Shown here in pieces: positions 1-64,000 of a DNA stretch of 64,000 nt. This stretch comes from Naegleria gruberi. Its lineage: Eukaryota. The DNA is taken from NCBI GenBank assembly GCA_000004985.1, contig GG738859.1; one strand, 5' to 3'. Within the stretch, counting starts at the first letter, position 1, and the number at the start of each line of letters is the position of its first letter. The position numbers were made by a program, and so were the translations under genes. The notes below the pieces were generated by a model. It searched no databases. It saw only the letters and a list, made by a program, of their open reading frames with translations, and was not told where the DNA came from.

Positions 1-91
1 AGTCAACAAGTAGTAGTAGTAGTTAATAATAGTATATACACTCTTTATCACTCTCATCAATCACACACAAATACATATAAAAAGAGAGTAA

Positions 92-3000
92 ATGTCATCA
101 AAAAGATCTAATTTATTACTCTCTAAAGATTATCAAAGTAAAAAATCATCAAAACAAACAACAAATCAAAATAATGATGATGATGAAAATCTAACACAAG
201 AAGATAAAATTAATAGAAGAGTACAAAGTGTATTAAAAACACTTCCATCTAAAAAGGATGAAAATTTAATTAAATTTAAATCATTCTATGAATGTATTAA
301 AGATGTTAAAATACTTTCGGAAGTACAATTTGATACTTATAGAAAAGAAGAATCAAAGAATGAACATGATTCAACTACTTTTTTATATGATAAAATGTTA
401 GAATGGGATGAATTGAATTTAACTGTATGTTATTTATATTCTCAATATTTAATTTATAATTTACAATAATAATAGAAACATTATATTCAATTTAGATCAA
501 ATATTCAATCATTTGTTAGAACATTACCTGAAATGATACATCACAAAGAAACTATTTGTGATATTTTTGTTAATCATTTAAGAATTAAGGATTCTCTTGC
601 TTATCAACCTATTTTAGAGTAAGTAGTAGTTTTTATTTTTCATTACAATAATATTAAATATTCATTACAATAATATTAAATATTTAAAAAAACAGTCTAG
701 TAACAATATTTGCTAAAGATTTACGACAAGAATTTTATCCATTATTTCCACGTTTATTTTATCCAATAGTATATAATATAAGTTCTGATAATATAGAATT
801 GAATGGATTAATATTTAAAAGTTTAGCATTTTTATTTAAATATTTACAAAAATATATTATTAAAGATATATCATTATGGTTTGAAAAGTATAGTAAAATA
901 CTTTCACATAAGAAATGGTATATTAGAAAATTTGCAGCTGAAAGTTTTTCATTTTTAATTAACAAACTTTCAGATGAAGAATTAAAAATTTATGTTGAAA
1001 AAGTTTTTAATTTATTAATTGAAAAACCATCACAAATAATGTATGATGGTGTTAGTCAAATGTTTTTTGAATCAATGAAAGGTATTTTAGGTAATTTACA
1101 TTCTAAAATGTCAAGATTATTACCTTTATTATTTAGACAATTAAATTGGAATTTAAATTATAATGGTACTATTAAACAACAATTAGCTGATATTGGTAAC
1201 AAATTTACTTTAATTGAAAAATGTTTAATTTTATTAAGAGATTATTCTAAAAATAAGTTAATTGCTAAACAAATTTGGGATTTATTTGTTATTGAAATTA
1301 AATTTTTAATTAATTCTATTAATTTAAATAATAATAATAATAATAATCAAATTAAATATTAATAATAATTTAAATAATATTAAAAATAATTTAAATAATA
1401 TTAAAAATTTAAATAATTTAAATAATAATGAATATTTAAATATTCAAATAGGATATTTTATACAATTAATTAGAACATTTAATACTATTGAAAAATATAA
1501 TGAAGAATCAATTTATTTAATTTTAAATTTATTAAATAGTAAAAATCTATTAATAGAATTTAATGCTCAATCATCACAAGCATTATTTTCATTTATTTCT
1601 GATATAATTGAAACATTACAAAGATCAGATATAATTGAAAATGTTAATAATTTATTATTTAATTGTTTTTATATTAAAGATAAACAAACAGTTTATACTT
1701 TTTATAGAAAATTAATGAAAACAATTGGAAATGAACAAGAATCAAATACAATTGTTAAAGAATTTTTAAGATTTGTTAATGATGATATTAATTATAATTT
1801 TGATTCAACTGTTGCTTTTTTATTAAATTTTATTCATACTAATACTACTAGTAATAGTAATTTAGATACAAATTTGGAATATACTTTATTATCTGATAAA
1901 AATTCTAAATTTATTCAAATTATTTATAACAAATTTATTGAAATTATTTCAAATATTAAATCACAACAAGATTTAATTCAATTTTCAAAACAATCAAATT
2001 CTTTATTATTATTATGGTCTATTTTAAATATTTTATCTATTTATGGTAAAAAATCAGATCAATATTTAAAAAATTTATATGAAAATGTTTATAAATTTTT
2101 ATTACAATTTATTAAATTAATTGATCAAAGTCAATATGAAAAGAAGGAATTACAATTATTACAAATTATTATTGCACAATCTTTAACTTTATTAAATCAA
2201 GTTTTACATTTCTATAATAAGAATTTTAATAATTTAATTGAAATTGTTATGGAAATTTCATGTAAATTTGGTTCATCATTACAAGTTTTAATTTCATGTA
2301 ATCAATTAATTGATAATGTAGAGTAGGTTTTTATTTTAATTTTTAATTTTAATTTTATTTAATTTTAATTTAATTTTAATTTTTAATTTTAAATAGTTCC
2401 AATTTATTAACAAATGATAAATTTAAAATAATTGCAGAATCATTAAAATCCAATCTTCAAAGTAAATCTGATAATCTAAGATTAGAAACATTAAAATATT
2501 TAACTAAATTTGAACAAGATGAAATTCAAAAAGGAATTGTTCTTAATAAGGTAGAAACTACTAAATGTGTAGTTTTAGAATTTTTAAGAGATTCAGAAGA
2601 ATGTGGATTTGATTGGGATCAATCACGTAATCGTACAGTTTTATTAGAAAAGGCTAATGAATTTTTAAAACGTTACACCATTCCACAAATTTACAAAACT
2701 TTAATTTCTAATTATGTATTTGGTTCATATTTTACAAAATATCAAATTGTATGGGAACCAACAAGTAATTTAGCATCAACAATGATGAGAATTAATTTTA
2801 AAGAATTTTGGAATTTATTAATACCAATTATTTCAAATATTTATCAAAAATGTAAGTTTTTTTTAATTTTATTTAATATTTTAATTTAATTTTAATTAAT
2901 AATATAATTTAATATTTAATATTTTTAATAATATAATAATATAATAACAAATCAGATGGAGAATATAAAAAAACACATTATAAATCAATGATTTATAAAT

Positions 3001-6000
3001 CTAAAAAAAGAGATGAAGAAACTAGTTTAAATTTTGAATCATTTTCTAAACAAGTTAAAAAAATAGAAAAGATTTCAGATATAGAAACTATATTTTTAAA
3101 AATTATTAAAGATGTTTCTAAACAACATACAGATTATTCAACATATTTAGATATGATATTTAATATATTTATAAATGGAGCAAGAGATTCTAAAAAAGAA
3201 GATGATATATTATTAGTATTTAATTCCTTTTATGAAAATGAATTTAAAGAATATGATATTGAAGAAGTTGTTAATTTTATTACTAGAAATCCAATGACTG
3301 GTCGTTTAGAAAAATTATTAAATTTAATTTCAGAATTTAATGAAGATTTCTTTAAAAAGGAAAAATCTAAATTTATCAAATCAGTTATTTTTAGATTATT
3401 TTCAACTTCAACAATATCAATTCAATTATTATCTTTAAAATGTTTACAAAAGTTTAATTTACCATATTTAACAAGTAAAACTGTTAAAAATTTACAAAAA
3501 GTAATTTCATCTAATAGAAGTGTTGAACATTTATCTAAATTAGATTTTATTAATATTCCAAAACAATATAAACAAGAATATATTCATTTACATTTAAAGG
3601 TTATTGAACCTTATTTATTAATGTTTGATATGACTAAAAAGAGAGGTAAAAATTCTAAAGATGCAATGATTAAAAAATGGAAAATTAGAGTTCATCAAGT
3701 TATTGAATTTTTAGGTCAATTACCAAAAGAAACACTTGAATATTTTATTAACATGTTATTTAATAGATTTAAATCTATTGATAATAATAATGGTAATGAT
3801 AGTAATATTGATAGTAATATTGAGAGTACAAATACTAATAATAGTGATGGTAAATTTGCTGAAGATTTAATCAAGGCAAATACATTCCAGTTACGTTGGT
3901 TATTAGATATTATTGAAGAAATTTTAACATGTTTAACTGGAAATTATCATTACTTTTATAATCAAGTATTGGATTTATTAATTACTATTATTGAATTGAG
4001 AGTTGATGCTCATGAAATGGAAGTTGATCAAGAAGAAGAAGAACAAAAATTACTTGAACAACAATTACTTGAACAAGAAGAAGAAGAAGAAGAAGATGAT
4101 GAACAAGATGAATCATCCACTATTAAAGATTCTGATAGTAAATCATCTGAAAAATCAGACAAGATGACTGATGAAGTTGATGATGAAGATGATGACCAAG
4201 ATGATGATGATGATGAATCTACTGCTACTTCTATTCAAACTACTTCTACTACTAAATCAACTATTGCTAAATCTACTACTTCTACCACAACTACAACAAC
4301 TGATAATAATACTAGCTACTACTGTTAATAAGAAACCAATTATTAGACAATATTATAAACCAGCATCATCTAAACAAAAAGTATCATTAACATTAACATT
4401 TAAAAGAGCAGTTGAATTACTTGAATTATTCTTTGATAGAAAACAAGAATTTGATTATAGTATTGAATTTACATCACACGTAATTTCATTATTTACAAAA
4501 TTCTTTGAAAATATTAATAAGAAATCATCAAGAATTGAAGAATTACCTTCTTACTTTTCAATTTTATTTTCATGGTTTGATAAACCTAAACTTTATTATT
4601 TAATTAAATATTATGAAAAGGAATTAATATTTAAATTTATTGAATTAATTGATCAATATAATGTTTCTAATGTTGTATTTGATCAAGTTTTATCTATTTT
4701 TGATAAAATATTATCAAATAAGGATGAAATTTTTATGAATTTAAATCCAAACTTTTCAAAAATTACAACAGATATTGAAAATGGTTTAACTATTGGTATG
4801 AAAATATTTGAACCTTCAATTATTAATCAAATTTTAATTGCATTTTATAATTTATTTATTGAATCTAATTATTCATCTAAATCTATTAATAATAATAATA
4901 ATAATAATAATTATAAATCTAAAAATAATAGTTATAATAATAATAATAATAATAATAATAATTTAAACAAATTAAATGATGAATTAAATGAACAATCAAA
5001 TGAAAAACAAGAATTTTCTAAAAAATGTTTTAAATTAATTGATAAAATGAAAGGTTATTTTGATGAAACATCACCTGCTGATATTATTTTAACCTTTTAT
5101 GGAACATCAATTAGAGATGGATCTTCTTTAAATGAAGATGAAGCACGTGTTTTATTACATTTATTTAAAAAATATTTACCATATTCAAGTGAATCTATTA
5201 AAACATTATATATTATACATTTTTCTAAAATGTTTATTTATAATAATGAAACTATATTTAGAAATCAAATTTGTGATATAATTGAAAAATTAGCAATTGG
5301 ATTTAATAATGAAAAATTAAAATTTACATCTAAAATTATTAATGGATTAAATGCACAAATTGAATCACATTTAACAAATTTAGATACATCATCTAGAATT
5401 GAAATATTTAAAGAATTAAATTCAAATTTAAATATAATTTCAAATTTAAATGAAATTGAATTATTTCCAATTATAGGTAATTTAATATTCTTTTTAGGAC
5501 ATAAAGAATGGATATTACGTGATTCATCTTCACAATCATTATTAAATATTATTGAAATTATTAAATTTAATAATGAAATGAAAGAAATTAAAAGATTATT
5601 AATTTTACATGTTAAAAGATTATCATTTTCAGATAAATTATTAGAAAAGAGTGAATCAATGTTAGTTTATTCTAAAATGATTGATCAATTTATTGAATTG
5701 GAAAATTTAAAACCATTTTCAAAATCATTAGAATTAATTTCAAATGTTAATTATCAAAAGAAATTAGAAGGTTTACAAATTATTAATTCTATTTTAATTC
5801 CAATTGAAAAATGTAAAATTCAACAAGATTATATTTATCAAATTGTACCTCCACTCATTTATGAATTAATGGTAATTAATGATAAATCTATTCAAGATTT
5901 AGTTAAACAATTATGTATTTATTTAGTAACTGTTTTAGATTGGAATTATTCACATCCAATTTTAAATCAATTAGTTACAATGATGGGTACATATGGTTTA

Positions 6001-9000
6001 AAGGTTTTATCAAAGAGAAAGAAATTAGCATTGGATATTATATGTCAAATTGTTGATGTATTTCCATTTGATAAAATTAATGATCATGGTTTTAATAGTA
6101 GTTATAGTTATAATAATAGAAATGATAATAATAGATATAATAATAGAAGACATGAATCAGAAGAACCATTATCAAATAGTACAGTTACTATTGAAAAGGA
6201 TACTACAAATGATGATGATGATAATGATGCAGACGACAATGAAATGATTGATGAAAATGAAATTCCAAAAGGTAGAAGAATGAAGAGATATTTCATGAAA
6301 GATTTCATTCCAAAAGTAACAAAATTCCTTTGGGATAAGAAATTAGAAATTTATGTCATGCGTATGCAAGTTTGTTTCTTAATTATTAAAGTATTAAGAA
6401 GATGTGATAAAACACAATTAGATGTACATTTATCTAAAATGGTATTAGATGTATTAGGTAAATTAAAGAGTAAAGATGAAGAACAACAACAAGTTGCTGG
6501 TAAAGCATTAATTGACATGTTTAAAGAATTGGGAAGTTCATATTGAAAGTAATGTCATCAGATCACAAAACTACTCACATTATTACACAAGCTGTACATT
6601 CAGTCATGTTAATTTTATTGAATGAAAATACATATCCACCTTTAAAAACATTTAAAAAGAGAAAAGTTTCACGTTTTGATATTGAAAAGGCACAAGATTA
6701 TGAAAATCAATCATCAATAGGTGAAAATTCAGTTTCATTAACTGCATCTGATAGTTCTTCATCAAAACATTTCAAATCAAAACATGAAAATACTTTATTT
6801 AATTGTTTTGAATTATTAGGTTCAATTATTGATATTAAGAAGAGTTTATCATATATTATTAATGATATTAATTTCAAAATTAGAATTGTACATAATGCTG
6901 AAATTTTAAAGAGATTTGAATTTGTATTTAAATTTTTATTGAAAGGTTTAATGAGAAATAGACAAGTTATTCAATCTAATCAATCTATTACTAATACTAT
7001 TACTAATAATACTACTACTAAACAATCTAATCAATCTAATAATAATAGTGAAATGTTATTAAATGTAATTAAAAATGAATTATATCATTATAGATTATAT
7101 AAAAAGAATTTTACAACAATAACAGATGGAGAACAAGATAGATTTCATTCTGTTAAAACTACTAAAGATAGAAAGGAAGAAAATTTCCTTGTACAAAAAG
7201 AACCAGGTAGACTTGGTGCAATTGATCAAGCTAATGATATGAAAATGAAATTATTAGCAGGATTAATTGATAATTCACATATTATTGTACAATTTTATTT
7301 AAAAATGTTTGAAAAATGTATTAAAAGATTTAAAATTCAAGTAGATAAACATTTAGAAATGATGAATGAAATAATACCATTATTATTAAAATATGTTAGT
7401 GGTAATCATTTAAATGTAGCATTGGTTTCATTTAGAATTTTAATTGAAATTTGTAAACGTACACCTAAAGTATTTAAAATATTAGAAGATTCTAAACAAT
7501 TATTATTAAATTCTACATTTGATATATTAACAAATTCAGGTATTGATTCTACAAATTTAGAAACATGGGAAACTATATATACAGGTATTAAATATTTTTT
7601 ACAATCTGATATTTCACATAAATATCCATTATCATTAGGACAATTAGATATTTTATTAGATATGTTAAAAATTGAAATTTCATCAACTAGAAAAACCTAT
7701 TCAATTCAAACATTTCAAATTTTATCAAATTTAATTGATAATAAGGTACAAATACCACAAATTTATGATTTAATGGATAAATCAATTACAATTATGTTAA
7801 CTACACTTGAAATGGAAATACAAAAAACTATAGTTGAAATGTTGGTTAATTTTTATTTAAATTATCCATTTACAAATGAAGTATTACAAGACAAGTTAAA
7901 TTATTTATTTAAAAATGTTTTAAATGAAAATATGTCAAATGAATCTAAATTATCAATTTTAAATTTAATTCAAACTATAATTAAAAAATTTCCAAATAAT
8001 TTCCTAAATGATAAAACTGAATTAATTTATTATCCTCTAATTTTAGAATTAGAAAAACAATGTAAAAAACGTGTTATTGCAGGTGATAACAAATCAATTT
8101 CATCAATTGTTTCAAAATTAAGAGAAACTTTACAATTTTTTATTAAAATATTAAATGATGAAAATTTAATTAAAATTATTAAAATTACAAATGATTGGAT
8201 TTTAAATGAAAAGAAATTAAAACCAATTGGAGTTAATTCTATTTTAATTTTATCAAATGTATCAAATGGTAGTAAATTAAAATCATCATCAGAATTTTAT
8301 GAAAATATGATACCTCAATTAATTTCTATAATTGAAAATTCAGATACAAATTTAGAAAAATATCCAAGTTTAGTATTAGAAACATTGGAATGTTTTTATT
8401 CATTATTTTCACAATCTATTATTTCATTCCAACATGTTGATGAAATTTGGAATTCCTTATTAAAAATAATTTGTGATGAAAATGATTTGAGAAGTGAAAT
8501 TAGATTAGAATCTTTGAAAATCTTTGAATTATTTGTTTCTAAAAAGAAGAAGAATGAATCTAAAATTTTAAATCATTTACAATATTTAGAACAAATGTCA
8601 ATTTCAATTATAGAATTATTTAAATCACAATATATTAATGATACAAATGTAATTGTAATTGTTAAAGTTTTAATTTATTTATTTAAATTATTAGATTCTA
8701 ATAATGGAAGTGAAATTTTACATAAATTATTTAAATCTTTACGTAAAATTTCAAATCAAACATTTGATTTTGACACCAATGAAAATATTACATTTAGAAG
8801 AATGAATATTTTAAAGTTATTTATAGGTTTAGCTTCTAAATATGGTAATCAATTACAACCTTATTTAATTTACATGACACCATTAATTTATAGATGTTGT
8901 GAATTTTCAAATAGAGATAAATCAATTGTAACAATTGAATTGGAGAAATTTGCTAAAGAATCTAAACAATTAATTCAACAATCATTAACAGATTCAAATT

Positions 9001-9242
9001 TATTTGTTCAAGCTTATGAAGAAGGTAGAAAATTAGTTGAAAGTAAAAGTGAAAAGAAATCAAAATCTAAAGAACAATCAATCATATCAAAACCATCACA
9101 ATATGCTAAAAAGAGATTGGAATCAAATTCTAAAAAGAATGATACTAAAAAGAGAAAGTTAAAAGAATCTTTTAATCAACCAACTGTACAAATATCATCA
9201 TCTGGTAATGTACAACAAGTTAAAAAGAAGAAGAAGAAGTAA
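92..9242 (+). CDS. UTP20: UTP20 (small-subunit processome component 20 / DRIM) homolog. Multi-exon gene: E1 92..424, E2 476..618, E3 696..2322, E4 2397..2851, E5 2956..9242.
   Basis: Strong matches to UTP20 N-terminal blocks: WDELNLT|KHYIQF (human WRELNLTEHFGKF), DSLAYQPILDLV (NSFAYQPLLDLV), KDISLWFEKYSKILSHKKWYIRKFAAESFSFLINKLSD (KDMSSIYSMYSTLLAHKKLHIRNFAAESFTFLMRKVSD). Lys-rich C-terminus. Introns with GTATGT/GTAAGT/GTAGGT donors at 425..475, 619..695, 2323..2396, 2852..2955 restore frame. Three further frame breaks (about 1328-1359, 4290-4325, 6525-6543) are not explained by canonical introns. Confidence 0.8.
4886..4966 (+). repeat. (AAT)n coding microsatellite (poly-Asn tract) inside UTP20. 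Representative of many such tracts in this window.
   Basis: Perfect aat repeats read directly in the sequence. They translate to NNNNNNNN in the gene frame. Confidence 0.7.
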
Positions 9243-9412
9243 TTTAATTTAATTGATTTGGAAATTGAATTGATTTGAATTATATAATAAAATAAATATT
9301 ATTTAAAATGTTATTGGTGAATATTGTGAATTCATATATGACATGTATTGATAGAGAGAGATGATTCTCATTGTCATTTTGAAACATTTGGTAGTTATCA
9401 TGATTAATTAAA

Positions 9413-11662
9413 ATGTTAAATTTGCTTGTACAAACTTCCAATACCAATACTACTAGTCAACAACAACATGAACAACAACATGAACATTCTCATCATAATG
9501 GAACATGTTCTGCACCTATTAATATTGTGAATAATCAATCATCATCATCATCATCCTATTTAACAACAAATCATTCACCATCACATTCACTAGTTGTGAA
9601 TTTAAATGAAAATCATACCATTAATACATTAAATCATCATCATCATCACTCTAATAATATCAATAATAATATAAATAGCAATCAACATCATTCTACCAGT
9701 ACCAGCACTAGTAATATTAATAGTAATAGTTTAAATAATCAAAATATTGAAAATAAATTAAAAAAGAAAAAGAAAGAAGAAACATGTCAAAAACAATCCA
9801 CCACTATTAATAGTAATAATAATAGTATTATTAATAGAAATCATCGTATTTCAAATAATTCATCATTATTTCCTAATAATACTACTAATACTCATAATAA
9901 TACTACTACTCATAATAATACGAATACTCATAATAATAATACGAATACTAAAAAATCCAATCATTCTAATATAGCTTGGAATGGAAAAGTAAATCATACA
10001 AATATATCAAATAGTAATATGACTATTAATAATACATTATCAAATAATAATACAAATAACAATAATAGTAATGGTAATAGAGAGAGTAATAATAGTAATA
10101 TATCATCAACCATTCATCATCACAATCATCATACTCATCACCATAATCATCACAATCACCACAATAGTAACCATAATTATCAGAGTTTACCACCTCAATC
10201 AAGTACAAATGCTTTTTCATCTTCCTATCAACAACAACAACATAGTTTTTATTCCGAAAAAAGTTTTAACAATTCATCTTCTTCATCATCAACATCAAAT
10301 AGTACATTAAATAATTCAAATAATAATAATAATATGGGCAGTACTACAAATAATCATCATCATCACCATCAACATCATCATCGAAATAATACTAATAATA
10401 ATAATAGTATGAATAAGAATGGTAAACAAAGAATGAATCATCAATCCAATAATAATAATAGTAATAATAATAATAACAATGAAAATAATTCATCATTTAA
10501 AAGAATGAAAAATAATAATTTATATGAATTATTATTAATATGTAAAAGTAGAACAATTATTAATGATCAATTTAATATTTCTTTACCTGATACAAATATA
10601 TATAGCTTTTTTAAACATGTAACACCTAAATATAGTAGTTATGAAAATCAAGAATTATTAAATAATTATAAATTAAAAGATTTATGGAATTTTTATGATG
10701 AACCATATGGTGTTGGTATTCCAATTAAATTACCAAAACATTCAAATAGAGAGAGTGTTTATTTTGTACCACATTTAAGTGCAATTAAATTAGTTGCTAC
10801 TAATATTAATACTACTACTACTACTAGTAGCAGTACATTAATTAATAATATTAATAATATTACTGAATCAACAACTGAATCAATAACATCTAATAGTAGT
10901 TCTAATAGTAGTAGTAATAATAATGTGACTTGTAATACTTGTAATAATCAACAACAACAACAATTGAATGATCAAGCAGCTGATGAAAATTCAGATAAAA
11001 TTTTATTTGAATTTTATGAAACAGTTACACCTGATTTGAGATATCCATTCATTGATAAAATGGAAGAATTATCTAAGGATTGTCCATTCTTAATGGAAGG
11101 TACAATTAGTGAATTAAATTTAGATAAGAGTTGGTTTTCAATTGCATGGTATCCAATTTTATGTCATAATCATACAATGAATTGGTTAAAAGGACAAATG
11201 ATTACCTATCACAAATTATCACCATCCTATCATGCTATTGATACAAGCTTTTTATCTTGTGTTAAACCTAAAAATGAATTTGATGAATTAATTAATGAAA
11301 AGAAATTATCAGCAAATTTGAATATTAATAATAATAATAGCAGTAATAGTAGTAGTACATCAACATCACCAGCTTTATCAAATATTCAATATTATTCACC
11401 TATTATTGGATTCTTACCTTACAAATTAAGAAATGAAACTTGGTTTTATGATTTTAAGAGAGGAAATAATCAATTAACAGCACCACTTTATTTATTACAA
11501 TCTTGTCATAGATTACAACGATTCTCCAATCCAAATACTATGCATCCTGATTACCATCATTGTTTGAAAAATAGTCCAGAATTAGGTCTCATTCCACATT
11601 TCCATCAATCCTCAAACAATAACCATCACAACAATAATGGTAATAACTCAATAAAAGAATAG
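9413..11662 (+). CDS. DUF789-domain protein with His/Asn/Ser-rich low-complexity N-terminal half
   Basis: C-terminal block ILFEFYETVTPDLRYPFIDKMEELS...DKSWFSIAWYPI matches the plant DUF789 signature (xxFEYFExxxPYxRxPLxDKI ... SWxSVAWYPIYRIP). Single 749-aa ORF. Poly-His runs HHHHHS and HHHNHHTHHHNHHNHHNSNHN. Confidence 0.7.
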   Translation: MLNLLVQTSNTNTTSQQQHEQQHEHSHHNGTCSAPINIVNNQSSSSSSYLTTNHSPSHSLVVNLNENHTINTLNHHHHHSNNINNNINSNQHHSTSTSTSNINSNSLNNQNIENKLKKKKKEETCQKQSTTINSNNNSIINRNHRISNNSSLFPNNTTNTHNNTTTHNNTNTHNNNTNTKKSNHSNIAWNGKVNHTNISNSNMTINNTLSNNNTNNNNSNGNRESNNSNISSTIHHHNHHTHHHNHHNHHNSNHNYQSLPPQSSTNAFSSSYQQQQHSFYSEKSFNNSSSSSSTSNSTLNNSNNNNNMGSTTNNHHHHHQHHHRNNTNNNNSMNKNGKQRMNHQSNNNNSNNNNNNENNSSFKRMKNNNLYELLLICKSRTIINDQFNISLPDTNIYSFFKHVTPKYSSYENQELLNNYKLKDLWNFYDEPYGVGIPIKLPKHSNRESVYFVPHLSAIKLVATNINTTTTTSSSTLINNINNITESTTESITSNSSSNSSSNNNVTCNTCNNQQQQQLNDQAADENSDKILFEFYETVTPDLRYPFIDKMEELSKDCPFLMEGTISELNLDKSWFSIAWYPILCHNHTMNWLKGQMITYHKLSPSYHAIDTSFLSCVKPKNEFDELINEKKLSANLNINNNNSSNSSSTSTSPALSNIQYYSPIIGFLPYKLRNETWFYDFKRGNNQLTAPLYLLQSCHRLQRFSNPNTMHPDYHHCLKNSPELGLIPHFHQSSNNNHHNNNGNNSIKE

Positions 11663-11719
11663 TTTTTTTTAAAGTAATAGTTTTCACATTGTTTTCTCTT
11701 CACAAACTCTGATAATTTA

Positions 11720-14700
11720 TTATTCAGATTCTAATTGATTTGAAAGTTCTAATGCTTCTGATTGAGTTTGAATTAAATCTGATGGAACATCAACACATAA
11801 AATCTTAATTAAATATGGAATAGATTCAAAATTATATCCAACTTCTTGATAACTCTTAAAGTGTTGTAAAATCTCTACCAATTTAATACATTTACCAAAG
11901 TTAATAAATATAGTACCATTTGATTGTCTAAAGGTAGGTTCAATATCACATTCTTTCAATTCATCTAAATAGGAATTTACCAATGGAATGATTGGTAATT
12001 TAATTGAATTTAATCGATTAATTAAATTCTCTCTTGCTTGTGGATTTTTATCTGAAAAGTAAGTTTCATGATATAAACGATAAATCTTTTTAGATTCCTT
12101 TGACCAACTCTTATTTAATCTCAAAATGGCATGATTACTCAATCCACAATATATTGAATATAATCCAAATAAATTATTCATGGCAAATAATTCTTCACAT
12201 ATTTGATTAAATTTGTTAATAATTTCAATTCTCTTATTTAAATCTCTTTCACGTAAAATTAAAGTCACAACCCACAATTCACAATCTCTCTTTCTCTCTA
12301 ATAGTGAAGAGAGATGTGGTAAATAATCTTTTTGTTTGGTGGATGCACAAATTTCCTTATTATCAATTTGTTTAAAGAATTCAAAATCTATTAAAGTTAA
12401 TTGTCTTGCAATTTCAGTTGAATTCCATGCAAGTAAATCAAATGAAGGAACAAATGAAGTTAGTAAATTCAATTTCAATTTGGAAAATCCATTTGGAATG
12501 ATTGGATTTGGTTTCTTTTTAGAATCTTCATTGGATTGTTCTTTAATTCCCAATAAACAATTAATGAGTGATGATTTAACTTGTTCTAACAAGTAAAAAC
12601 ATTCAAATGCAACTTGTTTAATAACAAGTGTCAAATCATTATCTAAAAATTGAATTAAATTACAAATGAATGGTTGTGTCATATCTGTGAAATGTTTTTC
12701 AATCCACAACTTGATTGAAAGTGTAATATTTAACACCATTTCACTCTTATGTTCAATTTCAGGATCTTGAGCAAATTTAAATAAAATCTGACGAATCATG
12801 AGCAATAATTGATGTGGTGTTGTAAAGAATAAATAACTTGAAAAGAATATCTCTGCATAGGTTAATTTAAAATCCAAATTATTGTTGTTAGCAACATTTG
12901 CACCACCACTACCATTTGAAATATTTGATTGTAAATTACTATTACTTGATTGAGTATTGTTATTAATTGGAGATGATACTTGATTATTAGATGATGATAG
13001 CAGTAAACTATTTGTATAAATATTTGGATTGATAAATAATTTTTCAACAAGATTTTCCAATTTTGAAAAATTCATCTTTTCCAACTCCTCAACTGATAAA
13101 TGTGGAGTATCTCTATTAACATGTAAAGTACCACCCAATTTTAATAGATATTCCTTATGTGATTGTTGTTTTTGTATTAAATCTTCAATTGAATCAACTT
13201 GTTCATGTTGATAAATTTCAATCAAATCGTACAAGACATCACGAACACTTGAAAAAGTTTCAGTCAAAGTTGGGAAATAACAATAGGATAATACACTTGC
13301 TAATATTGATTTCCATTTAGGATTTCTATCTGAAAGTAATTGTGTTAAATGTGTTTTATCAAATGTTAAATGTGACATTCCAATTTTAGCTGTTAATTGT
13401 GTTGGAATGTTAAATTGTTTTGTTGTTGTTGTTGATAGTTTAATATTACTTTCATTAGAATTATTAACATCACTATTATTACCACCATTATTATTATTAG
13501 TATTATTACTATTGTTATTATTATTACTATTAATATTAATATCATTTAATTTAATATGTTCATTAATAAATATAAAAGGTTTAAAAGTTTCTAAAAATGG
13601 TTCTAAATAAGATTGAAATAAAACTCTCTTATGTTCTGAATCCAAATAAGGAGATAATAAAACAACAGATAAAAGGAAATGTAAAGACTTGTCAAAAATT
13701 TCATAAAAAACTAAAGTTTGTGAATCATTTTCATAAATTGAAATTGTCAATTCATCAATTAATTGTTTCATTTCCATTGAACATGTTTCATCACTGAAAC
13801 CTCCTTGACCTTGACCTCCTAATAAATGATTAATTAGTAAATCTTTAAATTTAGATAAAAGTTGATTTGTTTTTTCACTAAATATTTCACTTTTAGGTTT
13901 TAAATATAAATTTACAATAATCTTGTTAAATAATTCCATATAAACTTCATGAAAACAAATTTGTACTTGATTTTGATTATGAATATTCATTAACATGACA
14001 GTTACTTGTAAAATGTCAACTAATGAAAGAATTTTTTCAGATTCAAGTGAAGAGAAATATTCAACAATCTTTTCATCACTTGAATTCTTTAAAATGTGAT
14101 AAAAACATGCAAATAAATCTCCCAATTCATCTTTAAATGTAATACAATCAGAAATTGAATCTTTTTGTTCAATTACTTTTTTAACAAAATCAAAATATAA
14201 ATTTCCAATAAAATTTCGATCTTTTTGTGATTGAATTCTAGAATCAAAATCTAATTTTGTTAAATGATTCTTTAAAATTCTCAATGATAAACCTTTCAAT
14301 TCATCAGTTTTTTGTGTTAAACCATAAATAATACAATCAATTAATTTGGAAATTATAAATTGATTCTCAGAATTTTGAATAATAAAGAAAATATCATCAT
14401 GTTCAATAAATAATTCAAGAAATTGTAAAATATAGAAAATTGCAACATCTCTTGTCTTGTCATTTGATAACTTGTCTTGGAAATAACTAAAATATTCAAT
14501 CATTATTTCTCTAATATATTTAAAATCAAGAATTGGAACTAAATCTCTCAAAAATAATGAAAAATCCAAATTAAAATTGGTAGCAGCTGCATAAATAGCT
14601 GCATCTTTAAATCTCTTCTCATAACACTCCAATAGGAGAGGTGCAATGGTGTGAATTAATTGTTTCAATCGACTCATGAAAATGTTTGGATCAAATTGTT

Positions 14701-17700
14701 GAGAGGAAACCTTTTTAAATTCCTCATCTCTCACAATGTGAATATTCTTTGTAATCAAATCAAAGAAGAACCAACCAAATTTGATTACATCAACTCCAGT
14801 AAAGGAAATTTCAGAGACTTTTCTAGGATTTGCCTCAGCAATAATCTTTTGAGTATTGAAATCGTCAATGACAATTTGTTTTTGTTTGCTACTGCTGCCA
14901 CCACCACTGCTGCTGCCAGTTGAAGAAGTGTTGGATACTTTTCTCCTCTCACGTGTGATAAAATCCTTAAATTCCTTCACTTGACCCTCTGCTTGTTTTC
15001 CATTGGGTCTAGTTTCCATCGAGGTGAATAAAAAGGTAGAAATTTGTTTGTGTGAATCAATATTCTTTGCCAAACCATTTTGTGGTTTAAAATTGAGATC
15101 AGAAACCTTTGGTGAAAAGACTCCCAACTCTATGATTGGTTTCTTTCTATCTTTTTGTCTTGATTCTTGCCAATTTTGAATGAAATTTAACATTTCATCC
15201 ATTAACATTTTGTATAATGGTTCTTCCATATCTGGATATTGTCTTGAAAAGTAAGAAATAAAAGTTGAAATGTAATAATTATTTCTACCAAATGAAGAAG
15301 AAACAGTTTCAATTCCACTTAAAAAGAATAACAAACATGACATGGCACGTGAAATAATTTCAGGTACAATAACCTTAGTTCTAGTTCCATATTGATTAAA
15401 ATTCTTAATTATAACCAATGTTGATAATAAAGTTAAAAGACCATTAATTACTTTTGGAGTGTGATTCAATAATTCTGCAAAATTAGCATCTCTTAAATTA
15501 TCTAACTTTGACATGACATCTAATAATATTTCCTCTCTATTAACATCTTCATTCTTTTTAGTAGATTCAAATGTATTGTAAAATCTATCACATGCATCAA
15601 GGAATGAAGCAGCAAATGGATCTTGAGTATAAAAAGAAGTTAACGCTTTTGTTTTGATATTTAAATAAGATGAATGTGACATTGGAATATCTGTTTGTAA
15701 ACTTAAATAATTATCAACTAATTTTGGTGATTTAAATATTGTTAAAGTATGATAACCATCTTTTACAATACAATGATTAGTAACATCTCTTAAATATGCA
15801 AAACCAATTAATTGAGTATTTGTAATACCATCAGATGAAATATCCATATCACTATTTTGTGGAGCTTTTCCATCTAAACCTTTTGAAATATCCAAATCAA
15901 AAAATTCAAATAAAACATGTGACTTGTCAACAATATTGGCAGATGATGGAATTTCCAATCTAATTTCGTCATAAAATTGAGGTGAAATTTTCTTAAATGT
16001 GATTGAAGAATAAAAATAGTTAAATCTATTAGAATCATTAAATGAATCTGCCATTCTAGATTCTCTTGTTGAAGTGATCATATCATTCTTCTTATATGAA
16101 ACTTTAATATAAATATTACCAGTTTTAGAAAGTGAAGATAATTCACATGTATCTAAATAAATATATAAAGTATTTCTTAAATTAAAATCAAATTGATAAT
16201 AATCTTTAGAGTTATGAAGTGATTCAACAACTGGAAATAATTTGTAAAATGTATCGAGAACAGAGAATGATCCCTTCGATTTGTCCAATCTTTTCATAAC
16301 AGTTTCAATGACATGATCATCCTGATCTGTTTTAAACATGGAAAAATCATTCTTGAATCGCATACTGGTATGAGATTGTTGAGAGGAAGCTTTGGATTTT
16401 CGAGTGGAGAAGGCATGTAAATAGGATGCTAATTTATCTCTCGTAGCTGTATTAGTTTGAAATAGGAAACGAATTGGGAGATTATTCTTATCATCATCCA
16501 TATTAAATGTTGTTGAAAAATCACTGCCACCACTACCTTGAATAGGTAAATTAGTTGAACCATTACTTGATAACCATTTTAAGAATGTTAATACATCAAA
16601 TGAACTTGAAGAATGTGATGGTATTCTATAGGCCTTGTTAATTTTAACTTGACCTTCTAATATTTCAATGGAAGAATTATCATTTTCATCTCGATTTTCA
16701 TAGAAAATCTTTTGACCCATTACAATGAATGGTTGTCTCAACATACTCGCTCTCCAATAATCATTCATTTGTGTGAGATATTTCTTCATTAACTTTTCAT
16801 TATTGGATTTATAGGCTTTCCATGCATCTTCTATTAAACCTCCACAAAATACCTTTTCAATGGTGAATGAAATGTAAACTTCTGTATGTTCTGGTTTTTC
16901 AAATACAAATAAAGCAGATGCCTTTTCAAAATTTTGTCTCTTGTTAATATTCTTAATATGTCTCTGTGTGGAATTTGCCAATTTGTTCATTGAAAATCCA
17001 TCACTACTTGATAGAGAATGTTTAGGTTCAATAAAGAAACAAAAATCTTCTGTCAATTTAACTTCAGATTTGATATCATAGAGTGAAACTTTACAAAATA
17101 AAGGTTCAGGTAAACCAAATTTTGAAAGTACAAAATCTTCATATTCAAATATTAAATACATCATCTTATCAATATTATTATAGAGTGGTTGAACTTTTCT
17201 AGTTCTGTGACATCTTTCAATTTCCTGTCCACCATTCCAAATAAAATCATTATTATAATAGGAAATTACTCTATATGGATTTTCTAATTCATATTGTGTA
17301 ATGACATTTTCTTTAAATTTAAATCCTTCAATTCTTTTTAAATCTTTAGGTCTAATTCCTTTAGCTTTAAGTTTTGTAAAAACTGATTCATTCTTCTTCT
17401 TCTTTCCGTAGAGTTGTTCATGAAGTTGTGAAACTGATTCACCTGAAATGATATCCATTTTACTCTTCTCAATATCGTGATGATGATGATTTGAGAAATT
17501 ACCAGCACTCATACTAACAGTTTGTTGTCCTGTAGTACCAATAGTATTATTATTATTATTTGAATAACTTGTTGATTCATCGAGTGAATTGGTTGAGCTT
17601 TCAAATTCCTTCTTTGGTTTTCTTCTAATAAAATCAAAGAATGAAGCTCTATTAACTTGTTTTTGCTTATTCAATTCAGAAATATGACCAATACTTCTAA

Positions 17701-19726
17701 CACGTGAACCTTTTGATTGATTTGAATGTGATTGATCGAAGGAATCTTCATCAGTTGGTGGATGATTTCTAGGACTTGCAAAATCACCACCTGTATTTGT
17801 ACTTGCTGTATTATTATTTAATGGATTATCTTCATCTTCATCATCACTGTCAATTCTACCAAATACACTTCCTCTTCTCGTATGACCTAAATCTTCAAAG
17901 GAAGCAATTGTACTTCTTTCTGGATGTGGTTGAGTGAATGATTGTGAACTCATTTCAGCTGTCATTCTCTTACTTGAGATTGGACTTAAATTACTTGAAC
18001 TTGATGTCATTTGATTTCTACTATTAGCAGGTGAATTATATGGATTTGATGAAAATGATGATCTAACAGCTCTATCCAATAGAGTTTGATGACGATAAGA
18101 TCCTTGTAATTGAATCACTGTTGATTTACCCATATCTTCATACATTGAACGTGTATTTGGTGAAAATGCAAAATGATCATTAATATTATTAATATTATCA
18201 CCTAATACCATTATACTCGATGAATCATCTTCACTATTACTATTAATATCTTCTTCATCGTCATGAGTAGTAGTACCATTCAATTGTGGAGAGTGTTGTT
18301 GTGAATGCGATTGGTGTGAAGTGATTAATTCTTGTTTTGATAATTTTTCAGCAAATAAATCTCTAGGTTGTGTAAAATTAATTGGTTGACTAGTATAACG
18401 TGGCATACCAATTGAACTATTATATTCAGAATTATTTAAATTAATAGCTTGATCTGAAAGTGAAAATTTGTTATAACTAGCACTTAGATTAGAATTAAAA
18501 CTACCTTGTGAAACATTTTTCTTACTCAATTGAGTATTAAAATGTTCATTTGATAAATCTGATTGTGAATTTGGTGCAACTTTAAGTAAATTTTGATTTT
18601 GTTTTCTATTCGAAAGTGTTGCTGTCTTTTCCAATTCTTCAATTTCATCATCATCTTCAATATCTTCACTATATGTTAATTCATTAGAACTTAACACATT
18701 TAAATTATTTGCAGTTGTTGATGGTGATGTTAAATGTTGTTGTTGCGTAGTTATTGAACCACCAACACCAACACCACTAGCATTAGTAGCAATGTTATTA
18801 TTACTATGATTATTATTACCAATGGTTATAGTTGGTTGTTGTTGAGGTTGTAATTGACCCATAGCTAATCTATTTGGATTACCAATCATTAATAAATGTC
18901 TTTCCAATTCATTTTCATAAAGAGATGATGATGATTGTTGTTGATATTGATTATTAATTTGTTTACAATACAAATAAGGTGGTGCAACTTGTTTATAATT
19001 AGATAAATGATCCATTGTTAAAACCATCCAATCTCCTAGAATCATATTAACAGTTTCTTGATCAATTGATTTAAATCTATTTGGTTGTTCTTCCAATCTT
19101 TCTAAGAATGGTCTTAAATCTGAATGATAACGTTCATTAATTGGTAATTCATTACAATCTTTAACAAGATGAAATGGATTGCTTATTACTTGTTCTTCTT
19201 TTTCTTCTTCATCATTATTAGTAATGGTAGTAGTAGTAGTATTAGTGGTTGTAATATCATTATTATTTATATTATTAGTAGAAGTAATTTCCTCTTCTTC
19301 TTGTTGTTGAAGTTCAATTGATGTACCTTCTATTTGACTAGTTGTTGTTGTTATAGTATTATTGTTATCAATATTTGATTGTTGTTGTTGTTGAAGACTC
19401 GACGATTCTAAATTATTATTAATTTGTACATTATTTGATGATGAGGATGATGATGTTTGACTAGTTGATACAATATTAGCAGTACTATTATTACTATCAA
19501 TATCAATATTATTATTATTGTTATTGGAAGTGGTAGTGGATGGAAGAGAAGAACTAATAGTAGTACTGTTGTTGTTATTTAAATTACATAAAGATTGTTC
19601 CTCAGCAGCAGTATGTTGATGCAAAGGCTGTTGTTGTTCTTCTTGTTGTGGATTGTTTCGAATAATTATTTCCTCCTCAACATTTTGATGATGGTTTAAT
19701 GATGGTGGAGGTGATGATGATGACAT
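11720..19726 (-). CDS. Large 2668-aa single-exon protein: N-terminal low-complexity region, DOCK-type DHR-1 (C2-like) domain at about 15.7-16.2 kb, REM (RasGEF_N) at about 12.7-12.95 kb, CDC25-type RasGEF catalytic domain at the C-terminus (about 11.72-12.43 kb)
   Basis: RasGEF: NSTEIARQLTLIDFEFFKQI, NKFNQICEELFAMNNLFGLYSIYCGLSNHAILRLNKSW, PIIPLVNSYLDEL...FINFGK. REM: LTYAEIFFSSYLFFTTPHQLLLMIRQILFKF...IKLWIEKHF. DHR-1: RNTLYIYLDTCEL...NIYIKVSY...FNYFYSSITFKKISPQFYDEIRLEIPSS...SHVLFEFFDL...IGFAYLRDV...VKDGYHTLTIFK, which parallels DOCK2 RNDIYITLLQGDF...NVEVIMCV...[27 protein letters not shown]...IHLRFMFRH...FAMSYVKLM. Confidence 0.75.
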   Translation of the reverse strand: MSSSSPPPSLNHHQNVEEEIIIRNNPQQEEQQQPLHQHTAAEEQSLCNLNNNNSTTISSSLPSTTTSNNNNNNIDIDSNNSTANIVSTSQTSSSSSSNNVQINNNLESSSLQQQQQSNIDNNNTITTTTSQIEGTSIELQQQEEEEITSTNNINNNDITTTNTTTTTITNNDEEEKEEQVISNPFHLVKDCNELPINERYHSDLRPFLERLEEQPNRFKSIDQETVNMILGDWMVLTMDHLSNYKQVAPPYLYCKQINNQYQQQSSSSLYENELERHLLMIGNPNRLAMGQLQPQQQPTITIGNNNHSNNNIATNASGVGVGGSITTQQQHLTSPSTTANNLNVLSSNELTYSEDIEDDDEIEELEKTATLSNRKQNQNLLKVAPNSQSDLSNEHFNTQLSKKNVSQGSFNSNLSASYNKFSLSDQAINLNNSEYNSSIGMPRYTSQPINFTQPRDLFAEKLSKQELITSHQSHSQQHSPQLNGTTTHDDEEDINSNSEDDSSSIMVLGDNINNINDHFAFSPNTRSMYEDMGKSTVIQLQGSYRHQTLLDRAVRSSFSSNPYNSPANSRNQMTSSSSNLSPISSKRMTAEMSSQSFTQPHPERSTIASFEDLGHTRRGSVFGRIDSDDEDEDNPLNNNTASTNTGGDFASPRNHPPTDEDSFDQSHSNQSKGSRVRSIGHISELNKQKQVNRASFFDFIRRKPKKEFESSTNSLDESTSYSNNNNNTIGTTGQQTVSMSAGNFSNHHHHDIEKSKMDIISGESVSQLHEQLYGKKKKNESVFTKLKAKGIRPKDLKRIEGFKFKENVITQYELENPYRVISYYNNDFIWNGGQEIERCHRTRKVQPLYNNIDKMMYLIFEYEDFVLSKFGLPEPLFCKVSLYDIKSEVKLTEDFCFFIEPKHSLSSSDGFSMNKLANSTQRHIKNINKRQNFEKASALFVFEKPEHTEVYISFTIEKVFCGGLIEDAWKAYKSNNEKLMKKYLTQMNDYWRASMLRQPFIVMGQKIFYENRDENDNSSIEILEGQVKINKAYRIPSHSSSSFDVLTFLKWLSSNGSTNLPIQGSGGSDFSTTFNMDDDKNNLPIRFLFQTNTATRDKLASYLHAFSTRKSKASSQQSHTSMRFKNDFSMFKTDQDDHVIETVMKRLDKSKGSFSVLDTFYKLFPVVESLHNSKDYYQFDFNLRNTLYIYLDTCELSSLSKTGNIYIKVSYKKNDMITSTRESRMADSFNDSNRFNYFYSSITFKKISPQFYDEIRLEIPSSANIVDKSHVLFEFFDLDISKGLDGKAPQNSDMDISSDGITNTQLIGFAYLRDVTNHCIVKDGYHTLTIFKSPKLVDNYLSLQTDIPMSHSSYLNIKTKALTSFYTQDPFAASFLDACDRFYNTFESTKKNEDVNREEILLDVMSKLDNLRDANFAELLNHTPKVINGLLTLLSTLVIIKNFNQYGTRTKVIVPEIISRAMSCLLFFLSGIETVSSSFGRNNYYISTFISYFSRQYPDMEEPLYKMLMDEMLNFIQNWQESRQKDRKKPIIELGVFSPKVSDLNFKPQNGLAKNIDSHKQISTFLFTSMETRPNGKQAEGQVKEFKDFITRERRKVSNTSSTGSSSGGGSSSKQKQIVIDDFNTQKIIAEANPRKVSEISFTGVDVIKFGWFFFDLITKNIHIVRDEEFKKVSSQQFDPNIFMSRLKQLIHTIAPLLLECYEKRFKDAAIYAAATNFNLDFSLFLRDLVPILDFKYIREIMIEYFSYFQDKLSNDKTRDVAIFYILQFLELFIEHDDIFFIIQNSENQFIISKLIDCIIYGLTQKTDELKGLSLRILKNHLTKLDFDSRIQSQKDRNFIGNLYFDFVKKVIEQKDSISDCITFKDELGDLFACFYHILKNSSDEKIVEYFSSLESEKILSLVDILQVTVMLMNIHNQNQVQICFHEVYMELFNKIIVNLYLKPKSEIFSEKTNQLLSKFKDLLINHLLGGQGQGGFSDETCSMEMKQLIDELTISIYENDSQTLVFYEIFDKSLHFLLSVVLLSPYLDSEHKRVLFQSYLEPFLETFKPFIFINEHIKLNDININSNNNNNSNNTNNNNGGNNSDVNNSNESNIKLSTTTTKQFNIPTQLTAKIGMSHLTFDKTHLTQLLSDRNPKWKSILASVLSYCYFPTLTETFSSVRDVLYDLIEIYQHEQVDSIEDLIQKQQSHKEYLLKLGGTLHVNRDTPHLSVEELEKMNFSKLENLVEKLFINPNIYTNSLLLSSSNNQVSSPINNNTQSSNSNLQSNISNGSGGANVANNNNLDFKLTYAEIFFSSYLFFTTPHQLLLMIRQILFKFAQDPEIEHKSEMVLNITLSIKLWIEKHFTDMTQPFICNLIQFLDNDLTLVIKQVAFECFYLLEQVKSSLINCLLGIKEQSNEDSKKKPNPIIPNGFSKLKLNLLTSFVPSFDLLAWNSTEIARQLTLIDFEFFKQIDNKEICASTKQKDYLPHLSSLLERKRDCELWVVTLILRERDLNKRIEIINKFNQICEELFAMNNLFGLYSIYCGLSNHAILRLNKSWSKESKKIYRLYHETYFSDKNPQARENLINRLNSIKLPIIPLVNSYLDELKECDIEPTFRQSNGTIFINFGKCIKLVEILQHFKSYQEVGYNFESIPYLIKILCVDVPSDLIQTQSEALELSNQLESE

Positions 19727-20390
19727 TGTTGTAATACCAATATTGTGTTAAAGGCTTCTTGGTAGTACTCTGGAAGGAGTTCAACAAACACTATTGGAAA
19801 ATGTGAAGATTATTTTTTTTAAAAAGAGCTCTTGTCAAACAAAAGAGACATAACGGTAATTTGGTTTGACATTTTGACAGCCACTGACGAAGAGTTGACG
19901 TCCCAGTGTTAAAATTGTTAACACAACCGAAATGGTTCTAACTCTTTTGAGATCCTCAATTAAATTGTTAAGAATTCGGTACATACAATAACAACCAAGC
20001 AACTCATGATGGTTATGTGTAGGTTCGTTTCATAAATTGATTTAAAAAAAGGCTAAATTATTCAACACTACTGTTGGTTGTTTTTTTGTTGCATCACAAC
20101 AAATTGTTATTTTAAATATTGCTTACCTAATGATATTAATTGCCTCACACATTATCATGATAGGAGGGTGAACGTGACATTAAATTAGTTGGGAATGTAT
20201 GAATATCTTGAAAATTTCATCAACATGTTGATGCACCAATATATAATTTCTTCCATCATAAGAAAAGGCTTTTTAATAATTCACAAGCTACAACAATATC
20301 CAAAACAAAAAGCCTTCATCAACAGCCAGACAGCGTTCAACAATATTTTAGAATATTTTTAGGAGGGAAAAAAGAAAAAATTGAAAAAAA

Positions 20391-22367
20391 ATGAGCAAGA
20401 CAACAACAAGAACATCTTCGGAAAGTAAATTAGCCTTTACATCATCGGAGGCTATTAAAAAGATGGCTGATGGTATCATTTCGGATAAGAAGAATACAAA
20501 TAATTTGGTTAAATTAACAGAGTTTTTAGAAGAATTATTTCCTTTATCTTCTCAAAAACATCGTAAACTTGCTCTTCAAACAATTTCATCACTTGTGGAT
20601 GTTTTTAGTCACTTTTTTGAGGAAGGAACTCTTATATTAACAGTAACAGAATCAAAAAATCAAAAAGATGCTGTCGCTTGTGATGTTAGTAAAGAAAAAT
20701 CGATACAAAAAAAGGAATATATGAAATGGATTTATGAACAATATGTTTCATTCACAAAATATTTACCACTTTATGCTGTTCACTATTTTACTAAATTTAA
20801 TGAAAATTATGAAGAAATTGAAACTGTTATTAAGGCTATTTTGGATCTTTCTAAAAAGGAATTAACTTCTGCTAGTGGATCAACACTTGTTGAAATGGAA
20901 AGAGAAAGAAATAGAATTAACACTATTATAAATGAAGGTCCATTCGGTTCTTTTATTTATCATTTGATATATGACCCAAATAACAGTGAAGGAAAAGAAT
21001 TTGTTATCACTTGTCTTAAAGAATATATTTTCAAATTCCATGATTTGAGATTTTTTGCTTACATTTCATTGACAAATGCTATCAGAAAGATTCGTTCAAA
21101 GAAGAAGAGAATGCTTACATATCCACAACTTTATGATAATGTTTTGCAAATTATTGATGGTATTCCAATAATTGATGTTATTGGTAGATTTTATTTATAT
21201 GATGGTTATGATTATGATAGTGATGAAGTAAATAGTGATGAAGAAGATGGAATGGATGAAGATGGTCCAAATGAAGATGGTATTCCAGATGATTTTATGA
21301 TGGATCCTGAATTGGGTGATTTGAGTTCATTGACTTTACCAAGTTCTCAAAAGAAATCAACAGAAGAAAAGAAGGAAAGCGAAGAAAAGGATGAAGAAAT
21401 GAAGGACGAAGATAAGGAAAATAATTTACTTGATCCAGATGTTCACATTAATGCCTATACAAACTTTTGGCTTGCCTTCTTACAAATACCAGAAATGACT
21501 AGATCTGTTTATGAAAAAGTTTTGAGAAAGATGAGCACAGAAATTATTCCACAATTTGAAGATCCATTCTTGTTGAATGATTTCATTTCTAATTCTTTTG
21601 ATCAGGGAGGATTGGTTGCACTTCTCTCAGTTAAGAGTTTATTCATTTTGATTACCGAGTATAATTTGTAAGTTTGAAGAGTTTTTAATACTAATTAATG
21701 TAGAGTTTATGACCAATTTTATAACAAGATTTACGCTATCATTGAACCATCTCTTTTCACTATGGATGATAGACATGAATTTTTCGAGTTGCTTGATACA
21801 TTTATGAAATCTACCCATTTACCTGAATATTTGGTGGCTGCCTTTGTGAAAAAGCTTGCTAGAATTTCATTATTCGCACCTGCTTATGCCTGTAATTATA
21901 TTCTTGCTGTTATTTATAATCTTGTTTCTAGACATCCACAAATTAGTTTCTTGGTTCAAAAAGGAGAAATTGAACCAAAGTATCTTTCAAGAATTCAAAA
22001 GAAATATTTAATGGAAAAGAATTCAGAAATTTATCTGAAAGATAACCGAAAGATTGTAGATCCTTTTGATCCAAATGAAAAAGATCCAAAAGAATGTAAA
22101 GCAATGCAAAGTCAACTTTGGGAAATTGAGACTTTACTTTATCACTCGAATGGAGAAGTTGCTAAATTTGCTAGAGATATTAAGAGACATTTCCTTGAAG
22201 GTTTCCCTCTTTTTGATATTAAGAAATATACAACCATCACAACAGAAACCATGTTTGCAACAATATCAGAAAAGAAAAAGTTTGTAAAGCTTTCAGGTGT
22301 TGAACCTCCAAAATCATTATTTGGAAGACAAGCTGATCATAACGTGTTTGGTCTATTTGATTTATAA
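20391..22367 (+). CDS. NOC4: NOC4 (nucleolar complex protein 4, CBF/Mak21 family). Exons 20391..21667 and 21704..22367.
   Basis: Matches human NOC4L: ...SLFILITEYN-L-VYDQFYNKIYAIIEPS (SLFVLITQHNLEYPDFYRKLYGLLDPS), HLPEYLVAAFVKKLARISL (HLPAYLVAAFAKRLARLAL), LVSRHP, DPFDPNEKDPKECKAMQSQLWEIETLLYHSNGEVAK (DPYDPGEEDPAQSRALESSLWELQALQRHYHPEVSK). The 36-nt intron (GTAAGT...GTAG) is needed to splice across the codon tt|a. Confidence 0.85.
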
Positions 22368-22372
22368 AATTT

Positions 22373-24226
22373 TTACTTTCTTGCACTCTTTGAACTGCTT
22401 CTTGGAGGAACTAAACTTGTTCCATTTCGTTCTCTGTAAAGTTTTAACATTCTTGATACATCCTTAGTGTTGATTGTTGGTATTTCTTGTTGTACATATC
22501 CATCATATTTCTTAATGAAGGTATTCAATGAGAGATCAAAAAGGGATGAAACGAGAACAGGTTTCTTTACCTCTTTCTTAGGTGGAGCTTTTTTTTTATC
22601 TTCTTCAGGAGTCTCTGTCGGGCTCTCACTTCTATCTTTACTATTTTGGGAATTGAGCAAACAACAAATGTATTGAATTTTAGTTTCTTCAATAAGATAA
22701 GTTGTATAACTTCCAATTTTGGCCCTGTTGAGCTCCTCCTCTTTTGTCTTAAATAATTTACCAAGATAACCCATCTTGAAGCTCTCAATAAAGTAGTCCA
22801 GTGATAATTGAATATTATTTTCCACATTGAAATAGTATTCTCCCAATATTTTGTACACAAAACCGTCGATATATTGCTTGGAAGAATCCAATTGATACAG
22901 CATTTCAAAATCTTCCACTGTATCCTTGATAGAGCCAGATAATAAAAAACATGATCCTCTCGATTTGTAAAGGGCTGGTTCATCAGGAAGTTCTCCAATT
23001 GCCATATTGAGGCAGAACATTGCTTTGTCTGTTTCATTTCTGTCCATTAAGATTGTAGCTTTGGAGACATAAGAATCCACCAATAGAGGTGGATTATCTA
23101 GCGGCTTTTTGTCAATGCAAGATGAGAATGCAAACAATGCATCCTCAATTCTTCCAATGATCAAAAGCAAATGTCCATAATGGTTCAAATATTCAATGCT
23201 ATCAGAATTAACTTTTACAAGAGCCTCATAGATAGAAATGGCATCCTCAATTTCTCCATTTTTTTCATGATTTGCAGCTGTTTTCTCGTATTCAGCACAA
23301 AATTGAGGATCCAAATCTCTAATTTTCTTAAAATCTTTCTTAGCATCGTCAAGATAACCTAATTGCGACAAGACATCACCTCTTAAAAAATAAATGTAAG
23401 GATCTTGATCATCTACGTCATTGATAATTCTGTTGAAACTGTCAAATGCTCCATTTAAATCTTGTAATGTGGAACAACATTTTCCAAGACTGACCAGGAC
23501 AGTTTTTGTTGGATGTTCAATTTTCAAATATTTCTCAAATTCTCTTCTTCCCTGATCAAAATCTTGTAAGTGAACATAACAATCTCCTCTTACAAAGTAT
23601 GCAGATGAAACAAAAGGATCTTTTTCCAAACAAACACTCAAGAATTCAATTGATTCTTGATAATTCCCAGCTCTCCAAAGTGATTCTCCTAGCATATTAT
23701 AAACTTCTGGTCCATTCATATCTTCTTTTATACATTCCTTAAACAATGCAGCTGCATCAACAAATTGTTCATTTAAATATAATTCCTTTGCTGTTTCCAA
23801 TTTTCTTTCTCTTTCTAACCTTATTTCCTCCGGTTTTGGTTTGAAGGCTTTTGAGTTTTTTCTTCCCTTTTTGTATTCCTCAACTAGTTTTCTACTAAAA
23901 TCAGTGCTCAACATTTCATAAGGTGTTTTCTTTGGTCTGATAATTGGATTCTGTTTTCTATACTCTCTTTCTTTAGACTCTATGAATCTTGAATGATACA
24001 AGGTTTTGCAATAATTCATATATCTGTCAGTGTAAAATTTTGAATCCCTCTTCATGGTTCCTTCCCGAATGGTTGATGTCTCGTAAACTTTGTTAATCTT
24101 AACAACCGGTTGATTGTATTCATTAAATACCACAACTTTTGATTTTTCATCCCTCCTACTCTTAACATTTGATGAATTGAGTACCGATGATGAGTTTAAA
24201 CTATTGCTCGTTTCTGATGATGGCAT
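22373..24226 (-). CDS. TPR-repeat protein (617 aa)
   Basis: Multiple 34-aa TPR-like repeats (AxxYxxLGxxxxxxGxYxxAIxxFxxAL...DP pattern). Single ORF. Its stop lies 5 nt from the NOC4 stop on the opposite strand. Confidence 0.6.
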   Translation of the reverse strand: MPSSETSNSLNSSSVLNSSNVKSRRDEKSKVVVFNEYNQPVVKINKVYETSTIREGTMKRDSKFYTDRYMNYCKTLYHSRFIESKEREYRKQNPIIRPKKTPYEMLSTDFSRKLVEEYKKGRKNSKAFKPKPEEIRLERERKLETAKELYLNEQFVDAAALFKECIKEDMNGPEVYNMLGESLWRAGNYQESIEFLSVCLEKDPFVSSAYFVRGDCYVHLQDFDQGRREFEKYLKIEHPTKTVLVSLGKCCSTLQDLNGAFDSFNRIINDVDDQDPYIYFLRGDVLSQLGYLDDAKKDFKKIRDLDPQFCAEYEKTAANHEKNGEIEDAISIYEALVKVNSDSIEYLNHYGHLLLIIGRIEDALFAFSSCIDKKPLDNPPLLVDSYVSKATILMDRNETDKAMFCLNMAIGELPDEPALYKSRGSCFLLSGSIKDTVEDFEMLYQLDSSKQYIDGFVYKILGEYYFNVENNIQLSLDYFIESFKMGYLGKLFKTKEEELNRAKIGSYTTYLIEETKIQYICCLLNSQNSKDRSESPTETPEEDKKKAPPKKEVKKPVLVSSLFDLSLNTFIKKYDGYVQQEIPTINTKDVSRMLKLYRERNGTSLVPPRSSSKSARK

Positions 24227-24411
24227 GAATATATTTACAGTTTTTTTTATTTTACCATCAGCTAATATCGTAAATTTTTGGCGCCTATTATTAAATAATA
24301 GAAATATTTACAAGATATCTAACAACACAACCTATTTCCATCCACACAACAGCATGTTGCAGCAATAATTATAAAATTAATCAAGATTAATAAATAATAA
24401 TATTAAAAAAA

Positions 24412-26441
24412 ATGCTTCACACAACATCAACATGTACCTTTCAAGGTCATGAACTAGCCTTGCACATCAATTTAGTGTGTAGGAAATTTAGAAAAATATT
24501 ATCGGAAGAGTTGAAAAGTTCTTATTGTGATGAACCTAAACATAATCAATTATTTGTATTGGACAAGATTCAAAATTTTACCTTGTCTTTTGTTACAAAA
24601 GGAGATTTTGAACAGAGAATTATTCCTCAAAATATTAAATTTAATGAATCAACAATGCCACCAAAAGAAAGGCTTTGTTTCTTTGGTGAATGTTGTGTTT
24701 CTTTAATTCAATCACTTTGTTTCCATTCAATGTCCCATTTTACTTCTCTTGCTGAATTAATTGATTATTGGAAAGGAAGAGAAGAATCACCTGTTAACGC
24801 CATGTTAGAATTAGGACCTCTTTATTGGATTAAATTATTTTATAATCAAATTATTAACACCTTTTTTGGAAATGAAAAAATTATACCAAAGTTAAATCCT
24901 TCAAAGATTTTAGAACTCATAGATAACATCAAGATGAAACAAAGAAGTCCTTCAAGAGATTTGAATGAACTTTTAGAAAAATTATCCAAAGTTGAAATTT
25001 GTCATGCTTTTATTTGTGGACATTTGTTGAATATTCTTCATAAATTCCAAGCTGTTAGAAGTATTGACGAAATTCATGATGTTTCAATTGAATTTTTAGA
25101 TTTTATTGATGGTTTATACATTGAAAGATTTAATGATAGCGCTCTTTCTGGTGATGCTCTTTTTGAAAAACATTTCCAAATTCACCCTCTTCAAGAAGAA
25201 TCTGTTAAACAATCTAATATTATGAAGAGAAGTTTATTCCATAATGGCATTGGTCCAGTGGCTTTAGAAGTTGATTTTAATCATAATAATAGAACATCAT
25301 CACCATCTGTTATTTCTACACCATATACAAATTATGATGACGATAATGCTAGTTTTATTTCAGATAGATCTCGTGCAATGACAACAATAGCTCGCGATAA
25401 TACTGAATTAACTCTTGAACAATTCTTGGATAAGATTGATGCAGTTATGCAACGTTGCAGAAATTGGAATCACATTACAAATTACTATTTGAGACAATAT
25501 AAGAAACCAAATCATTTCCATAGAAATTGGATAAGATATGCTTTAGGTTTCACATTCACAGCATTTGCAAGTTATTATACTTACAAACATTTTGATGAGA
25601 TTGTTAAACTTTCTAAGGAAGCTTACAACAGTGTCACTAGATTTGTCAATAACTCAATTATTGAACCACTCTATAATATTTATTCAATTATCCACTATGA
25701 TGAACACAAACACAAACTAGTTTCTTTGGACGATGTTCAAGTATCTATGAAATCTCTTGAACGTATGGTGAATGATTTTGTTAAGGATACTCATCCAAAT
25801 GCTACAGAACAAGAACTTACCATCTTTTTAGAACAAGCAAAGAAGGGAGATATTACTCTTGTCATGGAAACATATGAAAAAGAGTTAAAGAGGCCATTTG
25901 CTAATGCTATTTTTGGTAGTCTTGCTAGAGCATTGCTGATTCAAGTTCAAAAGCAAAAATTAGCTCTTGAACAATCAATGATTAGGTAAGTTGTTTATCT
26001 CAATATTTCAATAACATTCAAAATAATAGTATGGATTCATTGCTGAAACAAAATGAACTAAACGTGGAGCTTGTTGCTACTGTCCCAGGAGTTCTTTTAT
26101 TCTCATTTGCTTATTATCAACTTTCATCCTATAAGAGAAAGACTGATTTTTCAACAATCACAGCACCAATGTCTAGACAATTTATTTCTATTGAAAGAAT
26201 TTTGAATAGAAATATTAATCAGTCAAGACTTCCACTTCAAGACTATGGTTTTGTTTATTTATATACATGTAGAATTAGAGCATTGGCCAGTAAATTCTCA
26301 ACACTCAATGAACATCCAAGGTTGAACAGTGATTTTACAAGTGATTTGAATGAACTCAACTCTGTGACAATGACTCCACATCAAAAATTCAATACCATTT
26401 TACGTATGAATAGAGAATATAAGTTTTTAAATGAACTATAA
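24412..26441 (+). CDS. NCA2 (nuclear control of ATPase 2) family protein. Exons 24412..25985 and 26030..26441.
   Basis: C-terminal block GSLARALLIQVQKQKLALEQSMI-S-MDSLLKQNELNVELVATVPGVLL resembles the Nca2 conserved region (LLIQIQKxKVD...LLKSQQLVFGVVG). The 44-nt GTAAGT...TAG intron restores frame; a phase-2 junction makes an agt codon. Confidence 0.5.
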
Positions 26442-26625
26442 AAGGCAAATAAATGAAAAGAAGTTTAGCGTCTTTTAAGTTAGCTCTTCCTTCAAATTTT
26501 TCCAATGTAATATATTGTTCTGTATTTGGTAATATCAAAATAAAATATTAATTCTCTGACTTTTGGTATTGAATCTAAAAATTCACTTGGATAATGATGC
26601 TCTGAGTACCTGACTAGTCCTTATT

Positions 26626-27558
26626 TTGATTGTATTAAAATCGAACCTTCTTTCCTTGATTTATAAACTTAATACAATTATGAGAATGAACCCATTGATG
26701 CTTAAAGTTTTTATGTCATCATTTTCATCATCAGCATATTGTTTTGTTTCTAAGGCTTTGAGATTTTTTTTTGGCGCAAATTTGAAAAAAATGATTCTAT
26801 TGGTTGTGATTGTTATTTCTCTCGTGTTGTATGGACTGTTTTATCGGGAAAAGGCTATTGATGAAGAGTGGGGATTTAATTATTGGAAAATATACGATGA
26901 TTATCAGATGGATCGATTTATTGGCCACTTGTTTTTGAACAAGAACATATCACAATTAATTTTTAATATTTATTTGCTATTTTATATTAATATGTATTCA
27001 AGATATTTTAATTATTCGTATTTGGAGGAGATGCTTCAAATTGTTAATTTTATACTAGTTAATTATTGGGTTAATTTCTTGATCTTTAAATATGTAATAA
27101 TCAAATATGGAGAATTAGAAAAACATTTCTCAGGAAAATATATTGTTGGAATTCATTCATTGATTTACAGCTTTAACATGTACTTGTATTTATCAAAGGA
27201 TATTAATACGTTTGGATTTGATGCCTTATGTAGTTTATTGTGTGGCGATTTTCTTTCTCATTTCACTGGAGCTGTTTCTGGGATAATTGTGTATCTTTAT
27301 TTTAATTCTAGTAGAGGAATTGTTGTTCCATTATTGATGTGTTTGGGAATGGCTCTTCTTTTAATTGAATTCAATAGGAAATGGAGATTAAAAATTAAGA
27401 ATAGCTGCATAGAAAATTCGAATGAGGGTTTCACGTATTCAGAAGAGGAAGATCAAGATGAAAGCAAAAGTGAAGAGGAATACTTCTCAGATAATTCCAT
27501 TTATTCTGTAGAATCAGTTGATTATGGTGGATACATAACCAGTGAAATGATAGGTTGA
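26626..27558 (+). CDS. Multi-pass membrane protein, possibly rhomboid-like (probably non-catalytic). The true start may be an internal Met.
   Basis: Six to seven hydrophobic segments. DRFIGHLFLNKNISQLIFNIYLLFY resembles rhomboid TM2 (WRLxTxxFLHxxxxHLxxNM). SHFTGAVSG resembles the TM6 AHxxGxxxG motif. No clean GxSG. Confidence 0.35.
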   Translation: MIVLKSNLLSLIYKLNTIMRMNPLMLKVFMSSFSSSAYCFVSKALRFFFGANLKKMILLVVIVISLVLYGLFYREKAIDEEWGFNYWKIYDDYQMDRFIGHLFLNKNISQLIFNIYLLFYINMYSRYFNYSYLEEMLQIVNFILVNYWVNFLIFKYVIIKYGELEKHFSGKYIVGIHSLIYSFNMYLYLSKDINTFGFDALCSLLCGDFLSHFTGAVSGIIVYLYFNSSRGIVVPLLMCLGMALLLIEFNRKWRLKIKNSCIENSNEGFTYSEEEDQDESKSEEEYFSDNSIYSVESVDYGGYITSEMIG

Positions 27559-27953
27559 GACAAATAATGTAAATGTTGGCAAATCGTATTATTTAGAGAC
27601 AAAATGGTAGATAGAATCAAATCTTAATTTTAGCTAAGATGTGTTTGAATAATACGAAATATTGATCAGGGCTTAAACAAAAATAGCCCAAGATGAAATA
27701 AGCGAAAAATAGGGTTATCCTTTCGTTATTCAATTGATTAAGTTGAATCACTAGTTGTGGGGTATTTACAAATTGAGCAAAATATTAGACACTGAGAAGG
27801 AATCATTCAAGAATCCTTGATTATCTTTACAATCAACATTTGAGAAGTGTAGCCATGAATTTGCAGAGATATTAATAAAACTCAGCTAATTCTATTTTCC
27901 TTTTAAACAATAATTGCCTCTTTCATTGTTCAAGGAAAATTAACTCGAAAAAA

Positions 27954-28160
27954 ATGTTAGAACATCAAGAATTTGTAAAGACATCTTTCCATGAAGTAAA
28001 ACAGGCGTCATCGGGATTGTTGGCAAAATCATATAGACAATGTCCTTCGGAGGCAAAGACTTATGCTCTTTGTGTTCATAAAAATGTAACTAGATTAAAA
28101 CAGGACCTCTGTTCAAAGGAAATTCAATCACTTATGGAATGTATAAAGCGAGCATTGTAA
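27954..28160 (+). CDS. Small twin Cx9C (CHCH-type) protein, probably mitochondrial intermembrane space
   Basis: CPSEAKTYALC and CSKEIQSLMEC are two exact Cx9C motifs in a 68-aa ORF. Normal, non-low-complexity composition. Confidence 0.45.
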   Translation: MLEHQEFVKTSFHEVKQASSGLLAKSYRQCPSEAKTYALCVHKNVTRLKQDLCSKEIQSLMECIKRAL

Positions 28161-28560
28161 ATTTAAAAAAATCTAAGAACACCAAGTGTAAATAATGTAA
28201 ATAAATAACAGTGAAAAGGTATCATCATTACGACAGGAGAAAATCATTAGGCTGGTTGTGTTGTTTAAATTTTCAGAGATTTTTTCTCTGGATGATGAAA
28301 AAAAATGATGAAACAATTATCGTTACTTTTTGTTCTCTTCCTCACCCTGTCGAGTGTGATGATGATGGTTTCCGCTGATTCAACAACAACAACATTAGGA
28401 GAAAAGAGTTATTGTATCAATGAATTGGATGATAGTTTTATTAACAAGTAATGTATCATCATGTCGATTTAAAGTGTTTTAATAATAATTATTATCTTGT
28501 TCATTGTGATGAAAAAACCTATATAGATGTCATCGTCAAGTACCAACAAACTTTTTAACA

Positions 28561-29410
28561 ATGGTTGCTAATTTTGTTGTTCAATGGGTAAATCCGAGAA
28601 CATTGGCTATTACAGCAGTCATATTTTTACTTGCAATTCCAGTTTTACAAATTGCTTCTGTTAGAAGAGATTCACAAATTATTCGTCATACTCTTGCCAA
28701 GTTTTTACACAACAAGATTGTAATTTTGAATTGTAGGTTTTCAGTTTGAACTTTTACTGAAATATTTCAATAGTTTTACATAGAGTCTGTTATACTCTCG
28801 TTTTGGATGTTGCCTTATATACTGTATTCAGACAAATTAGACCATGTAGTTGTACTACTGATGGAGGAAATACTTTTCAACATTTTGGAAGTCGATATGG
28901 AATGCCATCTGGTGATGCTATGAGTGGAGCAATTTTTGGAATTTTCCTTTTTGATGTTGCCCCTTATCATGGGTGGTTGGCTAGAGCTTTTGCCATTATC
29001 ATTATCCCAATTGTTTGTTTGGAAAGAGTTGTTTTGGGGTATCACACTGTAGCTCAAGTCACTGTTGGCTCATGCATGGGTATTGCTTTGCATTACTATT
29101 CTACTAGAGCTCCTCAATTCATGATCTTCTTTGACGGTATTGTTCAAATCGTTTTAGGTGCCATTCTTCTTCAAGTTGATCCATCTCTTGTCAATGAAAG
29201 AGATTCAATGAGTAAGTTTTTTTAATGATTTCAATTTTATTTGACACTTTAATAGATAACTTGTTCTCTTGGTATGTCTGGGGTGTTTCTTTCCAAATTT
29301 ATGTTTTCATGGAAATGTAAGTTCAGCTATTGAGAATTGATTTTATTAACTATTTTTAACAGTGGAAGATACTATTTCAAGAAGAAGAATTTCAAGAAGA
29401 TCAGATATAG
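28561..29410 (+). CDS. Dolichyldiphosphatase-like PAP2 family protein (DOLPP1/CWH8-like). Exons approximately 28561..28732, 28774..29211, 29258..29316, 29364..29410. A possible extra 5' exon at 28305..28447 is uncertain.
   Basis: QIRPCSCTTDGGNTFQHFGSRYGMPSGDAMSG matches human DOLPP1 [37 protein letters not shown] matches SRVYLLYHTWSQV. GTAGGT and GTAAGT donors. The 3' exons are approximate. Confidence 0.5.
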
Positions 29411-29695
29411 TTTGCAACACTTGATTTCCACTAAGCAAATTGGTGAAGAAGTTGACTCTGATATTGATCATGAAAAGGATACCAAGCATCTTGATGCTCA
29501 AATGGATGTTACTAAATTGACTGACTTTGGATTTACTTGTATTTCGTTCACACTGATGTCAATTATTAACTTCTTCAGTACAGCCATCGGCCAAGAAGGT
29601 TGGCTAACTAAAATGCACTAAATACCATAAATTAACTTATTAAAAGAACTTCTTTACTCACAAGAAAGCATTCTCTTTTTTGTGGATCAAGATGG

Positions 29696-30536
29696 TCATT
29701 TCATATGTGCCCTTAGTAAACGTATCAGAAAGTTCAATGCCTCATGGGTATTCTCATCTGTTTCTGTTGATCTTACTGTACACACTCCTTCCACTAAAAG
29801 TAGTTTTTCAAACATCATGTTTCGTTGCTCAATTAATTCTTGTAAATATTCATACTTCTTCTCGTTTCGTTCAAGTTTTAACCTTATTTCTTGCTCCAAT
29901 TGTGAACAAAAATGATCAATATCCTCTTGTGATGTTGGTAAATAGTCATTCAGATCATCATTGTACATATCATCTTGCCTGAGAAAATTTTCAATATCCT
30001 GCTCAGCTAGGATGGGAAATAACTTCTTTCTGTATTCTGCATTCTTAATGTAATTAATTGGAGGATTACTCTTTTGTTTTCTTCCAAGAGCACAAACTGC
30101 AGTCTCTCTTCGATCCGTCACTTCTGAATTATCTATCGTTTCAAAATTTCTTGCAGCAAATGTATAGATCCACTGAAGGAATTCAATATTATCTTGTAAC
30201 TTCCCATTTGAAATCTTATCTGATGGTATCGAATAAGGAATCTTCAATTGGGAAAATAATTTCTGTAATTTATCCAAATTTCCCTTCCTATCCAATGGAT
30301 ACGTAGCATTGAAATTAATTCTAGTGAGAGGAAGTTGCTCCGGAAACATTGCATCAAATAACAAAATATAAGCAACGCCATCACTAAATTCCTCCAATTT
30401 TGTATAAGCTGTTTCCAGTATAGCATTCACCCACTCCAATAATTCTAAATTATAATAATTAATTCCTCAATATTTGTTCTTTTTGATCAAAAAGTAACGT
30501 ACCCTTTCTCCCTATTGGAATAAGTTTTGCGGGCAT
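29696..30536 (-). CDS. EB1: EB1 (microtubule plus-end binding protein, MAPRE family). Exons 30536..30503 and 30444..29696.
   Basis: CH-domain pattern: WVNAILETAYTKLEEFSDGVAYILLFDAMFPEQLP...IPYSIPSDKISNGKLQDNIEFLQWIYTF parallels EB1 WINESLQ...[21 protein letters not shown]...[24 protein letters not shown]. C-terminal coiled-coil/EBH-like region. The 58-nt intron (GTACGT...TTTAG) follows a short first exon MPAKLIPIGRK. Confidence 0.65.
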
Positions 30537-30660
30537 GTTCAGTTTTTCATTTCTCATTTTTTTTACATAATTTAAATTAAGGCGGGAACTTTTTCTCTCT
30601 TGTCTAGCCCCATTGAAGTAATTGATTTTGATGTGCGCTCGATTAAGATATCATAAAAAA

Positions 30661-31233
30661 ATGAACGCACTTCTATTGAGTGATAATGATAAAGCAAAGA
30701 TGTTGCATGCACTTGGCCCCCTTATTCAGAGATTGGAACAAAGAAAATCTGTCAGAATCCAATGCTTTAATCAATCTCTGACATTGAGTTCAATTTTACA
30801 AAGTTTGAGTAGTTTAATTGTTCGATATGTATTTGAAGAAAAGTCAGTTGGACTTCTCCGAAACCTCAATGTCAGTCTAGTTGGAAAAACCATCTCTAAT
30901 GAATTTGAAAAATCTAGGTGGGAAAATATTAAGAATGAAATTCTTGAGGATACTTATTGGAAAGGAACGATAGCAACATTAATTAGAGTTTGGTTATTGT
31001 GCGATCATTGTTGTCGATCCATCAATGCTGCCCTCAATATTGATCCAATTTCAAGTATTTCAGAGCAAGACGAAATGCCAACAACTTTTGAATTGAGACA
31101 AGCAGTGAGAAACAACTTTTCGGATGGATTAAACCCATATTTTCAAGATAAGGGATTTTCTATTCAAGACCTCAATCAAATGTTAAACACCCTTGATCAA
31201 TTACAAAATTATTTATCCAACCCTGTTATTTGA
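30661..31233 (+). CDS. Hypothetical protein (about 190 aa). The ORF is open from 30622; the likely start is the Met preceded by an A-run.
   Basis: Clean ORF with cataaaaaaaATG context. Non-repetitive sequence. No family recognised. Confidence 0.4.
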   Translation: MNALLLSDNDKAKMLHALGPLIQRLEQRKSVRIQCFNQSLTLSSILQSLSSLIVRYVFEEKSVGLLRNLNVSLVGKTISNEFEKSRWENIKNEILEDTYWKGTIATLIRVWLLCDHCCRSINAALNIDPISSISEQDEMPTTFELRQAVRNNFSDGLNPYFQDKGFSIQDLNQMLNTLDQLQNYLSNPVI

Positions 31234-31481
31234 AAATACGTGTTTGTTATTTTTCATTGTTGTAAAAAATCTAAACTGCTAAAATAAAAAAAGTGAAACC
31301 TTCATCGTCTCTCTCACGAACGTCCTCGTCTTTATCGACAACTTCAACATCAACAGCACCATCAGCTTCGGATTGGGTTTTAATTGATAAAAAATCCTTG
31401 AAATCATCTCCAAGATCTCCATCATTAAATAATCAAAATTCTGATTTATCATCACCAACTTCTCCATCATTAAATAACATC

Positions 31482-32108
31482 ATGGGTGCTATCTTTTCGC
31501 TTTTTCATAAGAAGGAAACAAAAGTCAGTGAACAGGACAAGGCTGTTCTAGAATTAAAAACTCAACGTGACAAAATCAAGGTCTACCAAAAGAAATTACA
31601 AACAGTTATTCAGAAAGAACGAGATGTGGCCAAACAATTGGTACAAGAAGGAAAGAAGGATTTGGCCATGTTGGCTTTAAAGAAGAAAAAGTATCAAGAA
31701 AGTTTATTAGAAAAAACTCATAAACAATTAGATAATCTCCAACAAATGGTTGATCAATTAGAATTTGCTCAAATTGAAAAACAAATTTTGGATGGACTTA
31801 AACAAGGAAAACAAGCTTTGGATACTTTACAAAAGGAAATGGGATCATTGGAAGATATTGAAAAATTGATGGACGAAACACGTGAAGCAATTCAATATCA
31901 AGAAGAAGTCAGTAGAATCTTGAGTGAAAGTCTTACACCTGAAGATCTTACTGATGTTGAAGAAGATTTGAACGAATTGGAAGCACAATTGTTAAAGGAA
32001 AATATGCCAAAAGTCAACAAAACACCTCTTCCTACTGTAGAAAAACCATCCGAAGTTGAAATTGAGCAAGACGAAGAGGAAGATGAAAGAAAAGCTGTAC
32101 AACTCTAA
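31482..32108 (+). CDS. CHMP6: CHMP6/Vps20 (ESCRT-III, Snf7 family), N-myristoylation signal MGAIFS
   Basis: MGAIFSLFHKKETKVSEQDKAVLELKTQRDKIKVYQKKLQ...LALKKKKYQESLLEKTHKQLDNLQQMVDQLEFAQIEKQ matches human CHMP6 MGNLFGRKKQSRVTEQDKAILQLKQQRDKLRQYQKRI...LLKKKRYQEQLLDRTENQISSLEAMVQSIEFTQIEMK. The in-frame S/T-rich extension 31293..31481 is probably not translated. Confidence 0.85.
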   Translation: MGAIFSLFHKKETKVSEQDKAVLELKTQRDKIKVYQKKLQTVIQKERDVAKQLVQEGKKDLAMLALKKKKYQESLLEKTHKQLDNLQQMVDQLEFAQIEKQILDGLKQGKQALDTLQKEMGSLEDIEKLMDETREAIQYQEEVSRILSESLTPEDLTDVEEDLNELEAQLLKENMPKVNKTPLPTVEKPSEVEIEQDEEEDERKAVQL

Positions 32109-32128
32109 AATTTATATACACAGCTAAT

Positions 32129-32572
32129 CTACACTCTAACTGCAAAAACAGTAGTAACACAGTGGATTGTGTCATTATTCCAACATTCGGAAATCATTTG
32201 ATCAGTTGATTGACCTTCCCAGTGAGCTACGCATGATGAGTGAAGACCAGCTCCAGTTCTTTGCATAATTATACACGTTACAACATATTTATAGGGTTTT
32301 CCATTCACTTTTCCGTTACTATCAGGCAGTAACATTTGTTCTTGATTATTCTGTAAACCCTTTAATATTCCTTCAAGTAATGTTGAAGTCCATGTATCCA
32401 CTTTTTGAGCATGGTATTGTGCATCCTTTAAAACAGTTAATAAATTTTCTCTTATTATTAATTTAATTTTTGAATCATCAATAGCAACTGAAGACTGTAT
32501 TCAGTTTGTATGAAAGTCCTTCATCAAAATACAAACCTCAAAATCGTCCTTCACAACAGCACCTAAAGACAT
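32129..32572 (-). CDS. Dynein light chain Tctex-1 family (DYNLT). Exons 32572..32537 and 32496..32129.
   Basis: C-terminus KPYKYVVTCIIMQRTGAGLHSSCVAHWEGQSTDQMISECWNNDTIHCVTTVFAV matches Tctex-1 [33 protein letters not shown]...TMYCIVSAFGL. The 40-nt intron GTTTGT...ACAG is required to avoid an in-frame stop. Confidence 0.75.
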
Positions 32573-32611
32573 TTTTTTGTAGAATTAATTTTAAATAAAG
32601 GCGCGAAAAAA

Positions 32612-34933
32612 ATGTTAACAAACAACACTACTTCATGTTGTTCATCATCGGATCACTCTTCTTGTGATCATCATCATCATGGACATCAACAAGATCTTGT
32701 TAGCGAGGAATATGCTCATATCTGCCACAAATTACAAACAATTCTTTTCAATGAAGAAACAAGGAAGGAAATCGAATCCTTGGTTCAAGATAATTTAATT
32801 CCTAATATTGTATCTCTAAATATTCAACCTTCAGTTTGGATGATTAAATCCTTGTTGCAAAATCCATCACTTCCTCTGATTTTATATGATTTATGTTTTG
32901 AAGTATTCAACCCATCCGTTTCCTTGACTTTATTCATGAGACAACAAAAATTGGATGAGGAATTACAAGTTGTTATTGAATTTGTTGAAGCAATTTATAA
33001 TCATTCATCACCAAAAGAAGTTCAATCTTTATTATCAGAAGCATTAACAGCAAACACTGTAAATATTAGAAGAGTGAACGATTTCCATCAGATAGATATT
33101 CTGAATTTCGGACCAGCTGATTTCAATAATCAAGCTATTTTGGATCATAATTTATTCTTACTCAAGTTATTATTTGAAAATTTATCAAGATTACCTGAAA
33201 CTGAAAAGAGATGGTTCTTTTTTAAAGTATTAGATTATACCTTCTCTAATGTGTGCTCAACTAGAGTGGAGACTATTCAAAATGAAGCATATGGAGATGA
33301 GGAAATGATGAAATCGGAAGCTGATAAAAAGATGGCTTTGGATAGAAATTTTTTGGGATATTCGACTTGTTTGGTGGATTGCTTACTTTCGGCATGTTCA
33401 TCGATATTTGAAAAGAAATCTTCTGACTCTATCTCACAAAAAATTCATTTAAAAAGAGAGAGTGACTGCTTCTTGCAAATATGCTTTACCATATTGGCCA
33501 AAATTTATTCCAATGAAAATCTGGTACAAATTTGTACAGAAAATGGTACACTACTGAAGGTAATGCAATCAATTACAGCATGCAAACGAACATTCAATGA
33601 TATTGTGGAATATAGTAAGAGATTTAAAGCATGGTCGGATGTCAATAACTCTAAAGATGATCAAATTGATGAAGAAGATGAGGATGAGGAAATGAGTGAA
33701 GATGATGAAGAGGAGGATATCAAAAATTTTGTCTTTTGGGATAATAGAGGATTGGGTATTTTTATTTATTTGCTTTTAGATAAGGCAATTGAAAGAAAGC
33801 ATTATTCATTGTTTATTCTATCTGATTTGTATATATTTATCATGTGTAAATATTATACCGAAATAATGTTACAATCTGGGATGGCTGGTTTTGCCACAGC
33901 AGCTCTTTCTATTTTAAGAAAGTTATTCGAAAACAATATCAAGAAGAAAGGGTCACTTGTTATCAAACTTGGTGTCCCAGAATACGATTTGGCTTCTTAC
34001 TTTGATTTGGCTCAATCACTTATTTCGTTTATGACTGTTTGCCCAAACAATAACTTGAGAACTATGGCATATAAGGTTTTCCAAGATTTTATAACGAGAT
34101 TTAACGATGAGGATAGATTTAACATCTTGTATCACATCATGAATAAGTGTCCATACCCTTACTTGGTAGCAATCATATTAGACAGATTGAAAGAGGAAAT
34201 AATTCTAGAATATAATGCTGTTTTCCAAAGAATAGACAAGAAGAAAATTGAAACTCTGAGAGAGTTGAATGAATATAATCCTATAGAGCCACCCAAATTG
34301 GAAGAAGTGAACGAATTTTTGAAAAATAATAAGGCCAATTCAGAAACTCAGAATTATTTTTCAAAATTTGCTCCAAACACAGCTCCAAAGATCAATTATG
34401 ACTCTGAGACTGTGAGAGACATTAGACTTTTTGCAAAAGATTCCAAGGCATTCTTGGTGCCACACAAAATACCAAATTTAATTATTGAACTTTTGGAAAA
34501 ATATGTTGAAGATCCATTTGATAGTGACAATATTCAAGTAATTCTCAGAGCATTGAATTTATATTACTTTTTATTGTTGAGAGATAGTGAGCCTAATGTA
34601 ACTGGTGTACTTGATTCAGAAATAGTCTCAAAGATGGAAGAAAAAGTTCTCAACAAGTTAAATAGTGCATGTGAAAAATTGACCAAAGTAATTCAAGAAC
34701 ACAACGCAATGCAACTAGGCGATGAAGAAGAGGAAGATTTAGATTATGATGAGCTAATGGATGAATTTGAATCAGAATTCACACCAGAAGAAATTCAAGC
34801 TCTTCAAGAATTGAAATCACAAGAAAAGGAAAAATCCAAAATCAAAGAACAATCCTCACATGAATTAGATTTACACCTCCTCAATGAGGTATTAACTCGT
34901 ATTCATGATATTCTCTCTGGAAAGTGTAAATAA
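32612..34933 (+). CDS. Hypothetical conserved-looking 773-aa protein with acidic stretches. Family not recognised; glomulin/ALF4-like is only a weak guess.
   Basis: Single long ORF with aaaaaaaATG start context, 39 nt from the divergent Tctex-1 start codon. Confidence 0.45.
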   Translation: MLTNNTTSCCSSSDHSSCDHHHHGHQQDLVSEEYAHICHKLQTILFNEETRKEIESLVQDNLIPNIVSLNIQPSVWMIKSLLQNPSLPLILYDLCFEVFNPSVSLTLFMRQQKLDEELQVVIEFVEAIYNHSSPKEVQSLLSEALTANTVNIRRVNDFHQIDILNFGPADFNNQAILDHNLFLLKLLFENLSRLPETEKRWFFFKVLDYTFSNVCSTRVETIQNEAYGDEEMMKSEADKKMALDRNFLGYSTCLVDCLLSACSSIFEKKSSDSISQKIHLKRESDCFLQICFTILAKIYSNENLVQICTENGTLLKVMQSITACKRTFNDIVEYSKRFKAWSDVNNSKDDQIDEEDEDEEMSEDDEEEDIKNFVFWDNRGLGIFIYLLLDKAIERKHYSLFILSDLYIFIMCKYYTEIMLQSGMAGFATAALSILRKLFENNIKKKGSLVIKLGVPEYDLASYFDLAQSLISFMTVCPNNNLRTMAYKVFQDFITRFNDEDRFNILYHIMNKCPYPYLVAIILDRLKEEIILEYNAVFQRIDKKKIETLRELNEYNPIEPPKLEEVNEFLKNNKANSETQNYFSKFAPNTAPKINYDSETVRDIRLFAKDSKAFLVPHKIPNLIIELLEKYVEDPFDSDNIQVILRALNLYYFLLLRDSEPNVTGVLDSEIVSKMEEKVLNKLNSACEKLTKVIQEHNAMQLGDEEEEDLDYDELMDEFESEFTPEEIQALQELKSQEKEKSKIKEQSSHELDLHLLNEVLTRIHDILSGKCK

Positions 34934-34951
34934 ATATTAATTAAAAAAAAA

Positions 34952-35527
34952 ATGATTGACCGCGTTGGTGACCACACTTTAACAAAGAGAGAAAAAGCAG
35001 TACTTTCCGATTGTTTTTGGACTGCAGGATATAGAGGATTATTATCGGGTACGATTGCAGGAGGTGTTTTAGCTTGGGCTGGTAAGTTTCTACAGTATTG
35101 TGTGATGTGAGGGAAAATTTCGGAAATATTGATGTTGTGGATAATAATTAGTGAAAAAGTATCAAAAACCACAAAAACCAATGGGTAGAATTGCTGTTGT
35201 TTCTTGTATGTGTTTTTTTGAAAATGATTTTATTATAATTATTGAAATATAGTATTCTTTATTGGAGGTGTTTATCTTGGATCGGCATCTGCTGTACCTT
35301 ATTGTTTGAAGAGTTTTGCTAAATTGGAAGATTCTGAACTTGGAGATACTGCTAGAAGATTGTAAGTTTTGAGTTTTGACAAATTGTCAATTTGAATATA
35401 ATAGTATTATGGCTGTAACAGATCAAACTAAACAAGAAGCAGGTGGTCCATCAAAGAATGAAGAATGGGATTGGGAAGAAGAAGAAAAAAAGAAAGCAGC
35501 TGCTGCAATGCAAGCTAAAAAGAAATA
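34952..35527 (+). CDS. Small (about 120 aa) glycine-zipper transmembrane protein. Exons 34952..35081, 35253..35361, 35406..35527.
   Basis: MIDRVGDHTLTKREKAVLSDCFWTAGYRGLLSGTIAGGVLAWA | VFFIGGVYLGSASAVPYCLKSFAKLEDSELGDTARRL | FIMAVTDQTKQEAGGPSKNEEWDWEEEEKKKAAAAMQAKKK. GTAAGT donors and AG acceptors with consistent phase. The start is 18 nt after the stop of the upstream gene. Confidence 0.45.
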
Positions 35528-35535
35528 ATCATTTA

Positions 35536-36243
35536 CTATTTTATGAGATCTTCAGTATAACATTTCAATTCGTTGTAATTTTCGATTAATGATTTTTCTA
35601 ATATCTTAGTATCTAGAGATTCGCCTGAGGTTAAATTCAATTTCTTAAGAAGAAACTTTCCAAAATAAAATTCAATATCATATAGCGTCCTTTTTTCAAT
35701 AGGAAATTTCTTGGAATTATTTAATATTTCTGAAATCCTAGGTTCCCAAATTGTAAAAAGCTCATTCAGAAATGATTCATCAAATATCGAAATATTATTC
35801 AATATTATTACAATAAATTTAGAAGCAATAGGTGCTCTGCAAATGTTTTTAGATTCTTGAATTATTTCCAATTTGATTTGTTCTATTAATTTTGTCAATG
35901 TTTTTGCAGAATTTTCCTGTAATTCTTCTTTTAAATTGACAATTAATATTTCCCAAAGTTTAATTAACTCATCAAAAAGTAAAGTTACTCTTTGTTTCTC
36001 CCCATTATCAGGTAATGGTGTAATATTCCTCAATTCCTCTTCCGAATGACAATATCTGTTAATAGGTCGTTGATTTGTAAGTATAGGATCCAGAATAATA
36101 CAATGATCATGTTTAGGACAATTTCCGACTTTTAATTTATCATATTGAAAACGAGCATCTTTTAGTTGGTTTTTCAATTTTTCTGCAACATTAAAAACAT
36201 CGTTTGATACCTCCACTATCTCAACGTCATCATCATCCGACAT
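35536..36243 (-). CDS. Hypothetical protein (235 aa), acidic N-terminus
   Basis: Single ORF with non-repetitive sequence. Its stop is 8 nt from the stop of the convergent gene ending at 35527. Confidence 0.4.
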   Translation of the reverse strand: MSDDDDVEIVEVSNDVFNVAEKLKNQLKDARFQYDKLKVGNCPKHDHCIILDPILTNQRPINRYCHSEEELRNITPLPDNGEKQRVTLLFDELIKLWEILIVNLKEELQENSAKTLTKLIEQIKLEIIQESKNICRAPIASKFIVIILNNISIFDESFLNELFTIWEPRISEILNNSKKFPIEKRTLYDIEFYFGKFLLKKLNLTSGESLDTKILEKSLIENYNELKCYTEDLIK

Positions 36244-36250
36244 TTTTAAA

Positions 36251-36583
36251 ATGTTGTTAATAATATTTAAAATTAATACTTGTGTAAATTTGATGGCAAT
36301 GTTAATATTATTATTTAATATTGTACTTGTCTTTTCAGATTTGAGTTTTTTAGGAGTGAATGGATTTGTGAATAATTATTATCCAAATGGCAACAATTTT
36401 CAAAATCCATTGCTGAGAACAACCTTGCCACCTCCACCTCCTCCACTTCTAACCTTTCCACCAGTTACTATTCCACAAGTGTTTGGGAGTTTTTATGTTT
36501 GTAATGCCTACGATGCAAGTGGTGTACCTTTACCATTTCCAACCATTGCTAGTTGGCAAGGTTTAGGATGGCCTCCACTTTAG
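36251..36583 (+). CDS. Possible small secreted Pro-rich protein (weak)
   Basis: Hydrophobic N-terminus MAMLILLFNIVLVFS, PPPPPP tract. Short ORF, so it could be spurious. Confidence 0.25.
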   Translation: MLLIIFKINTCVNLMAMLILLFNIVLVFSDLSFLGVNGFVNNYYPNGNNFQNPLLRTTLPPPPPPLLTFPPVTIPQVFGSFYVCNAYDASGVPLPFPTIASWQGLGWPPL

Positions 36584-36608
36584 AGATTAATTCTCTGTCT
36601 GATTGGAA

Positions 36609-39312
36609 TTAAGCTGTTTCCAATGGTGAGTCCAACTAGATAAAATTTTGTAAATTTTGAAATCTCAATAAAACTTACAGAAAATAGCCATACCAATAAG
36701 AAAAACCTCAGTCATGAAATAAATACCACTGGCTGAATCTTTTGATAAAAAGGCAGAAAAACCTCTCCATGAAAGAGAACCAGGAACCAAAAGTAAAGTT
36801 GCAACAGAGTTAATGAGGAGTGGTGGATGGTTTGTTATGAGTGAATAAATATTACTTCCAACACCAGTCTGTCAGAGATGATGATAATAATTCGGTTTAA
36901 AAACAATTGAATGTGTGAAAAATACTTACAACAATACCAGCAATGACAGTTCCCAATTCTGATCCCAATACGTTACTGGTATAGAATGCAGTAAGGTGAA
37001 CAGAAAGAGTCACAACCACTAGACAAAAATAGGTAAAGAAATACTTTGGTACCTTAGCGTCTATTCCAATAGCAATGGCAAGAACAATAATGGCTACAAT
37101 ACGCATAGGCAAGGAAAGATCTGTTCTTGTTGTGCCAACTTTTTCACTAGCTGCAAATGCAGGGAATAAATTAACCATACCATTAGTAATAAGTAAACCG
37201 AAACCCAATTTCAAAACTGTAGAAAATGCACTGACAAGTCTGGATGTACCTGAAACTAGAGATCTTGCCTGAATTTCATTAATACCAATCATAATCGTCA
37301 CACCAGGTAAATAATAAAAACTCAAACAAAGGCAAATCAGGACCACACTCACATAACTAACATCCCACAAAATAAATTTGAATATAATTCCACATAGCCC
37401 TCCAACCACACTCGCCACAATAACTGAAACGTTTGAAAAGAAGGCAATCCTCGAACCATAAACCATGAATATACCAATTATAATACCACCAATAAAACAG
37501 GTCAAAACTTCTCCAACAGTTCCATTCCACAACATGACATAGAATCCACAAAAAACAAACATGTTAAAAACTGTAAACATTGGATGTGAATAAATAGGAG
37601 GCTCCATAATAACTTCAGCAATTTTTTCTTGAGCATCCTTCAATGGAAGTAAACCATCAGAAATATCGTGAGCTATAGAATCCAATTTGGTCAATTTGTT
37701 TAAATCTGTAGTTTGACTTTCAATTTTAACAAAGTAAGACACATTTGATGGATCTCTTGGTTTTGTACCAAAACTGTACCAAATACCTGTTGGAATACTA
37801 TTTTCAAATTTGTTAATAAAAATCTTCCTAGATTTTAAATAATACGTACCAGAAGAAATAACCATCCATTCCAAAATATGTGCTTACCAAAGACAAGTGA
37901 TATTCAACTCTATTAGAAGGTAATCCATAAATTGACAAGGCATATCCTAAATCCAAAAGTAAGGAGTGAACTCTATTCTTATCCTCTCTTGTTAATTTTT
38001 GATAAGGGATTACATATCTCTTTTCTATTTCAAATTTTCCTGTAACACACCACAACATGGCTTTTTTAAGCTTTTCAGATAGGGAATGATTTGTCCTTTC
38101 GTCTTCTTCTGGAGCCATTTGATCTTCCATTTTTTGCTTTCCTCTTTTGAAAAGCCAATTTTTAACTTTTCGTTTTGTTGATGGTAGCATTGGTACAGGA
38201 TTTGATTCCAAATAAATTGGTTTTTTAGAAAATTCACTTTGAGCCAATCTCTTTTGTTCACTCGATAATTTAAAAGAATTAAGTGATCCAGAAAATTCTG
38301 AATGTGAATATAAATCCGATACTGTTGAGTTTGTTTCCTCATATAATGATTCCAAATCATTGAAAGAAGATGTTCTTGATAAATTTCCAGAACTAAAGTT
38401 ATTTGCATTATTTTCCACAGAGTACATATCATCCTCTGAATTAATATTATTTAACATTGCTGTATTACTAACAGCACTCGAAGAAACCATAGCAGAAGCA
38501 CCACCAAAAGAGCTCGGATTGTTTGATAGTGTTGTTGAAAGGTCAAATATTGGAGAAGCTCCAGATAAAAATCCATTCGGAGGTAAATTAGCACTAATAT
38601 TCTTTGATGGTACAATAAATGTCTTGGGAATATTAGAATTAGTGGATGGAATTATTCTTGATGCAGATCCAAAATCAACAATATATTCCTCATCATCATT
38701 ATAGTCATCAACATCATTATTCCTTGTTGGAAAAGTTGCTTGATTATTCAATCTTTCTGGAGAGGTAATTGTAGGGGAGGTAGGAGAGTCTTTGTATTCG
38801 TCTTGAAGTCTTGATGCCATAGTTTGCTTTTCAAGATTAGAAGAAGAATGAAAACTAGAGAGAATGTGAGGAGGTTCCATATCTTCAAAAGATTCCTCAT
38901 CATCTTGTGATGGTAGGAAATGATCATCATTCATATTATAGGGTAAACTCTTTGTAGTTGTCAGCAAGTGTTTGATATTGGAACTACTTTTTGAAGGAGT
39001 AACACTATTAATAAGAAGAGGAGAAACATTTGGATTGATACTCATCCTACGACCATTGTTTGATGTACTTGTTACATTACTAACAGTATTATTATTGTTA
39101 ATATTATTATTGAAAGAAGACGGTATTGTTTTTAATTGTTCCGTAGATGAAATACTATTACTAGTAGCATTAACAATATTTGATGATGTTATTGTTGTAT
39201 TGTTGTTGTTGTTGCTATTGATGATTGTTGTGGGTGATGATGAATTTACATTCGGAATTTGTGAAGGCTGAACATTACCCTCACCACCACTACTACTATT
39301 ATCTTGTAGCAT
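36609..39312 (-). CDS. ThrE/DUF1212-DUF3815 family membrane protein (Prm10-like). Exons about 39312..37860, 37797..36930, 36868..36679, 36635..36609.
   Basis: RVHSLLLDLGYALSIYGLPSNRVEYHLSLVSTYFGMDG is the hallmark DUF1212 block. It is followed by about 10 TM helices. A Ser/Asn-rich N-terminal region. Three short introns with GTACGT/GTAAGT donors. Confidence 0.55.
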
Positions 39313-39938
39313 TTTGTTCTCTAAATATTATGTAAATATTCAAGTAGTGAATGATACAACTGCCCTAGATATCCTCCAATCAATAAATGAATGCTACTAT
39401 TCAACAATATTAAAATCAAGCAGATATTATTGAAAATTCTTTTTTTCGCTCTTTTTTCACCATTGATGAAGGTGATACCTCTCAACATATTACGCGCACA
39501 AACATCACCCAATTTTGGATTGGTAGCCATTCCCATAAAATTCCAAGCACAATTAATATTGGTGTTTTAATTGATATAATGGTATAATGCTTCTGTCGAG
39601 AATGTGCTTGGAAAGTTTGGTATGGCATAATGCAAGTCACAACATGATGAGATTTATGAAGTGAAGACTTGCATAAAAATTGAAGGGGAATGTCCAGCTT
39701 TTTCACAGTTCTTCATAAGATTTTGTGATGGAGAGGCTAAGACAATGCCGCTGTTTGTCAGAGGTCAGATGTTCAAGACCACCTACCTGTCAACAAAATG
39801 TCAACTGTTCAATAACTAAATTCGATAAATGTTAAAAATAACAATTATATTAATAACAATAAAATAAGAATAGCTCAGCCAAACCATGTCGCTATTTAAA
39901 AAAACCTCAGAAAAAAGAAAGTCAATAACAAAAAAGAA

Positions 39939-40256
39939 ATGATGAGAAGAAAGAAACCAGCTAAGGAAACAATTGTTGTTCCAGAAAGTAAAAAGAGAAC
40001 TCATCAAGATAAGGATTCTTCCAATAAGAAGGTGAAACAAAATTCCTGCCAAAATTGCAGCCTGACTGCTTCGACTGTTGAAACTAAACCAGAAGAAAGA
40101 GCTAAGGAAATTAAGAAAAAGAAACCACCAAAGCAACCAGAAGTAACAAAACCTCCAAGTTCTTCACCATTTGCTCCTTATGAGCACGCAATCATGGAAC
40201 CTAATGAAGAAGAATATGAAGCTCTCATGGATGCAAAACCTGCATGGATGAAATAG
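39939..40256 (+). CDS. Small basic protein (105 aa), Lys-rich N-terminus
   Basis: ORF with aaaaaagaaATG context. No family recognised. Confidence 0.35.
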   Translation: MMRRKKPAKETIVVPESKKRTHQDKDSSNKKVKQNSCQNCSLTASTVETKPEERAKEIKKKKPPKQPEVTKPPSSSPFAPYEHAIMEPNEEEYEALMDAKPAWMK

Positions 40257-40476
40257 TTTCCAAACCTATCAAAACTTGATCTAAACCCACATAGTAAATT
40301 TGATCATATCCATAACACCAACATTATAACTCTTCAAAATTGTGGCTTAAAGATGTCAAACTCTAACTTGATTCAACTCTTCGAATGATGAAAATGAATA
40401 TTATGTTATGTTCGGCGTATCATGCTTCTAATAAAGATCCAATTTACTCATCATATCAAAACATTACAAAAAAAAA

Positions 40477-42636
40477 ATGTCTAAAAAACAAAACGTTCTT
40501 CCGTACAATGATCAACATAGTGTATTATATGAACATCATAGACAACAAAGTCTTGAAGATGGAGATAAATTAGCCTTTGAAACAATTGTTGATGAAGAGA
40601 AAAAGTTAGAAGAATCGGAATTTAAAAAAACAGAATTTGCCAAGACTAAAAGTTTAATTAAAATTGCATCGGAGATGATTAAACATACTGATTGGGAATG
40701 GTCTGATTCTATTGGTCTTGGTTATTATTTAAATTTTAGAAAGGATAAAATTGTCAAGGATTATTCATACATGATTGATGAATCATTTAAATTTAATCAT
40801 GAAAAACAAGTTTTTGTAAATAATAATAATGAAGAGATCCCATTCGAAACGGTTGAGATTTGGAAGGAATATGTCATGTGTATCAGATATTTATTTAAAG
40901 AATATGATAATTTTATTATCAAAACAAGTTTTGATTATGCAGATGTTTTAGAGTATGAGCCAAAAGGTAATGCAGAAAGAAGTGCCTATGCTATTGTAAG
41001 GGATATAAAGAGGAAAAAGCTACTCTTACTCATCGAGGGAACAAAAACTTTCCATGACTTGTTGACTGATTTGAATACTGATGCTGTTGCTTTTGAATGC
41101 GAAACTTTTAAGAATGAAAATATTACAAACCAATTTGTACATTCTGGTATGATTGAAAGAGCTTATTGGTTCTATTATCAAATAATTCCAAAGATTGAAA
41201 ATTATTTGGCAACTGAATATACTGATTATTCATTTGAAATGGTCGGACATAGTTTAGGTGCTGGTACTGCTTCTATATTAACATTATTAATTATTCCTAA
41301 AATGCCAGATGTTAAATGTTTTGCATTTGCTTGTCCAAAGATATTCTCTCATGAGCTTGCAAGATCTGATCTGGTTAAGAGTCACATTACCACATTTATT
41401 AATCAGGATGACTTTGTTCCACTATTTTCTGTGGAAAGTTTTAGAGATTTCAAAACTAATAGAATGGTGAATTGGAAATCAGAAGTTATGAATGAAACAC
41501 AACTAGGGAAATTCATAAAGAGCACCGATAAATTCATGGATCAAAATGGTGTTTATGGAGCTTTCAACAATGTAAAAAACACTTTCAAGAGTGGGTTCAA
41601 TTACATTGTCAATGGTGCTCAAAGCAACCCTATTGTTACCAAAAAACAAAAAAAAACACCTCCTCCACTTCCAAAGAACTTAGTGAAAAAGAGATTAATC
41701 AAACTTCAGGAATACAAGGAAGATGAGATCGATGAAGAAGATGAAAATTTCTTCATCAATCTTGTAAAGGAATACGAAGAAAAAGCCAAAGAAGAAAATG
41801 ACCAACAGGAAAAGAAAGACCAAGTTGAACAAGAACCGACTGCTTCAGAAAATTATGAAGAAAAACAAGAGGAAATTGACCAAGACATTGATCAAGAAGT
41901 GGAAGTACCAGAAAATCAAGACAGTATCCCATCTACATTACCAGAAAATCAACAACTCTTTAGTAGTCATATTAGTCCAGTTATGGATGGTATTGATGAG
42001 GCCTCTGATCCTAGCTATGATCAAGAACAAGATACAGAGACAAGTTCAATATACAGAGATTTGCCACCTCTTCCAAAATCATTCATTACTGGTGTTCATC
42101 TTTACTCACCAGAGAATATTCTGTATTTTAGAACTATTAATGATAGAACCTATATGAAGAAGTGTGTACCTTCAGAGTTTGAACAATTGAATTTTGGTCA
42201 AAAGTATGTGGCCGACCATTTTTCAAGTAGTTACATTAATGCACTTGCTGGTGTTTTGGATTCTGTTACAGCTGTTCAACAAGCTCCTCCACTTCAACTT
42301 CCCCCACTTCCAACGTTACCAAAACAACGAAGTCCAGTAACTAAGGATGATATGCATGAAATTGAGATTGTCTCCGTTGTTCCAACAATTGAAACCAAGA
42401 GAACTCTTCCTCCACTTCCAGCACACTTACTCAAAACTAAATCACCAGTCTCCAACGAGGTAACTGAATCAATAATTACAACCAGCAATGAAATTACTGA
42501 AACTGTTACTGTTGAAACTGTTGTACAAACAACTGCGCCATCCATTGATGTTGAGATAACTACAACTGCTGAGCAAACTGAGCCAGTCGAAACCACATCA
42601 ACAACAGAAACCAGAAACAACCGAACCAATATCTAA
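40477..42636 (+). CDS. Class-3 lipase (sn-1 diacylglycerol-lipase-like) with a Pro-rich C-terminal tail
   Basis: GHSLGAGTASILTLL nucleophile elbow. Upstream ERSAYAIVRD...IEGTKT...HSGM blocks typical of Lipase_3/DAGL. C-terminal PPPLPK, LPPLPKS, PPLQLPPLPTLPK and LPPLPAHL motifs. Confidence 0.7.
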   Translation: MSKKQNVLPYNDQHSVLYEHHRQQSLEDGDKLAFETIVDEEKKLEESEFKKTEFAKTKSLIKIASEMIKHTDWEWSDSIGLGYYLNFRKDKIVKDYSYMIDESFKFNHEKQVFVNNNNEEIPFETVEIWKEYVMCIRYLFKEYDNFIIKTSFDYADVLEYEPKGNAERSAYAIVRDIKRKKLLLLIEGTKTFHDLLTDLNTDAVAFECETFKNENITNQFVHSGMIERAYWFYYQIIPKIENYLATEYTDYSFEMVGHSLGAGTASILTLLIIPKMPDVKCFAFACPKIFSHELARSDLVKSHITTFINQDDFVPLFSVESFRDFKTNRMVNWKSEVMNETQLGKFIKSTDKFMDQNGVYGAFNNVKNTFKSGFNYIVNGAQSNPIVTKKQKKTPPPLPKNLVKKRLIKLQEYKEDEIDEEDENFFINLVKEYEEKAKEENDQQEKKDQVEQEPTASENYEEKQEEIDQDIDQEVEVPENQDSIPSTLPENQQLFSSHISPVMDGIDEASDPSYDQEQDTETSSIYRDLPPLPKSFITGVHLYSPENILYFRTINDRTYMKKCVPSEFEQLNFGQKYVADHFSSSYINALAGVLDSVTAVQQAPPLQLPPLPTLPKQRSPVTKDDMHEIEIVSVVPTIETKRTLPPLPAHLLKTKSPVSNEVTESIITTSNEITETVTVETVVQTTAPSIDVEITTTAEQTEPVETTSTTETRNNRTNI

Positions 42637-42647
42637 TGAAAATTAAC

Positions 42648-44048
42648 TTATTCTTCTTTTACTTCCTCTTTCTTTTGCTTTTTCTTTTTTGGCTTGTTTT
42701 CTTTTTGTAATTGGGCTCTAACCTCCAATGTCTTACTGAAAGTTTCCTTGTTCAGTTCGATGAAAGGTTGTTGGGATTCCTTCATTACATGTTGCATCAC
42801 CCTCAATGAATCATCACTTGCACCCATACTTCTTCTCTTCTTCAATTCCATTCTCTTTCTTTCTTTTGCTAATTTCTTTTTCTTTGGAGCATTACCGTGA
42901 TATTTGTGTGAGAATTCTCTGTAGGCCTCCTTTGGTGTCAATGAATTACCATGTCGGTCCAAGTGTTCAATTACAAAATCAGCCTCATCATCATATCCAA
43001 GAGCAGTCGGTTTAAGTCTTTCTTCAATGTGAGATCTATCCTTACTTCTACCAACTCTTTTATCCTCCAAAAACCCTTGTAAACTAGCAAACTCAATGGT
43101 GGCAAGTAGGCCATCCGAAACGAGAGGTTCTTTGACTAAGTTTTCAGGTTGAATTATATCTTTCTTTACATCCTCTTCCTCTTTGATTTCTTGTTTTACA
43201 TCCAATATTTCACTATTAGTATTATCAGCATCCACATCCATGTTTACATTGTTTTCCTCATCTTTTGATCTAACTGAAACATTCTTTCTTTTTCTCTTAT
43301 TAATAGTTGCATCTTGAGGCTCTGTTTTTACATTTTCTACAGCTAGGGTTTTTACAAAGTGTTTTGTAGAGTCAAATATTTTTCCAGATATGTTCAAATT
43401 ATCCTCATCTACAAGCATTTTATCAGATCCATGAAGCACCATAGATTCTTCTTGTGCTTTATCAATGGCTTCTTGATAGGTTCTATCTTTTTCCTTTTCT
43501 TCCAATAGATTTTTCTCTTCTCTCTTAGTAAGTCTATTTTCAGATCTTTTTGCCAAGTGGATTTCATCAATTGATGAATTCATTTCCATTAGCTGAAGTA
43601 AATCATCCGTTACACCAATTTGTGATGTTTTTTCCTTCACTCGAATATTCTTAACTTTCTTTTTCTTTAAAGCCTCAAAATCTGAAGCTATTGCTGGTTT
43701 TGATGATGAAAGATCATAAACTTTAGCATTTGGTCTATGTAATTCTTCCTCTTCCTCTTCAAAAGCTAATATTTTCTTTTTTTGCTCCTTTTTTAATTTT
43801 TCTTTTGCTTCTTGATTTTCATCATCAGAATCAATTCCTTGTTTTCTTTTAAATTCTCTTTCTTTTCGTTTTATCTTTGCTAATTCTATTCTTTTTTGTA
43901 TTTCCGAAGCTTCATCTTCCTTCTGATCTACTATTACAGTATTTTTTGTATCATTTCCGACCTTGAGAGGTTTTAATCCGAGTTTTATTCTTTGTTCGTT
44001 TGTTTCCTCGATTGTCAGGAAGAAACTTCCATCACTTGCAATGTGCAT
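42648..44048 (-). CDS. SART1: SART1/Snu66 family protein (U4/U6.U5 tri-snRNP-associated), corresponding to the C-terminal two-thirds of the family
   Basis: LDRHGNSLTPKEAYREFSHKYHGNAPKKKKLAKERKRMELKK matches the SART1 signature [40 protein letters not shown]. Lys/Glu-rich low complexity. Confidence 0.65.
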   Translation of the reverse strand: MHIASDGSFFLTIEETNEQRIKLGLKPLKVGNDTKNTVIVDQKEDEASEIQKRIELAKIKRKEREFKRKQGIDSDDENQEAKEKLKKEQKKKILAFEEEEEELHRPNAKVYDLSSSKPAIASDFEALKKKKVKNIRVKEKTSQIGVTDDLLQLMEMNSSIDEIHLAKRSENRLTKREEKNLLEEKEKDRTYQEAIDKAQEESMVLHGSDKMLVDEDNLNISGKIFDSTKHFVKTLAVENVKTEPQDATINKRKRKNVSVRSKDEENNVNMDVDADNTNSEILDVKQEIKEEEDVKKDIIQPENLVKEPLVSDGLLATIEFASLQGFLEDKRVGRSKDRSHIEERLKPTALGYDDEADFVIEHLDRHGNSLTPKEAYREFSHKYHGNAPKKKKLAKERKRMELKKRRSMGASDDSLRVMQHVMKESQQPFIELNKETFSKTLEVRAQLQKENKPKKKKQKKEEVKEE

Positions 44049-44221
44049 TTTTTTTTAATTTTTTTTAATTTATTTTTGCTTCTTGTTCAAGTTGATTTAC
44101 TAGTATTAACAAACTATTTCATTCTGTTAATTTCTGTAATCGAAGTGCTTACAGTTTGTAGGAGTAAAGGAATTTCAAGGTTTTAATTTAATTATCAAAT
44201 GTGAAATATATAAAATATATA

Positions 44222-44308
44222 CCGATGATAGCTCAGCTGGTAGAGCATGGGACTGTAGCAAGAAAAACTGTCATCCTGTGGTCGGCGGTTCGATTCCGTC
44301 TCATCGGA
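44222..44308 (+). tRNA. tRNA-Tyr (anticodon GTA) with an intron of about 13-14 nt immediately 3' of the anticodon
   Basis: Acceptor stem CCGATGA/TCATCGG. D-arm and A box TAGCTCAGCTGGTAGAGC. Anticodon loop CTGTAG. T-arm and B box GGCGGTTCGATTCCGTC. Discriminator A. Confidence 0.8.
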
Positions 44309-44326
44309 TCCTTTTGATTTTGTCTC
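44309..44326 (+). terminator. Pol III terminator T-runs downstream of tRNA-Tyr
   Basis: tccTTTTgaTTTTgtct immediately 3' of the discriminator base. Confidence 0.4.
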
Positions 44327-44666
44327 AAGTGTTTGACAACTATTTTCTTCTTTTGAGAAATACAGTGTGATTCCAATCTCTTTAAGAGAGTAATCATTGC
44401 AACCACCTTCTATTGATAGTGATTGAATAATAAATTGCTCTCTTATTGTTCACAACTTGCTTAATAGATTAATAACACTTACAAAAAGCCACAAATAACG
44501 CCAAATGAGGAAGTCTCATATTTGGACAAAAGCAGCTTGGACTGTATACAACTGTCCAGTGCATCATCAAACCAGCAAGAGCTGATAAAGTTCATCACAC
44601 AAGCTTCCAATTTTGCTGTTAACTGAACTTTTTTGAATCATTCTTAAGGCCAGTAAGAAGAAAAAA

Positions 44667-45068
44667 ATGGGTGGCAGATATAAAGTTATTTCATACAAGG
44701 AGCCTGGTGGTAATCCTTACGTTAAATCTGAAGCAGATGCTCTCCAAGTGACTCAAACCTGTTATCTTGATTCAATCAATCCAAAGGGAGCACAATACAG
44801 ATCCCAAGTTGTTGTCCATTATGACACCAAGATGGAAAAAATCCTTTACCTGCACAATAACAGTGTTGATATCAAACCAGTTGAAAAAGCAATGAAGGAA
44901 GCAAAGACTGGAAAAGATTGTTTGATTGCTCTTAAGAAAGATCTTGGTGATTTCCATGTTGTAGTCCAAGCAATCAGATTTGCTGTGACTGGCAAGATCA
45001 AGGATCCAAACGCACCTAAAAAGAGTGCAGGTGCATCTGGTGGCTTGTCTTCATTATTCAAAAAATAG
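44667..45068 (+). CDS. Hypothetical small protein (133 aa) with the codon usage of a highly expressed gene
   Basis: MGGRYKV... ORF. Markedly C/T-ending codon preference (tac, aac, atc, ggt, cca) compared with neighbouring genes. Confidence 0.45.
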   Translation: MGGRYKVISYKEPGGNPYVKSEADALQVTQTCYLDSINPKGAQYRSQVVVHYDTKMEKILYLHNNSVDIKPVEKAMKEAKTGKDCLIALKKDLGDFHVVVQAIRFAVTGKIKDPNAPKKSAGASGGLSSLFKK

Positions 45069-45380
45069 TAATTCTTCTGCATTAACTCGATTTCATTAAC
45101 TGCTTTCAATAAAAAGAAATCTAATTTTCGGTTTTGAATTACCAACGTTGAAGAGTTGATATCTGTACCCTTCTCAACTATTGCCCCAGAACAGACTTTG
45201 TTTCAGTTATTAATCCATATTCACCTATTTTTCTCTGCACAATTTCTGTTGTTATTATTCGATAACTTTTCAAAACGAAGCCTCCATTTTTTATTAATTC
45301 CAATAAATAATGTTAAGCTAATAATATTCGATTCCTCTTCTATTACATCCTTCTTTGTAACAACTCGATTTTAAATTTCC

Positions 45381-46385
45381 TTATTTCAATTTCACTAGTT
45401 TCAACTCTGGTAAATTAGATTCAGTTGTTGCTTTGGAAAACTCATAGAAATTATAGCTGGCTATAAACGGATTGCTATTAGAAGCAACGTCTATTGTTTG
45501 GTTTGGAATCTTTATACATTTTAGTTCATCTGTTAAATTGCTAAACAAATATTGTAATTGGTCAGGATTTAAAGATAAAATAGCTGGATCATCCTCCTCA
45601 TTAATTACAGTCTTGAATCCTTGCTTTGTATTTTGTAAATTAATTTGGCATAATTGAATTTTATATGGGAATAAATTATTATTATTCATATTGCTATTAA
45701 TATTATTAGCCAAATAGGTTGCCTTAATCAAGCAGGCACCTTTATCAGTCATTATAGGAATGTAGAAAAATAAAATTCCCTTCATATTATATAATTTGAA
45801 TTCACTTCCAGTTTTGGTGATTAGAGATTTAGTTTCTCTCTGATCTAAAGCAATAGTCGAAATGTTGCTATCCAAAAAATTATATTGTTTGCATTCACTT
45901 TTAACTAAATTAACACAATATCTAACTATTAATTCAATATTAATATCTGAATTTAATTGATATATATTTTCATTGCTCTCATTAATTTCTTCGGTAGTTT
46001 CAATAATTTGTAATAAATTATTCCAAACTTGTTGCTCCTCTTGAGTTAAATTATTTAATAAATATCTAGAAATTAACATTATAATAATAGGTAACGGAAT
46101 GGCTGCCATTATAGCATATAAGAATAATTTCCTTCTAAATTCCGATTTATATTTTCTATTATTTGAGGAAGAATTACTTGATCGGTAATAGGATGAGGCT
46201 TGAAATAATTGTTTGTTGCAAGTCTGATGATAATTTTGAACATTTTGATAATTGCTACTACCAACAACAAGCTTATTTCTATTGTTCAATAATATTAATT
46301 TAGTATGATTATGATGATTATTAAAAACTCCAAAATTTGAAAGTATTTTCTTTCCGAGGCTTGTGCTAGCATTAAACTTTTTCAT
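45381..46385 (-). CDS. Hypothetical single-pass membrane protein (334 aa)
   Basis: One hydrophobic helix LFLYAIMAAIPLPIIIMLISRYLL. Asn-rich N-terminus. Confidence 0.4.
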   Translation of the reverse strand: MKKFNASTSLGKKILSNFGVFNNHHNHTKLILLNNRNKLVVGSSNYQNVQNYHQTCNKQLFQASSYYRSSNSSSNNRKYKSEFRRKLFLYAIMAAIPLPIIIMLISRYLLNNLTQEEQQVWNNLLQIIETTEEINESNENIYQLNSDINIELIVRYCVNLVKSECKQYNFLDSNISTIALDQRETKSLITKTGSEFKLYNMKGILFFYIPIMTDKGACLIKATYLANNINSNMNNNNLFPYKIQLCQINLQNTKQGFKTVINEEDDPAILSLNPDQLQYLFSNLTDELKCIKIPNQTIDVASNSNPFIASYNFYEFSKATTESNLPELKLVKLK

Positions 46386-46655
46386 TTTTTATTAATACAC
46401 ATTAAATATTTAGATTTAAATATTAAATATTATTGACAAATCGTTATAACAACATCCGATGATGGTTTCCATTATTCTTCATCAAGTATCACCAAATCAA
46501 AGCCTTTACTAACTTCAAAGTACCCACCTATTATTATTATTACATTTTCCATTCACAATCGGATTGAAGGCTAAAACAAAAAAATTGGCACAAACCTGCT
46601 TCAGTTGGAAAGAAACAAAGCTTGATCATCAATACCCTCCGAAACTCTGTCAATA

Positions 46656-47210
46656 TTGAACGTTTTAGATAACCACCACAATAGAACATTGAAGATGAAT
46701 CATTTAGAGAGTGATATTGTACTGTTAGATTCTAGTAATTCTTCTCACTTTATGTGCGATAATTGTTCAACAACAACAACACGACAATACAAGTATTATG
46801 ATGATGGATTATATGAACAAGAACAAACACATTTAACATTAATACCCAATAATATTGATACATCTAATTTAACTATTGATATAACACAAACTATGATAAT
46901 ACACTCCCTTCAAAATATTAAAATTAGTAATAATAGTAGCAACGAAAGTAATAATAATAGTACATTAAAAACATCTTCCGAAGTCCCTCAAGGTGACCAA
47001 AGTAAAACAACAAAACAAAATCCACCATCCTCCACAAATCAACAAAATACCAACGAATGTACCATAATCGATCTTGAACAATCCCCAAATTTCAATGACA
47101 CTATGATAGAAGATGATGATAATTTCGAATATAATGATGAGTTGAATTTCCTGATTTCTAACTTTGATTTAAAGGATAAACAAAATAAATTTATGCCATA
47201 TATTTATTAA
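46656..47210 (+). CDS. Hypothetical low-complexity protein (184 aa)
   Basis: ORF with S/N/T-rich tracts. Weak support. Confidence 0.25.
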   Translation: MNVLDNHHNRTLKMNHLESDIVLLDSSNSSHFMCDNCSTTTTRQYKYYDDGLYEQEQTHLTLIPNNIDTSNLTIDITQTMIIHSLQNIKISNNSSNESNNNSTLKTSSEVPQGDQSKTTKQNPPSSTNQQNTNECTIIDLEQSPNFNDTMIEDDDNFEYNDELNFLISNFDLKDKQNKFMPYIY

Positions 47211-47474
47211 CTGCTAATCCTCAATGATATTGTTTCACATGTGAATGGAATAGACGTGTCATAAATCTAAGAAATATTGGTCCAAGGAAATTTTGCATTG
47301 TAAATAATTGTAAACTACAAATAAATTACGTCATAGGAATATTGAACCATGAACTGTTGCACAATTAAATGAGTTGTACAACATTTCAAGGAGAATAAAT
47401 TTAATGAGGTTTCATCTGTGAGGAGAATATTGAAATACCTCTGATCTTTGTAATCTATAAGCAAATCAAAAAAA

Positions 47475-48710
47475 ATGAAAACATTCAAATTCGACCCACA
47501 AACTCAAGAATGGAAGAGTTACTCAAAAATTGAAGAGTTCAATCAAGTTCCATCCTCATTTCTTTCAATTGATAAATTGACAAGGGAATTTGGATTGAAA
47601 ATTGGCACATTTAATGTGTTATTTGATTTGGTTCCTTTCTTTTTACAATCAATATTGAGAGCAAAAGAAAGGCATATTCATACCATTGAATTATTGAAAA
47701 GAGAAAATTTTGACATTATCATTTTGAATGAAGTTACTGGAAGATTTTTAAATTTAATTGAAAATGATGAATTTTTCAAGAGCGAATATTACTTTAGTGA
47801 TATTATGGAGAGAGATGGTGATGTGAAAAGTGAATTAACTGTGAATAAGAGCATTGGAAAGAGAATGGGAAATCTTGTCTTGTCCAAATTTGCTCCAGAT
47901 TTTACTGAAATGGAGGGTATTAATAAGAGTAGAGCTTTTATTTATAGTTCATTCACTCCTGTGGATGGAAATGGAAGAAGAATTGAAGAAGAAAGGATTG
48001 GTATTGTGGCAACCCATACAAGTGCCTTTACTCATAATGATCAAGTTAGAAAGCAAGAATTGACTAGATTGGTAAATTCTGAACTATTGAAAAATGTTAA
48101 AAATGTTGTAGTTTTAGGAGATTTAAATCTGCATGAAGAACACGAGGATAGGACAATTGAAGCAATTAATTGTAGAGATTTATGGACAGAAACTAGAAGC
48201 AATGGTCTATTTCGTGGATATACATTCGATTCTCTCAATAATTCACTCATTCAAATGCTATTTTTGAATTTTGAAAAGAGAAGAATGCGATTGGACAGAA
48301 TTATTGTAAACTCCTCAAGTTTATTAGGTTGTAATTCTAAAGTTGAGTTGTTTGGGCATGAACCAATTTCAACATATAGAAAACAAGGGTTGACCACAAC
48401 GAACCTACAAACTCCATTGTGGTTTACTTTATTGAGACAATTAGGAATTATTGATTGCAAAACAGACGACTATTTATTCTGCTCTGACCATTTCGGTCTT
48501 AAAACCTCACTAGTTCTTTGTAGCTCAGCCCAAGATTTAAAGAATCTATCTACAGAAATCAAAAATCAAGATGAAACATCAATGAATGAATACAAGGAGG
48601 ACAGTTATGAAAGTGCAAACAAATTCAAATATTCCATCAACTATTTGAGATTGACTCTCTCAATGGTTGTTTTGATTTTAATGGTTGGTTATGGAATTTC
48701 AAAACTGTAA
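47475..48710 (+). CDS. Endonuclease/exonuclease/phosphatase (EEP) family protein, TDP2-like, with a C-terminal TM anchor
   Basis: FNVLFD...IILNEV, GDLNLHEEHED (compare TDP2 GDTNLRD), RMRLDRIIVNSS (RFDRIFF), and SDHFGL at the catalytic His position. C-terminal hydrophobic LTLSMVVLILMVGYGI. Confidence 0.55.
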   Translation: MKTFKFDPQTQEWKSYSKIEEFNQVPSSFLSIDKLTREFGLKIGTFNVLFDLVPFFLQSILRAKERHIHTIELLKRENFDIIILNEVTGRFLNLIENDEFFKSEYYFSDIMERDGDVKSELTVNKSIGKRMGNLVLSKFAPDFTEMEGINKSRAFIYSSFTPVDGNGRRIEEERIGIVATHTSAFTHNDQVRKQELTRLVNSELLKNVKNVVVLGDLNLHEEHEDRTIEAINCRDLWTETRSNGLFRGYTFDSLNNSLIQMLFLNFEKRRMRLDRIIVNSSSLLGCNSKVELFGHEPISTYRKQGLTTTNLQTPLWFTLLRQLGIIDCKTDDYLFCSDHFGLKTSLVLCSSAQDLKNLSTEIKNQDETSMNEYKEDSYESANKFKYSINYLRLTLSMVVLILMVGYGISKL

Positions 48711-48713
48711 ATT

Positions 48714-50516
48714 TTATTCCTTTTTGAAAACTGTTGATTTTCTCTTTTCTCTATTCGATTTGGACCATTCCAAATACCAAGATCTGTTTGGATATAATTT
48801 TTGATTATCTCTCCATGCCTTATCATAACACTGATCATCCACACTATCTGAAAGTTGTAATTTTTTAGTTCCACCCTCAGTCAATTCATTCATTAGTTTG
48901 TCCATTTTAGTATAAATATCCTTCGTTCTCTTTTTCCAAAACATTTCCAGAATAAGATTAGAATTGTACTTGAAATTAGCATCTCCATACATGACATGCA
49001 CCAATCTGGTCATGTTATCATACATTTTATAGAAAATGTAATAAGACAATGCAAAAGCATCAATTCCATTTTCTTGCCTTGGTAATTCGTCCTGTGAAAA
49101 ATCTCCAGTGTGCATCACGTACATGTACATATCATTGAATGGATCCTTAATCGTTGTTCCAGTCATACAGAAATACCTCTTTTTCACAAACGGAAGTTTG
49201 TAATCCAATCCACTTGTAAGTAATTGGAGGGCATACATTGGTTTGTCAACTGAATTCTCTTTCAGACCTTCTTCACATGGTGGAACATATTTATGTAACT
49301 GGTAATCAGTGTGAGCTTGTGGATCAAACTTGATATGATTATCTCCATGAACCCACATTGCCCAAACATCATCAAATGAATAGGGTAAATACATGACTGA
49401 TTTGAAGAGTTGCATTCCTTTCAGTCTACTCGATGAGAATACGTATGGGGTTTTAGAACAGTATGATTGATAGAGTTTCTTATCTTGAATTAATTTCCAA
49501 TCTGGTGTATCTTCAGCCAATGTAAATCCTATTTTGTAATGAATTTTTTCAATTGAAAATTACAATATTACAAATAGTTCAATATATTAATAATATGGAA
49601 AATAAAACTTACCAAAGTAAATATGATTATCAGAAACTGTCTTATCCATCAAATCGTTTGGTTTAAATCTCAAATCAACATTGACTCCCTTTGAAGAATC
49701 AATAGCAATGGTTCTTGTGAAATTTTCACCCTTTTCTTTTAAAAAGTTCAATAAGAATTGACTTCTCACAAATCTTGGAAATTGATCCATTTTCAAATCC
49801 ATATGAACAGTCAACTCAACTTCATTAAATAATTTCTGATAATCCAACAGTTCAATAATTTCACTACAAAGTGGATACAAATTTGATTCATTGGAATCTA
49901 ATGATCCTTCCTGTGATGAATTAGATGATTCAGTATCATTAATTGAAACTGAAGATGCACTCTTTCCTAGAGTTTCCTTTTCTGATATTAATTTTGTAAA
50001 ATTTTCAAACTTTTCTTGAATTTTTTCATGTTTACCCAACAATTCTCTCTGTATATGACCAATATTTAATTCCTTCTCTGATGATGGTTTAATATAAATA
50101 TTAAATATCGAATTTGACTTGTCTGTTATACGTCTCAGTTGTTTAGTTACTTTTTTTAGTTGTGATTTCTTCTTGAAAGTTGTTGGACGAGAAAATTCTG
50201 TTATGGATGATGTGGAATCACTGTTATTTAGTGTGTCATTCTCTAGCTTGAGTATTTCCATTATTTCGGCAATGGATTTATCATATTCTTTCTTATAATA
50301 TTCCAATTCGTCTAGGAATAGGATAGTTTCATCACTTAAGCTTGTGTTTGTCAAGTATTTTCTAAAACATTCTCTGGATTCCTTTGATTCTATCATCTCT
50401 TCATAGACAACAGAATAATTACGAGGATCAAATGATGCTGTTTTTGCCGGCATGTTTGGTTTCGTCTTGTTTTTTTTATCCGAAACAAAAGAATCAATGA
50501 TATTCGTGCGGTTCAA
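48714..50516 (-). CDS. RGS-domain protein with a C-terminal globular domain of unknown family. Exons 50516..49613 and 49528..48714.
   Basis: N-terminal SRECFRKYLTNTSLSDETILFLDELEYYKKEY resembles the RGS core FxxFLxxEFSEENLxFWxACExYKK. An 84-nt intron (GTAAGT...ATAG) joins ...HIYF-G-FTLAEDTPDWK in frame. Confidence 0.5.
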
Positions 50517-50926
50517 TGATGAGGAGCTGTCTTTTTAAAGACCAGATAACAATTTGTTTCTACGATATTTGACAAAATCAAAAGTGGAACAACCAATCAT
50601 CGCAACCATTGTTTGTCATAAGTGATGAATCCTAAAGAAAGATTATTCAAAATGGTTGGTTGCACTCAGAGTCTCAAACATTTGGAATGATGGCCATTAA
50701 ATCTCATGCCTTACTATCATCATCATTAATTGACACTCATGACATTTAATTTGACCAGGAAAGATTTCTTATCTCAAGGCTTGAAATATTTCTATGAAAT
50801 CTCAGACAGACAACCTCATATTTCAATTCCTCTTAATTGTTCCTTAGCAATTGCAAGCAAGATGGTACCGCTCAAAAGTGATAAATTAAAATAAGCTTTA
50901 AAAAGAAAGAGAAAAAATGAAGAGGA

Positions 50927-51200
50927 GAAAACTAACATTTAACCAGGAAGATGGTGATACACTGAAGAGGCTCCAGAACATATTTTACGGAATTAGTGAT
51001 GATGAAAGGAAAATGGAGGCTTTGATAAAATTGTGTGAGCAAGCAACTAAAGTGAGTTGCGTATCTATTTGTAATGGAAGTCTCATTTGAAGATCAAACA
51101 GTTGGCACTGATACGTTAATAATACCAAAATCAGCACAAGAATTGGAAAATTATTTTACTGAACTTGGTAACCAAATTAACCCTTGAATAAGGATTATAT
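50927..51200 (+). CDS. Possible small two-exon gene; very uncertain
   Basis: MKRRKLTFNQEDGDTLKRLQNIFYGISDDERKMEALIKLCEQATK followed by a GTGAGT donor. I could not confirm the downstream exon in frame. Confidence 0.2.
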
Positions 51201-51933
51201 TTCTTTTCTTGTTTGGAATTTTCAAACATTAAGTTTTTAGAGCTTCAACTTCGTTTTGGAAACTTGCTCGATACAGCCAATGCTATATCAACAACTTTTT
51301 ATTGTGAATGAGATGAGTTTTGGCAATAACCATTTGAATTTTGGATGTACCTTTCCCTCACGAGTTACCATCAAGATCAACCAAATTTCTTGTTTATCTC
51401 CAAACAATCATCTGAATTAGGTATTTGGGCGGTTAAACTTAATATCTCAACCAAAAAAATGCATAGTTATGCTCTTAAAGACCGTTCTTTCACTTTAGTA
51501 ATTGAGGCACCTCGAAGAACAATTGTGAGATGGATTTATAAAACCATGTTGAAAGATTGTAGGAAGCAATGATGGTTTTGAGAAAAGCTACTCAAATTCT
51601 GTAGCAAAGTAACCTGACCTAATATTTGTCCAGCGAAATATTCAGAAGAACTCATTTCCTTCAACAATTAGTTAAATCCACTCATTTGATTATTTTCATA
51701 CACTTTAGTGTGATGTCTATTAGGTTGAAGAATTTGTTAGTAGATAAGACCTCTAGTGGAAGTTTAGCAATCCCTGTCAGGGACAGAGCATTGAACATGT
51801 TACATTCTCTTCCCTTGAAAAGATCTGAAAGAGTTGCAACATTACATTCCATAGCATGTAATTTTGAAATAGATCTGTACTTGGTTCAAGATTGCACCTT
51901 TATGAAATTAACAACCTAGAAATGTGAATAAAA

Positions 51934-53148
51934 TCATTCTTTTTTGATATTGTTGAAAAGAAAGAAACCTCCAATAGACCCCATTGTTGGTTTTTGGGGA
52001 TTTTTGTTGGGAATTTCAATTTTTTCTTCAATAGTTACAACTTGGTTTAGTTCAAAAGACTCCACAAATTCGAAAACTACATCATGATAAGAACCATTTC
52101 TAATGATTTCCTTAAATAGATGAACTTGATTTGAAGTTAAACCTCTCTTCACAAGAATGAAAATATCTTCTTGACTCGATGAAATATCGATACTGAAACA
52201 TGATCTGTCTGTTTCATATCTTTTCTTATCTGGAACTGTCAACATCTTTTCAAACTCTAATCTTTCAAATGTTGAACGAATAGAGTTTGTGAAAACTTGA
52301 CCTTCCTTTGTCAAAGCTGCAATTCCCCAGTCACCAATCTTTTCAATACTGTCGTAAATCTTATGATACATATTAAAACCGTAATATAAATCTCCTTCAT
52401 GATCCAACGCACACATATCTGATACTTGTCTGAACGAAGATTCCAAATATGAATTATTACTATCCAAATTTTTTCCATCTATAGCATGAAATATCAAGTA
52501 CATCCCATTAAAAAATAAATAATCTGCTCTATTGTATTTATCCCCAAGTTCCCTCTTAATAAGATATCGATCTCTAATGTGTTCAACCTCGTCATTACTG
52601 ACTCTTATCGAATACCAAAATCTTTGATTATTCTTGAAATGCTTTGTGAGTATTGCTACTTGCAAATCAACAATTTTAACATCGAGAATAATTTCATTAG
52701 AAGGTGGAAATTCCATTAGTTGCTCACATGAATAATCCCAATACTTGACATCAGAATATTCTCCCTCAAAAGAAACTCCAGAGGAAACAATCCTACGCTC
52801 AAATTTTGATTTTTTGATTACAAAATACGTAAAATCAATCCCACAATAAACATCTTCAATGTTCGAGAGCGGAATTTCAACCATTCGAGGGATTAGTAAA
52901 TGGCCTTCTTTTTCTTGTCTATATCCGAATGCAGTGGCGTTGTTTAATAAAAAGATGACATGCCTAGCTCCACAAACAATCTTTTTAATGCCTATTTGTT
53001 TAATTTTAGTGAAAGTTTCTTCTGATTTGAATTTGAAAAATTGGAGTGGTGAATCGGTTTGCCTTTTCCTATCTTTTGATACTTTTTTGATGAAAAGATA
53101 GGTCGAGTTCACTCCATCAAGAGAAAAAGAGGTTCTTTGAAATGACAT
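51934..53148 (-). CDS. Hypothetical protein (404 aa)
   Basis: Single ORF with non-repetitive sequence. IKKIVCGARHVIFLL is faintly RCC1-repeat-like. Confidence 0.4.
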   Translation of the reverse strand: MSFQRTSFSLDGVNSTYLFIKKVSKDRKRQTDSPLQFFKFKSEETFTKIKQIGIKKIVCGARHVIFLLNNATAFGYRQEKEGHLLIPRMVEIPLSNIEDVYCGIDFTYFVIKKSKFERRIVSSGVSFEGEYSDVKYWDYSCEQLMEFPPSNEIILDVKIVDLQVAILTKHFKNNQRFWYSIRVSNDEVEHIRDRYLIKRELGDKYNRADYLFFNGMYLIFHAIDGKNLDSNNSYLESSFRQVSDMCALDHEGDLYYGFNMYHKIYDSIEKIGDWGIAALTKEGQVFTNSIRSTFERLEFEKMLTVPDKKRYETDRSCFSIDISSSQEDIFILVKRGLTSNQVHLFKEIIRNGSYHDVVFEFVESFELNQVVTIEEKIEIPNKNPQKPTMGSIGGFFLFNNIKKE

Positions 53149-53313
53149 TTTTTTGATTCAAAATTAATAATAAAAAGTATTTTGTAACAAGTTCAGTATG
53201 CCTTGAAGAATTATCTCTGTCACCATTCAATTTTCCTCTCAAAGAATATAGACATTCTTTTGGATAGAAATTTCTTCAGTTCCTGTTTGAGGACTGGAAA
53301 TCCAAATATTTAT

Positions 53314-53976
53314 TTATTTCTTCTTTTTCTTATCGACATACATATCTTTGAAATCATCAATGTGTGCAGTAATGTCAATTTGCTTTCCCTGTTTCAGCAT
53401 TTCACACAGAATTCTAGCAATATTTTTACAATCATCAATACCACTATGATGTTTGCCAATTAATTCCAATTTCATATGGTTTAGCATATCAGTCATTCCA
53501 TGGACATGTTTCGAATAAATTTCAGTATACTTTTTCTTAATATTGACCCAACTTGAAAAGTATGAAGGAACCTTGATATTTTCCTTTCTACATTGTTTAG
53601 TGATCATGGTTTTTAAATCCCAATCACCACACGTTACAAATGCAAAGGTCAAATTTTTAGAAATGAAATTATCCATCATCCATTGATTGTGAAATTTCAA
53701 TACATCTTCAAATTCAACTCCATTATCAATCCAATCTTGTTGAATACCAGTCAATTCTTTACAAAAATCAGTCAAAATTGGATTAGCCTTTGGTTTAACA
53801 TAATAATGAAATTCATGATCAATTTTTACAGTTTTAGCATTGATGGCCACAGTTGGAAATTCAATAATTTCATTCCTAAAGTTTTTAATCTTATCATCAC
53901 AAGAGGCTTCAAAATCTAACACGAGAAAGTAATCAAATTTTTGCTCTGTTGTATTATTATTATCGGAGGAAGACAT
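53314..53976 (-). CDS. ERI1: ERI1/3'hExo-like DEDDh 3'-5' exoribonuclease
   Basis: FDYFLVLDFEASC...EIIEFPTVAI matches ERI1 YDYICIIDFEATC...EIIEFPVVLL. ...HSGIDDCKNIARIL matches HCGLDDSKNIARIA. TCGDWD matches TDGSWD. Confidence 0.8.
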   Translation of the reverse strand: MSSSDNNNTTEQKFDYFLVLDFEASCDDKIKNFRNEIIEFPTVAINAKTVKIDHEFHYYVKPKANPILTDFCKELTGIQQDWIDNGVEFEDVLKFHNQWMMDNFISKNLTFAFVTCGDWDLKTMITKQCRKENIKVPSYFSSWVNIKKKYTEIYSKHVHGMTDMLNHMKLELIGKHHSGIDDCKNIARILCEMLKQGKQIDITAHIDDFKDMYVDKKKKK

Positions 53977-54250
53977 TTTCCACTAGTGGGCGATGAAACT
54001 TTATAATTTAATATTTTTTTTTGATTTTGAAAATAGTTCCTGCTTCAGGTTCACTTCCGAAGCATTAAATTATTAATAGATTCAAACGTGAACTTGAAGC
54101 AGATTACAAAAATAATATTGTAATTGTCATTTACAATATTTTCAAAATTTTATTCTTCAATAAAACAATGACTTGTCAAAGTTTCCTTCCTATGGATCAA
54201 TCCTCATCAAGAATTAAATAATATTTAAATAATAATAATAATTAAAAAAA

Positions 54251-55945
54251 ATGCGAATTGTTATTGGCTTTGAAATTGGCGTTTTAAGGCCATTGCTTGA
54301 AGTACCCGAGTTGATGGGGTGTGTTTTTGAATATTTGGATTGTTCATCACTGATTACTCTTACAATGACAAGTAAACAATTTTTCGGTTTGCATGAACCA
54401 ATTCAAACTGCAACAATAAGCAACACTTCCTCCGAAGATGAAAAACAAGACGAAAATTCATCATCAATTAATAATAATGATGTTAGCTTATTATTAGATG
54501 TAAATTTGTGGAGATATTTGTTACATTTCTATGAAAAATCTAATGAGAAATTAACTAAATATCAATACGTTTATAATTTTAAGGAATCAATTTGGGGTGC
54601 GAGAGAACGTTCATTTACTAAATACTGTAAAAGTACTTGGTATGAAGTTAATCAATCAAGAAAGGAAATGGATTTAATATTCAAAGAAGATTTATTGGAA
54701 AAGCATAAAATTATTAAGGAAATTATTGAGAAACTCAAGAAATTGTATCCAATATTTAAATTAGCATCAACTCAGATGAATTATATTTTTGATATTGATA
54801 GAAATGGAAGAGCTGCTTGTAGATATAAGCATTGCAAGAGTCATCAATCACTCTCTCAAAATAATGTAAGAGGTAAAACTGTTGAAATTGGTTGCACTAG
54901 TTGGGACGGAGTTTATCACGTTGAGTGTTTTATAGAGTTATTGCACGATAAACATGTGAATGTTGGAGGCATTCAATTTGATTGTGCTATTAATACTAAA
55001 GAGCTGAGAAAAATTTTGTGGAATGCAAAGAATTCAAGATATCGTGTCTATACGTGCGATTCTTGTAATAATATACTCAACCATAAAGTAATATATGGTA
55101 TCAATAATTCAACGACGAAACAAGTAACCTCTCATTACTGCCAAACATGTCTCCCTCAAACCAATTCAAAAAGTATATTCAAATTTGAAAACCAGGTCCT
55201 TCTCAATTGCTCCATTTGCAAGAATAGAGTACAAGACGTACTATTTTGTTGCAAGTGTTGTGAAAATACTTTCATTTGTGGATCGTGTATCTCAAATTTT
55301 ATGTGGGGAAAACACAAACTACACCAGTTTCAAACTGTTGGAAGGTCTACAGAGAAGTATTTAGAGTATTTTGAGTATCTCAAAGAAAGAGAAGAGTCTC
55401 CAGATGAATTAGCTACAACAGAAGTAATTGAAAAAGTTGTTAAGGATTATCAAGATCTAAAATTCCCAAAACCAGAGAAAATTAAAAACCCAATTAAGCC
55501 AAAGAAAAAGAAGCAAAAGACTACACGTAAAAACTCTAAAAAAGAAAGTGAACCATCATCTTCCACTTGTTCAGAAATGGCATCAGTAGAGATTCAAAAT
55601 GAATCAAAATGTGCAGATGAATGCGTAACGCAAGATGATGTGAAAGAAATTTCAAAGAAAGATGAAATTCCACCGGTTATTATCGATCTCTCCAGTCAAT
55701 CTTCCACCAAAGAAGAAACAGTTGACTCTGATTCAATGAGTGATCAGGATGATGATGTCTACCAAGTTGAAAAACTGTTACAATGCAAAACTATTCGTAA
55801 GAAGAAATATTATCTAATCAAATGGAAGGGATATCCAGAGAGTGACAATTCCTGGGAGCCAACAGAAAATATTTCCTCAGACCTTATTGAATCTTTCAAC
55901 AAGGAAAAATCTACCAAAACAAATTCCTCCAAAAGAAAACGATAA
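54251..55945 (+). CDS. F-box-like / Cys-rich zinc-finger / C-terminal chromodomain protein
   Basis: N-terminal LEVPELMGCVFEYLDCSSLITLTMTSKQFF (F-box-like). Central C/H-rich clusters (CRYKHCKSHQ, GCTSWDGVYHVECF, CDSCNNIL, HYCQTCLPQ, CSICKNRVQDVLFCCKCCENTFICGSCISNF). C-terminal chromodomain YQVEKLLQCKTIRKKKYYLIKWKGYPESDNSWEP. Confidence 0.6.
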   Translation: MRIVIGFEIGVLRPLLEVPELMGCVFEYLDCSSLITLTMTSKQFFGLHEPIQTATISNTSSEDEKQDENSSSINNNDVSLLLDVNLWRYLLHFYEKSNEKLTKYQYVYNFKESIWGARERSFTKYCKSTWYEVNQSRKEMDLIFKEDLLEKHKIIKEIIEKLKKLYPIFKLASTQMNYIFDIDRNGRAACRYKHCKSHQSLSQNNVRGKTVEIGCTSWDGVYHVECFIELLHDKHVNVGGIQFDCAINTKELRKILWNAKNSRYRVYTCDSCNNILNHKVIYGINNSTTKQVTSHYCQTCLPQTNSKSIFKFENQVLLNCSICKNRVQDVLFCCKCCENTFICGSCISNFMWGKHKLHQFQTVGRSTEKYLEYFEYLKEREESPDELATTEVIEKVVKDYQDLKFPKPEKIKNPIKPKKKKQKTTRKNSKKESEPSSSTCSEMASVEIQNESKCADECVTQDDVKEISKKDEIPPVIIDLSSQSSTKEETVDSDSMSDQDDDVYQVEKLLQCKTIRKKKYYLIKWKGYPESDNSWEPTENISSDLIESFNKEKSTKTNSSKRKR

Positions 55946-55957
55946 TTTACAAATAAT

Positions 55958-58149
55958 TTATTGAAGAACATCCAACGTTACCTCCAAATCCTGTTCATGA
56001 GAGAAGAGCATTTGTTTTTGAGCAAGATTCATGTAAATTCCATTTGGAATTTTCATCAACTCTTCGTGTGTTCCCGTCTCTTTCAAAACTCCCTTTGCCA
56101 ACACACAAATCTTATCAGAATTTCTAACAGTGGATAATCTGTGAGCAATGCAAATGGTTGTTCTTCCCTTCATTAACAAATCCAAAGCAGCTTGAACGAG
56201 AGCTTCAGATTCAGTATCCAATGCAGAGGTAGCTTCATCCAATAAAAGAATCTTTGGATTTTGTAATAAGGCACGAGCAATACAGACACGTTGCTTTTGA
56301 CCACCTGAGAGTGAAACACCACGTTCACCCAATAATGTATTGTACCCTTCTGGAAGATCCATGATGAAACTGTGACAGTTGGCTGATTTGGCAGCTTCAA
56401 TAACTTGTTCCATTGATGTGTTTTCTTCACCAATTGCATATGCAATATTCTTGTAAATAGTAGTTGCAAACACTGTAAAATGTTAATTTCCTTAAATTCC
56501 AATATTATGAAACAACTTACAAATAGGTTCTATATGAAAATATTAGAAACAATTCGAAACAAAATTAGCAACACTTACCTTGTGTAACAATTCCAAGATT
56601 TCTATGTAACCACATTGGATCCAATTCAGCCAAATCAACTCCATCCAAGTAGACTTTACCACTTGCTGGTTCATAAAATCTTTCCAACAAACCTACAATG
56701 GTTGATTTACCAGAACCTGATGGACCAACCAAAGCAGCAGCTTCACCTGCCTTAATATCCAAACTGAAATTCTTCAATACAGTCACATTTGGACGTGATG
56801 GATAAATAAAATCAACATTTGCAAAGGTTACGTTTCCAATAATTTTTTCAAGTGTTTTACCTCCTTGGAATGGAATGGCTGCCTTTCTCTTTAAGATTTT
56901 CAAAACTGTCTTTTGAGAAACCATAGCTTTAGTATAATCTGGGAAGAAACCACCAGTTCCTGAAATACCCATAATGGCAAAGAGTGAGAGACCAAAGATT
57001 TTCATCATACTTCCAATATTCATCTTTGATTCAACAACTAAACCTCCACCAAACTATGTTACATTATTAGAAACTCAATAAGAAATTACTAATAACTACT
57101 TACCCAGAAAGCTAAAGCAGCAGTTCCCCACAAAATAGCTGTCAATAATCCAAACGTAGCTCCCAAAGAAAATGACTTTCCAATACCAGCCAAATACATC
57201 TTTCTAACATCTCTCTTATATCTTGATCTTTCCTTTTCTTCACCAGCCATTGATCTAACTGTTCTCATACATGATGTTACCTCAGTAGCAATTGCAGCAC
57301 TGTGATCATTGGCTTTGTTAATCTTCAAAGTGAGCTTTCTAATAATTCCTCCAAGAACAACAACACCCAATACCATGAGAGGAGTGGTAGAAATCATAAC
57401 AAGAGCCATTTCCCATCCAGTTGTCAAAGCCAAAACAACACCAACAATGAATTGTGTCATGTTTTGGAAGAGAGTTGCCAATTTGACTGTGTAAATTTCC
57501 TGAATTCTACTAATATCCTCAGATAGAGTAATGGTAAGACTTCCAACCTTCTTAATATCAAAGAAACCCATTTCTTGAGTGGTGAGTGAATCAAAATAGG
57601 CACCTCTCAAAGCTACACCAATTCTTTCACTTGCCCAATTCAAGAAGAATTGAGACATGAAATTGGCAATGGCAGAACCTGCAGCAATAATGGCAAATTG
57701 ACCTGCATAGGTTGAAATGAGAGATTTTTGCTCAGCGACAGTAATTGCAGTACCATCAGCTTTTGTTGGTGAAAAGACATTAACTAAATCACCCATAACA
57801 AATTGGAAACTGAATTAACATGAGTATAATAATAATGGACATTTTGAACAGTAAATTAACACATGCGTTCTGAATAAACTTACCTGATTGGAATAACACC
57901 ACTTCCCATAGCTCCAATTGTTCCCAATAGAATAATAATCCAATTAATACCAATAATCTTATAAATTGTGAATGCATCATGGAATTTCAAATCTGGTTCT
58001 CTAACATCATGAATTTGCTCATCTCCACCACTTTGAGCTTGTTGTTTCTGTTGGTCAGCATCCTTCTTCTTGAATGGATTTCTTGATTTTCTTTGAGTTT
58101 GATCAGCTTGATTAGATGAAATCTCAACCTCAATTTTATCTTGGGTCAT
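55958..58149 (-). CDS. ABC transporter, B-family half-transporter (TMD-NBD). Exons 58149..57894, 57809..57104, 57043..56579, 56472..55958.
   Basis: Walker [10 protein letters not shown], signature LSGGQKQR, Walker [14 protein letters not shown]-loop IAHRL. Six-helix TMD. Three introns (84, 60 and 106 nt) with GTAAGT donors and consistent phases; for example ...[14 protein letters not shown] spans the last intron. Confidence 0.8.
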
Positions 58150-58591
58150 GTGTTTGATTCTGTTTTTTCTTGAAAATTGTATTGAGACAACAACATCTAT
58201 TGAATCTTGTGCTTAAAAAGATCAAGAAGAACGGCCAATTAAACAACGACTATTGCGAGAGTTCTTAGGACGCCAACAGCGAGAGCTATTGTAGCCCTGT
58301 TCATTTCATCTTGTAATTAGTTGAAACATGGTAGCAGATACGACTCGATTCCAATTACGTGCGGTATAGTGGAGGACTAGTGAGGGGTAAGACTAGTGCT
58401 GTCATGATGATAGAATGTAACCTTAAAGTAGTCCTAGATGTTGTTTGTTGAATGACTTTTTTAATTAAATAAAAAAATTTACAACGCAATATTTGTGCAT
58501 TTCTATTCTTTGTTCAAATTTCATGCTCTATGAAAATAAGCTTATTCGTAAAATGTTCTGTAAATAGAACACAATTTAAAATTAAAATAAA

Positions 58592-58885
58592 ATGAGAGTA
58601 TTTAAAGTTGATAGTCCATATGATGCTGATTTGAAAATTCTTCGTGTGATCAGTGATTATGATGCCGATTGTGCTGTAAAATGGGTTGATAGTATTTATG
58701 ATGATACAACCGAATTGTTGTGGTATCATGTTGGATCCCGTTTTGATGATGCTATTAAAATTTTTTATGTCGATAGTGCCTACGATTGTGATATTAAGAT
58801 CAAATTTGTTGATTCACTGTATGATGCTAGATGGTTTACCGAAGATAAGAAGAACCTTTTGAAGAATAATGCACCAACTTATTAA
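58592..58885 (+). CDS. Small acidic protein (97 aa) made of five tandem 12-13-aa VDSxYDxD repeats
   Basis: KVDSPYDADLKI / RVISDYDADCAVKW / VDSIYDDTTELLW / YVDSAYDCDIKIKF / VDSLYDARWF. The repeat is also visible at the DNA level (gttgatagtNNNtatgatgMtgat). Confidence 0.4.
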   Translation: MRVFKVDSPYDADLKILRVISDYDADCAVKWVDSIYDDTTELLWYHVGSRFDDAIKIFYVDSAYDCDIKIKFVDSLYDARWFTEDKKNLLKNNAPTY

Positions 58886-58912
58886 ATAATTTTGTATTTT
58901 ACTCTCTTAGAT

Positions 58913-61090
58913 TTATTCTTTCAATTTGCCCTGTTTGAATTCAAGCAAAATATCCTTGACAGTAATGACACCATCCTTGTCGGCATCAATTCTGTCAATA
59001 ATTTCCTTTATCAATTCTTCTGATGGTTTTTCTTTCAAAACACTGAGAGCTTGTTTAAGTTCTTCAACTGTAATAACACCATCCTTATCCTTATCCAAAA
59101 GATTAAGAGAATCAGCAATAGATTGATCAACATAATCAATATCCTTTTCAATCTTTTCAATCAATTTACCAACTCTGTTACTAAGTCTACTAATCTTGAC
59201 AACAGGATCTTGTCCTTTAGTTTGGTCAACAATATCAATATGATCACTGATTAAATCTTCCAATTCTTCTCTTTCAGGTTCCACTGAACTTCTTGAAGCC
59301 AAAGTAGCAAGAATTTCATTAAGAATTCTAATCTTTTCTTCCTTAGCTTTCTTAACTTCTTCCTTTTCAAATTCAGGATCAAGAGCAACTTTTGGTGCTT
59401 CTGGAGCAGTTTCAACTGGAGTTTGTTTAGATTCAGTTGTTGTTGATGGAGTAGCTGGAGTTGAGCTTGTTAATTCTTCCTTCAAGACGAATTTCTTCTT
59501 TTCCTCTTCTTCAGTCTTAATTAACTTTTCGGTACGTTTCAGTGAAGCAAGTTTCTTTTCATAATCTTGAGTTGGAGAAGTTTGCATACCGACTTCATCG
59601 ACAACTTCATCTGAAAGAGAACCAAGAGCCATCTTGATAGCTTCCTCACTTTGTACCTTATCATTGAAAACAAAAGCACGAGATATAATAAGTAATGATG
59701 ATGGAATATTCTTATCAAATGATAATTCAATCCATTCTCTCAATTGTTTTTGAAGTTCCTTCTTTGATACTCCAATTTTCATACCTCTTTCCTTACAGGC
59801 ATACATAAGCTCTTCATTTGAAAGAGAGTTAACACCTTCCCAATAAATTAAACGATCATCAGCCTTCAATCTTCTCATCTTTGATCTCAATCTGTATCTA
59901 AGAATTGCATCAGATCCGTATGGCGTAATACCCATATATTTACACATAGCAACAAGTTGTGCTCTTGACATGTGATCCAAAGTAATTTCATCTTTGAAAA
60001 GTTTAGCAAATTTAACAATATCATCATTAGAACAACTTTCACCATTTCTAATCTTTTCAATAAAATTATTCAATTCCTCGGATTGAGCAGCTGTTTCAGT
60101 AGATTCACTGCTTCTCAAATCTTGTACCATCAATTCAACTGTATCTTGTAAGAATTTAGCAAGTTCAACTTTAGCTTTAACTTCTTTCAATAATTTTTCC
60201 TTCTTTTTTAATCCATCTTCAAATTGTGATGGAAGCATATTTGGGAAGAGTTTCAACAGAACTGGTAAAGCAAATTCCAAGAATGGTACAACAACAATAA
60301 TTGCAAAAGGTACGAGACGGAAAATATCTGAAACTGTTCTCAAAAGTTGATTTCTTTCTCTTCTTGATAATGCATTACCTCTCAAAACTTTTGTTGTTAA
60401 AGCAAATGCATATCGTACGTCACTTGCTAATAATTTACTTCCTGCAACATAGTGTTTAATTTCATGAACAGTAACATCCCTAGCTTTAGCATACCAATCC
60501 TTCACAACAGTAGGTCTCATTATAACACTCTTAAGAGCATCAAAAAGAAATACTGTAACTTTCCAAGTAACACCAGGAATAGCTTTAACTATTGAGAGTG
60601 ATTTGTCCTTTGCAATTTGAACAACACTATCGGCATTCATTGGTGTAAGAAGTGATTTTGCTGTTGATGAATTCTTCATTCTTTCCTCGATTTTTTTCTT
60701 TGCTTCAAGTATTCTTTGATTTTGATTATTATCATTATCGGAGGAAGGTGGGACATTATTTAAATTAATAATGTTTGTATGATAAGAAGCTATTTTGTTG
60801 CTCCACAAATTATTATTGTTAAGCAGAGAAGATCCAATATGAGAACTAAATATATTAATTAATAGAAGAAAATCAAATACCTACTTCGATATCGAAGAAA
60901 AGATAGGCTTTGAATTTATCAATCTTGACGAAGAAGAAAAATTTAGTCCAGAATTATTTTTCATCATCATATGACCACTACCAATGGTCATTGATAAGGC
61001 GGTATTGTGGTGATTTAAAACATTCGAACTGTGAGAAAGCAACTTTGATACTGTACAAAGAGCGTGTCGCGAAGTGAGAGTACTCTTCAT
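58913..61090 (-). CDS. LETM1: LETM1/Mdm38 family mitochondrial inner-membrane protein with C-terminal EF-hands. Exons 61090..60885 and 60845..58913.
   Basis: LETM1 core RERNQLLRTVSDIFRLVPFAIIVVVPFLEFALPVLLKLFPNMLPSQFE. Two EF-hand loops DKDKDGVITVEEL and DADKDGVITVKDI. The 39-nt intron GTAGGT...TTTAG follows a presequence-like first exon. Confidence 0.8.
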
Positions 61091-61200
61091 TTTTTAAAGC
61101 GATTTTTAAATTTTGATTAACGTTAATGATTTTGCTTTTTGCTGTGTGGCAATCAATTAAAATAAATATTCTGTAAATTGTCTTGTTGGGACTTTTAAAA

Positions 61201-61300
61201 GGTGTGACTTCACAGTTGTTGTGTGCTTGTTTTTCCTTATGCTATTATGGTGTGACTTCACGGTCGTATTGTATGGTTGTTTTTTTGTTTCGTGAGTATT
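61201..61300. repeat. Two-copy direct repeat (about 48-50 nt units) beginning ggtgtgacttcac(a/g)gt(t/c)gt..., 110-210 bp upstream of the LETM1 start codon
   Basis: Read directly: ggtgtgacttcacagttgttgtgtgcttgtttttcc... followed by ggtgtgacttcacggtcgtattgtatggttgttttttt... Confidence 0.5.
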
Positions 61301-62101
61301 GTTTTCTGAAATCAAGCGAAAAGAATCAATATTCGTGGTGTTTTTATTGATTGAATTCAATCATCTCACCAAACGCTGATTTAAGAGGTGTGTATTCTAT
61401 CAAAATCTTGTCCTTATTGCTATAGATTTGTGGCTGAGTTAAACTAATCAATAAGAAATTGGAAAGAATATTCCATTCAATCACCTTAGAGATTTGATAT
61501 CAATTTGATTCAATTCACATTGTTTTCAATTCTGAATCATAATAATAATCATAATAATATCTACAAGCTAATAATATGGGACAATAATGCACAGTTAAGA
61601 GAGAGATGCTCACCTTATTCGATAACACATAGAGAGGCACAGAATAATTTGGAAGTCTTTATCCCCAAATTTTATTTCTTCCACCTCACTAGTTGACATT
61701 TGAATACAAAACACGTCAACTGTCTTAGAATGTGACGAGTAAAGCATAAGGGATGAGCAATACTCTTTCGCTGTCTCCCACGATACTCATCTGTGAACTC
61801 TAGAGCCGTTGTGATCCTTTTTCTCAACAACACAACTTGGAAAAAATAGCTTTGCGTTCATCTAACTGCTGCTGATTGTTGTTTGTGCTACTCTACTCTT
61901 CAAGGGAATATAACAACAAGCGAGGTTTTTTTAAATTGAATAACGCAATAATAATATATACTTCATCACACACAACACACTAATAATTTGGAGACAATTG
62001 TCATTCATATTTTGTAGTAGTAGTTTTTAAAAACAAAATTAACTAGTAGTTTAATTCCTACTTGCTTGTATAATTTATATATCATCACCATACATATAAG
62101 A

Positions 62102-63596
62102 ATGGGCTTTTTCACTAAAAAAAAGGATAAATCACCAGCCTACGATGCTGATGCAATCAAGTGCGAAATTTCTGGGCCAACCGACTTTAAAAGGGGAGTG
62201 CATATTGAAGTTGACCTCAACCAAGGTACTTTGAAAGGTGTACCAACACAATGGAAAGATACATTTGGAGATAGTGCTCAATATGATGAAAATTCTGCTG
62301 TGAATCCAAATCTCTTACCTACAATGAGCTCATCTCAAGATAATGTTCAAGGATTTGTTATTTCAAAACCATTCGAATTCAAACATAATATTCACGTTGA
62401 CTATAACAGTGAGGTAGGTTTTATTATTATTTTGACAGTTGGTTGACTAATTTCAAATAGACCGGTTTCGTTGGTCTTCCACCAGAATGGGAAACCATGC
62501 TTAAAACATCTGGTATCACAAAAGATGAAGCTGTTCAAAATCAAGATGCTGTTTTGGGTATTTTGGACTTGGCAACTAATAATATGCAAAGACCAGATGA
62601 AGCAGCTGCTAAACAAAAACCAATTGGCGGTAAGAAACAACGTCTTGTTGAATATCTCCAAAATGAAGACCCAACTAAAGTATTTGGTAAACTCCAAAGA
62701 CTTGATGAAGGTTCTTCTGCCGTTGTTTACAAGGGTATTCACAACAAGACTGGTATGAAAGTTGCCATCAAGATTATACAGATTAAAGCTGACACCAAGT
62801 TAGAAACATTAGAAAACGAAATTGCAATGATGCACTCTTGTCAACATGAAAATATTGTAAAATACGTAGGAGCATACTCACACAATCAAGATTTGTGGAT
62901 TGTCATGGAAATGATGAGTGGTGGTAAACTCACAGATTTGTTATTGAGCACTCAATTCTCTGAACCAGAAATTGCTGCTGTTTGTAAGGAAATTTTGAAA
63001 TCACTCAAGTACCTCCACGATAATCAAAGAATTCACCGTGATATCAAATCAGATAACGTACTTCTTGGAGAAAATGGTGATGTCAAATTGGCTGACTTTG
63101 GTTTCTGTGCTGAATTATCCCAAACTGCTGATAAGAGACGATCAGTCGTTGGTACTCCATACTGGATGGTAAGTTTTCTTGTTTTAATTCAATTTTAAAT
63201 TTACAATTTTATTATAGGCACCTGTAAGTTTAGTTTTTCAATTTTATTTATTTAAATATTATTATTTAGGAAGTTATTCGTGGAGTTGATTATGACACCA
63301 AGGTTGACATTTGGTCTTTGGGTATTATGGCTTTGGAAATGGCTGATGGTGAACCACCATTGCTTGACTTGCCACCATTGAGAGCTTTGTTCATTATTGC
63401 CACTCAACCACCTCCAACTTTGAGAGAACCAGAGAAGTGGTCAAATGTCTTTAAGGACTTTTTGGCTTGTGCTCTTGCTAAGAATCCTCAAAAGAGAGCC
63501 TCAGCTGATGATCTTTTGAACCATCCATTCATTCAAAAGGCTACTGATACTAAGTTCCTTGTTGAACTCATTAAGAAGTATAAGTTGAAGAAATAA
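62102..63596 (+). CDS. PAK: p21-activated kinase (PAK/STE20 family) with an N-terminal CRIB motif. Exons 62102..62413, 62461..63168, 63218..63223 (6-nt micro-exon), 63270..63596.
   Basis: CRIB ISGPTDFKRGVHIEVD. Kinase motifs VAIK, HRDIKSDNVLL, DFG, GTPYWM|AP|EVIRG. The GTAGGT and GTAAGT introns restore frame. The 'gcacct' micro-exon is flanked by ...ttatag and gtaagt. Confidence 0.8.
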
Positions 63597-63896
63597 GCAA
63601 AATATTGTACCAATAACACAGTAATCCAAATGTAAAAATTCATCAAATTTTGACAATGAGTAAAATGCACCACCAACAACAATAAATAAACCATATTTAA
63701 CCTTAAAAACATTAAAATTTCACCATTTCAATAACCAATTATGGAAAAGCTAAAGTATTCCTATATAATTTTGAGTTTATTGTAACTGTGTTTCATTTCT
63801 TCATAATAATATCAGTATTAATAGCTCAGTGTTGTGCCTTATGATTCTGGGTTTAAAATTTTTCGAAAAAGAAAAAAGAAAATAAAGTTTAAAAAA

Positions 63897-64000
63897 ATGA
63901 GCCATGATGACAATTCAAATGCTGTCGATACACAACAACAGAACGATCATCAAAATCTTCCAACCACAACAATAACAAACGACGAAAATAACAATTTTGA
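63897..64000 (+). CDS. 5' end of a further gene (truncated by the window edge)
   Basis: aaaaaaATGagccatgatgac... Open to the end of the window (MSHDDNSNAVDTQQQNDHQNLPTTTITNDENNNF). Confidence 0.3.
   Translation, partial: MSHDDNSNAVDTQQQNDHQNLPTTTITNDENNNF

What the first reader, a model, noticed from the sequence alone, without database searches (positions are those of the whole stretch)
1328..6543. Three reading-frame discontinuities inside an otherwise intact UTP20 gene
UTP20 is an essential ribosome-biogenesis factor, and long flanking ORF segments argue against pseudogene decay. The frame nevertheless changes three times.
- Within an (AAT)n tract at about 1328-1359. The only GT-AG alternative is a 163-nt intron with a very weak GTTATT donor (1288..1450).
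- In a Thr/Asp-rich tract at about 4290-4325.
- At about 6525-6543 (gaattgggaagttcatattgaaag), where no intron is possible.
These could be assembly indels, real polymorphisms or frameshifts, or non-canonical processing.
Basis: seen in the sequence. Interest (0 to 1): 0.5.

Follow-up and report, generated by a model that had tools for sequence, protein, structure and literature searches.

The report
Three sequence lesions in Naegleria UTP20
The essential ribosome-assembly gene UTP20 of the amoeba Naegleria gruberi (not a slime mould) is broken in this reference sequence by two tiny repeat-slippage indels and one 88-base deletion; these are most likely draft-assembly or cloning errors, or else a dead allele, and not unusual biology.

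Summary
One gene (92..9242, +) changes frame at 1328-1359, 4168-4325 and 6525-6543. It is UTP20 of Naegleria gruberi (RefSeq XP_002678942.1, NAEGRDRAFT_65627), not of a dictyostelid.

None of the breaks is an intron.
- An intact orthologue in a metagenome contig (L001) reads through all three places in one frame. N. lovaniensis (L002) does the same at sites 1 and 3, and at site 2 over the residues the RefSeq intron would remove.

The lesions:
- Site 1 is a 1-nt (or 2-nt) length change at CAAA (1348-1351), inside an A/T-only tandem array.
- Site 2 is a 1-nt (or 2-nt) change at about 4314, inside an (ACT)n threonine tract.
- Site 3 is not a simple frameshift. 29 conserved codons plus 1 nt (88 nt) are missing, apparently deleted between TATT direct repeats.

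There are no slippery sites, no stable downstream structures and no sign of relaxed constraint. The gene is extremely AT-rich (19.5% GC, GC3 8%).

Most likely these are consensus or cloning errors of the 2010 Sanger draft (about 0.55-0.6). A real null allele in polyploid NEG-M is the main rival (about 0.3). Only reads can decide. Interest is low.

The parts
92..9242 (+). UTP20 (small-subunit processome component 20) gene of Naegleria gruberi, locus NAEGRDRAFT_65627. The conceptual repaired product is 2947 aa, or about 2976 aa if the 29 missing codons are restored.
   Evidence: frame map and translation; best hit P0001, a N. gruberi predicted protein; accession, and the real exons of the model match the window (about 99-100% identity in the HSPs that do not run into a model junction). 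PF07539 and PF20416.
425..475 (+). Genuine intron 1 (51 nt, GTATGT..TAG, 88% AT).
   Evidence: The spliced product matches P0001 and the orthologues.
619..695 (+). Genuine intron 2 (77 nt, GTAAGT..CAG, 87% AT).
2323..2396 (+). Genuine intron 3 (74 nt, GTAGGT..TAG, 95% AT). It is absent from L001 and from N. lovaniensis.
2852..2955 (+). Genuine intron 4 (104 nt, GTAAGT..CAG, 95% AT).
1305..1450 (+). A/T-only tandem-repeat array (periods 3, 9, 21 and 39) encoding an Asn-rich insert specific to N. gruberi. It hosts site 1.
   Evidence: TRF, 5-14% indels; only one G and one C in 1321-1439, and no GT or AG in 1328-1359.
1328..1359 (+). Site 1: overlap of frame 1 and frame 2 (+1). The lesion is localised to CAAA at 1348-1351, that is one extra base or two missing bases after (AAT)7.
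   Evidence: The orthologues are continuous here.
4273..4323 (+). (ACT/CTA)n threonine-tract microsatellite hosting site 2.
4311..4317 (+). Site 2: switch from frame 3 to frame 1 (+1). 'ACT A GCT ACT ACT' has an extra A at 4314, or a lost CT. The formal frame overlap is 4168-4325.
   Evidence: The downstream 'YYKPASSKQK' is conserved in P0082 and in N. lovaniensis P0084.
6525..6543 (+). Site 3: overlap of frame 1 and frame 3 (-1). The deletion junction lies at 6540-6543 (TCA TAT|TG AAA). 29 conserved codons plus 1 nt (88 nt) are missing relative to every orthologue.
1223..1679 (+). RefSeq-model 'intron' that skips site 1 (457 nt, GTTTAA..AAG). It removes about 152 conserved codons and is a gene-prediction workaround.
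4324..4363 (+). RefSeq-model 'intron' that skips site 2 (40 nt, GTTAAT..CAG). It removes the conserved Y-[YF]-[KR]-P.
6536..6591 (+). RefSeq-model 'intron' that skips site 3 (56 nt, GTTCAT..AAG, 70% AT). It removes the conserved 'LKVMS...ITQA'.

Best explanation
The window carries the single annotated UTP20 gene of Naegleria gruberi NEG-M. Its deposited sequence contains three small lesions, each of a slippage type:
- a 1-nt (or 2-nt) length change at an A-run next to (AAT)7, inside an A/T-only tandem array (1348-1351);
- a 1-nt (or 2-nt) change inside an (ACT)n tract (about 4314);
- an 88-nt deletion that removes 29 conserved codons of the PF20416 domain (junction 6540-6543).

From the N. lovaniensis sequence, the deletion appears to lie between two TATT direct repeats.

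The lesions are not introns and are not decoded by any special mechanism. The real gene is expected to be one continuous reading frame of about 2976 codons interrupted only by four ordinary introns.

The most likely origin is consensus error in the 2010 Sanger draft. At 80% A+T and GC3 of 8%, this is the most AT-rich part of the window. Such DNA clones poorly in E. coli, suffers direct-repeat deletions there, and tends to be thinly covered.

Shown here: the lesions, their exact places and kinds, the absence of introns, and the continuity of the orthologues. Inferred: that the cause is an artefact rather than a real allele.
For: Identity:
- P0001 (XP_002678942.1) matches the window over the model's real exons (about 99-100% in HSPs that do not run into a model junction), and its model jumps precisely the three sites.

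Orthologues are continuous:
- L001, a Naegleria-like metagenome contig with conserved synteny, has a 686-codon frame and a 1991-codon frame spanning all three equivalents.
- N. lovaniensis L002 is continuous across the equivalents of sites 1 and 3, and at site 2 across the conserved residues that the RefSeq intron would remove.

No intron fits:
- There is no GT or AG in 1328-1359, and only one G in 1321-1439.
- The candidate introns have weak donors. The two short ones are 40 and 56 nt (the latter only 70% AT) and the third is 457 nt. The four real introns are 51-104 nt and 87-95% AT with GTAAGT-like donors.
- All candidates delete residues conserved in 2-5 orthologues.

Site 3:
- tblastn gives two HSPs that overlap by 4 nt, with 28-29 query residues unmatched anywhere in the window.
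- This is the only N. gruberi-specific gap of 6 aa or more in the whole 5-sequence alignment.
- The PF20416 match continues across the break but drops from 94 to 52 bits.
- N. lovaniensis DNA '..ACG TATT TT..AGTT TATT GAAAGTG' against N. gruberi 'TCA TATT GAAAGTA' shows the direct repeat.

Sites 1 and 2 lie in TRF arrays that contain indels.

No decay:
- The 332-, 792- and 905-codon frames would be open by chance with P of 1e-16 to 1e-43.
- At outgroup-invariant columns there are 15 N. gruberi-only changes against 21 in P0082.

No recoding signals: downstream folds have z-scores of +0.2 to +0.75.

Context:
- The gene is 19.5% GC with GC3 of 8%. The rest of the window is 30-35% GC, and the genome is reported as 35% (PMC6125883).
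- The same gene in the PacBio-only N. lovaniensis assembly has at least 4 frame breaks at other positions and is annotated as five genes. Draft-consensus breaks in this long, low-complexity gene are therefore commonplace (PMC6125883).
Against: - No reads, traces or transcripts of N. gruberi could be reached, so artefact and real allele cannot be told apart directly.
- An 88-nt deletion and microsatellite slippage are mutation-like events rather than base-calling errors.
- The adjacent 2.2-kb and 8-kb genes (21-29% GC) have no breaks at all. Low coverage would therefore have to be confined to the most AT-rich 9 kb.
- Local read depth is unknown to me. The genome-wide average of about 8x is from memory, not from a paper I read.
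Confidence: 0.57

Rival explanations
1. The lesions are real but sit on only one haplotype, or some haplotypes. On this reading NEG-M, a clonal, heterozygous and probably polyploid laboratory strain, carries a dead UTP20 allele that the collapsed consensus happened to follow. An intact allele supplies the essential function. After the first disabling hit, further slippage events accumulated neutrally in this hypermutable, very AT-rich sequence.
For: - All three lesions are slippage or direct-repeat events typical of in-vivo mutation.
- Neighbouring genes are clean.
- Extreme AT bias (GC3 8%) points to an unusual local mutational regime.
- Intact downstream frames and normal constraint fit a very recent or heterozygous lesion.
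- From my own recollection of Fritz-Laylin et al. 2010, NEG-M is heterozygous. I could not read that paper here.
Against: - It needs three independent hits on one allele without a single in-frame nonsense substitution in about 2950 codons.
- The consensus would have to pick the dead allele at all three sites.
- No allelic second model exists in the protein collection: the P0001 cluster has one member.
Confidence: 0.3
2. The breaks are bridged by real, if unusual, introns, as in the RefSeq model (1223..1679, 4324..4363, 6536..6591) or the reader's 1288..1450. The mature mRNA would then be in frame, and the protein would simply be shorter.
For: - GT..AG boundaries exist for each, and they restore the frame.
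- N. gruberi does have introns as short as 44-52 nt.
Against: - Each candidate removes residues conserved in other Naegleria, Willaertia and more distant orthologues: CLILLRDYSKNK.., EIKFLINSIN/IQIGYF, Y[YF][KR]P and LKVMS..ITQA.
- The donors (GTTTAA, GTTAAT, GTTCAT, GTTATT) are unlike the GTAAGT-type donors of the genuine introns recognised in the window.
- At site 3 the 29 conserved codons would still be missing.
- The orthologues have no introns at these places.
Confidence: 0.03
3. The locus is a recently disabled pseudogene, homozygous for the lesions, and a second functional UTP20 copy elsewhere in the genome does the work.
For: There are three disabling lesions in one gene.
Against: - Only one N. 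gruberi UTP20 protein was found, although those searches proved erratic.
- Synteny with L001 and N. lovaniensis marks this locus as the orthologous one.
- There is no relaxed constraint and there are no in-frame stops.
Confidence: 0.03
4. The lesions are real and homozygous, and full-length protein is made by recoding. That would mean +1 ribosomal frameshifting at 'UAU UAA U' (1357-1363) and 'UGU UAA U' (4323-4329), and a -1 shift near 6540.
For: - Both +1 sites end in U-UAA-UAA, which superficially resembles stop-codon-stimulated +1 shifting.
- The downstream frames are clearly maintained.
Against: - The U-UAA-UAA context follows from AAT/AAR codons read out of frame in an 80% AT gene.
- There is no X XXY YYZ heptamer in 6525-6543.
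- Downstream RNA is no more stable than shuffled sequence.
- Frameshifting cannot restore the 29 missing conserved residues.
- The related sequences examined need no shift at these positions.
Confidence: 0.02

Closest known systems
Consensus indel errors in draft eukaryote assemblies; for example the same gene in Naegleria lovaniensis GCA_003324165.2, a PacBio RSII assembly polished only with Quiver
   Same: A long, low-complexity, essential gene is broken into several frames. Gene predictors respond by splitting it or by inventing introns. N. lovaniensis UTP20 is annotated as five genes with at least 4 frame breaks, at a Thr tract, a T-run, an A-run and one ordinary site (PMC6125883).
   Different: The N. 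gruberi assembly is Sanger-based, the breaks are at different positions, and one of them is an 88-nt deletion rather than a homopolymer miscount.
Direct-repeat (slipped-strand or microhomology) deletions and microsatellite slippage in very AT-rich DNA, in vivo or in E. coli shotgun clones, as is familiar from the Plasmodium and Dictyostelium projects (my own knowledge)
   Same: The deletion junction carries a 4-nt repeat (TATT), with the copies 88 nt apart in the N. lovaniensis sequence. The other two lesions lie in (AAT)n/A-run and (ACT)n arrays. The local DNA is 80% A+T.
   Different: The undeleted N. gruberi sequence is inferred from N. lovaniensis and was not observed. Whether the slippage happened in the amoeba or in the cloning host is unknown.
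Heterozygous loss-of-function alleles in clonal diploid or polyploid microbes
   Same: An essential gene has disabling lesions, yet there is no long-term decay.
   Different: No second allele has been seen, and three hits on one allele would be unusual.
Programmed ribosomal frameshifting: +1 at stop codons as in Euplotes, antizyme or RF2; -1 at slippery heptamers with a pseudoknot
   Same: In-frame stops are followed by a long conserved frame at +1 or -1.
   Different: There is no slippery heptamer and no stimulatory structure. The breaks are not conserved in relatives. One site lacks 29 codons that no frameshift could supply.

Membership tests
UTP20 / DRIM small-subunit processome component | Pfam UTP20_N (PF07539) and UTP20 (PF20416) domains above the gathering score | tested here: met
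   PF07539 at 71.8 and 44 bits on the two sides of site 2; PF20416 at 33.7 bits ending exactly at site 3. PF20416 at 51.8 bits across the joined site 3.
UTP20 / DRIM small-subunit processome component | Full-length collinear similarity to UTP20 orthologues of about 2500-2900 aa | tested here: met
   The gene is collinear with Willaertia P0002 (39% identity), P0003, P0085 and P0082 (61-63%), and with vertebrate and yeast UTP20.
UTP20 / DRIM small-subunit processome component | C-terminal domain PF23099 | tested here: not met
   One search finds no Pfam hit on 6546-9239. The heterolobosean orthologues P0001-P0003 also lack a precomputed PF23099 hit, so this reflects divergence of the clade and not the lesions.
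Spliceosomal GT-AG intron at each break | GT..AG boundaries that restore the frame, with the donor type, length and composition of the genuine introns recognised in the window (GTAAGT-like; in this gene 51-104 nt and 87-95% AT, elsewhere in the window as short as 44 nt) | tested here: not met
   Site 1 has no GT or AG in the overlap. The candidates are 457, 163, 40 and 56 nt long, with donors GTTTAA, GTTATT, GTTAAT and GTTCAT; the 56-nt one is only 70% AT.
Spliceosomal GT-AG intron at each break | The removed sequence is not conserved coding sequence | tested here: not met
   Every candidate removes residues conserved in other Naegleria and in Willaertia.
Spliceosomal GT-AG intron at each break | Spliced transcripts observed | not testable with these tools
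   No N. gruberi RNA data could be reached.
Programmed ribosomal frameshift | A slippery site in the correct register (-1: X XXY YYZ) or a shift-prone +1 site conserved among relatives | tested here: not met
   no heptamer in 6525-6543; the relatives have uninterrupted frames at all three places.
Programmed ribosomal frameshift | A stimulatory downstream RNA structure | tested here: not met
   MFE of -7.2 to -9.5 kcal/mol per 120 nt, z-scores of +0.19 to +0.75 against shuffles.
Decayed pseudogene | Relaxed constraint: in-frame stops and an excess of changes at invariant sites | tested here: not met
   There are no in-frame stops once the three lesions are bridged, and 15 lineage-specific changes against 21 in P0082 at invariant columns.
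Decayed pseudogene | A functional paralogue elsewhere in the genome | tested here: inconclusive
   One search found only one N. gruberi protein, but the searches are erratic and the genome itself is not searchable here.
Assembly, sequencing or cloning artefact | Independent reads disagree with the consensus, or local coverage is very low | not testable with these tools
   No reads or traces are available. Indirect support only: extreme AT content and analogous breaks in another draft assembly.

The most novel reading that the evidence does not exclude
The three lesions are genuinely present in every genomic copy in NEG-M, and the cell still makes functional UTP20 by recoding: +1 shifts at U-UAA-UAA at sites 1 and 2, a -1 shift at site 3, and tolerance of the loss of one conserved HEAT helix. 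A milder version is also possible (probability about 0.3, interest about 0.3): a real, multiply hit null allele preserved in a polyploid clonal strain inside an extraordinarily AT-rich chromosomal domain with GC3 of 8%.
Probability: 0.02. Interest if true: 0.8.

Novelty: not a real feature. Interest (0 to 1): 0.13.

Why it matters
The main value is annotation hygiene.

- The RefSeq/UniProt protein for N. gruberi UTP20 (XP_002678942.1 / D2V9U0, 2543 aa) is about 400 residues short. Gene prediction jumped the three lesions, and three unbroken stretches as well, with invented introns. Comparative studies of the SSU processome in Discoba inherit that error.
- The corrected model given here has four real introns, two single-base repairs and an 88-nt gap. 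It can be checked directly against public reads.

If the lesions proved real, they would document allele decay in a clonal polyploid protist within an unusually AT-rich domain. That would be of modest interest. Only the very unlikely recoding scenario would be important.

Tried and rejected
1. Rejected because it removes 'VIEIKFLINSIN..' and cuts 'IQIG', both conserved.

2. My first repair of site 3 as a 1-nt deletion in GGGAA ('ELG-KFILKV'). Rejected after P0003 and P0082 showed that 'GSSY' in frame 1 is conserved and that 29 residues are missing.

3. The idea that the frame-1 read-on 'CHQITKLLTLLHKLY' (6550-6594) is the missing GYQ helix. Rejected: frame 3 aligns codon for codon with L001 and N. 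lovaniensis ('LKVMSS..ITQAVH'), and codon statistics favour frame 3.

4. The missing 29 codons relocated elsewhere in the window. tblastn found nothing.

5. The overlapping ORF pair 36900-37883 / 37831-39327 (-) as another frameshift. It is an ordinary intron.

6. Independent N. gruberi sequence:
   - The look-up of encoding contigs on five queries (four window ORFs and the RefSeq model P0001) returned nothing.
   - Both metagenome scans were empty.
   - The second and third word-index protein searches were uninformative; they missed even P0001.

7. The Fritz-Laylin 2010 genome paper is not held. Literature searches gave nothing on errors at this locus.


Full report
**What is there.** A three-frame map of the first 9.6 kb and base-level translation show one + strand gene from the ATG at 92 to the TAA at 9240-9242.
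- Four frame changes or interruptions are ordinary introns: 425..475, 619..695, 2323..2396 and 2852..2955. Their donors are GTATGT, GTAAGT, GTAGGT and GTAAGT. They are 51-104 nt long and 87-95% A+T.
- Three further frame changes have overlapping open frames and no such intron: f1 to f2 at 1328-1359, f3 to f1 at 4168-4325, and f1 to f3 at 6525-6543.
- A codon-usage log-odds profile trained on the unambiguous parts of the gene places the switches at about 1340-1355, 4300-4320 and 6525-6545.
- The frames on either side stay open for 332, 792 and 905 codons. At this composition a stop is expected every 9.6 codons, so P(open by chance) is 1e-16 to 1e-43.

**Whose gene it is.** That is wrong.
- The bridged 2947-aa product hits 'predicted protein [Naegleria gruberi]' first, then Willaertia magna, then UTP20 of animals and yeasts.
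- The top hit is XP_002678942.1 / NAEGRDRAFT_65627 / D2V9U0. Over the model's real exons it matches the window (about 99-100% identity in the HSPs that do not run into a model junction). The window is therefore the deposited NEG-M sequence on which that model was built.
- Pfam confirms UTP20: PF07539 lies on both sides of site 2, and PF20416 ends exactly at site 3.

**How the public model copes.** The 2543-aa RefSeq model jumps each break with an invented intron:
- 1223..1679 (457 nt, GTTTAA..AAG)
- 4324..4363 (40 nt, GTTAAT..CAG)
- 6536..6591 (56 nt, GTTCAT..AAG, 70% AT)

The candidate is poor, however.

**Orthologues.** An exhaustive profile-free search with the frame-1 segment recovered two useful relatives.
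- P0082 is a 1967-aa protein, 63% identical, from ENA metagenome contig ERZ27315067:k141_328158. Fetched as L001, the contig shows the same gene order as the window: UTP20, then a DUF789 gene, then a long gene on the minus strand. Its UTP20 consists of a 686-codon frame and a 1991-codon frame. Together they span the equivalents of all three sites without interruption.
- N. lovaniensis (L002) is continuous across the equivalents of sites 1 and 3, and at site 2 across the conserved residues discussed below. It has at least four frame breaks of its own at other positions: a Thr tract, an ordinary site near 8310, a T-run and an A-run. As a result it is annotated as five genes. That assembly is PacBio RSII polished only with Quiver (PMC6125883).

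**Site 1.**
- The residues 'VIEIKFLINSIN' (frame 1) and 'IQIGYFIQLIR' (frame 2) align with:
  - 'VKEVEHLIKTWK' and 'NQIGHAIQLVR' in L001
  - 'VKEFEYLIQVWR' and 'LQIGHAFQLIR' in N. lovaniensis
  - equivalent residues in Willaertia and P0003
The RefSeq 457-nt intron is refuted for the same reason.
- Between the two blocks lies an Asn-rich insert specific to N. gruberi. It is encoded by an A/T-only tandem array (TRF periods 3, 9, 21 and 39). The stretch 1321-1439 has only one G and one C, and the 1328-1359 overlap has no GT or AG at all.
- The poly-Asn reading (AAT)7 is in frame 1 and the following N/L/I/K repeats are in frame 2. The lesion therefore lies in CAAA at 1348-1351, as one extra base or two missing bases.

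**Site 2.**
- The acidic and Thr/Ser-rich tract is in frame 3. The Thr codons continue in frame 1 from 4315: 'ACT A GCT ACT ACT GTT'. The lesion is therefore an extra A at 4314 or a lost CT, inside a TRF (CTA)n array.
- Downstream, 'YYKPASSKQKVSL' aligns with 'YFRPGSTKQKVSL' in P0082 and 'TFKPKSSKQKVSL' in N. lovaniensis P0084. These are residues that the 40-nt RefSeq intron would remove.

**Site 3 is different in kind.**
- All orthologues carry a conserved block between 'ELGS.Y' and 'L.VM'. In both Naegleria relatives it reads 'FNFMLEKMKSVLSEEGYQTDTLYIVLESL'. Willaertia, P0003, P0085, a turtle and a yeast carry equivalents.
- In the window, frame 1 ends '..KELGSSY*' and frame 3 resumes 'ILKVMSSDHKTTHIITQAVHSVMLILL'. 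The latter aligns codon for codon with 'LLNVMSNNSTKTATITQAVHNVMLILV'.
- tblastn gives two HSPs that overlap by 4 nt. It leaves 28-29 residues unmatched anywhere in the 64 kb.
- This is the only N. gruberi-specific gap of 6 residues or more in the whole alignment.
- The missing piece is 29 codons plus 1 nt, or 88 nt. That explains the -1 frame change.
- N. lovaniensis reads '..ACG TATT TT AAT .. AGT T TATT G AAA GTG ATG'. N. gruberi reads 'TCA TATT G AAA GTA ATG'. The junction therefore looks like a deletion between two TATT direct repeats 88 nt apart. This is an inference, because the undeleted N. gruberi sequence has not been seen.
- PF20416 still aligns across the joined break (52 bits), against 94 bits for the intact relative.

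**Not recoding, not old decay.**
- There is no X XXY YYZ heptamer within 6525-6543.
- The 120 nt downstream of each stop fold no better than shuffled sequence, with z-scores of +0.19 to +0.75.
- The U-UAA-UAA context shared by sites 1 and 2 is what AAT/AAR codons give when read out of frame.
- No frameshift could supply 29 missing residues.
- Once the three lesions are bridged, the product has no in-frame stop.
- At columns invariant in three outgroups, N. gruberi alone departs 15 times, against 21 for P0082. Constraint has therefore not been relaxed for any appreciable time.

**Context.**
- The gene is 19.5% GC and its third codon positions are 8% GC.
- For the same gene, the orthologues are 32-38% GC with GC3 of 29-44%.
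- Later in the window GC is 30-35%. The genome is reported as 35% (PMC6125883).
- GC rises steadily from 18% at the start of the window to about 30% by 20 kb.
- The two adjacent genes (2.2 kb and 8 kb, 21-29% GC) have no breaks. Every other same-strand ORF junction in the window that looks like one gene is explained by a GTAAGT-type intron.

**Verdict.** The three discontinuities are real in the deposited sequence. They are lesions of the sequence, not introns and not a decoding mechanism.
- All three are slippage-type events in the most AT-rich DNA of the window. Whether they arose in E. coli clones or thin Sanger coverage (my preferred reading, about 0.57) or in one allele of a heterozygous polyploid laboratory strain (about 0.3) cannot be decided without reads.
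- I could reach no independent N. gruberi data.
- Three things tilt me towards an artefact. Very AT-rich inserts are unstable in clones and poorly covered (my own knowledge). There are no nonsense changes on the supposed dead allele. The same gene is visibly broken by consensus errors in another Naegleria draft.
- Three things tilt the other way. The lesions look like mutations. The neighbouring genes are clean. Local coverage is unknown.
- Public Illumina, Nanopore and RNA-seq data for NEG-M (GSE287846 and S-BSST1363, cited in PMC12344493) would settle the matter quickly.

Noticed in passing
window 1-20000 (against 20000-64000): There is a steep GC gradient: 18-21% GC over the first 10 kb, rising to 30-35% beyond 20 kb. 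UTP20 has GC3 of only 8% and the next gene 12%. The orthologous genes in L001 and N. lovaniensis have GC3 of 29-44%. This is a strongly AT-skewed domain specific to N. gruberi, and its cause is unknown.
   Followed up: partly
window 92-9242 (RefSeq XP_002678942.1): The public 2543-aa model also skips three stretches where the frame is not broken at all: 'VYNI|NISLWF', 'NIYQK|SRDSKK' and 'DEAR|HKEWIL'. In total about 400 residues of conserved UTP20 sequence are missing from the database entry.
   Followed up: partly
L002 5091-14958 (N. lovaniensis PYSW02000026.1): UTP20 is annotated there as five separate genes, including C9374_006161 and C9374_006162. The cause is at least 4 frame breaks, at about 7250, 8310, 9960 and 11490, in an assembly polished only with PacBio reads. 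The breaks lie mostly in homopolymers or a Thr tract.
   Followed up: yes
L001 1-16817 (ENA ERZ27315067 k141_328158): An unnamed metagenome contig carries a Naegleria-like UTP20 (61-63% identical, 38% GC) in the same gene order as the window: UTP20, then a DUF789 gene, then a long minus-strand gene. It seems to be the most complete Naegleria-type UTP20 sequence I could find.
   Followed up: partly
window 2323-2396 and 2852-2955: Intron 3 of the N. gruberi gene is absent from both L001 and N. lovaniensis. The intron 4 position appears to be shared with L001 but not with N. lovaniensis. This implies intron gain or loss within the genus.
   Followed up: no
window 4887-4962, 4071-4112, 4163-4216: Other long period-3 arrays in the same gene, (TAA/AAT)25, (GAA)14 and (GAT)18, remain in frame. 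Low-complexity tracts are therefore not broken indiscriminately.
   Followed up: no

What the first reader, a model, noticed from the sequence alone, without database searches (positions are those of the whole stretch)
11720..19726. DOCK DHR-1 domain fused to a RasGEF (REM+CDC25) module in one 2668-aa single-exon protein
The C-terminal 300 aa are an unambiguous Ras guanine-nucleotide exchange module. About 1100 aa upstream is a region whose blocks line up with the DOCK-family DHR-1 (C2-like, PIP3-binding) domain: RNTLYIYLD..NIYIKVSY..FYSSITFKKISPQFYDEIRLEIPSS..SHVLFEFFDL. DOCK proteins normally pair DHR-1 with a C-terminal DHR-2 Rho-GEF domain. Here I could not recognise a DHR-2, and a RasGEF sits in its place. 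That suggests DHR-1-mediated membrane/PIP3 targeting coupled to Ras rather than Rac/Cdc42 activation. I do not recall this architecture being described.
Basis: partly seen in the sequence, partly recalled or inferred. Interest (0 to 1): 0.6.

Follow-up and report, generated by a model that had tools for sequence, protein, structure and literature searches.

The report
DOCK scaffold carrying a RasGEF module
This Naegleria gruberi gene encodes one large protein with the membrane-binding front two-thirds of a DOCK-type Rho activator, but with the DOCK catalytic domain replaced by a Ras-type exchange module; the design is conserved in related protists and I found no paper describing it.

Summary
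Window 11720-19726 (-) is one 2668-aa ORF, identical to Naegleria gruberi XP_002679050.1 / UniProt D2V9U1. The organism is a heterolobosean, not a dictyostelid.

Domain evidence:
- DOCK-C2/DHR-1: aa 1182-1370, Pfam E=4e-28.
- CDC25 RasGEF domain: aa 2438-2613, E=2e-29.
- REM: weak in this protein.
- DHR-2: none. A custom DHR-2 HMM scores -0.2 bits here, against at least 528 bits for controls.

Profile-profile alignment and an AlphaFold model matched by Foldseek show a DOCK-C/D-like body: an N-terminal beta-sandwich, DHR-1 and the ARM/TPR solenoid. Confident homology stops near aa 1920. After that come a family-specific linker and REM-CDC25.

Of 153 relatives examined, 25 carry RasGEF, 93 carry DHR-2 and none carries both. 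All named fusion proteins are from Discoba: Naegleria (three paralogs in N. gruberi), Willaertia, Acrasis, Percolomonas and Andalucia.

Two caveats apply. The DOCK8 and DOCK1 phosphoinositide-binding basic residues are not kept, so PIP3 targeting is unsupported. The CDC25 helical hairpin is atypical in this paralog.

Most likely function: a membrane-associated Ras/Rap-family GEF built on a DOCK scaffold. This is a new variant of known kinds. It is present in databases, but I found no paper on it.

The parts
11720..19726 (-). Complete single-exon CDS, 2668 aa plus stop. It is N. gruberi XP_002679050.1 / D2V9U1.
   Evidence: The ORF list and translation show it. The product is identical to P0007.
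17327..19726 (-). N-terminal ~800 aa. Mostly low-complexity, rich in N, S, T and Q, and presumably disordered.
   Evidence: The entropy scan shows low complexity. Identity to the N. lovaniensis orthologue is only 25-47%.
18968..19189 (-). Conserved 74-aa N-terminal motif (aa 180-253) of unknown role.
   Evidence: It is 76% identical to the N. lovaniensis orthologue. jackhmmer finds it only in P0007, P0008 and P0001. It has no Pfam hit.
16445..17167 (-). N-terminal beta-sandwich (aa ~854-1094), homologous to the region upstream of DHR-1 in DOCK-C/D proteins.
   Evidence: The A1 profile matches DOCK6 residues 281-401. hhalign gives confident columns from aa 800-1080 to DOCK8-like residues 211-493. 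AF2 predicts strands. Identity to the orthologue is 72%.
15617..16183 (-). DHR-1 / DOCK-type C2 domain (aa 1182-1370).
   Evidence: Pfam PF14429 gives E=4.4e-28, 98.9 bits. The A1 profile matches the DOCK8 DHR-1 structure 7clx at E=6e-18. Foldseek matches 3l4c with TMt 0.71 and 7clx with TMt 0.67.
13967..15616 (-). ARM/TPR solenoid homologous to the DOCK-C/D helical region (aa 1371-1920). It contains a disordered loop at aa ~1526-1640.
   Evidence: The A1 profile matches DOCK6 residues 933-1063. hhalign is confident up to aa ~1920. Relatives carry precomputed PF28208 TPR_DOCK9. The AF2 model matches DOCK5 8xm7_B with E=1.3e-19 and TMq 0.46.
12875..13966 (-). Family-specific helical and low-complexity linker (aa 1921-2284) with no detectable homology to DHR-2.
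   Evidence: hhalign confidence collapses after aa ~1920. There is no Pfam hit. The AF2 model is low-confidence and all-helical or disordered, with no beta lobe.
12527..12874 (-). REM (RasGEF_N) domain, aa ~2285-2400.
   Evidence: Pfam PF00618 gives 19.6 bits, below the gathering score of 28.3. The same columns pass in relatives: 48, 42 and 82 bits. Identity to the orthologue is 75%.
11723..12454 (-). CDC25-homology RasGEF catalytic domain (aa ~2425-2668) with an atypical helical hairpin.
   Evidence: Pfam PF00617 gives E=1.6e-29. phmmer matches SOS1 at E=1.8e-16. The hairpin divergence is shared with the N. lovaniensis orthologue. Identity to the orthologue is 60%.

Best explanation
The gene encodes a chimeric exchange factor.

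**Shown**
- It has the non-catalytic body of a DOCK-C/D (zizimin-type) protein: an N-terminal beta-sandwich, the DHR-1 C2 domain and the ARM/TPR solenoid.
- The Rho-directed DHR-2 catalytic domain has been replaced by a REM-CDC25 module of the Ras-GEF superfamily.
- The architecture is conserved in Discoba.
- All folded modules are under purifying constraint.

**Inferred**
- The DOCK body does what it does in DOCK proteins. It holds and orients the C-terminal catalytic module at a membrane and provides regulation.
- The CDC25 domain catalyses GDP/GTP exchange on a lipid-anchored Ras/Rap-family GTPase rather than on Rac/Cdc42.
- The long disordered N-terminus, with its conserved 74-aa motif, probably supplies partner binding or autoregulation.

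**Not supported for this paralog**
- Lipid specificity is unknown. The PIP3 and PI(4,5)P2 recognition modes of DOCK1 and DOCK8 are not supported here.
For: **Domain calls**
- DOCK-C2 E=4.4e-28.
- RasGEF E=1.6e-29.

**DOCK body**
- The family profile matches DOCK6 (9vm2) at E=3.9e-35 in three collinear stretches.
- hhalign of 25 family members against 40 DOCK-C/D proteins gives probability 100 and E=1e-89. Confident columns cover aa ~800-1080, 1160-1520 and 1640-1920.
- The AF2 model of aa 800-1950 has pLDDT 67.5 and pTM 0.63. Its best PDB match is DOCK5 (E=1.3e-19, TMq 0.46), followed by the DOCK180 and DOCK8 DHR-1 crystal structures.

**Absence of DHR-2**
- No Pfam hit.
- A custom HMM built from 83 DHR-2 domains, run with filters off, scores -0.2 bits for the window protein. 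Controls score at least 528 bits.
- Among 153 relatives, 25 carry RasGEF only, 93 carry DHR-2 only and none carries both.

**Conservation of the architecture**
- Pfam confirms it in the N. gruberi paralog D2VK39 and in Andalucia godoyi.
- Named members come from three Naegleria species, Willaertia, Acrasis, Percolomonas and Andalucia.
- A Percolomonas member is a complete transcriptome ORF, so both modules sit on one mRNA there.

**Constraint, N. gruberi versus N. lovaniensis**
- DHR-1 73%, REM 75%, CDC25 60%, against 25-47% in low-complexity parts.

**Catalytic signature**
- The family consensus keeps the canonical CDC25 hairpin 'GxYLTDLTFIEDGN...LINFxKRR'.

**Biological context**
- Naegleria is reported to have class I PI3K and both Dock and Zizimin genes (PMC9928731, PMC3620097).
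Against: - No biochemical or expression data exist for this protein.
- In this paralog and its N. lovaniensis orthologue the CDC25 hairpin is atypical: 'IPLVNSYLDELK---ECDIEP...INFGKC'. It has a 3-residue deletion and has lost KRR. Exchange activity or specificity may therefore be altered.
- REM is below the Pfam threshold.
- The DHR-1 L1 loop lacks the basic residues used by DOCK8 and has net charge -1. Membrane binding through DHR-1 is an analogy, not a demonstrated property.
- The AF2 model of the C-terminal third is too poor to use (pLDDT 50.5).
Confidence: 0.6

Rival explanations
1. Pseudo-GEF or scaffold. In this particular paralog the CDC25 domain has lost catalytic competence. The protein would then act as a DOCK-like membrane scaffold or as a Ras-binding adaptor rather than as an exchange factor.
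For: - The helical hairpin, the element that opens the nucleotide site in SOS, deviates from the family consensus. It has a 3-aa deletion, G->N, T->D and KRR->GKC.
- CDC25 is the least conserved folded module between the two Naegleria orthologues, at 60%.
- RasGEF_N is below the Pfam threshold.
Against: - The divergent hairpin is itself conserved between N. gruberi and N. lovaniensis.
- The domain still scores E=1.6e-29 over the full Pfam model.
- In the HMMER alignment to SOS1, the L938 position is kept and E942 aligns with Asp.
- 60% identity is well above the 25-47% of the unconstrained regions.
Confidence: 0.2
2. Cryptic DHR-2. The protein is still a Rho-family GEF because a highly diverged DHR-2 hides between the ARM region and REM.
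For: About 365 residues (aa 1921-2284) have no assigned homology. DHR-2 lobe A is helical, as this region is predicted to be.
Against: - The custom DHR-2 HMM scores -0.2 bits here, against at least 528 bits for controls.
- There is no Pfam hit at E<=10.
- None of the 25 family members has DHR-2.
- The region is interrupted by two low-complexity tracts.
- It is predicted without the beta-sheet lobe B.
- It is shorter than a full DHR-2, which spans ~440-490 aa in P0006 and P0029.
Confidence: 0.03
3. Annotation or assembly artefact. Two neighbouring genes, a DOCK fragment and a RasGEF, are read as one.
For: No transcript data for N. gruberi were available here. In one metagenomic contig the two parts were called as separate ORFs (L004).
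Against: - The reading frame is uninterrupted for 8 kb in ~28% GC DNA.
- Collinear full-length orthologues and paralogs occur in at least 7 named species.
- One of them is a complete transcriptome ORF from Percolomonas.
- The linker between the parts is itself 52-58% conserved between Naegleria species.
Confidence: 0.02

Closest known systems
DOCK-C (DOCK6/7/8, 'zizimin-related') and DOCK-D (DOCK9-11, zizimin) Rho-family GEFs
   Same: The two share a collinear N-terminal beta-sandwich, a DHR-1 C2 domain and an ARM/TPR_DOCK9 solenoid. hhalign gives E=1e-89. The A1 profile matches DOCK6 at E=3.9e-35. The predicted structure matches DOCK5 and the DOCK8 and DOCK180 DHR-1 structures.
   Different: There is no DHR-2, and therefore no DOCK-type Rac/Cdc42 catalytic or dimerisation module. 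There is no PH domain, and no significant DOCK_C-D_N hit. The DOCK8 PI(4,5)P2-binding residues are not conserved in this paralog. The C-terminus is REM-CDC25 instead.
CDC25-family Ras/Rap GEFs (SOS1/2, RasGRF1, yeast Cdc25, RalGPS, Epac)
   Same: The C-terminus is a REM plus CDC25-homology catalytic module. The best solved relative is SOS1 at E=1.8e-16. The family consensus has the canonical hairpin motif.
   Different: The targeting and regulatory region is a DOCK body. It is not DH-PH, cNMP, EF-hand/C1 or SH3. The hairpin is atypical in the window paralog.
Multidomain proteins that join Ras and Rho regulation: SOS and RasGRF (DH-PH + REM-CDC25), and Dictyostelium GefC (DH + RasGEF) and GefD/GflB/GflD (RhoGAP + RasGEF)
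   Same: In all of these, parts of Rho-regulator and Ras-regulator families sit in one polypeptide (PMC1273635, PMC4865317, supplement of PMC8923023).
   Different: Those proteins keep an active Rho-directed catalytic domain next to the RasGEF. Here only the non-catalytic DOCK scaffold is kept and the Rho-GEF domain is gone. No DOCK-derived example was found in that literature.

Membership tests
DOCK (CZH) family | DHR-1 / C2 DOCK-type domain | tested here: met
   PF14429 scores 98.9 bits, E=4.4e-28, over profile positions 3-186 of 187. Foldseek matches DOCK180 DHR-1 (3l4c) with TMt 0.71 and DOCK8 DHR-1 (7clx) with TMt 0.67.
DOCK (CZH) family | DHR-2 (DOCKER/CZH2) catalytic domain, lobes A-C | tested here: not met
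   There is no PF06920, PF20421 or PF20422 hit at E<=10. An 83-domain DHR-2 HMM with filters off scores -0.2 bits, against at least 528 bits in controls. hhalign confidence is lost about 280 residues before the DHR-2 start. None of the 25 family members has DHR-2.
DOCK (CZH) family | DOCK-C/D-type region upstream of DHR-1 and the ARM/TPR solenoid downstream | tested here: met
   The match to DOCK6 has three collinear stretches. hhalign gives confident blocks. Relatives carry PF28208 TPR_DOCK9. The AF2 model matches DOCK5 8xm7_B at E=1.3e-19 over ~1184 columns.
DOCK (CZH) family | DOCK_C-D_N (PF11878) N-terminal domain | tested here: inconclusive
   There is no Pfam hit. Two mutually exclusive weak hhalign placements exist: aa 521-545 (mean confidence 5.9) and aa 223-255 (probability 0.25).
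DOCK (CZH) family | Basic L1-loop residues that bind phosphoinositide (DOCK8 R570/K576/R581; DOCK1 basic L1/L3 residues) | tested here: not met
   The aligned residues are T, S and G. The L1 loop 'YLDTCELSSLSKTGN' has one K and two acidic residues (residues from PMC7893821). About half of the other family members keep K/R at the R581 position.
DOCK (CZH) family | GEF activity on Rac/Cdc42 | not testable with these tools
   This needs biochemistry. It is unlikely given the absence of DHR-2.
CDC25-type RasGEF family | CDC25-homology catalytic domain (PF00617) | tested here: met
   E=1.6e-29, 103.5 bits, profile positions 1-180 of 181. SOS1 matches at E=1.8e-16.
CDC25-type RasGEF family | REM / RasGEF_N domain upstream of CDC25 | tested here: inconclusive
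   It scores 19.6 bits, below the gathering score of 28.3, in this protein. The homologous columns pass in P0001 (48 bits), D2VK39 (42 bits) and Andalucia (82 bits). The 'FFxxYxxFTTPxxLL' motif is present.
CDC25-type RasGEF family | Canonical helical-hairpin motif (GxYLTDLxFIEEGN ... INFxKRR) | tested here: not met
   The window protein reads 'VNSYLDELK---ECDIEP ... INFGKC', and N. lovaniensis shares this. The family consensus is canonical. The L938 equivalent is kept and E942 aligns with D in the HMMER alignment.
CDC25-type RasGEF family | Nucleotide exchange on a Ras/Rap/Ral-family GTPase | not testable with these tools
   This needs an exchange assay with Naegleria GTPases.

The most novel reading that the evidence does not exclude
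The DOCK body (beta-sandwich, DHR-1, ARM solenoid) is a membrane and regulatory platform that does not depend on which catalytic domain it carries. An ancestor within Discoba, the only clade with named members, swapped the Rho-directed DHR-2 cassette for a Ras-directed REM-CDC25 cassette. This created a distinct, multi-paralog GEF family that routes DOCK-type upstream inputs to Ras/Rap instead of Rac/Cdc42. If so, these proteins are a natural experiment. They would separate what the DOCK scaffold does from what DHR-2 does.
Probability: 0.35. Interest if true: 0.65.

Novelty: new variant of a known kind. Interest (0 to 1): 0.5.

Why it matters
DOCK proteins and CDC25-type RasGEFs are two unrelated exchange-factor superfamilies. 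They are normally treated as dedicated to Rho and Ras GTPases respectively.

A conserved protist family keeps the whole DOCK targeting and regulatory scaffold but carries a Ras-type catalytic module. This shows that the scaffold and the catalytic cassette can be exchanged in evolution.

The family offers three things:
- A way to ask what the DHR-1/ARM body contributes independently of DHR-2.
- A candidate link between membrane cues and Ras signalling in Naegleria. That genus includes the pathogen N. fowleri, which has orthologues.
- A warning for annotation. The DOCK domain is missed when the full-length, low-complexity-rich protein is scanned.

Tried and rejected
- **Dictyostelid origin.** I checked the Dictyostelium RasGEF literature (Wilkins 2005 PMC1273635; Forbes 2021 PMC8923023 and its supplement; GflB PMC4865317; RasGEFX PMC11696275; ErkB phosphoproteome PMC6397043).
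  - GflB (1601 aa) has RhoGAP+RasGEF. GflD has RasGEF+RhoGAP+GRAM. Neither is this protein.
  - The exact-sequence look-up then showed the window is Naegleria gruberi.
- **Full-length Pfam scan.** It missed DOCK-C2. Segment scans were needed.
- **Homologue searches.** The first word-indexed search found only one relative. The third, with the 25-sequence profile, returned mostly insect DOCK9 and added little.
- **Tree with all hits.** An NJ tree of 134 sequences including fragments gave no bootstrap support for a fusion clan. An earlier run used an invalid distance correction. I redid it with complete proteins only.
- **AF2 of aa 1900-2668.** The model was too poor (pLDDT 50.5) to justify a fold search.
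- **afdb50 Foldseek.** It was unavailable.
- **N-terminal motif.** Linking the 74-aa motif to DOCK_C-D_N failed.
- **Unread paper.** van Dam et al. 2011 (PMC3116619), the most likely place for a prior mention of RasGEF architectures, is not held. It could not be checked.
- **Timeout.** A MAFFT --auto run timed out.
- **Irrelevant scan.** The bacterial promoter/terminator scan does not apply to a eukaryote.
Full report
**1. The observation**

Window 11720..19726 on the minus strand is one uninterrupted ORF of 2668 codons with an ATG start. It lies in DNA of about 26-30% GC.

A Pfam scan of the whole protein reports only two families:
- RasGEF at aa 2438-2613, E=1.6e-29.
- A sub-threshold RasGEF_N at aa 2287-2354, 19.6 bits against a gathering score of 28.3.

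DOCK-C2 is not listed in that scan. Scanned as a 281-aa segment (aa 1120-1400), the same library gives DOCK-C2 PF14429 at 98.9 bits, E=4.4e-28. The match covers profile positions 3-186 of 187, which is aa 1182-1370. No DHR-2 family appears at E<=10 in aa 1380-2060 or aa 2100-2299.

The obvious check, run on the full-length protein, would have wrongly refuted it. Composition filtering of a protein whose first 800 residues are low-complexity is the probable cause.

**2. Identity of the locus**

The ORF product is identical to a protein in the public collection. That protein is XP_002679050.1 / EFC46306.1 / UniProt D2V9U1, 'rasGEF domain-containing protein' of Naegleria gruberi NEG-M.

The window is therefore from a heterolobosean amoeboflagellate, not a dictyostelid. 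The annotated gene model is the same single exon.

The neighbouring genes are ordinary eukaryotic housekeeping genes: UTP20, a DUF789 protein, CBF/Mak21, a TPR protein and NCA2.

**3. How much of the protein is DOCK-like**

The homology extends well beyond DHR-1.

- phmmer of aa 790-2060 against PDB sequences hits DOCK6 (9vm2) in three collinear stretches, and also hits the DOCK8 DHR-1 crystal construct.
- A four-sequence family profile raises the DOCK6 match to E=3.9e-35. It matches DOCK6 residues 281-401, 548-739 (DHR-1) and 933-1063.
- hhalign of 25 family members against 40 DOCK-C/D proteins gives probability 100 and E=1e-89.
- Per-column confidence is high for window aa ~800-1080, 1160-1520 and 1640-1920. 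It then falls to noise. That point is about 280 residues before the start of DHR-2 lobe A in the template, a carp DOCK8.
- Relatives carry the precomputed Pfam family PF28208, named TPR_DOCK9.

An AlphaFold2 model of aa 800-1950 has pLDDT 67.5 and pTM 0.63. It shows two beta-sandwiches followed by a helical solenoid. Foldseek against the PDB gives these best matches:
- DOCK5, 8xm7_B: E=1.3e-19, TMq 0.46 over about 1184 columns.
- DOCK180 DHR-1, 3l4c: TMt 0.71.
- DOCK8 DHR-1, 7clx: TMt 0.67.

**4. DHR-2 is absent**

- I built an HMM from 83 DHR-2 domains of the retrieved DOCKs and ran it with all filters off. The window protein scores -0.2 bits. The best of the 25 family members scores 1.9 bits. 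The 40 control DOCKs all score at least 528 bits.
- The unassigned stretch, aa 1921-2284, is broken by two low-complexity tracts.
- In a low-confidence AF2 model (pLDDT 50.5) that stretch is helical or disordered, with no beta-sheet lobe. I did not fold-search that model.

**5. The C-terminal module**

The CDC25 domain aligns best with SOS1 (E=1.8e-16), followed by RalGPS1, SOS2, yeast Cdc25, RasGRF1 and Epac2. This order gives no specificity call.

REM is weak in this protein. The homologous columns pass the Pfam threshold in relatives.

The family consensus has the canonical hairpin 'PxIPxxGxYLTDLTFIEDGN...LINFxKRR'. The window protein and its N. lovaniensis orthologue share a divergent version, 'IPLVNSYLDELK---ECDIEP...INFGKC'. 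In the HMMER alignment to SOS1, L938 is retained and E942 aligns with Asp. The roles of these two SOS residues are from my own knowledge of the SOS-Ras structure.

Catalysis is therefore plausible for this paralog but not assured.

**6. Relatives and distribution**

A profile search of 1.84 billion cluster representatives found 763 proteins at E<=0.001. The top-ranked ones are full-length collinear relatives, followed by ordinary DOCKs.

| C-terminal module | Number |
|---|---|
| CDC25 domain only | 25 |
| DHR-2 only | 93 |
| Both | 0 |
| Neither (mostly fragments) | 35 |

At least one 'fragment' is a split gene call. Its DOCK-C2 ORF is followed on the same strand by a RasGEF_N+RasGEF ORF.

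Pfam confirms DOCK-C2 + RasGEF_N + RasGEF in the N. gruberi paralog D2VK39 and in Andalucia godoyi.

Named members:
- N. gruberi, three paralogs: D2V9U1, D2VK39 and D2VVW0.
- N. lovaniensis and N. fowleri, several of them auto-named 'C2 DOCK-type domain-containing protein'.
- Willaertia magna.
- Acrasis kona.
- Percolomonas sp., as a complete transcriptome ORF.
- The jakobid Andalucia godoyi.

All named members are Discoba. The rest are unnamed environmental or SRA-assembly proteins. Only the best 150 hits were listed, so a wider distribution is not excluded.

Neighbour-joining trees on 443 shared columns, using complete proteins only, place all fusion proteins in one clan. Bootstrap support is 90/100 with 36 well-covered sequences but only 8/100 with 88 sequences. 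A single origin is consistent with these trees but not established.

**7. Constraint**

Against the N. lovaniensis orthologue, overall identity is 51.6% over aa 381-2668. Identity by module is as follows:

| Module | Identity |
|---|---|
| N-terminal motif (aa 180-253) | 76% |
| REM | 75% |
| DHR-1 | 73% |
| N-terminal beta-sandwich | 72% |
| ARM | 60-64% |
| CDC25 | 60% |
| Low-complexity regions | 25-47% |

All folded modules, including the exchange module, are under purifying constraint.

**8. Lipid targeting**

The closest DHR-1 domains are of the DOCK-C type. For DOCK8, R570, K576 and R581 bind PI(4,5)P2, and DOCK8 prefers PI(4,5)P2 over PIP3 (PMC7893821).

In the alignment these positions are T, S and G in the window protein. 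Its L1 loop has one Lys and two acidic residues. About half of the other family members keep K/R at the R581 position.

Naegleria is reported to have class I PI3K (PMC9928731). Even so, PIP3-specific recruitment of this protein is not supported by sequence. General membrane association remains an inference from DOCK biology.

**9. Mechanism proposed**

*Shown:* a DOCK-C/D-type scaffold carries REM-CDC25 in place of DHR-2. The architecture is conserved and the modules are constrained.

*Inferred:*
- The scaffold places and regulates the C-terminal catalytic module at a membrane.
- The module activates a Ras/Rap-family GTPase.
- The disordered N-terminus, with its conserved 74-aa motif, mediates partner binding or autoregulation.

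*Rivals:*
- A catalytically impaired pseudo-GEF in this paralog (about 0.2).
- A cryptic DHR-2 (about 0.03).
- A merged-gene artefact (about 0.02).

**10. Comparison with known systems and novelty**

The protein fails DOCK membership on the defining DHR-2, so it should not be filed as a DOCK GEF. It meets the CDC25 criterion for the RasGEF superfamily.

Known proteins that join Ras and Rho regulators keep a Rho-directed catalytic domain. Examples are SOS and RasGRF with DH-PH, and Dictyostelium GefC, GefD, GflB and GflD (PMC1273635, PMC4865317, PMC8923023). Here only the non-catalytic DOCK body remains.

Full-text searches combining DOCK-C2, DHR-1 or CZH1 with RasGEF or CDC25, and Naegleria with RasGEF, DOCK or ELMO, found no description. 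A review notes only that Naegleria has both Dock and Zizimin genes (PMC3620097). van Dam et al. 2011 could not be read.

The proteins are in public databases with automatic domain labels, so this is not a newly discovered sequence.

I rate it a new variant of known kinds. It is real, conserved and apparently undescribed. It is of moderate interest (0.5) to specialists in small-GTPase signalling and protist cell motility.

Noticed in passing
window 18968-19189 (-), aa 180-253 of the ORF: A 74-aa motif inside the otherwise low-complexity N-terminus is 76% identical to the N. lovaniensis orthologue. jackhmmer finds it only in the closest subclade (P0007, P0008, P0001). It has no Pfam hit. It shows a non-significant resemblance to the 'dW.vv.rkY' part of DOCK_C-D_N.
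   Followed up: partly
window 11720-19726 (-), whole protein: hmmscan of the full-length protein does not report DOCK-C2, although the isolated segment scores 98.9 bits. This probably explains why NCBI and UniProt name D2V9U1 only 'rasGEF domain-containing protein', while orthologues are labelled 'C2 DOCK-type'.
   Followed up: partly
window 11723-12100 (-), CDC25 helical hairpin, aa ~2575-2615: The hairpin has a 3-residue deletion and has lost the KRR motif relative to the family consensus. The same variant occurs in N. lovaniensis, so it is a conserved subclade feature rather than decay.
   Followed up: partly
L004:34-5543 (+): In a JGI contig, the DOCK-C2 protein P0025 (923 aa) is followed on the same strand by a 168-aa ORF and a 637-aa RasGEF_N+RasGEF ORF. 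This looks like a fusion-family gene split by the gene caller, so 'DOCK-only fragments' in the hit list are probably fusion genes too.
   Followed up: no
P0127 (2136 aa, JGI): A DHR-2-bearing DOCK falls inside the fusion clan in the 134-sequence NJ tree. It may be the nearest canonical DOCK relative, or a long-branch artefact.
   Followed up: no
window 2988-9242 (+): A UTP20 homologue is spread over three adjacent or overlapping ORFs in an unusually AT-rich stretch (15-24% GC). This is presumably due to introns or frame changes.
   Followed up: no
window 20391-22367 (+): Two ORFs lie about 90 bp apart, and the second matches the C-terminal part of CBF/Mak21. They are probably one gene with a short intron, transcribed divergently from the DOCK-RasGEF gene.
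   Followed up: no
L001:6001-10680 (+) and flanks: The relative P0004 lies on a very gene-dense, apparently intron-poor contig from SRA run SRR22387979. The organism is unidentified. The organisms carrying the unnamed family members were not determined.
   Followed up: no

What the first reader, a model, noticed from the sequence alone, without database searches (positions are those of the whole stretch)
22357..22380. Extreme gene compaction: convergent stop codons 5-26 nt apart, divergent start codons 39 nt apart, same-strand spacing of 18 nt
Convergent stop-to-stop gaps:
- NOC4(+)/TPR(-) stops at 22367 and 22373.
- Small TM gene(+)/35536(-) stops at 35527 and 35536.
- Chromodomain gene(+)/ABC(-) stops at 55945 and 55958.
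- CHMP6(+)/Tctex(-) stops at 32108 and 32129.
- 36583(+)/ThrE(-) stops at 36583 and 36609.
The 3'UTRs of these convergent pairs must overlap, forming natural antisense pairs. Divergent: the Tctex-1 ATG at 32572 and the 773-aa gene ATG at 32612 share a 39-bp interval, which must act as a bidirectional promoter. Same strand: the 773-aa gene stops at 34933 and the next ATG is at 34952. Together with introns of 36-106 nt, this indicates an unusually streamlined amoebozoan genome.
Basis: seen in the sequence. Interest (0 to 1): 0.5.

Follow-up and report, generated by a model that had tools for sequence, protein, structure and literature searches.

The report
Tail-to-tail gene packing in Naegleria
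This is an ordinary gene-dense stretch of the Naegleria gruberi nuclear genome, not an amoebozoan one, where genes facing each other end only 3-20 bases apart, so their messenger RNA tails almost certainly overlap; this fits the very short untranslated regions already published for this organism.

Summary
The window is Naegleria gruberi (Heterolobosea, Discoba), not Amoebozoa: three ORFs are 100% identical to public N. gruberi proteins.

**Observation.**
- The codon positions are almost all correct.
- One stop is off by one base (35528, not 35527).
- One of the five convergent pairs (36583/36609) is doubtful. Its + ORF has no support, and the ThrE gene more likely stops at 36665-36667.
- Orthologs from N. 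fowleri, N. lovaniensis and Willaertia magna confirm both ends of NOC4/TPR and CHMP6/Tctex, and the Tctex start codon.
- I found further tight pairs: lipase/SART-1 (11 nt) and EEP/268-aa (3 nt).
- Eight supported convergent gaps have a median of 11.5 nt, against 274 nt (divergent) and 168 nt (tandem).

**Conservation.** The NOC4/TPR junction is 5, 4, 4 and 9 nt in four species. Lipase/SART-1 is 11, 12 and 1 nt in three.

**Mechanism (inferred).** Poly(A) signals sit on or beside the stop codons. Published N. gruberi 3'UTRs have a median of 39 nt, so cleavage must fall inside the partner's last codons. This gives roughly 20-50 nt of antisense overlap.

**Verdict.** The pattern is real but already explained by known Naegleria gene density, ultrashort UTRs and "dual-use" stop codons. 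Interest is low.

The parts
20391..22367 (+). NOC4 (CBF/Mak21) coding region, two exons; stop TAA at 22365-22367
   Evidence: Pfam CBF hit. PDB Noc4/NOC4L alignment with a matching C-terminal length. tblastn to N. fowleri, N. lovaniensis and W. magna runs to the last residue; the C-terminus ..FGLFDL* is conserved.
22361..22375 (.). Tail-to-tail junction: 5-nt spacer (22368-22372) between the two stop codons. The 8-nt palindrome TTTATAAA (22361-22368) gives UAUAAA on both strands. AGUAAA overlaps the TPR stop.
   Evidence: Read directly from the sequence. The orthologous junctions are 4, 4 and 9 nt and carry ATTAAA/AATAAA.
22373..24226 (-). TPR-repeat protein, 617 aa; stop TAA at 22375-22373
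   Evidence: Pfam TPR hits. 100% identical to an N. gruberi protein, 54-55% to N. fowleri/N. lovaniensis, 45% to W. magna. C-termini align within one residue for the two Naegleria orthologs; the W. magna protein runs eight residues longer.
31482..32108 (+). CHMP6-like Snf7 gene (starts MGAIFS..., 208 aa); stop TAA at 32106-32108
   Evidence: Pfam Snf7 hit. Start and length match the 206-207-aa orthologs. The C-terminus ..RKAVQL* is conserved.
32129..32572 (-). Tctex-1 dynein light chain, 133 aa, one 42-nt intron (32495-32536); stop TAG at 32131-32129; ATG at 32572
   Evidence: Full-length Pfam Tctex-1 match. 91-93% identical in N. fowleri and N. lovaniensis. Exon 1 peptide is conserved.
32573..32611 (.). 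39-bp head-to-head interval between the Tctex and 773-aa start codons; both ATGs are preceded by AAAAAA
32612..34933 (+). 773-aa Ybp2/glomulin-family gene (XP_002678948.1, NAEGRDRAFT_65636). Its stop TAA lies inside AATAAA (34929-34934), a 'dual-use' stop. ATTAAA follows at 34940-34945.
   Evidence: Pfam hit. Exact public entry. Poly(A)-signal scan.
34934..34951 (.). 18-nt same-strand spacer ending in a run of ten A's before the next ATG
34952..35528 (+). Predicted small membrane-protein gene, 138 aa, three GT-AG introns (35082-35151, 35206-35252, 35362-35404); stop TAA at 35526-35528
   Evidence: Splice enumeration and codon scores. No Pfam hit, no relative found and no exact public entry. 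Prediction only.
35536..36243 (-). 235-aa orphan gene; stop TAG at 35538-35536, 7 nt from the small TM stop
   Evidence: Identical to a public protein and the only hit in 1.84 billion representatives. Weak N. fowleri tblastn match.
36251..36583 (+).
   Evidence: Low codon score. No Pfam hit. No exact public entry. No tblastn hit.
36665..39312 (-). ThrE-family transporter. Most likely stop is TGA at 36667-36665 rather than 36611-36609.
   Evidence: Pfam ThrE hit. The last exon is 91% identical to N. fowleri, whose annotated model stops at the same place.
40477..44048 (.). Additional tight pair: class-3 lipase (+, stop at 42634-42636) and SART-1 (-, stop at 42650-42648), 11-nt spacer
   Evidence: Pfam hits. 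The same pair has a 12-nt gap in N. fowleri and a 1-nt gap in a Naegleria-like metagenome contig.
47475..49520 (.). Additional tight pair: EEP-family gene (+, stop at 48708-48710) and the 268-aa ORF of an RGS gene (-, stop at 48716-48714, inside AATAAA), 3-nt spacer
   Evidence: ORF-level evidence only.
54251..56473 (.). Chromodomain gene (+, stop at 55943-55945) and the last exon of an ABCB transporter (-, stop at 55960-55958, inside AATAAA), 12-nt spacer
   Evidence: Pfam hits. PDB alignment to the end of the nucleotide-binding domain. Poly(A)-signal scan.

Best explanation
This is a typical gene-dense region of the Naegleria gruberi nuclear genome: about 28 genes in 61 kb, with 87% of the span inside genes.

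**Shown.**
- Genes are separate transcription units in mixed orientation.
- Spacers that need no promoter, between two 3' ends, have shrunk to 3-20 nt in most pairs.
- Head-to-head spacers are 39-664 nt. Tandem spacers are 18-1437 nt.
- No coding regions overlap.
- The ends of the main pairs are confirmed by orthologs.
- The tail-to-tail arrangement is conserved across species.

**Inferred, following published N. gruberi 3'-end data.**
- Each gene's poly(A) signal (AAUAAA, AUUAAA or close variants) lies on or within a few bases of its own stop codon.
- Cleavage about 15-20 nt further on falls inside the last 2-9 codons of the partner gene.
- Convergent mRNAs are therefore complementary over roughly 20-50 nt.
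- For NOC4/TPR, NOC4 transcripts should end near 22380-22390 and TPR transcripts near 22340-22360.
- For the 18-nt tandem pair, the upstream gene's AAUAAA overlaps its stop. Its cleavage site should then fall at or past the next ATG, and the downstream promoter must lie in the upstream gene's 3' end.
- The 39-bp head-to-head interval must serve both genes, with 5'UTRs of a few bases or start sites inside the neighbour.
For: **Identity.** 100% matches to N. gruberi proteins.

**Stops and starts.** Read from the sequence.

**Gene ends.** Validated by orthologs, Pfam and PDB homologs.

**Gap classes.** Convergent median 11.5 nt against 274 nt (divergent) and 168 nt (tandem); p = 0.0008.

**Conservation.**
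- NOC4/TPR gaps are 5, 4, 4 and 9 nt in N. gruberi, N. fowleri, N. lovaniensis and W. magna.
- Lipase/SART-1 gaps are 11, 12 and 1 nt.

**Poly(A) signals.**
- 17 of 72 gene ends have A[AT]TAAA over the stop. The rate is 2.4% at random positions and 14% at all TAA trinucleotides.
- Five of 25 ends in the window have AATAAA over the stop.

**Literature.**
- Median 3'UTR is 39 nt, the signal lies 15-20 nt upstream of cleavage, and 11-13% of stops are dual-use with a median UTR of 22 nt (PMC11529991).
- Heterolobosea have about two genes per same-strand run and no long polycistronic arrays (bioRxiv 10.64898/2026.07.29.740908).

**Structure.** No RNA hairpins at the junctions; z-scores range from -1.7 to +1.1.
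Against: - There are no transcript data for this locus. Overlap lengths, poly(A) sites and start sites are all predictions.
- Several tight-pair genes lack a canonical hexamer within 33 nt of the stop (CHMP6, lipase, EEP).
- The enrichment of stop-overlapping signals over all TAA trinucleotides is modest (24% against 14%).
- The small TM gene underlies both the 18-nt and the 7-nt distances, and it has no homolog support.
- Not all convergent gaps are tiny. In the window there are 57, 74 and a possible 312 nt. In relatives there are 45-490 nt.
Confidence: 0.8

Rival explanations
1. Gene-model artefact: the close stops come from mis-called terminal exons or spurious ORFs, and the real genes end elsewhere.
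For: This is true for one of the five listed pairs.
- ORF 36251-36583 is unsupported, and the ThrE stop at 36609 needs a micro-exon that the N. fowleri model lacks.
- The small TM gene is only a prediction.
- Public models in this region do contain errors: the TPR model is truncated at its N-terminus, and Tctex is unannotated in two species.
Against: - Both ends of NOC4/TPR and CHMP6/Tctex are confirmed to the last residues by orthologs, as are the ends of PAP2/CH and SART-1.
- The ABC and Tctex ends are confirmed by PDB and Pfam alignments.
- Independently annotated genomes show the same 4-12-nt gaps.
Confidence: 0.08
2. The transcripts do not overlap. Signals upstream of the stop direct cleavage inside the 3-20-nt spacer, giving 3'UTRs of a few bases.
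For: Some N. gruberi 3'UTRs are very short, and signals can overlap the stop (PMC11529991). Several tight-pair genes show no downstream hexamer.
Against: - Even dual-use stops give a median 22-nt UTR, and the signal lies 15-20 nt upstream of cleavage.
- A 3-12-nt spacer cannot hold two such tails.
- I saw no canonical hexamer 15-20 nt upstream of the stops at these junctions.
Confidence: 0.07
3. The tight pairs are selected sense-antisense modules. Overlapping 3' ends couple the expression of the two partners, and the embedded signals lock the pair together through evolution.
For: - NOC4/TPR stays tail-to-tail at 4-9 nt even in W. magna, where every flanking gene differs.
- Lipase/SART-1 stays intact through an inversion between N. 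gruberi and N. fowleri.
- Each NOC4/TPR junction carries signals for both strands. W. magna has a 14-nt palindrome, AAATAAATTTATTT.
Against: - Only two pairs could be followed.
- Lipase has a different partner in W. magna, 61 nt away.
- The CHMP6/Tctex gap drifts: 20, 45 and 236 nt.
- TAA...TTA with an A/T-rich spacer makes palindromes likely by chance.
- The partners share no obvious function.
- Passive retention, because breakpoints in a 5-nt spacer are rare and harmful, explains the same data.
Confidence: 0.15
4. The 773-aa gene and the small TM gene, 18 nt apart, are co-transcribed as a dicistronic mRNA, as in the polycistronic units of other Discoba.
For: The 18-nt spacer leaves no room for a conventional promoter plus a 5'UTR.
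Against: - Heterolobosea show about two genes per same-strand run and yeast-like spacer ratios.
- The window changes strand at 17 of 27 junctions.
- AATAAA over the upstream stop, followed by ATTAAA, predicts cleavage before or at the next ATG.
- I know of no report of spliced-leader trans-splicing in Naegleria (my own knowledge, not tested here).
Confidence: 0.08

Closest known systems
Ultrashort 3'UTRs and 'dual-use' stop codons of Naegleria gruberi and Giardia (Genome Res 2024, PMC11529991)
   Same: - Same organism.
- AAUAAA overlapping the stop codon is found here at five of 25 gene ends, close to the published 11-13%.
- UTRs of tens of bases explain how genes can abut.
   Different: In the parts of that paper I read, it treats genes one at a time. 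I saw no description there of convergent partners, shared junctions or their conservation.
Overlapping transcription in compacted genomes of microsporidia and nucleomorphs (Williams et al. 2005, as cited in PMC2387174)
   Same: Minimal intergenic spacers, transcripts running into neighbours, and a proposed link between compaction and conserved gene order.
   Different: - Those are reduced parasite or endosymbiont genomes of 0.4-3 Mb. Naegleria is free-living, with about 41 Mb and 15,700 genes (my own knowledge).
- Here only the 3'-3' spacers are near zero; many promoter-bearing spacers are still 150-660 nt.
Convergent cis-natural antisense pairs with overlapping 3'UTRs in yeasts and other eukaryotes
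   Same: Tail-to-tail protein-coding genes whose 3' ends are complementary.
   Different: In yeasts the overlap usually lies within UTRs that are tens to hundreds of bases long (my own knowledge). Here the predicted overlap reaches into the partner's coding sequence because the spacer is only 3-20 nt.
Bidirectional promoters of head-to-head gene pairs
   Same: Two start codons 39 bp apart on opposite strands.
   Different: Far shorter than typical examples. No shared motif is conserved in the orthologous intervals, and co-regulation is untested.

Membership tests
Naegleria gruberi nuclear genome | Encoded proteins identical to N. gruberi reference proteins | tested here: met
   The TPR ORF is 100% identical to an N. 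gruberi protein. The 235-aa, 773-aa and 105-aa ORFs are exact entries: XP_002678948.1 and XP_002678949.1, on a 530,355-bp contig.
   The NCBI lineage of N. gruberi is Eukaryota; Discoba; Heterolobosea. The nearest relatives of the proteins are N. fowleri, N. lovaniensis and Willaertia.
Convergent cis-natural antisense transcript pair | Two genes on opposite strands with facing 3' ends | tested here: met
   Eight supported pairs with stop-to-stop gaps of 3-74 nt.
Convergent cis-natural antisense transcript pair | Mature transcripts overlap in sequence | not testable with these tools
   Inferred only, from published UTR lengths and signal positions. No RNA data were available for this locus.
Dual-use stop codon / poly(A) signal | AAUAAA hexamer overlaps the stop codon | tested here: met
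   Met for the 773-aa gene, RasGEF, the 268-aa/RGS gene, RNase T and ABC. NOC4, TPR, the small TM gene, g235 and SART-1 have only variants: UAUAAA, AGUAAA, AAUAAU, AAUAAG.
Dual-use stop codon / poly(A) signal | Cleavage about 15-22 nt after that hexamer | not testable with these tools
   Needs 3'-end reads.
Bidirectional promoter | Head-to-head genes separated by a short shared interval | tested here: met
   39 bp between ATG 32572 (-) and ATG 32612 (+). Both starts are supported by orthologs and by the A-rich context.
Bidirectional promoter | Shared, conserved regulatory element or co-expression | tested here: inconclusive
   The orthologous interval is 119 nt in N. lovaniensis and is interrupted by a 496-aa gene in N. 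fowleri. An E2F-like GCGCGAAA is neither enriched (3 found, 1.75 expected) nor conserved. Co-expression is not testable.
Polycistronic transcription units (kinetoplastid type) | Long same-strand gene arrays | tested here: not met
   17 strand changes over 27 junctions. Heterolobosea have about two genes per same-strand run.

The most novel reading that the evidence does not exclude
In Heterolobosea, convergent genes whose stop codons are under about 15 nt apart form locked two-gene units.
- Both poly(A) signals are packed into the junction, and each gene's cleavage site lies in the partner's last codons.
- Any rearrangement or spacer change is therefore harmful.
- As a result, pairs such as NOC4/TPR persist at 4-9 nt across genera while the surrounding synteny dissolves.
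- The obligatory 20-50-nt RNA complementarity may also couple the partners' expression.
Probability: 0.2. Interest if true: 0.45.

Novelty: already known. Interest (0 to 1): 0.2.

Why it matters
- **Annotation.** In Naegleria, a stop codon a few bases from the neighbour's stop is normal, not a sign of a wrong model. Unstranded RNA-seq or de novo assemblies will fuse or confuse tail-to-tail neighbours. Several public models in this region are incomplete.
- **Biology.** The poly(A) machinery of a free-living eukaryote with a full-sized gene set works with signals embedded in the stop codons, and with cleavage sites inside a neighbour's coding sequence.
- **Possible follow-up.** The 4-9-nt NOC4/TPR junction conserved across genera suggests that such overlaps constrain gene order. 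That can be tested genome-wide, but it would extend a known idea from microsporidia rather than open a new one.

Tried and rejected
- **Concatenated protein query.** A 2,900-aa query meant to fetch all annotated N. gruberi models at once was swamped by unrelated candidates. It returned only two plant ABC proteins and cost one search.
- **Exact look-ups of N. gruberi proteins in the contig index.** Not on record.
- **Metagenome scans.** No relatives found for the 773-aa protein or the small TM protein.
- **Small TM protein.**
  - No Pfam family at E<=10 for six splice variants.
  - A resemblance to the OCIA domain that I recalled from memory was not confirmed and is dropped.
- **g235.** The only hit among 1.84 billion representatives is itself, so its C-terminus has no ortholog check.
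- **E2F-like site in the 39-bp interval.** Not enriched and not conserved.
- **Hairpin-type bidirectional terminators at the junctions.** No fold is better than shuffled sequence.
- **Palindromes at junctions.** They are present, but TAA...TTA with an A/T-rich spacer makes them expected, so I give them no weight.
- **Supplementary 3'UTR tables of PMC11529991.** Not held.
- **The 2010 genome paper.** Not held.


Full report
**Source organism.** The window is AT-rich, 18-36% G+C in 2-kb windows, and full of long ORFs on both strands. The TPR ORF at 22373-24226 (-) is 100% identical to a 'predicted protein [Naegleria gruberi]' on a 530,355-bp contig. Its next relatives are N. lovaniensis (55%), N. 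fowleri (54%) and Willaertia magna (45%). The 235-aa ORF at 35536-36243, the 773-aa ORF (XP_002678948.1, NAEGRDRAFT_65636) and the 105-aa ORF at 39939-40256 (XP_002678949.1) are exact public N. gruberi entries. N. gruberi belongs to Heterolobosea in Discoba, not Amoebozoa.

**Checking the observation.**
The small TM gene's TAA is at 35526-35528, not 35527, which gives a 7-nt spacer.

**Are the gene ends real?** I fetched syntenic, independently annotated loci from N. fowleri (L001, L004), N. lovaniensis (L003), W. magna (L006, L007) and a Naegleria-like metagenome contig (L008).
- TPR C-termini align within one residue in the two other Naegleria species.
- NOC4 ends ..FGLFDL*..YSIFDF* and ..FGIFEF* in the different species. 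Its C-terminal length matches human and fungal Noc4 in solved structures.
- CHMP6 ends ..RKAVQL* / ..RKPVQL*. Tctex ends ..VFAVRV*.
- Tctex's 12-residue first exon and its intron are conserved, which validates ATG 32572.
- The NCA2, PAP2 and CH ends, and the last ThrE exon, are also confirmed.
- The ABC tail aligns to the end of ABCB nucleotide-binding domains.
- The 773-aa protein aligns with orthologs from residue 20. ATG 32612 is the only in-frame start upstream of that point.
- The three start codons in the finding all have AAAAAA before the ATG. Nine of the 22 candidate starts examined share this context. Only 2.8% of all ATG trinucleotides have at least five A's there.

**Weak points in the observation.**
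- ORF 36251-36583 has the lowest codon score of the candidate genes. It has no family, no public entry and no ortholog in the loci examined.
- The conserved last ThrE exon ends ..MAIFCK, and the N. fowleri model stops right there. The N. gruberi reading frame stops two codons later, at TGA 36667-36665. The stop at 36609 needs an extra intron and a micro-exon. This fifth pair is therefore probably 81 nt apart, or not a pair at all.
- The small TM gene rests on an ORF and splice model, its codon score and the run of ten A's before its ATG. I found no homolog for it.

**Pattern across the window.** With about 28 genes in 60.8 kb, 87% of the span lies inside genes.

| Spacer type | Gaps (nt) | Median (nt) |
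|---|---|---|
| Convergent (8 supported) | 57, 5, 74, 20, 7, 11, 3, 12 | 11.5 |
| Divergent (5 supported) | 39-664 | 274 |
| Tandem (4 supported) | 18-220 | 168 |

Counting weakly supported genes, tandem gaps in the table reach 1437 nt. The convergent gaps are shorter than the other two classes combined (Mann-Whitney p = 0.0008). Coding regions never overlap.

**Conservation.**
- NOC4/TPR stays tail-to-tail with 5, 4, 4 and 9 nt in N. gruberi, N. fowleri, N. lovaniensis and W. magna. In W. magna all flanking genes differ.
- Lipase/SART-1 has 11, 12 and 1 nt in three Naegleria-type genomes. It survives an inversion of the ThrE-lipase-SART-1 block between N. gruberi and N. fowleri. In W. magna, lipase has a different partner 61 nt away.
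- CHMP6/Tctex stays adjacent, but the gap drifts: 20, 45 and 236 nt.
- Other convergent gaps in the relatives range up to 490 nt. Near-zero spacing is therefore common but not universal.

**How it most likely works.** Direct RNA sequencing of N. gruberi gave these figures (PMC11529991):
- a median 3'UTR of 39 nt;
- AAUAAA as the main signal, about 15-20 nt upstream of cleavage;
- 11-13% of stop codons overlapping AAUAAA, with a median UTR of 22 nt.

In this window, AATAAA overlaps the stop of the 773-aa gene, RasGEF, the 268-aa/RGS gene, RNase T and ABC. Close variants overlap or follow the stops of NOC4 (UAUAAA), TPR (AGUAAA, then UAUAAA), the small TM gene, g235 and SART-1.

Over 72 gene ends in all loci, 24% have A[AT]TAAA on the stop. 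The rate is 14% for all TAA trinucleotides and 2.4% for random positions, so the enrichment is real but modest.

The orthologous NOC4/TPR junctions also carry a signal for each strand. N. fowleri and N. lovaniensis have ATTAAA and AATAAA. W. magna has AATAAA on both strands within a 14-nt palindrome.

Spacers of 3-20 nt cannot hold two UTRs of about 20-40 nt. Cleavage must therefore fall in the partner's last codons, giving roughly 20-50 nt of complementarity. This step is inferred, not shown.

The junctions do not fold better than shuffled sequence, so hairpin terminators are not involved.

For the tandem pair, AATAAA on the 773-aa stop and ATTAAA nine bases later predict cleavage at or past ATG 34952. 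The downstream promoter must then sit in the upstream gene's 3' end. Heterolobosea have short same-strand runs and are not polycistronic, which makes a dicistronic reading unlikely.

The 39-bp head-to-head interval must serve both genes. It is not conserved in length or motif in the relatives.

**Comparison with known cases.**
- High gene density in Naegleria is noted in the literature; N. fowleri falls in a prokaryote-like range (PMC9465069).
- Ultrashort UTRs and dual-use stops in N. gruberi are published (PMC11529991).
- Overlapping transcription and conserved gene order as consequences of compaction are classic for microsporidia and nucleomorphs (PMC2387174).
- My full-text searches found no paper describing convergent 3' overlap in Naegleria specifically. 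It follows directly from the published UTR data, however.

**Verdict.** The taxonomic assignment is wrong, one pair is doubtful, and the phenomenon is ordinary for this organism. The only mildly new element is the conservation of near-zero tail-to-tail junctions across genera. That is a lead for a genome-wide test rather than a discovery.

Noticed in passing
window 1-20000: There is a strong composition gradient. G+C rises from 18% to 29%, and third-codon-position G+C rises from 8-9% (UTP20 exons, 2940-9242) through 12% (DUF789) and 13-16% (RasGEF) to 21-28% right of 22 kb. These are ordinary conserved genes, so the cause is regional and not foreign DNA.
   Followed up: partly
window 44222-44308 (+): A tRNA-Tyr(GTA) gene with a 14-nt intron lies 173 nt upstream of the SART-1 start. 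Rfam found it, and so did ARAGORN with introns allowed. The default ARAGORN run missed it.
   Followed up: yes
window 22373-24226 (-): The public N. gruberi TPR model (560 aa) lacks 57 N-terminal residues. These are conserved in N. fowleri and N. lovaniensis, so the true start is ATG 24226.
   Followed up: yes
L001 2360-2811 (+); L003 2419-2867 (+): The Tctex-1 gene, 91-93% identical to N. gruberi, is not among the called genes in the N. fowleri and N. lovaniensis loci, although exon 1, the intron and exon 2 are all present.
   Followed up: yes
window 27879-28160 (+): This 93-aa ORF is 65-69% identical to uncalled ORFs at the syntenic position in N. fowleri (L001 7236-7448) and N. lovaniensis (L003 7195-7452). 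It is probably a small conserved gene missing from those annotations.
   Followed up: partly
window 36243-36251: The g235 start (ATG at 36243, -) and the start of ORF 36251-36583 (+) are only 7 nt apart. This would be an even tighter head-to-head pair than the one reported, if the + ORF were a gene, which I doubt.
   Followed up: partly
window 36600-44100 compared with L004: The ThrE-lipase-SART-1 block is inverted in N. fowleri relative to N. gruberi. A PARP gene stands where N. gruberi has the 105-aa gene. N. fowleri and N. lovaniensis have a histone gene between NCA2 and PAP2 that is absent here.
   Followed up: partly
window, start codons throughout: Nine of the 22 candidate starts examined have exactly AAAAAA before the ATG. 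Only 2.8% of all ATG trinucleotides have at least five A's there. This is a useful start-codon marker for this genome.
   Followed up: yes
window 26442-27878 and 50517-51933: Two 1.4-kb stretches have no supported gene. The first holds a 314-aa hydrophobic ORF (26614-27558) with a very low codon score and no ortholog hit. The second holds small + ORFs, one of which (51623-51919) stops 14 nt from the RCC1-like gene's stop.
   Followed up: no

What the first reader, a model, noticed from the sequence alone, without database searches (positions are those of the whole stretch)
63169..63269. 6-nt micro-exon (gcacct, Ala-Pro) inside the conserved kinase APE motif of the PAK gene
The kinase subdomain VIII motif GTPYWMAPEV is split as ...YWM | AP | EVIRG. 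Intron 63169..63217 (GTAAGT...TTATAG), exon gcacct at 63218..63223, and intron 63224..63269 (GTAAGT...ATTTAG). Skipping the micro-exon would delete AP but keep the frame. Reading through either intron hits stops. Micro-exons this small are rare and need special splicing recognition. The placement in a catalytic motif is striking.
Basis: seen in the sequence. Interest (0 to 1): 0.55.

Follow-up and report, generated by a model that had tools for sequence, protein, structure and literature searches.

The report
Six-base exon in Naegleria PAK kinase
A real 6-base exon (Ala-Pro of the kinase "APE" motif) sits between two ordinary short introns in a PAK kinase gene of the amoeba Naegleria gruberi (not a slime mould), public gene models miss it, and relatives carry an apparent 3-base version; it is a tidy example of a known phenomenon, not a new one.

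Summary
The sequence is exactly as described: ATG|GTAAGT…TATAG (63169-63217, 49 nt) | GCACCT (63218-63223) | GTAAGT…TTTAG (63224-63269, 46 nt) | GAAGTT. Splicing both introns gives a 450-aa PBD+kinase protein with GTPYWMAPEVIRG intact.

The organism is Naegleria gruberi (Heterolobosea), not a dictyostelid. The reference model XP_002678953.1 is identical apart from this site, where it reads YWM-VSFL-EVIRG, and it lacks the N-terminal 145 residues.

Intron-free transcript assemblies from close relatives (94% and 86% nt identity) lack exactly the three predicted introns and carry GCACCT. No same-strain transcript was available.

N. fowleri, N. lovaniensis and a N. lovaniensis paralogue have the same intron pair. 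There intron 1 sits one codon further 3', leaving a 3-nt exon CCT. All four gene models there are wrong at this site.

Willaertia, Acrasis and an environmental heterolobosean have only intron 1. One environmental Naegleria-like contig has neither intron.

The most likely mechanism is constitutive, sequential removal of two independently defined short introns. I found no sign of regulated skipping or of a special RNA structure.

Verdict: real, a new member of a known kind (ultra-short micro-exons, commonly misannotated); interest is moderate to low.

The parts
62102..62413 (+). PAK exon 1 (ATG to ...DYNSE; first CRIB-like motif and start of the PBD)
   Evidence: ORF and splice model. Transcripts L006/L001 are collinear with it. 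The reference N. gruberi model omits this exon, since P0121 starts at Met146.
62414..62460 (+). Intron 0 (47 nt, GTAGGT...AAATAG, phase 0)
   Evidence: Missing as one 47-nt gap from transcripts L006 and L001; the aligner placed that gap 2 nt upstream of my GT...AG boundaries. An intron at the same position (DYNSE|GT...) is present in L002, L003, L004, L005 and L007.
62461..63168 (+). PAK exon 2 (PBD remainder, kinase subdomains I-VIII up to GTPYWM)
63169..63217 (+). Intron 1 (49 nt, GTAAGTTT...TTATAG, phase 0, between Met and Ala of WMAPE). This is an old heterolobosean intron position.
   Evidence: An intron at the same M|A position is found in Willaertia magna L003, an environmental heterolobosean L008 and Acrasis kona L091.
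63218..63223 (+). 6-nt micro-exon GCACCT = Ala-Pro of the APE motif
   Evidence: GCACCT is present between the flanking exons in the spliced transcripts L006 and L001. AP is present in every full-length homologue whose ORF runs uninterrupted through the site (one has SP).
63224..63269 (+). Intron 2 (46 nt, GTAAGTTT...ATTTAG, phase 0, between Pro and Glu). Among the loci sampled it is found only in Naegleria.
   Evidence: Present at P|E in N. lovaniensis L002, N. fowleri L007 and the N. lovaniensis paralogue L004. Absent in Willaertia, Acrasis, L008 and L005.
63270..63596 (+). PAK exon 4 (EVIRG... to stop TAA; kinase subdomains VIII-XI)

Best explanation
A constitutive 6-nt coding micro-exon (GCACCT, Ala-Pro of the APE motif) lies in a group-I-like PAK gene of Naegleria gruberi.

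Origin (inferred from seven genomic loci): an old phase-0 intron between Met and Ala is shared with Willaertia and Acrasis. It was joined in the Naegleria lineage by a second phase-0 intron between Pro and Glu, stranding two codons between them.

Mechanism (inferred, not shown): both introns are ordinary short introns (46-49 nt, GTAAGTTT...TAG). Each is recognised on its own by intron definition. An exon this short is thought unable to hold spliceosomes on both flanking introns at once (PMC8831610, PMC4674806), so the two are probably removed one after the other. After either one is removed, the other is flanked by normal-length exons. The mature mRNA encodes an intact activation-segment/P+1 region, GTPYWMAPEVIRG.

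In the N. fowleri/N. lovaniensis lineage intron 1 sits one codon further 3' (ATGGCT|GT...AG|CCT|GT...), so the micro-exon there is only 3 nt (Pro).
For: Shown directly:
- The sequence and the only parse that gives an open, complete kinase.
- PBD and Pkinase domains, and alignment to human PAK2/PAK1 across ...vGTPYWMAPEV....
- Among 129 fetched homologues, the only sequences deviating from WM[AS]PE are Naegleria genome gene models and read-through ORFs of genomic contigs.
- Transcript contigs L006 (SRR17423265) and L001 (ERR2815266) have one uninterrupted 1353-nt ORF. L006 aligns to my in-silico spliced CDS with 0 gaps at 94.2% identity. Relative to the genome, both lack exactly 47-, 49- and 46-nt segments and keep GCACCT.
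- 67 synonymous against 7 non-synonymous codon differences versus L006 indicate purifying selection.
- The intron pair recurs with canonical GTAAGT/AG sites in N. lovaniensis, N. fowleri and a N. lovaniensis paralogue.
- Other candidate introns in the window have the same size range and the same GTAAGTTT 5' consensus.

From the literature: sequential removal of the introns flanking ultra-short exons is the accepted model (PMC4674806; PMC8831610).
Against: - No transcript from the same strain was available; the exact 450-aa protein is not in the collection.
- The supporting transcripts come from relatives whose genomic intron content is unknown, and one environmental Naegleria-like genome lacks both introns (L005). 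The transcripts therefore prove that AP is in the orthologous mRNA, not that this particular pre-mRNA is spliced this way.
- The order of intron removal, and whether inclusion is complete, are untested.
- There is no transcript evidence at all for the 3-nt exon of N. fowleri/N. lovaniensis.
Confidence: 0.9

Rival explanations
1. Regulated (alternative) micro-exon. The 6 nt are sometimes skipped, producing an in-frame delta-AP isoform with a damaged APE/P+1 region, that is, a kinase-impaired or dominant-negative PAK used as a switch. This would resemble animal neuronal micro-exons.
For: Skipping preserves the frame. The N. fowleri model and one N. lovaniensis paralogue model are annotated with the micro-exon skipped (YWMAEVIRG), but these are predictions, not transcripts.
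Against: All three full-length transcript-derived proteins of the N. gruberi group (P0001, P0122, P0123) contain AP. No protein with WMEVIRG appears among the 129 fetched homologues. Both splice-site pairs are strong consensus sites. In the RNA-seq survey that included N. gruberi, intron retention exceeded exon skipping in all but one species (PMC6142364).
Confidence: 0.06
2. The reference annotation is right. There is a single intron 63181-63269 and the protein reads YWM-VSFL-EVIRG (XP_002678953.1).
For: It is the deposited model. It uses a GT...AG pair and keeps the frame.
Against: It replaces the near-invariant AP with VSFL. Its donor CTT|GTTTTA lacks the local GTAAGT consensus. It ignores two perfect GTAAGTTT donors. 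Transcripts of close relatives have GCACCT and not the VSFL codons. The same model also lacks the PBD-encoding 5' exons.
Confidence: 0.01
3. Decaying locus or pseudogene. The AG-GCACCT-GT arrangement is a relic and the gene makes no functional kinase.
For: None beyond the broken public models.
Against: The full-length ORF is intact after splicing. There is a strong excess of synonymous change against a close relative (67:7). All catalytic motifs are intact. Orthologues are expressed in relatives.
Confidence: 0.02

Closest known systems
Ultra-short constitutive coding micro-exons of plants (1-15 nt; e.g. the 9-nt AP2 and invertase exons and the 1-nt APC11 exon)
   Same: An internal coding exon of a few nucleotides, flanked by canonical introns, encoding residues inside a conserved domain motif. 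Conserved across species, constitutively included, routinely missed or mis-modelled by genome annotation. Proposed to be handled by intron definition with one flanking intron removed after the other (PMC8831610, PMC4674806).
   Different: The lineage is different (Heterolobosea, Discoba). The flanking introns are extremely short (46-56 nt in the orthologues). The exon size differs between congeners (6 nt against 3 nt) because one intron sits a codon apart. No RNA-level proof exists in the same strain.
Animal neuronal micro-exons (3-27 nt, alternatively spliced; PRP-40/PRPF40A-dependent in C. elegans and mouse cells)
   Same: Multiple-of-three length, frame-preserving, and altering a functional protein surface (PMC8378409, PMC11648925).
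   Different: Those are regulated, tissue-specific, sit in long introns and depend on dedicated enhancers and factors. Here there is no evidence of skipping, and the introns are minimal.
Recursive splicing / zero-length exons (AG|GTAAGT ratchet points in Drosophila long introns)
   Same: A 3' splice site followed almost immediately by a 5' splice site, implying stepwise removal of two intron segments (bioRxiv 10.1101/290007).
   Different: Here 6 nt (or 3 nt) stay in the mRNA and are coding. The introns are tiny rather than very long.
Group I p21-activated kinases (human PAK1-3, Dictyostelium PakA-C)
   Same: N-terminal CRIB/PBD plus C-terminal STE20-type kinase domain. About 1e-91 to human PAK2, aligned through both domains including GTPYWMAPEV.
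   Different: Short (450 aa), with an extra CRIB-like motif near the N-terminus. GTPase binding and regulation are untested.

Membership tests
Coding micro-exon (internal exon of 15 nt or less) | Bounded by a 3' splice site (AG) upstream and a 5' splice site (GT) downstream, each belonging to a plausible intron | tested here: met
   TATAG|GCACCT|GTAAGT. The introns are 49 and 46 nt with GTAAGTTT donors, like other candidate introns in the window.
Coding micro-exon (internal exon of 15 nt or less) | The exon sequence is present in mature mRNA between the two neighbouring exons | tested here: inconclusive
   Met in transcripts of close relatives: L006 at 94% nt identity and L001 at 86% both carry GCACCT and lack the 49- and 46-nt segments. 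No transcript of the same strain was retrievable.
Coding micro-exon (internal exon of 15 nt or less) | Inclusion is needed to restore the conserved protein sequence and reading frame | tested here: met
   Only inclusion gives WMAPE. AP is found in all homologues whose ORF runs uninterrupted through the site (one has SP). Retention of either intron truncates the protein.
Coding micro-exon (internal exon of 15 nt or less) | Conserved in position in related genomes | tested here: met
   The intron pair is present in N. fowleri, N. lovaniensis and a paralogue, but with a 3-nt exon (CCT) because intron 1 lies one codon 3'.
Alternatively spliced (regulated) micro-exon | A skipped isoform exists alongside the included one | tested here: not met
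   No WMEVIRG-type protein among 129 homologues or transcript-derived proteins.
Recursive splice site (zero-length exon) | AG directly abutting GTAAGT, with nothing retained | tested here: not met
   6 nt (N. gruberi) or 3 nt (N. fowleri/N. lovaniensis) lie between AG and GT and are coding.
p21-activated kinase (PAK, STE20 group) | N-terminal p21-binding (CRIB/PBD) domain | tested here: met
   PF00786 at E = 2.4e-26, residues 87-140, plus a second weaker stretch. Aligned to the human PAK2 PBD.
p21-activated kinase (PAK, STE20 group) | C-terminal Ser/Thr kinase domain with intact HRD, DFG and APE motifs and PAK-type activation loop (GTPYWMAPE) | tested here: met
   PF00069 at E = 1e-69. HRDIKSDN, DFG and GTPYWMAPEV are present in the spliced model. 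Best solved relatives are PAK2/PAK1 at 1e-91 to 1e-83.
p21-activated kinase (PAK, STE20 group) | Activation by GTP-bound Rac/Cdc42 | not testable with these tools
   Requires biochemistry.

The most novel reading that the evidence does not exclude
The Naegleria APE-site intron pair records a true one-codon intron slide. Intron 1 is at M|A in N. gruberi, Willaertia and Acrasis, but at A|P in N. fowleri, N. lovaniensis and a paralogue. This would yield a constitutive 3-nt coding exon in the human pathogen N. fowleri, one of the shortest constitutive exons proposed. In addition, inclusion of the micro-exon could be tunable, giving a kinase-impaired delta-AP or delta-P PAK isoform during the amoeba-flagellate transition.
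Probability: 0.12. Interest if true: 0.6.

Novelty: new member of a known kind. Interest (0 to 1): 0.38.

Why it matters
1. Annotation. It corrects five public gene models in three Naegleria species, including the pathogen N. fowleri. Each model mangles the APE motif of a PAK kinase: VSFL in place of AP, loss of Pro, or other damage just after AP. Anyone reading those models would call these kinases degenerate or pseudokinases. The N. gruberi model also lacks its GTPase-binding domain.

2. Lineage. It shows that ultra-short micro-exons, and their systematic misannotation documented in plants, also occur in a discoban protist with very short introns. This fits the view that intron-defined splicing puts little lower limit on exon size.

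3. Evolution. The set of loci captures four states of one site: one intron, two introns 6 nt apart, two introns 3 nt apart, and none. That makes it a compact natural series for studying intron gain next to an existing intron, one-codon intron displacement, and joint loss of adjacent introns.

None of this changes the concept of micro-exons.

Tried and rejected
- Dictyostelid origin: rejected. The best hits are Naegleria and Willaertia, and the N. gruberi reference protein is identical outside the site.
- Same-strain transcript: the exact protein is not in the collection. A second homologue search with the C-terminal 204 aa found no 100% identical fragment. A literature look-up of the run accessions ERR2815266 and SRR17423265 found nothing, so the source species of those runs are unknown.
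- Metagenome scan for more genomic examples: it returned 80 loci, but the three closest relatives (L011, L012, L043) run uninterrupted through the site and are short contigs, apparently transcript-derived or intron-less. It added no new intron states.
- N. gruberi paralogue P0136: it belongs to the paralogue group without an intron at this site, and its locus could not be fetched.
- Origin of intron 2 by duplication or transposition of intron 1: similarity between the two introns is not consistently above shuffles (z = 1.6, 3.1, 0.0 and -0.9 at four loci). The shared starts are just the 5' splice-site consensus. A simple tandem-duplication model would also predict a duplicated AP, which is not seen.
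- Special RNA structure bridging the two introns: none (MFE z = -0.89).
- Literature search for Naegleria plus microexon: the two hits are irrelevant.

Full report
**1. Observation**

The window reads ...ACTCCATACTGGATG | GTAAGTTTTCTTGTTTTAATTCAATTTTAAATTTACAATTTTATTATAG | GCACCT | GTAAGTTTAGTTTTTCAATTTTATTTATTTAAATATTATTATTTAG | GAAGTTATTCGTGGA...

A third intron lies upstream at 62414-62460 (47 nt, GTAGGT...AATAG). With it, the exons 62102-62413, 62461-63168, 63218-63223 and 63270-63596 join into a 1353-nt ORF. The product is 450 aa and contains ...KRRSVVGTPYWMAPEVIRGVDYD....

- Retaining intron 1 terminates translation inside the intron (YWMVSFLVLIQF*).
- Retaining intron 2 shifts the frame, and translation stops 22 nt into the last exon.
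- Skipping the 6 nt is in frame and gives YWMEVIRG.

The pattern AG-GCN-CCN-GT occurs once in the whole window on both strands, at this site. Its expectation inside a 101-nt stretch of this AT-rich composition is about 1e-6.

**2. What the gene and organism are**

Pfam finds a p21-binding domain (PF00786, E = 2.4e-26) and a protein kinase domain (PF00069, E = 1e-69). The best solved relatives are human PAK2 and PAK1 (E = 1e-91 to 1e-83). They align over both the PBD and the kinase domain, including vGTPYWMAPEV. So 'PAK' is right.

'Dictyostelid' is wrong. The nearest database proteins are from Naegleria and Willaertia. The N. gruberi reference protein XP_002678953.1 / NAEGRDRAFT_32381 (P0121, 307 aa) is identical to my model over its whole length except at this site. 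The window is therefore N. gruberi, from the reference strain or a near-identical one.

That reference model reads GTPYWM-VSFL-EVIRG. It runs 12 nt into intron 1 and uses a weak donor at 63181 (CTT|GTTTTA) with the acceptor at 63269. It also starts at Met146, so it lacks the PBD.

**3. Is the micro-exon used?**

Two Logan contigs from RNA runs each carry one uninterrupted 1353-nt ORF: L006 from SRR17423265 and L001 from ERR2815266.

- L006 aligns to my in-silico spliced CDS over all 1353 nt with no gap, at 94.2% identity. L001 is 86% identical.
- Aligned against the genomic sequence, both transcripts lack exactly three segments of 47, 49 and 46 nt. These coincide with the three predicted introns.
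- Both carry GCACCT between ...TGGATG and GAAGTT....
- Codon differences between the window and L006 are 67 synonymous to 7 non-synonymous, so the gene is under purifying selection.
- Among 129 homologues fetched, all transcript-derived or intron-free sequences have WMAPE (one has WMSPE). The only deviants are Naegleria genome gene models and ORFs that read into introns of genomic contigs.

The caveat is that I could not obtain a transcript from the same strain. The exact protein is absent from the collection, and a second search with the C-terminal 204 aa found no identical fragment. One environmental Naegleria-like genome lacks both introns (below). So transcript contiguity in relatives proves the mRNA content of the orthologue, not the splicing of this exact pre-mRNA. 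Given the unique parse and the selection evidence, I rate inclusion of the micro-exon at about 0.9.

**4. Comparative anatomy of the site (genomic loci)**

| Organism (locus) | Structure at the site |
|---|---|
| N. gruberi (window) | ATG \| i1 49 nt \| GCACCT \| i2 46 nt \| GAA |
| N. lovaniensis (L002) | ATGGCT \| i1 47 nt \| CCT \| i2 56 nt \| GAA |
| N. fowleri (L007) | ATGGCT \| i1 51 nt \| CCT \| i2 50 nt \| GAA |
| N. lovaniensis divergent paralogue (L004) | ATGGCA \| i1 80 nt \| CCT \| i2 63 nt \| GAA |
| Willaertia magna (L003) | ATG \| i1 \| GCTCCTGAA, no second intron |
| Acrasis kona (L091) | ATG \| i1 36 nt \| GCTCCTGAA, no second intron |
| Environmental heterolobosean (L008) | ATG \| i1 \| GCTCCTGAG, no second intron |
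| Environmental Naegleria-like contig (L005) | TGGATGGCTCCTGAAGTC, neither intron |
| More distant paralogues (L009, L010) | no intron at the site |

L005 (JGI 3300002220) is 93-95% identical at the protein level to the Naegleria orthologues. It retains intron 0, so it is genomic DNA.

The most parsimonious reading is as follows. The M|A intron is old within Heterolobosea. The P|E intron was gained in the Naegleria lineage, 6 nt downstream of the existing one, which created the micro-exon. N. gruberi keeps that original state. In the fowleri/lovaniensis lineage intron 1 now sits one codon further 3', leaving a 3-nt exon (Pro). One lineage lost both neighbouring introns together, as expected for cDNA-mediated loss.

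The paralogue's history is unresolved. It is either a recent fast-evolving duplicate or an older copy, and the distance tree does not settle this.

The 3-nt exon rests only on canonical GTAAGT/AG sites and the need for Pro. I found no transcript for it.

All four public models at these loci are wrong at the site:
- N. fowleri XP_044569861.1: YWMAEVIRG.
- N. lovaniensis XP_044547441.1: YWMAPVSIMALE.
- N. lovaniensis paralogue XP_044541789.1: YWMAEVIRG.
- N. lovaniensis paralogue XP_044548727.1: YWMAPVIIRG.

**5. Mechanism**

Other ORF-joining candidate introns in the window are 36-104 nt. They mostly begin GTAAGTTT and end ATAG. Introns 1 and 2 are therefore typical for this genome, and their shared GTAAGTTT start is simply the consensus.

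There is no consistent sequence similarity between intron 1 and intron 2 across the four loci (z = 1.6, 3.1, 0.0, -0.9). An origin of intron 2 by copying intron 1 is not supported. The pre-mRNA region has no exceptional secondary structure (z = -0.89).

I therefore infer ordinary intron-definition splicing of two independent short introns. An exon this short is thought unable to carry spliceosomes on both flanking introns at the same time, so the two introns are presumably removed sequentially. After either is removed, the remaining one has normal exon context (...TGGATGGCACCT|GTAAGT, or TATAG|GCACCTGAAGTT...). This is the model proposed for plant micro-exons of 1-15 nt (PMC4674806; PMC8831610). 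It is an inference here; neither the order nor the efficiency of removal was tested.

**6. Relation to what is known**

Micro-exons of this size are known. Before 2015 the smallest constitutive exon on record was 6 nt and the smallest alternative one 3 nt. A 1-nt constitutive exon was then shown in Arabidopsis APC11 (PMC4674806). A plant survey found 2,398 exons of 15 nt or less, often inside conserved domain motifs (kinase domains in Chlamydomonas), and mostly unannotated (PMC8831610).

Full-text search found no paper connecting Naegleria with micro-exons. N. gruberi RNA-seq exists (PRJEB23822; PMC6142364) and could settle the matter.

This locus is thus a new member of a known kind, with two mildly unusual features: the very short flanking introns, and the 6-nt versus 3-nt difference between congeners.

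**7. Verdict**

- Its interpretation is correct on gene structure and gene family.
- It is wrong on taxon.
- It overstates the need for special recognition.

The useful outputs are a corrected 450-aa gene model, five misannotated public models, and a small evolutionary series of intron states at one codon pair. Interest is moderate to low (0.38).

Noticed in passing
window 62102-62460 (and P0121): The N. gruberi reference model XP_002678953.1 starts at Met146 of my model. It therefore lacks exon 1, intron 0 and the whole PBD/CRIB region. The locus encodes a 450-aa protein with an extra CRIB-like motif (ISGPTDFKRGVHIEVD) near the N-terminus in addition to the main PBD.
   Followed up: partly
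L007 ~3130-3280; L002 ~4153-4300; L004 ~3312-3500: N. fowleri, N. lovaniensis and a divergent N. lovaniensis paralogue have an apparent 3-nt exon CCT (Pro) between two GTAAGT...AG introns. Intron 1 is displaced by exactly one codon relative to N. gruberi, Willaertia and Acrasis. All four public gene models at these loci are wrong at this point. No transcript evidence was found.
   Followed up: partly
L005 981-1050 and 1738-1770 (JGI metagenome 3300002220): An environmental Naegleria-like genomic contig keeps intron 0 (DYNSE|GTAAGT...TTACAG) but has neither APE-site intron. This looks like a joint loss of two adjacent introns.
   Followed up: partly
P0133 (JGI contig, 7059 nt): A more distant PAK homologue ORF reads GTPYW-YFYSLIIR-MAPEVIRG. 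This 24-nt in-frame insertion between W and M may be a tiny unspliced intron at a neighbouring position in another protist.
   Followed up: no
window 44222-44308 (+): Rfam finds a tRNA (54.8 bits, 87 nt) that ARAGORN, run in its bacterial mode, did not report. It is possibly an intron-containing eukaryotic tRNA gene.
   Followed up: no
window 1-10000: GC content is only 18-22% over the first ~10 kb, against about 30-35% in the rest of the window. The cause was not examined (gene-poor, repeat-rich or subtelomeric region?).
   Followed up: no
L009 ~3460-3480: The third N. lovaniensis PAK paralogue has no intron at the APE site. It does have one ending just upstream (…TTTACAG|GTTGGAACTCCT, before VGTPYWM), so intron positions around the activation segment differ among paralogues.
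   Followed up: no
window 63898-64000 (+): Another ORF begins about 300 nt downstream of the PAK stop (ATGAGCCATGATGAC..., Asn/Gln/Thr-rich) and runs off the window end.
   Followed up: no
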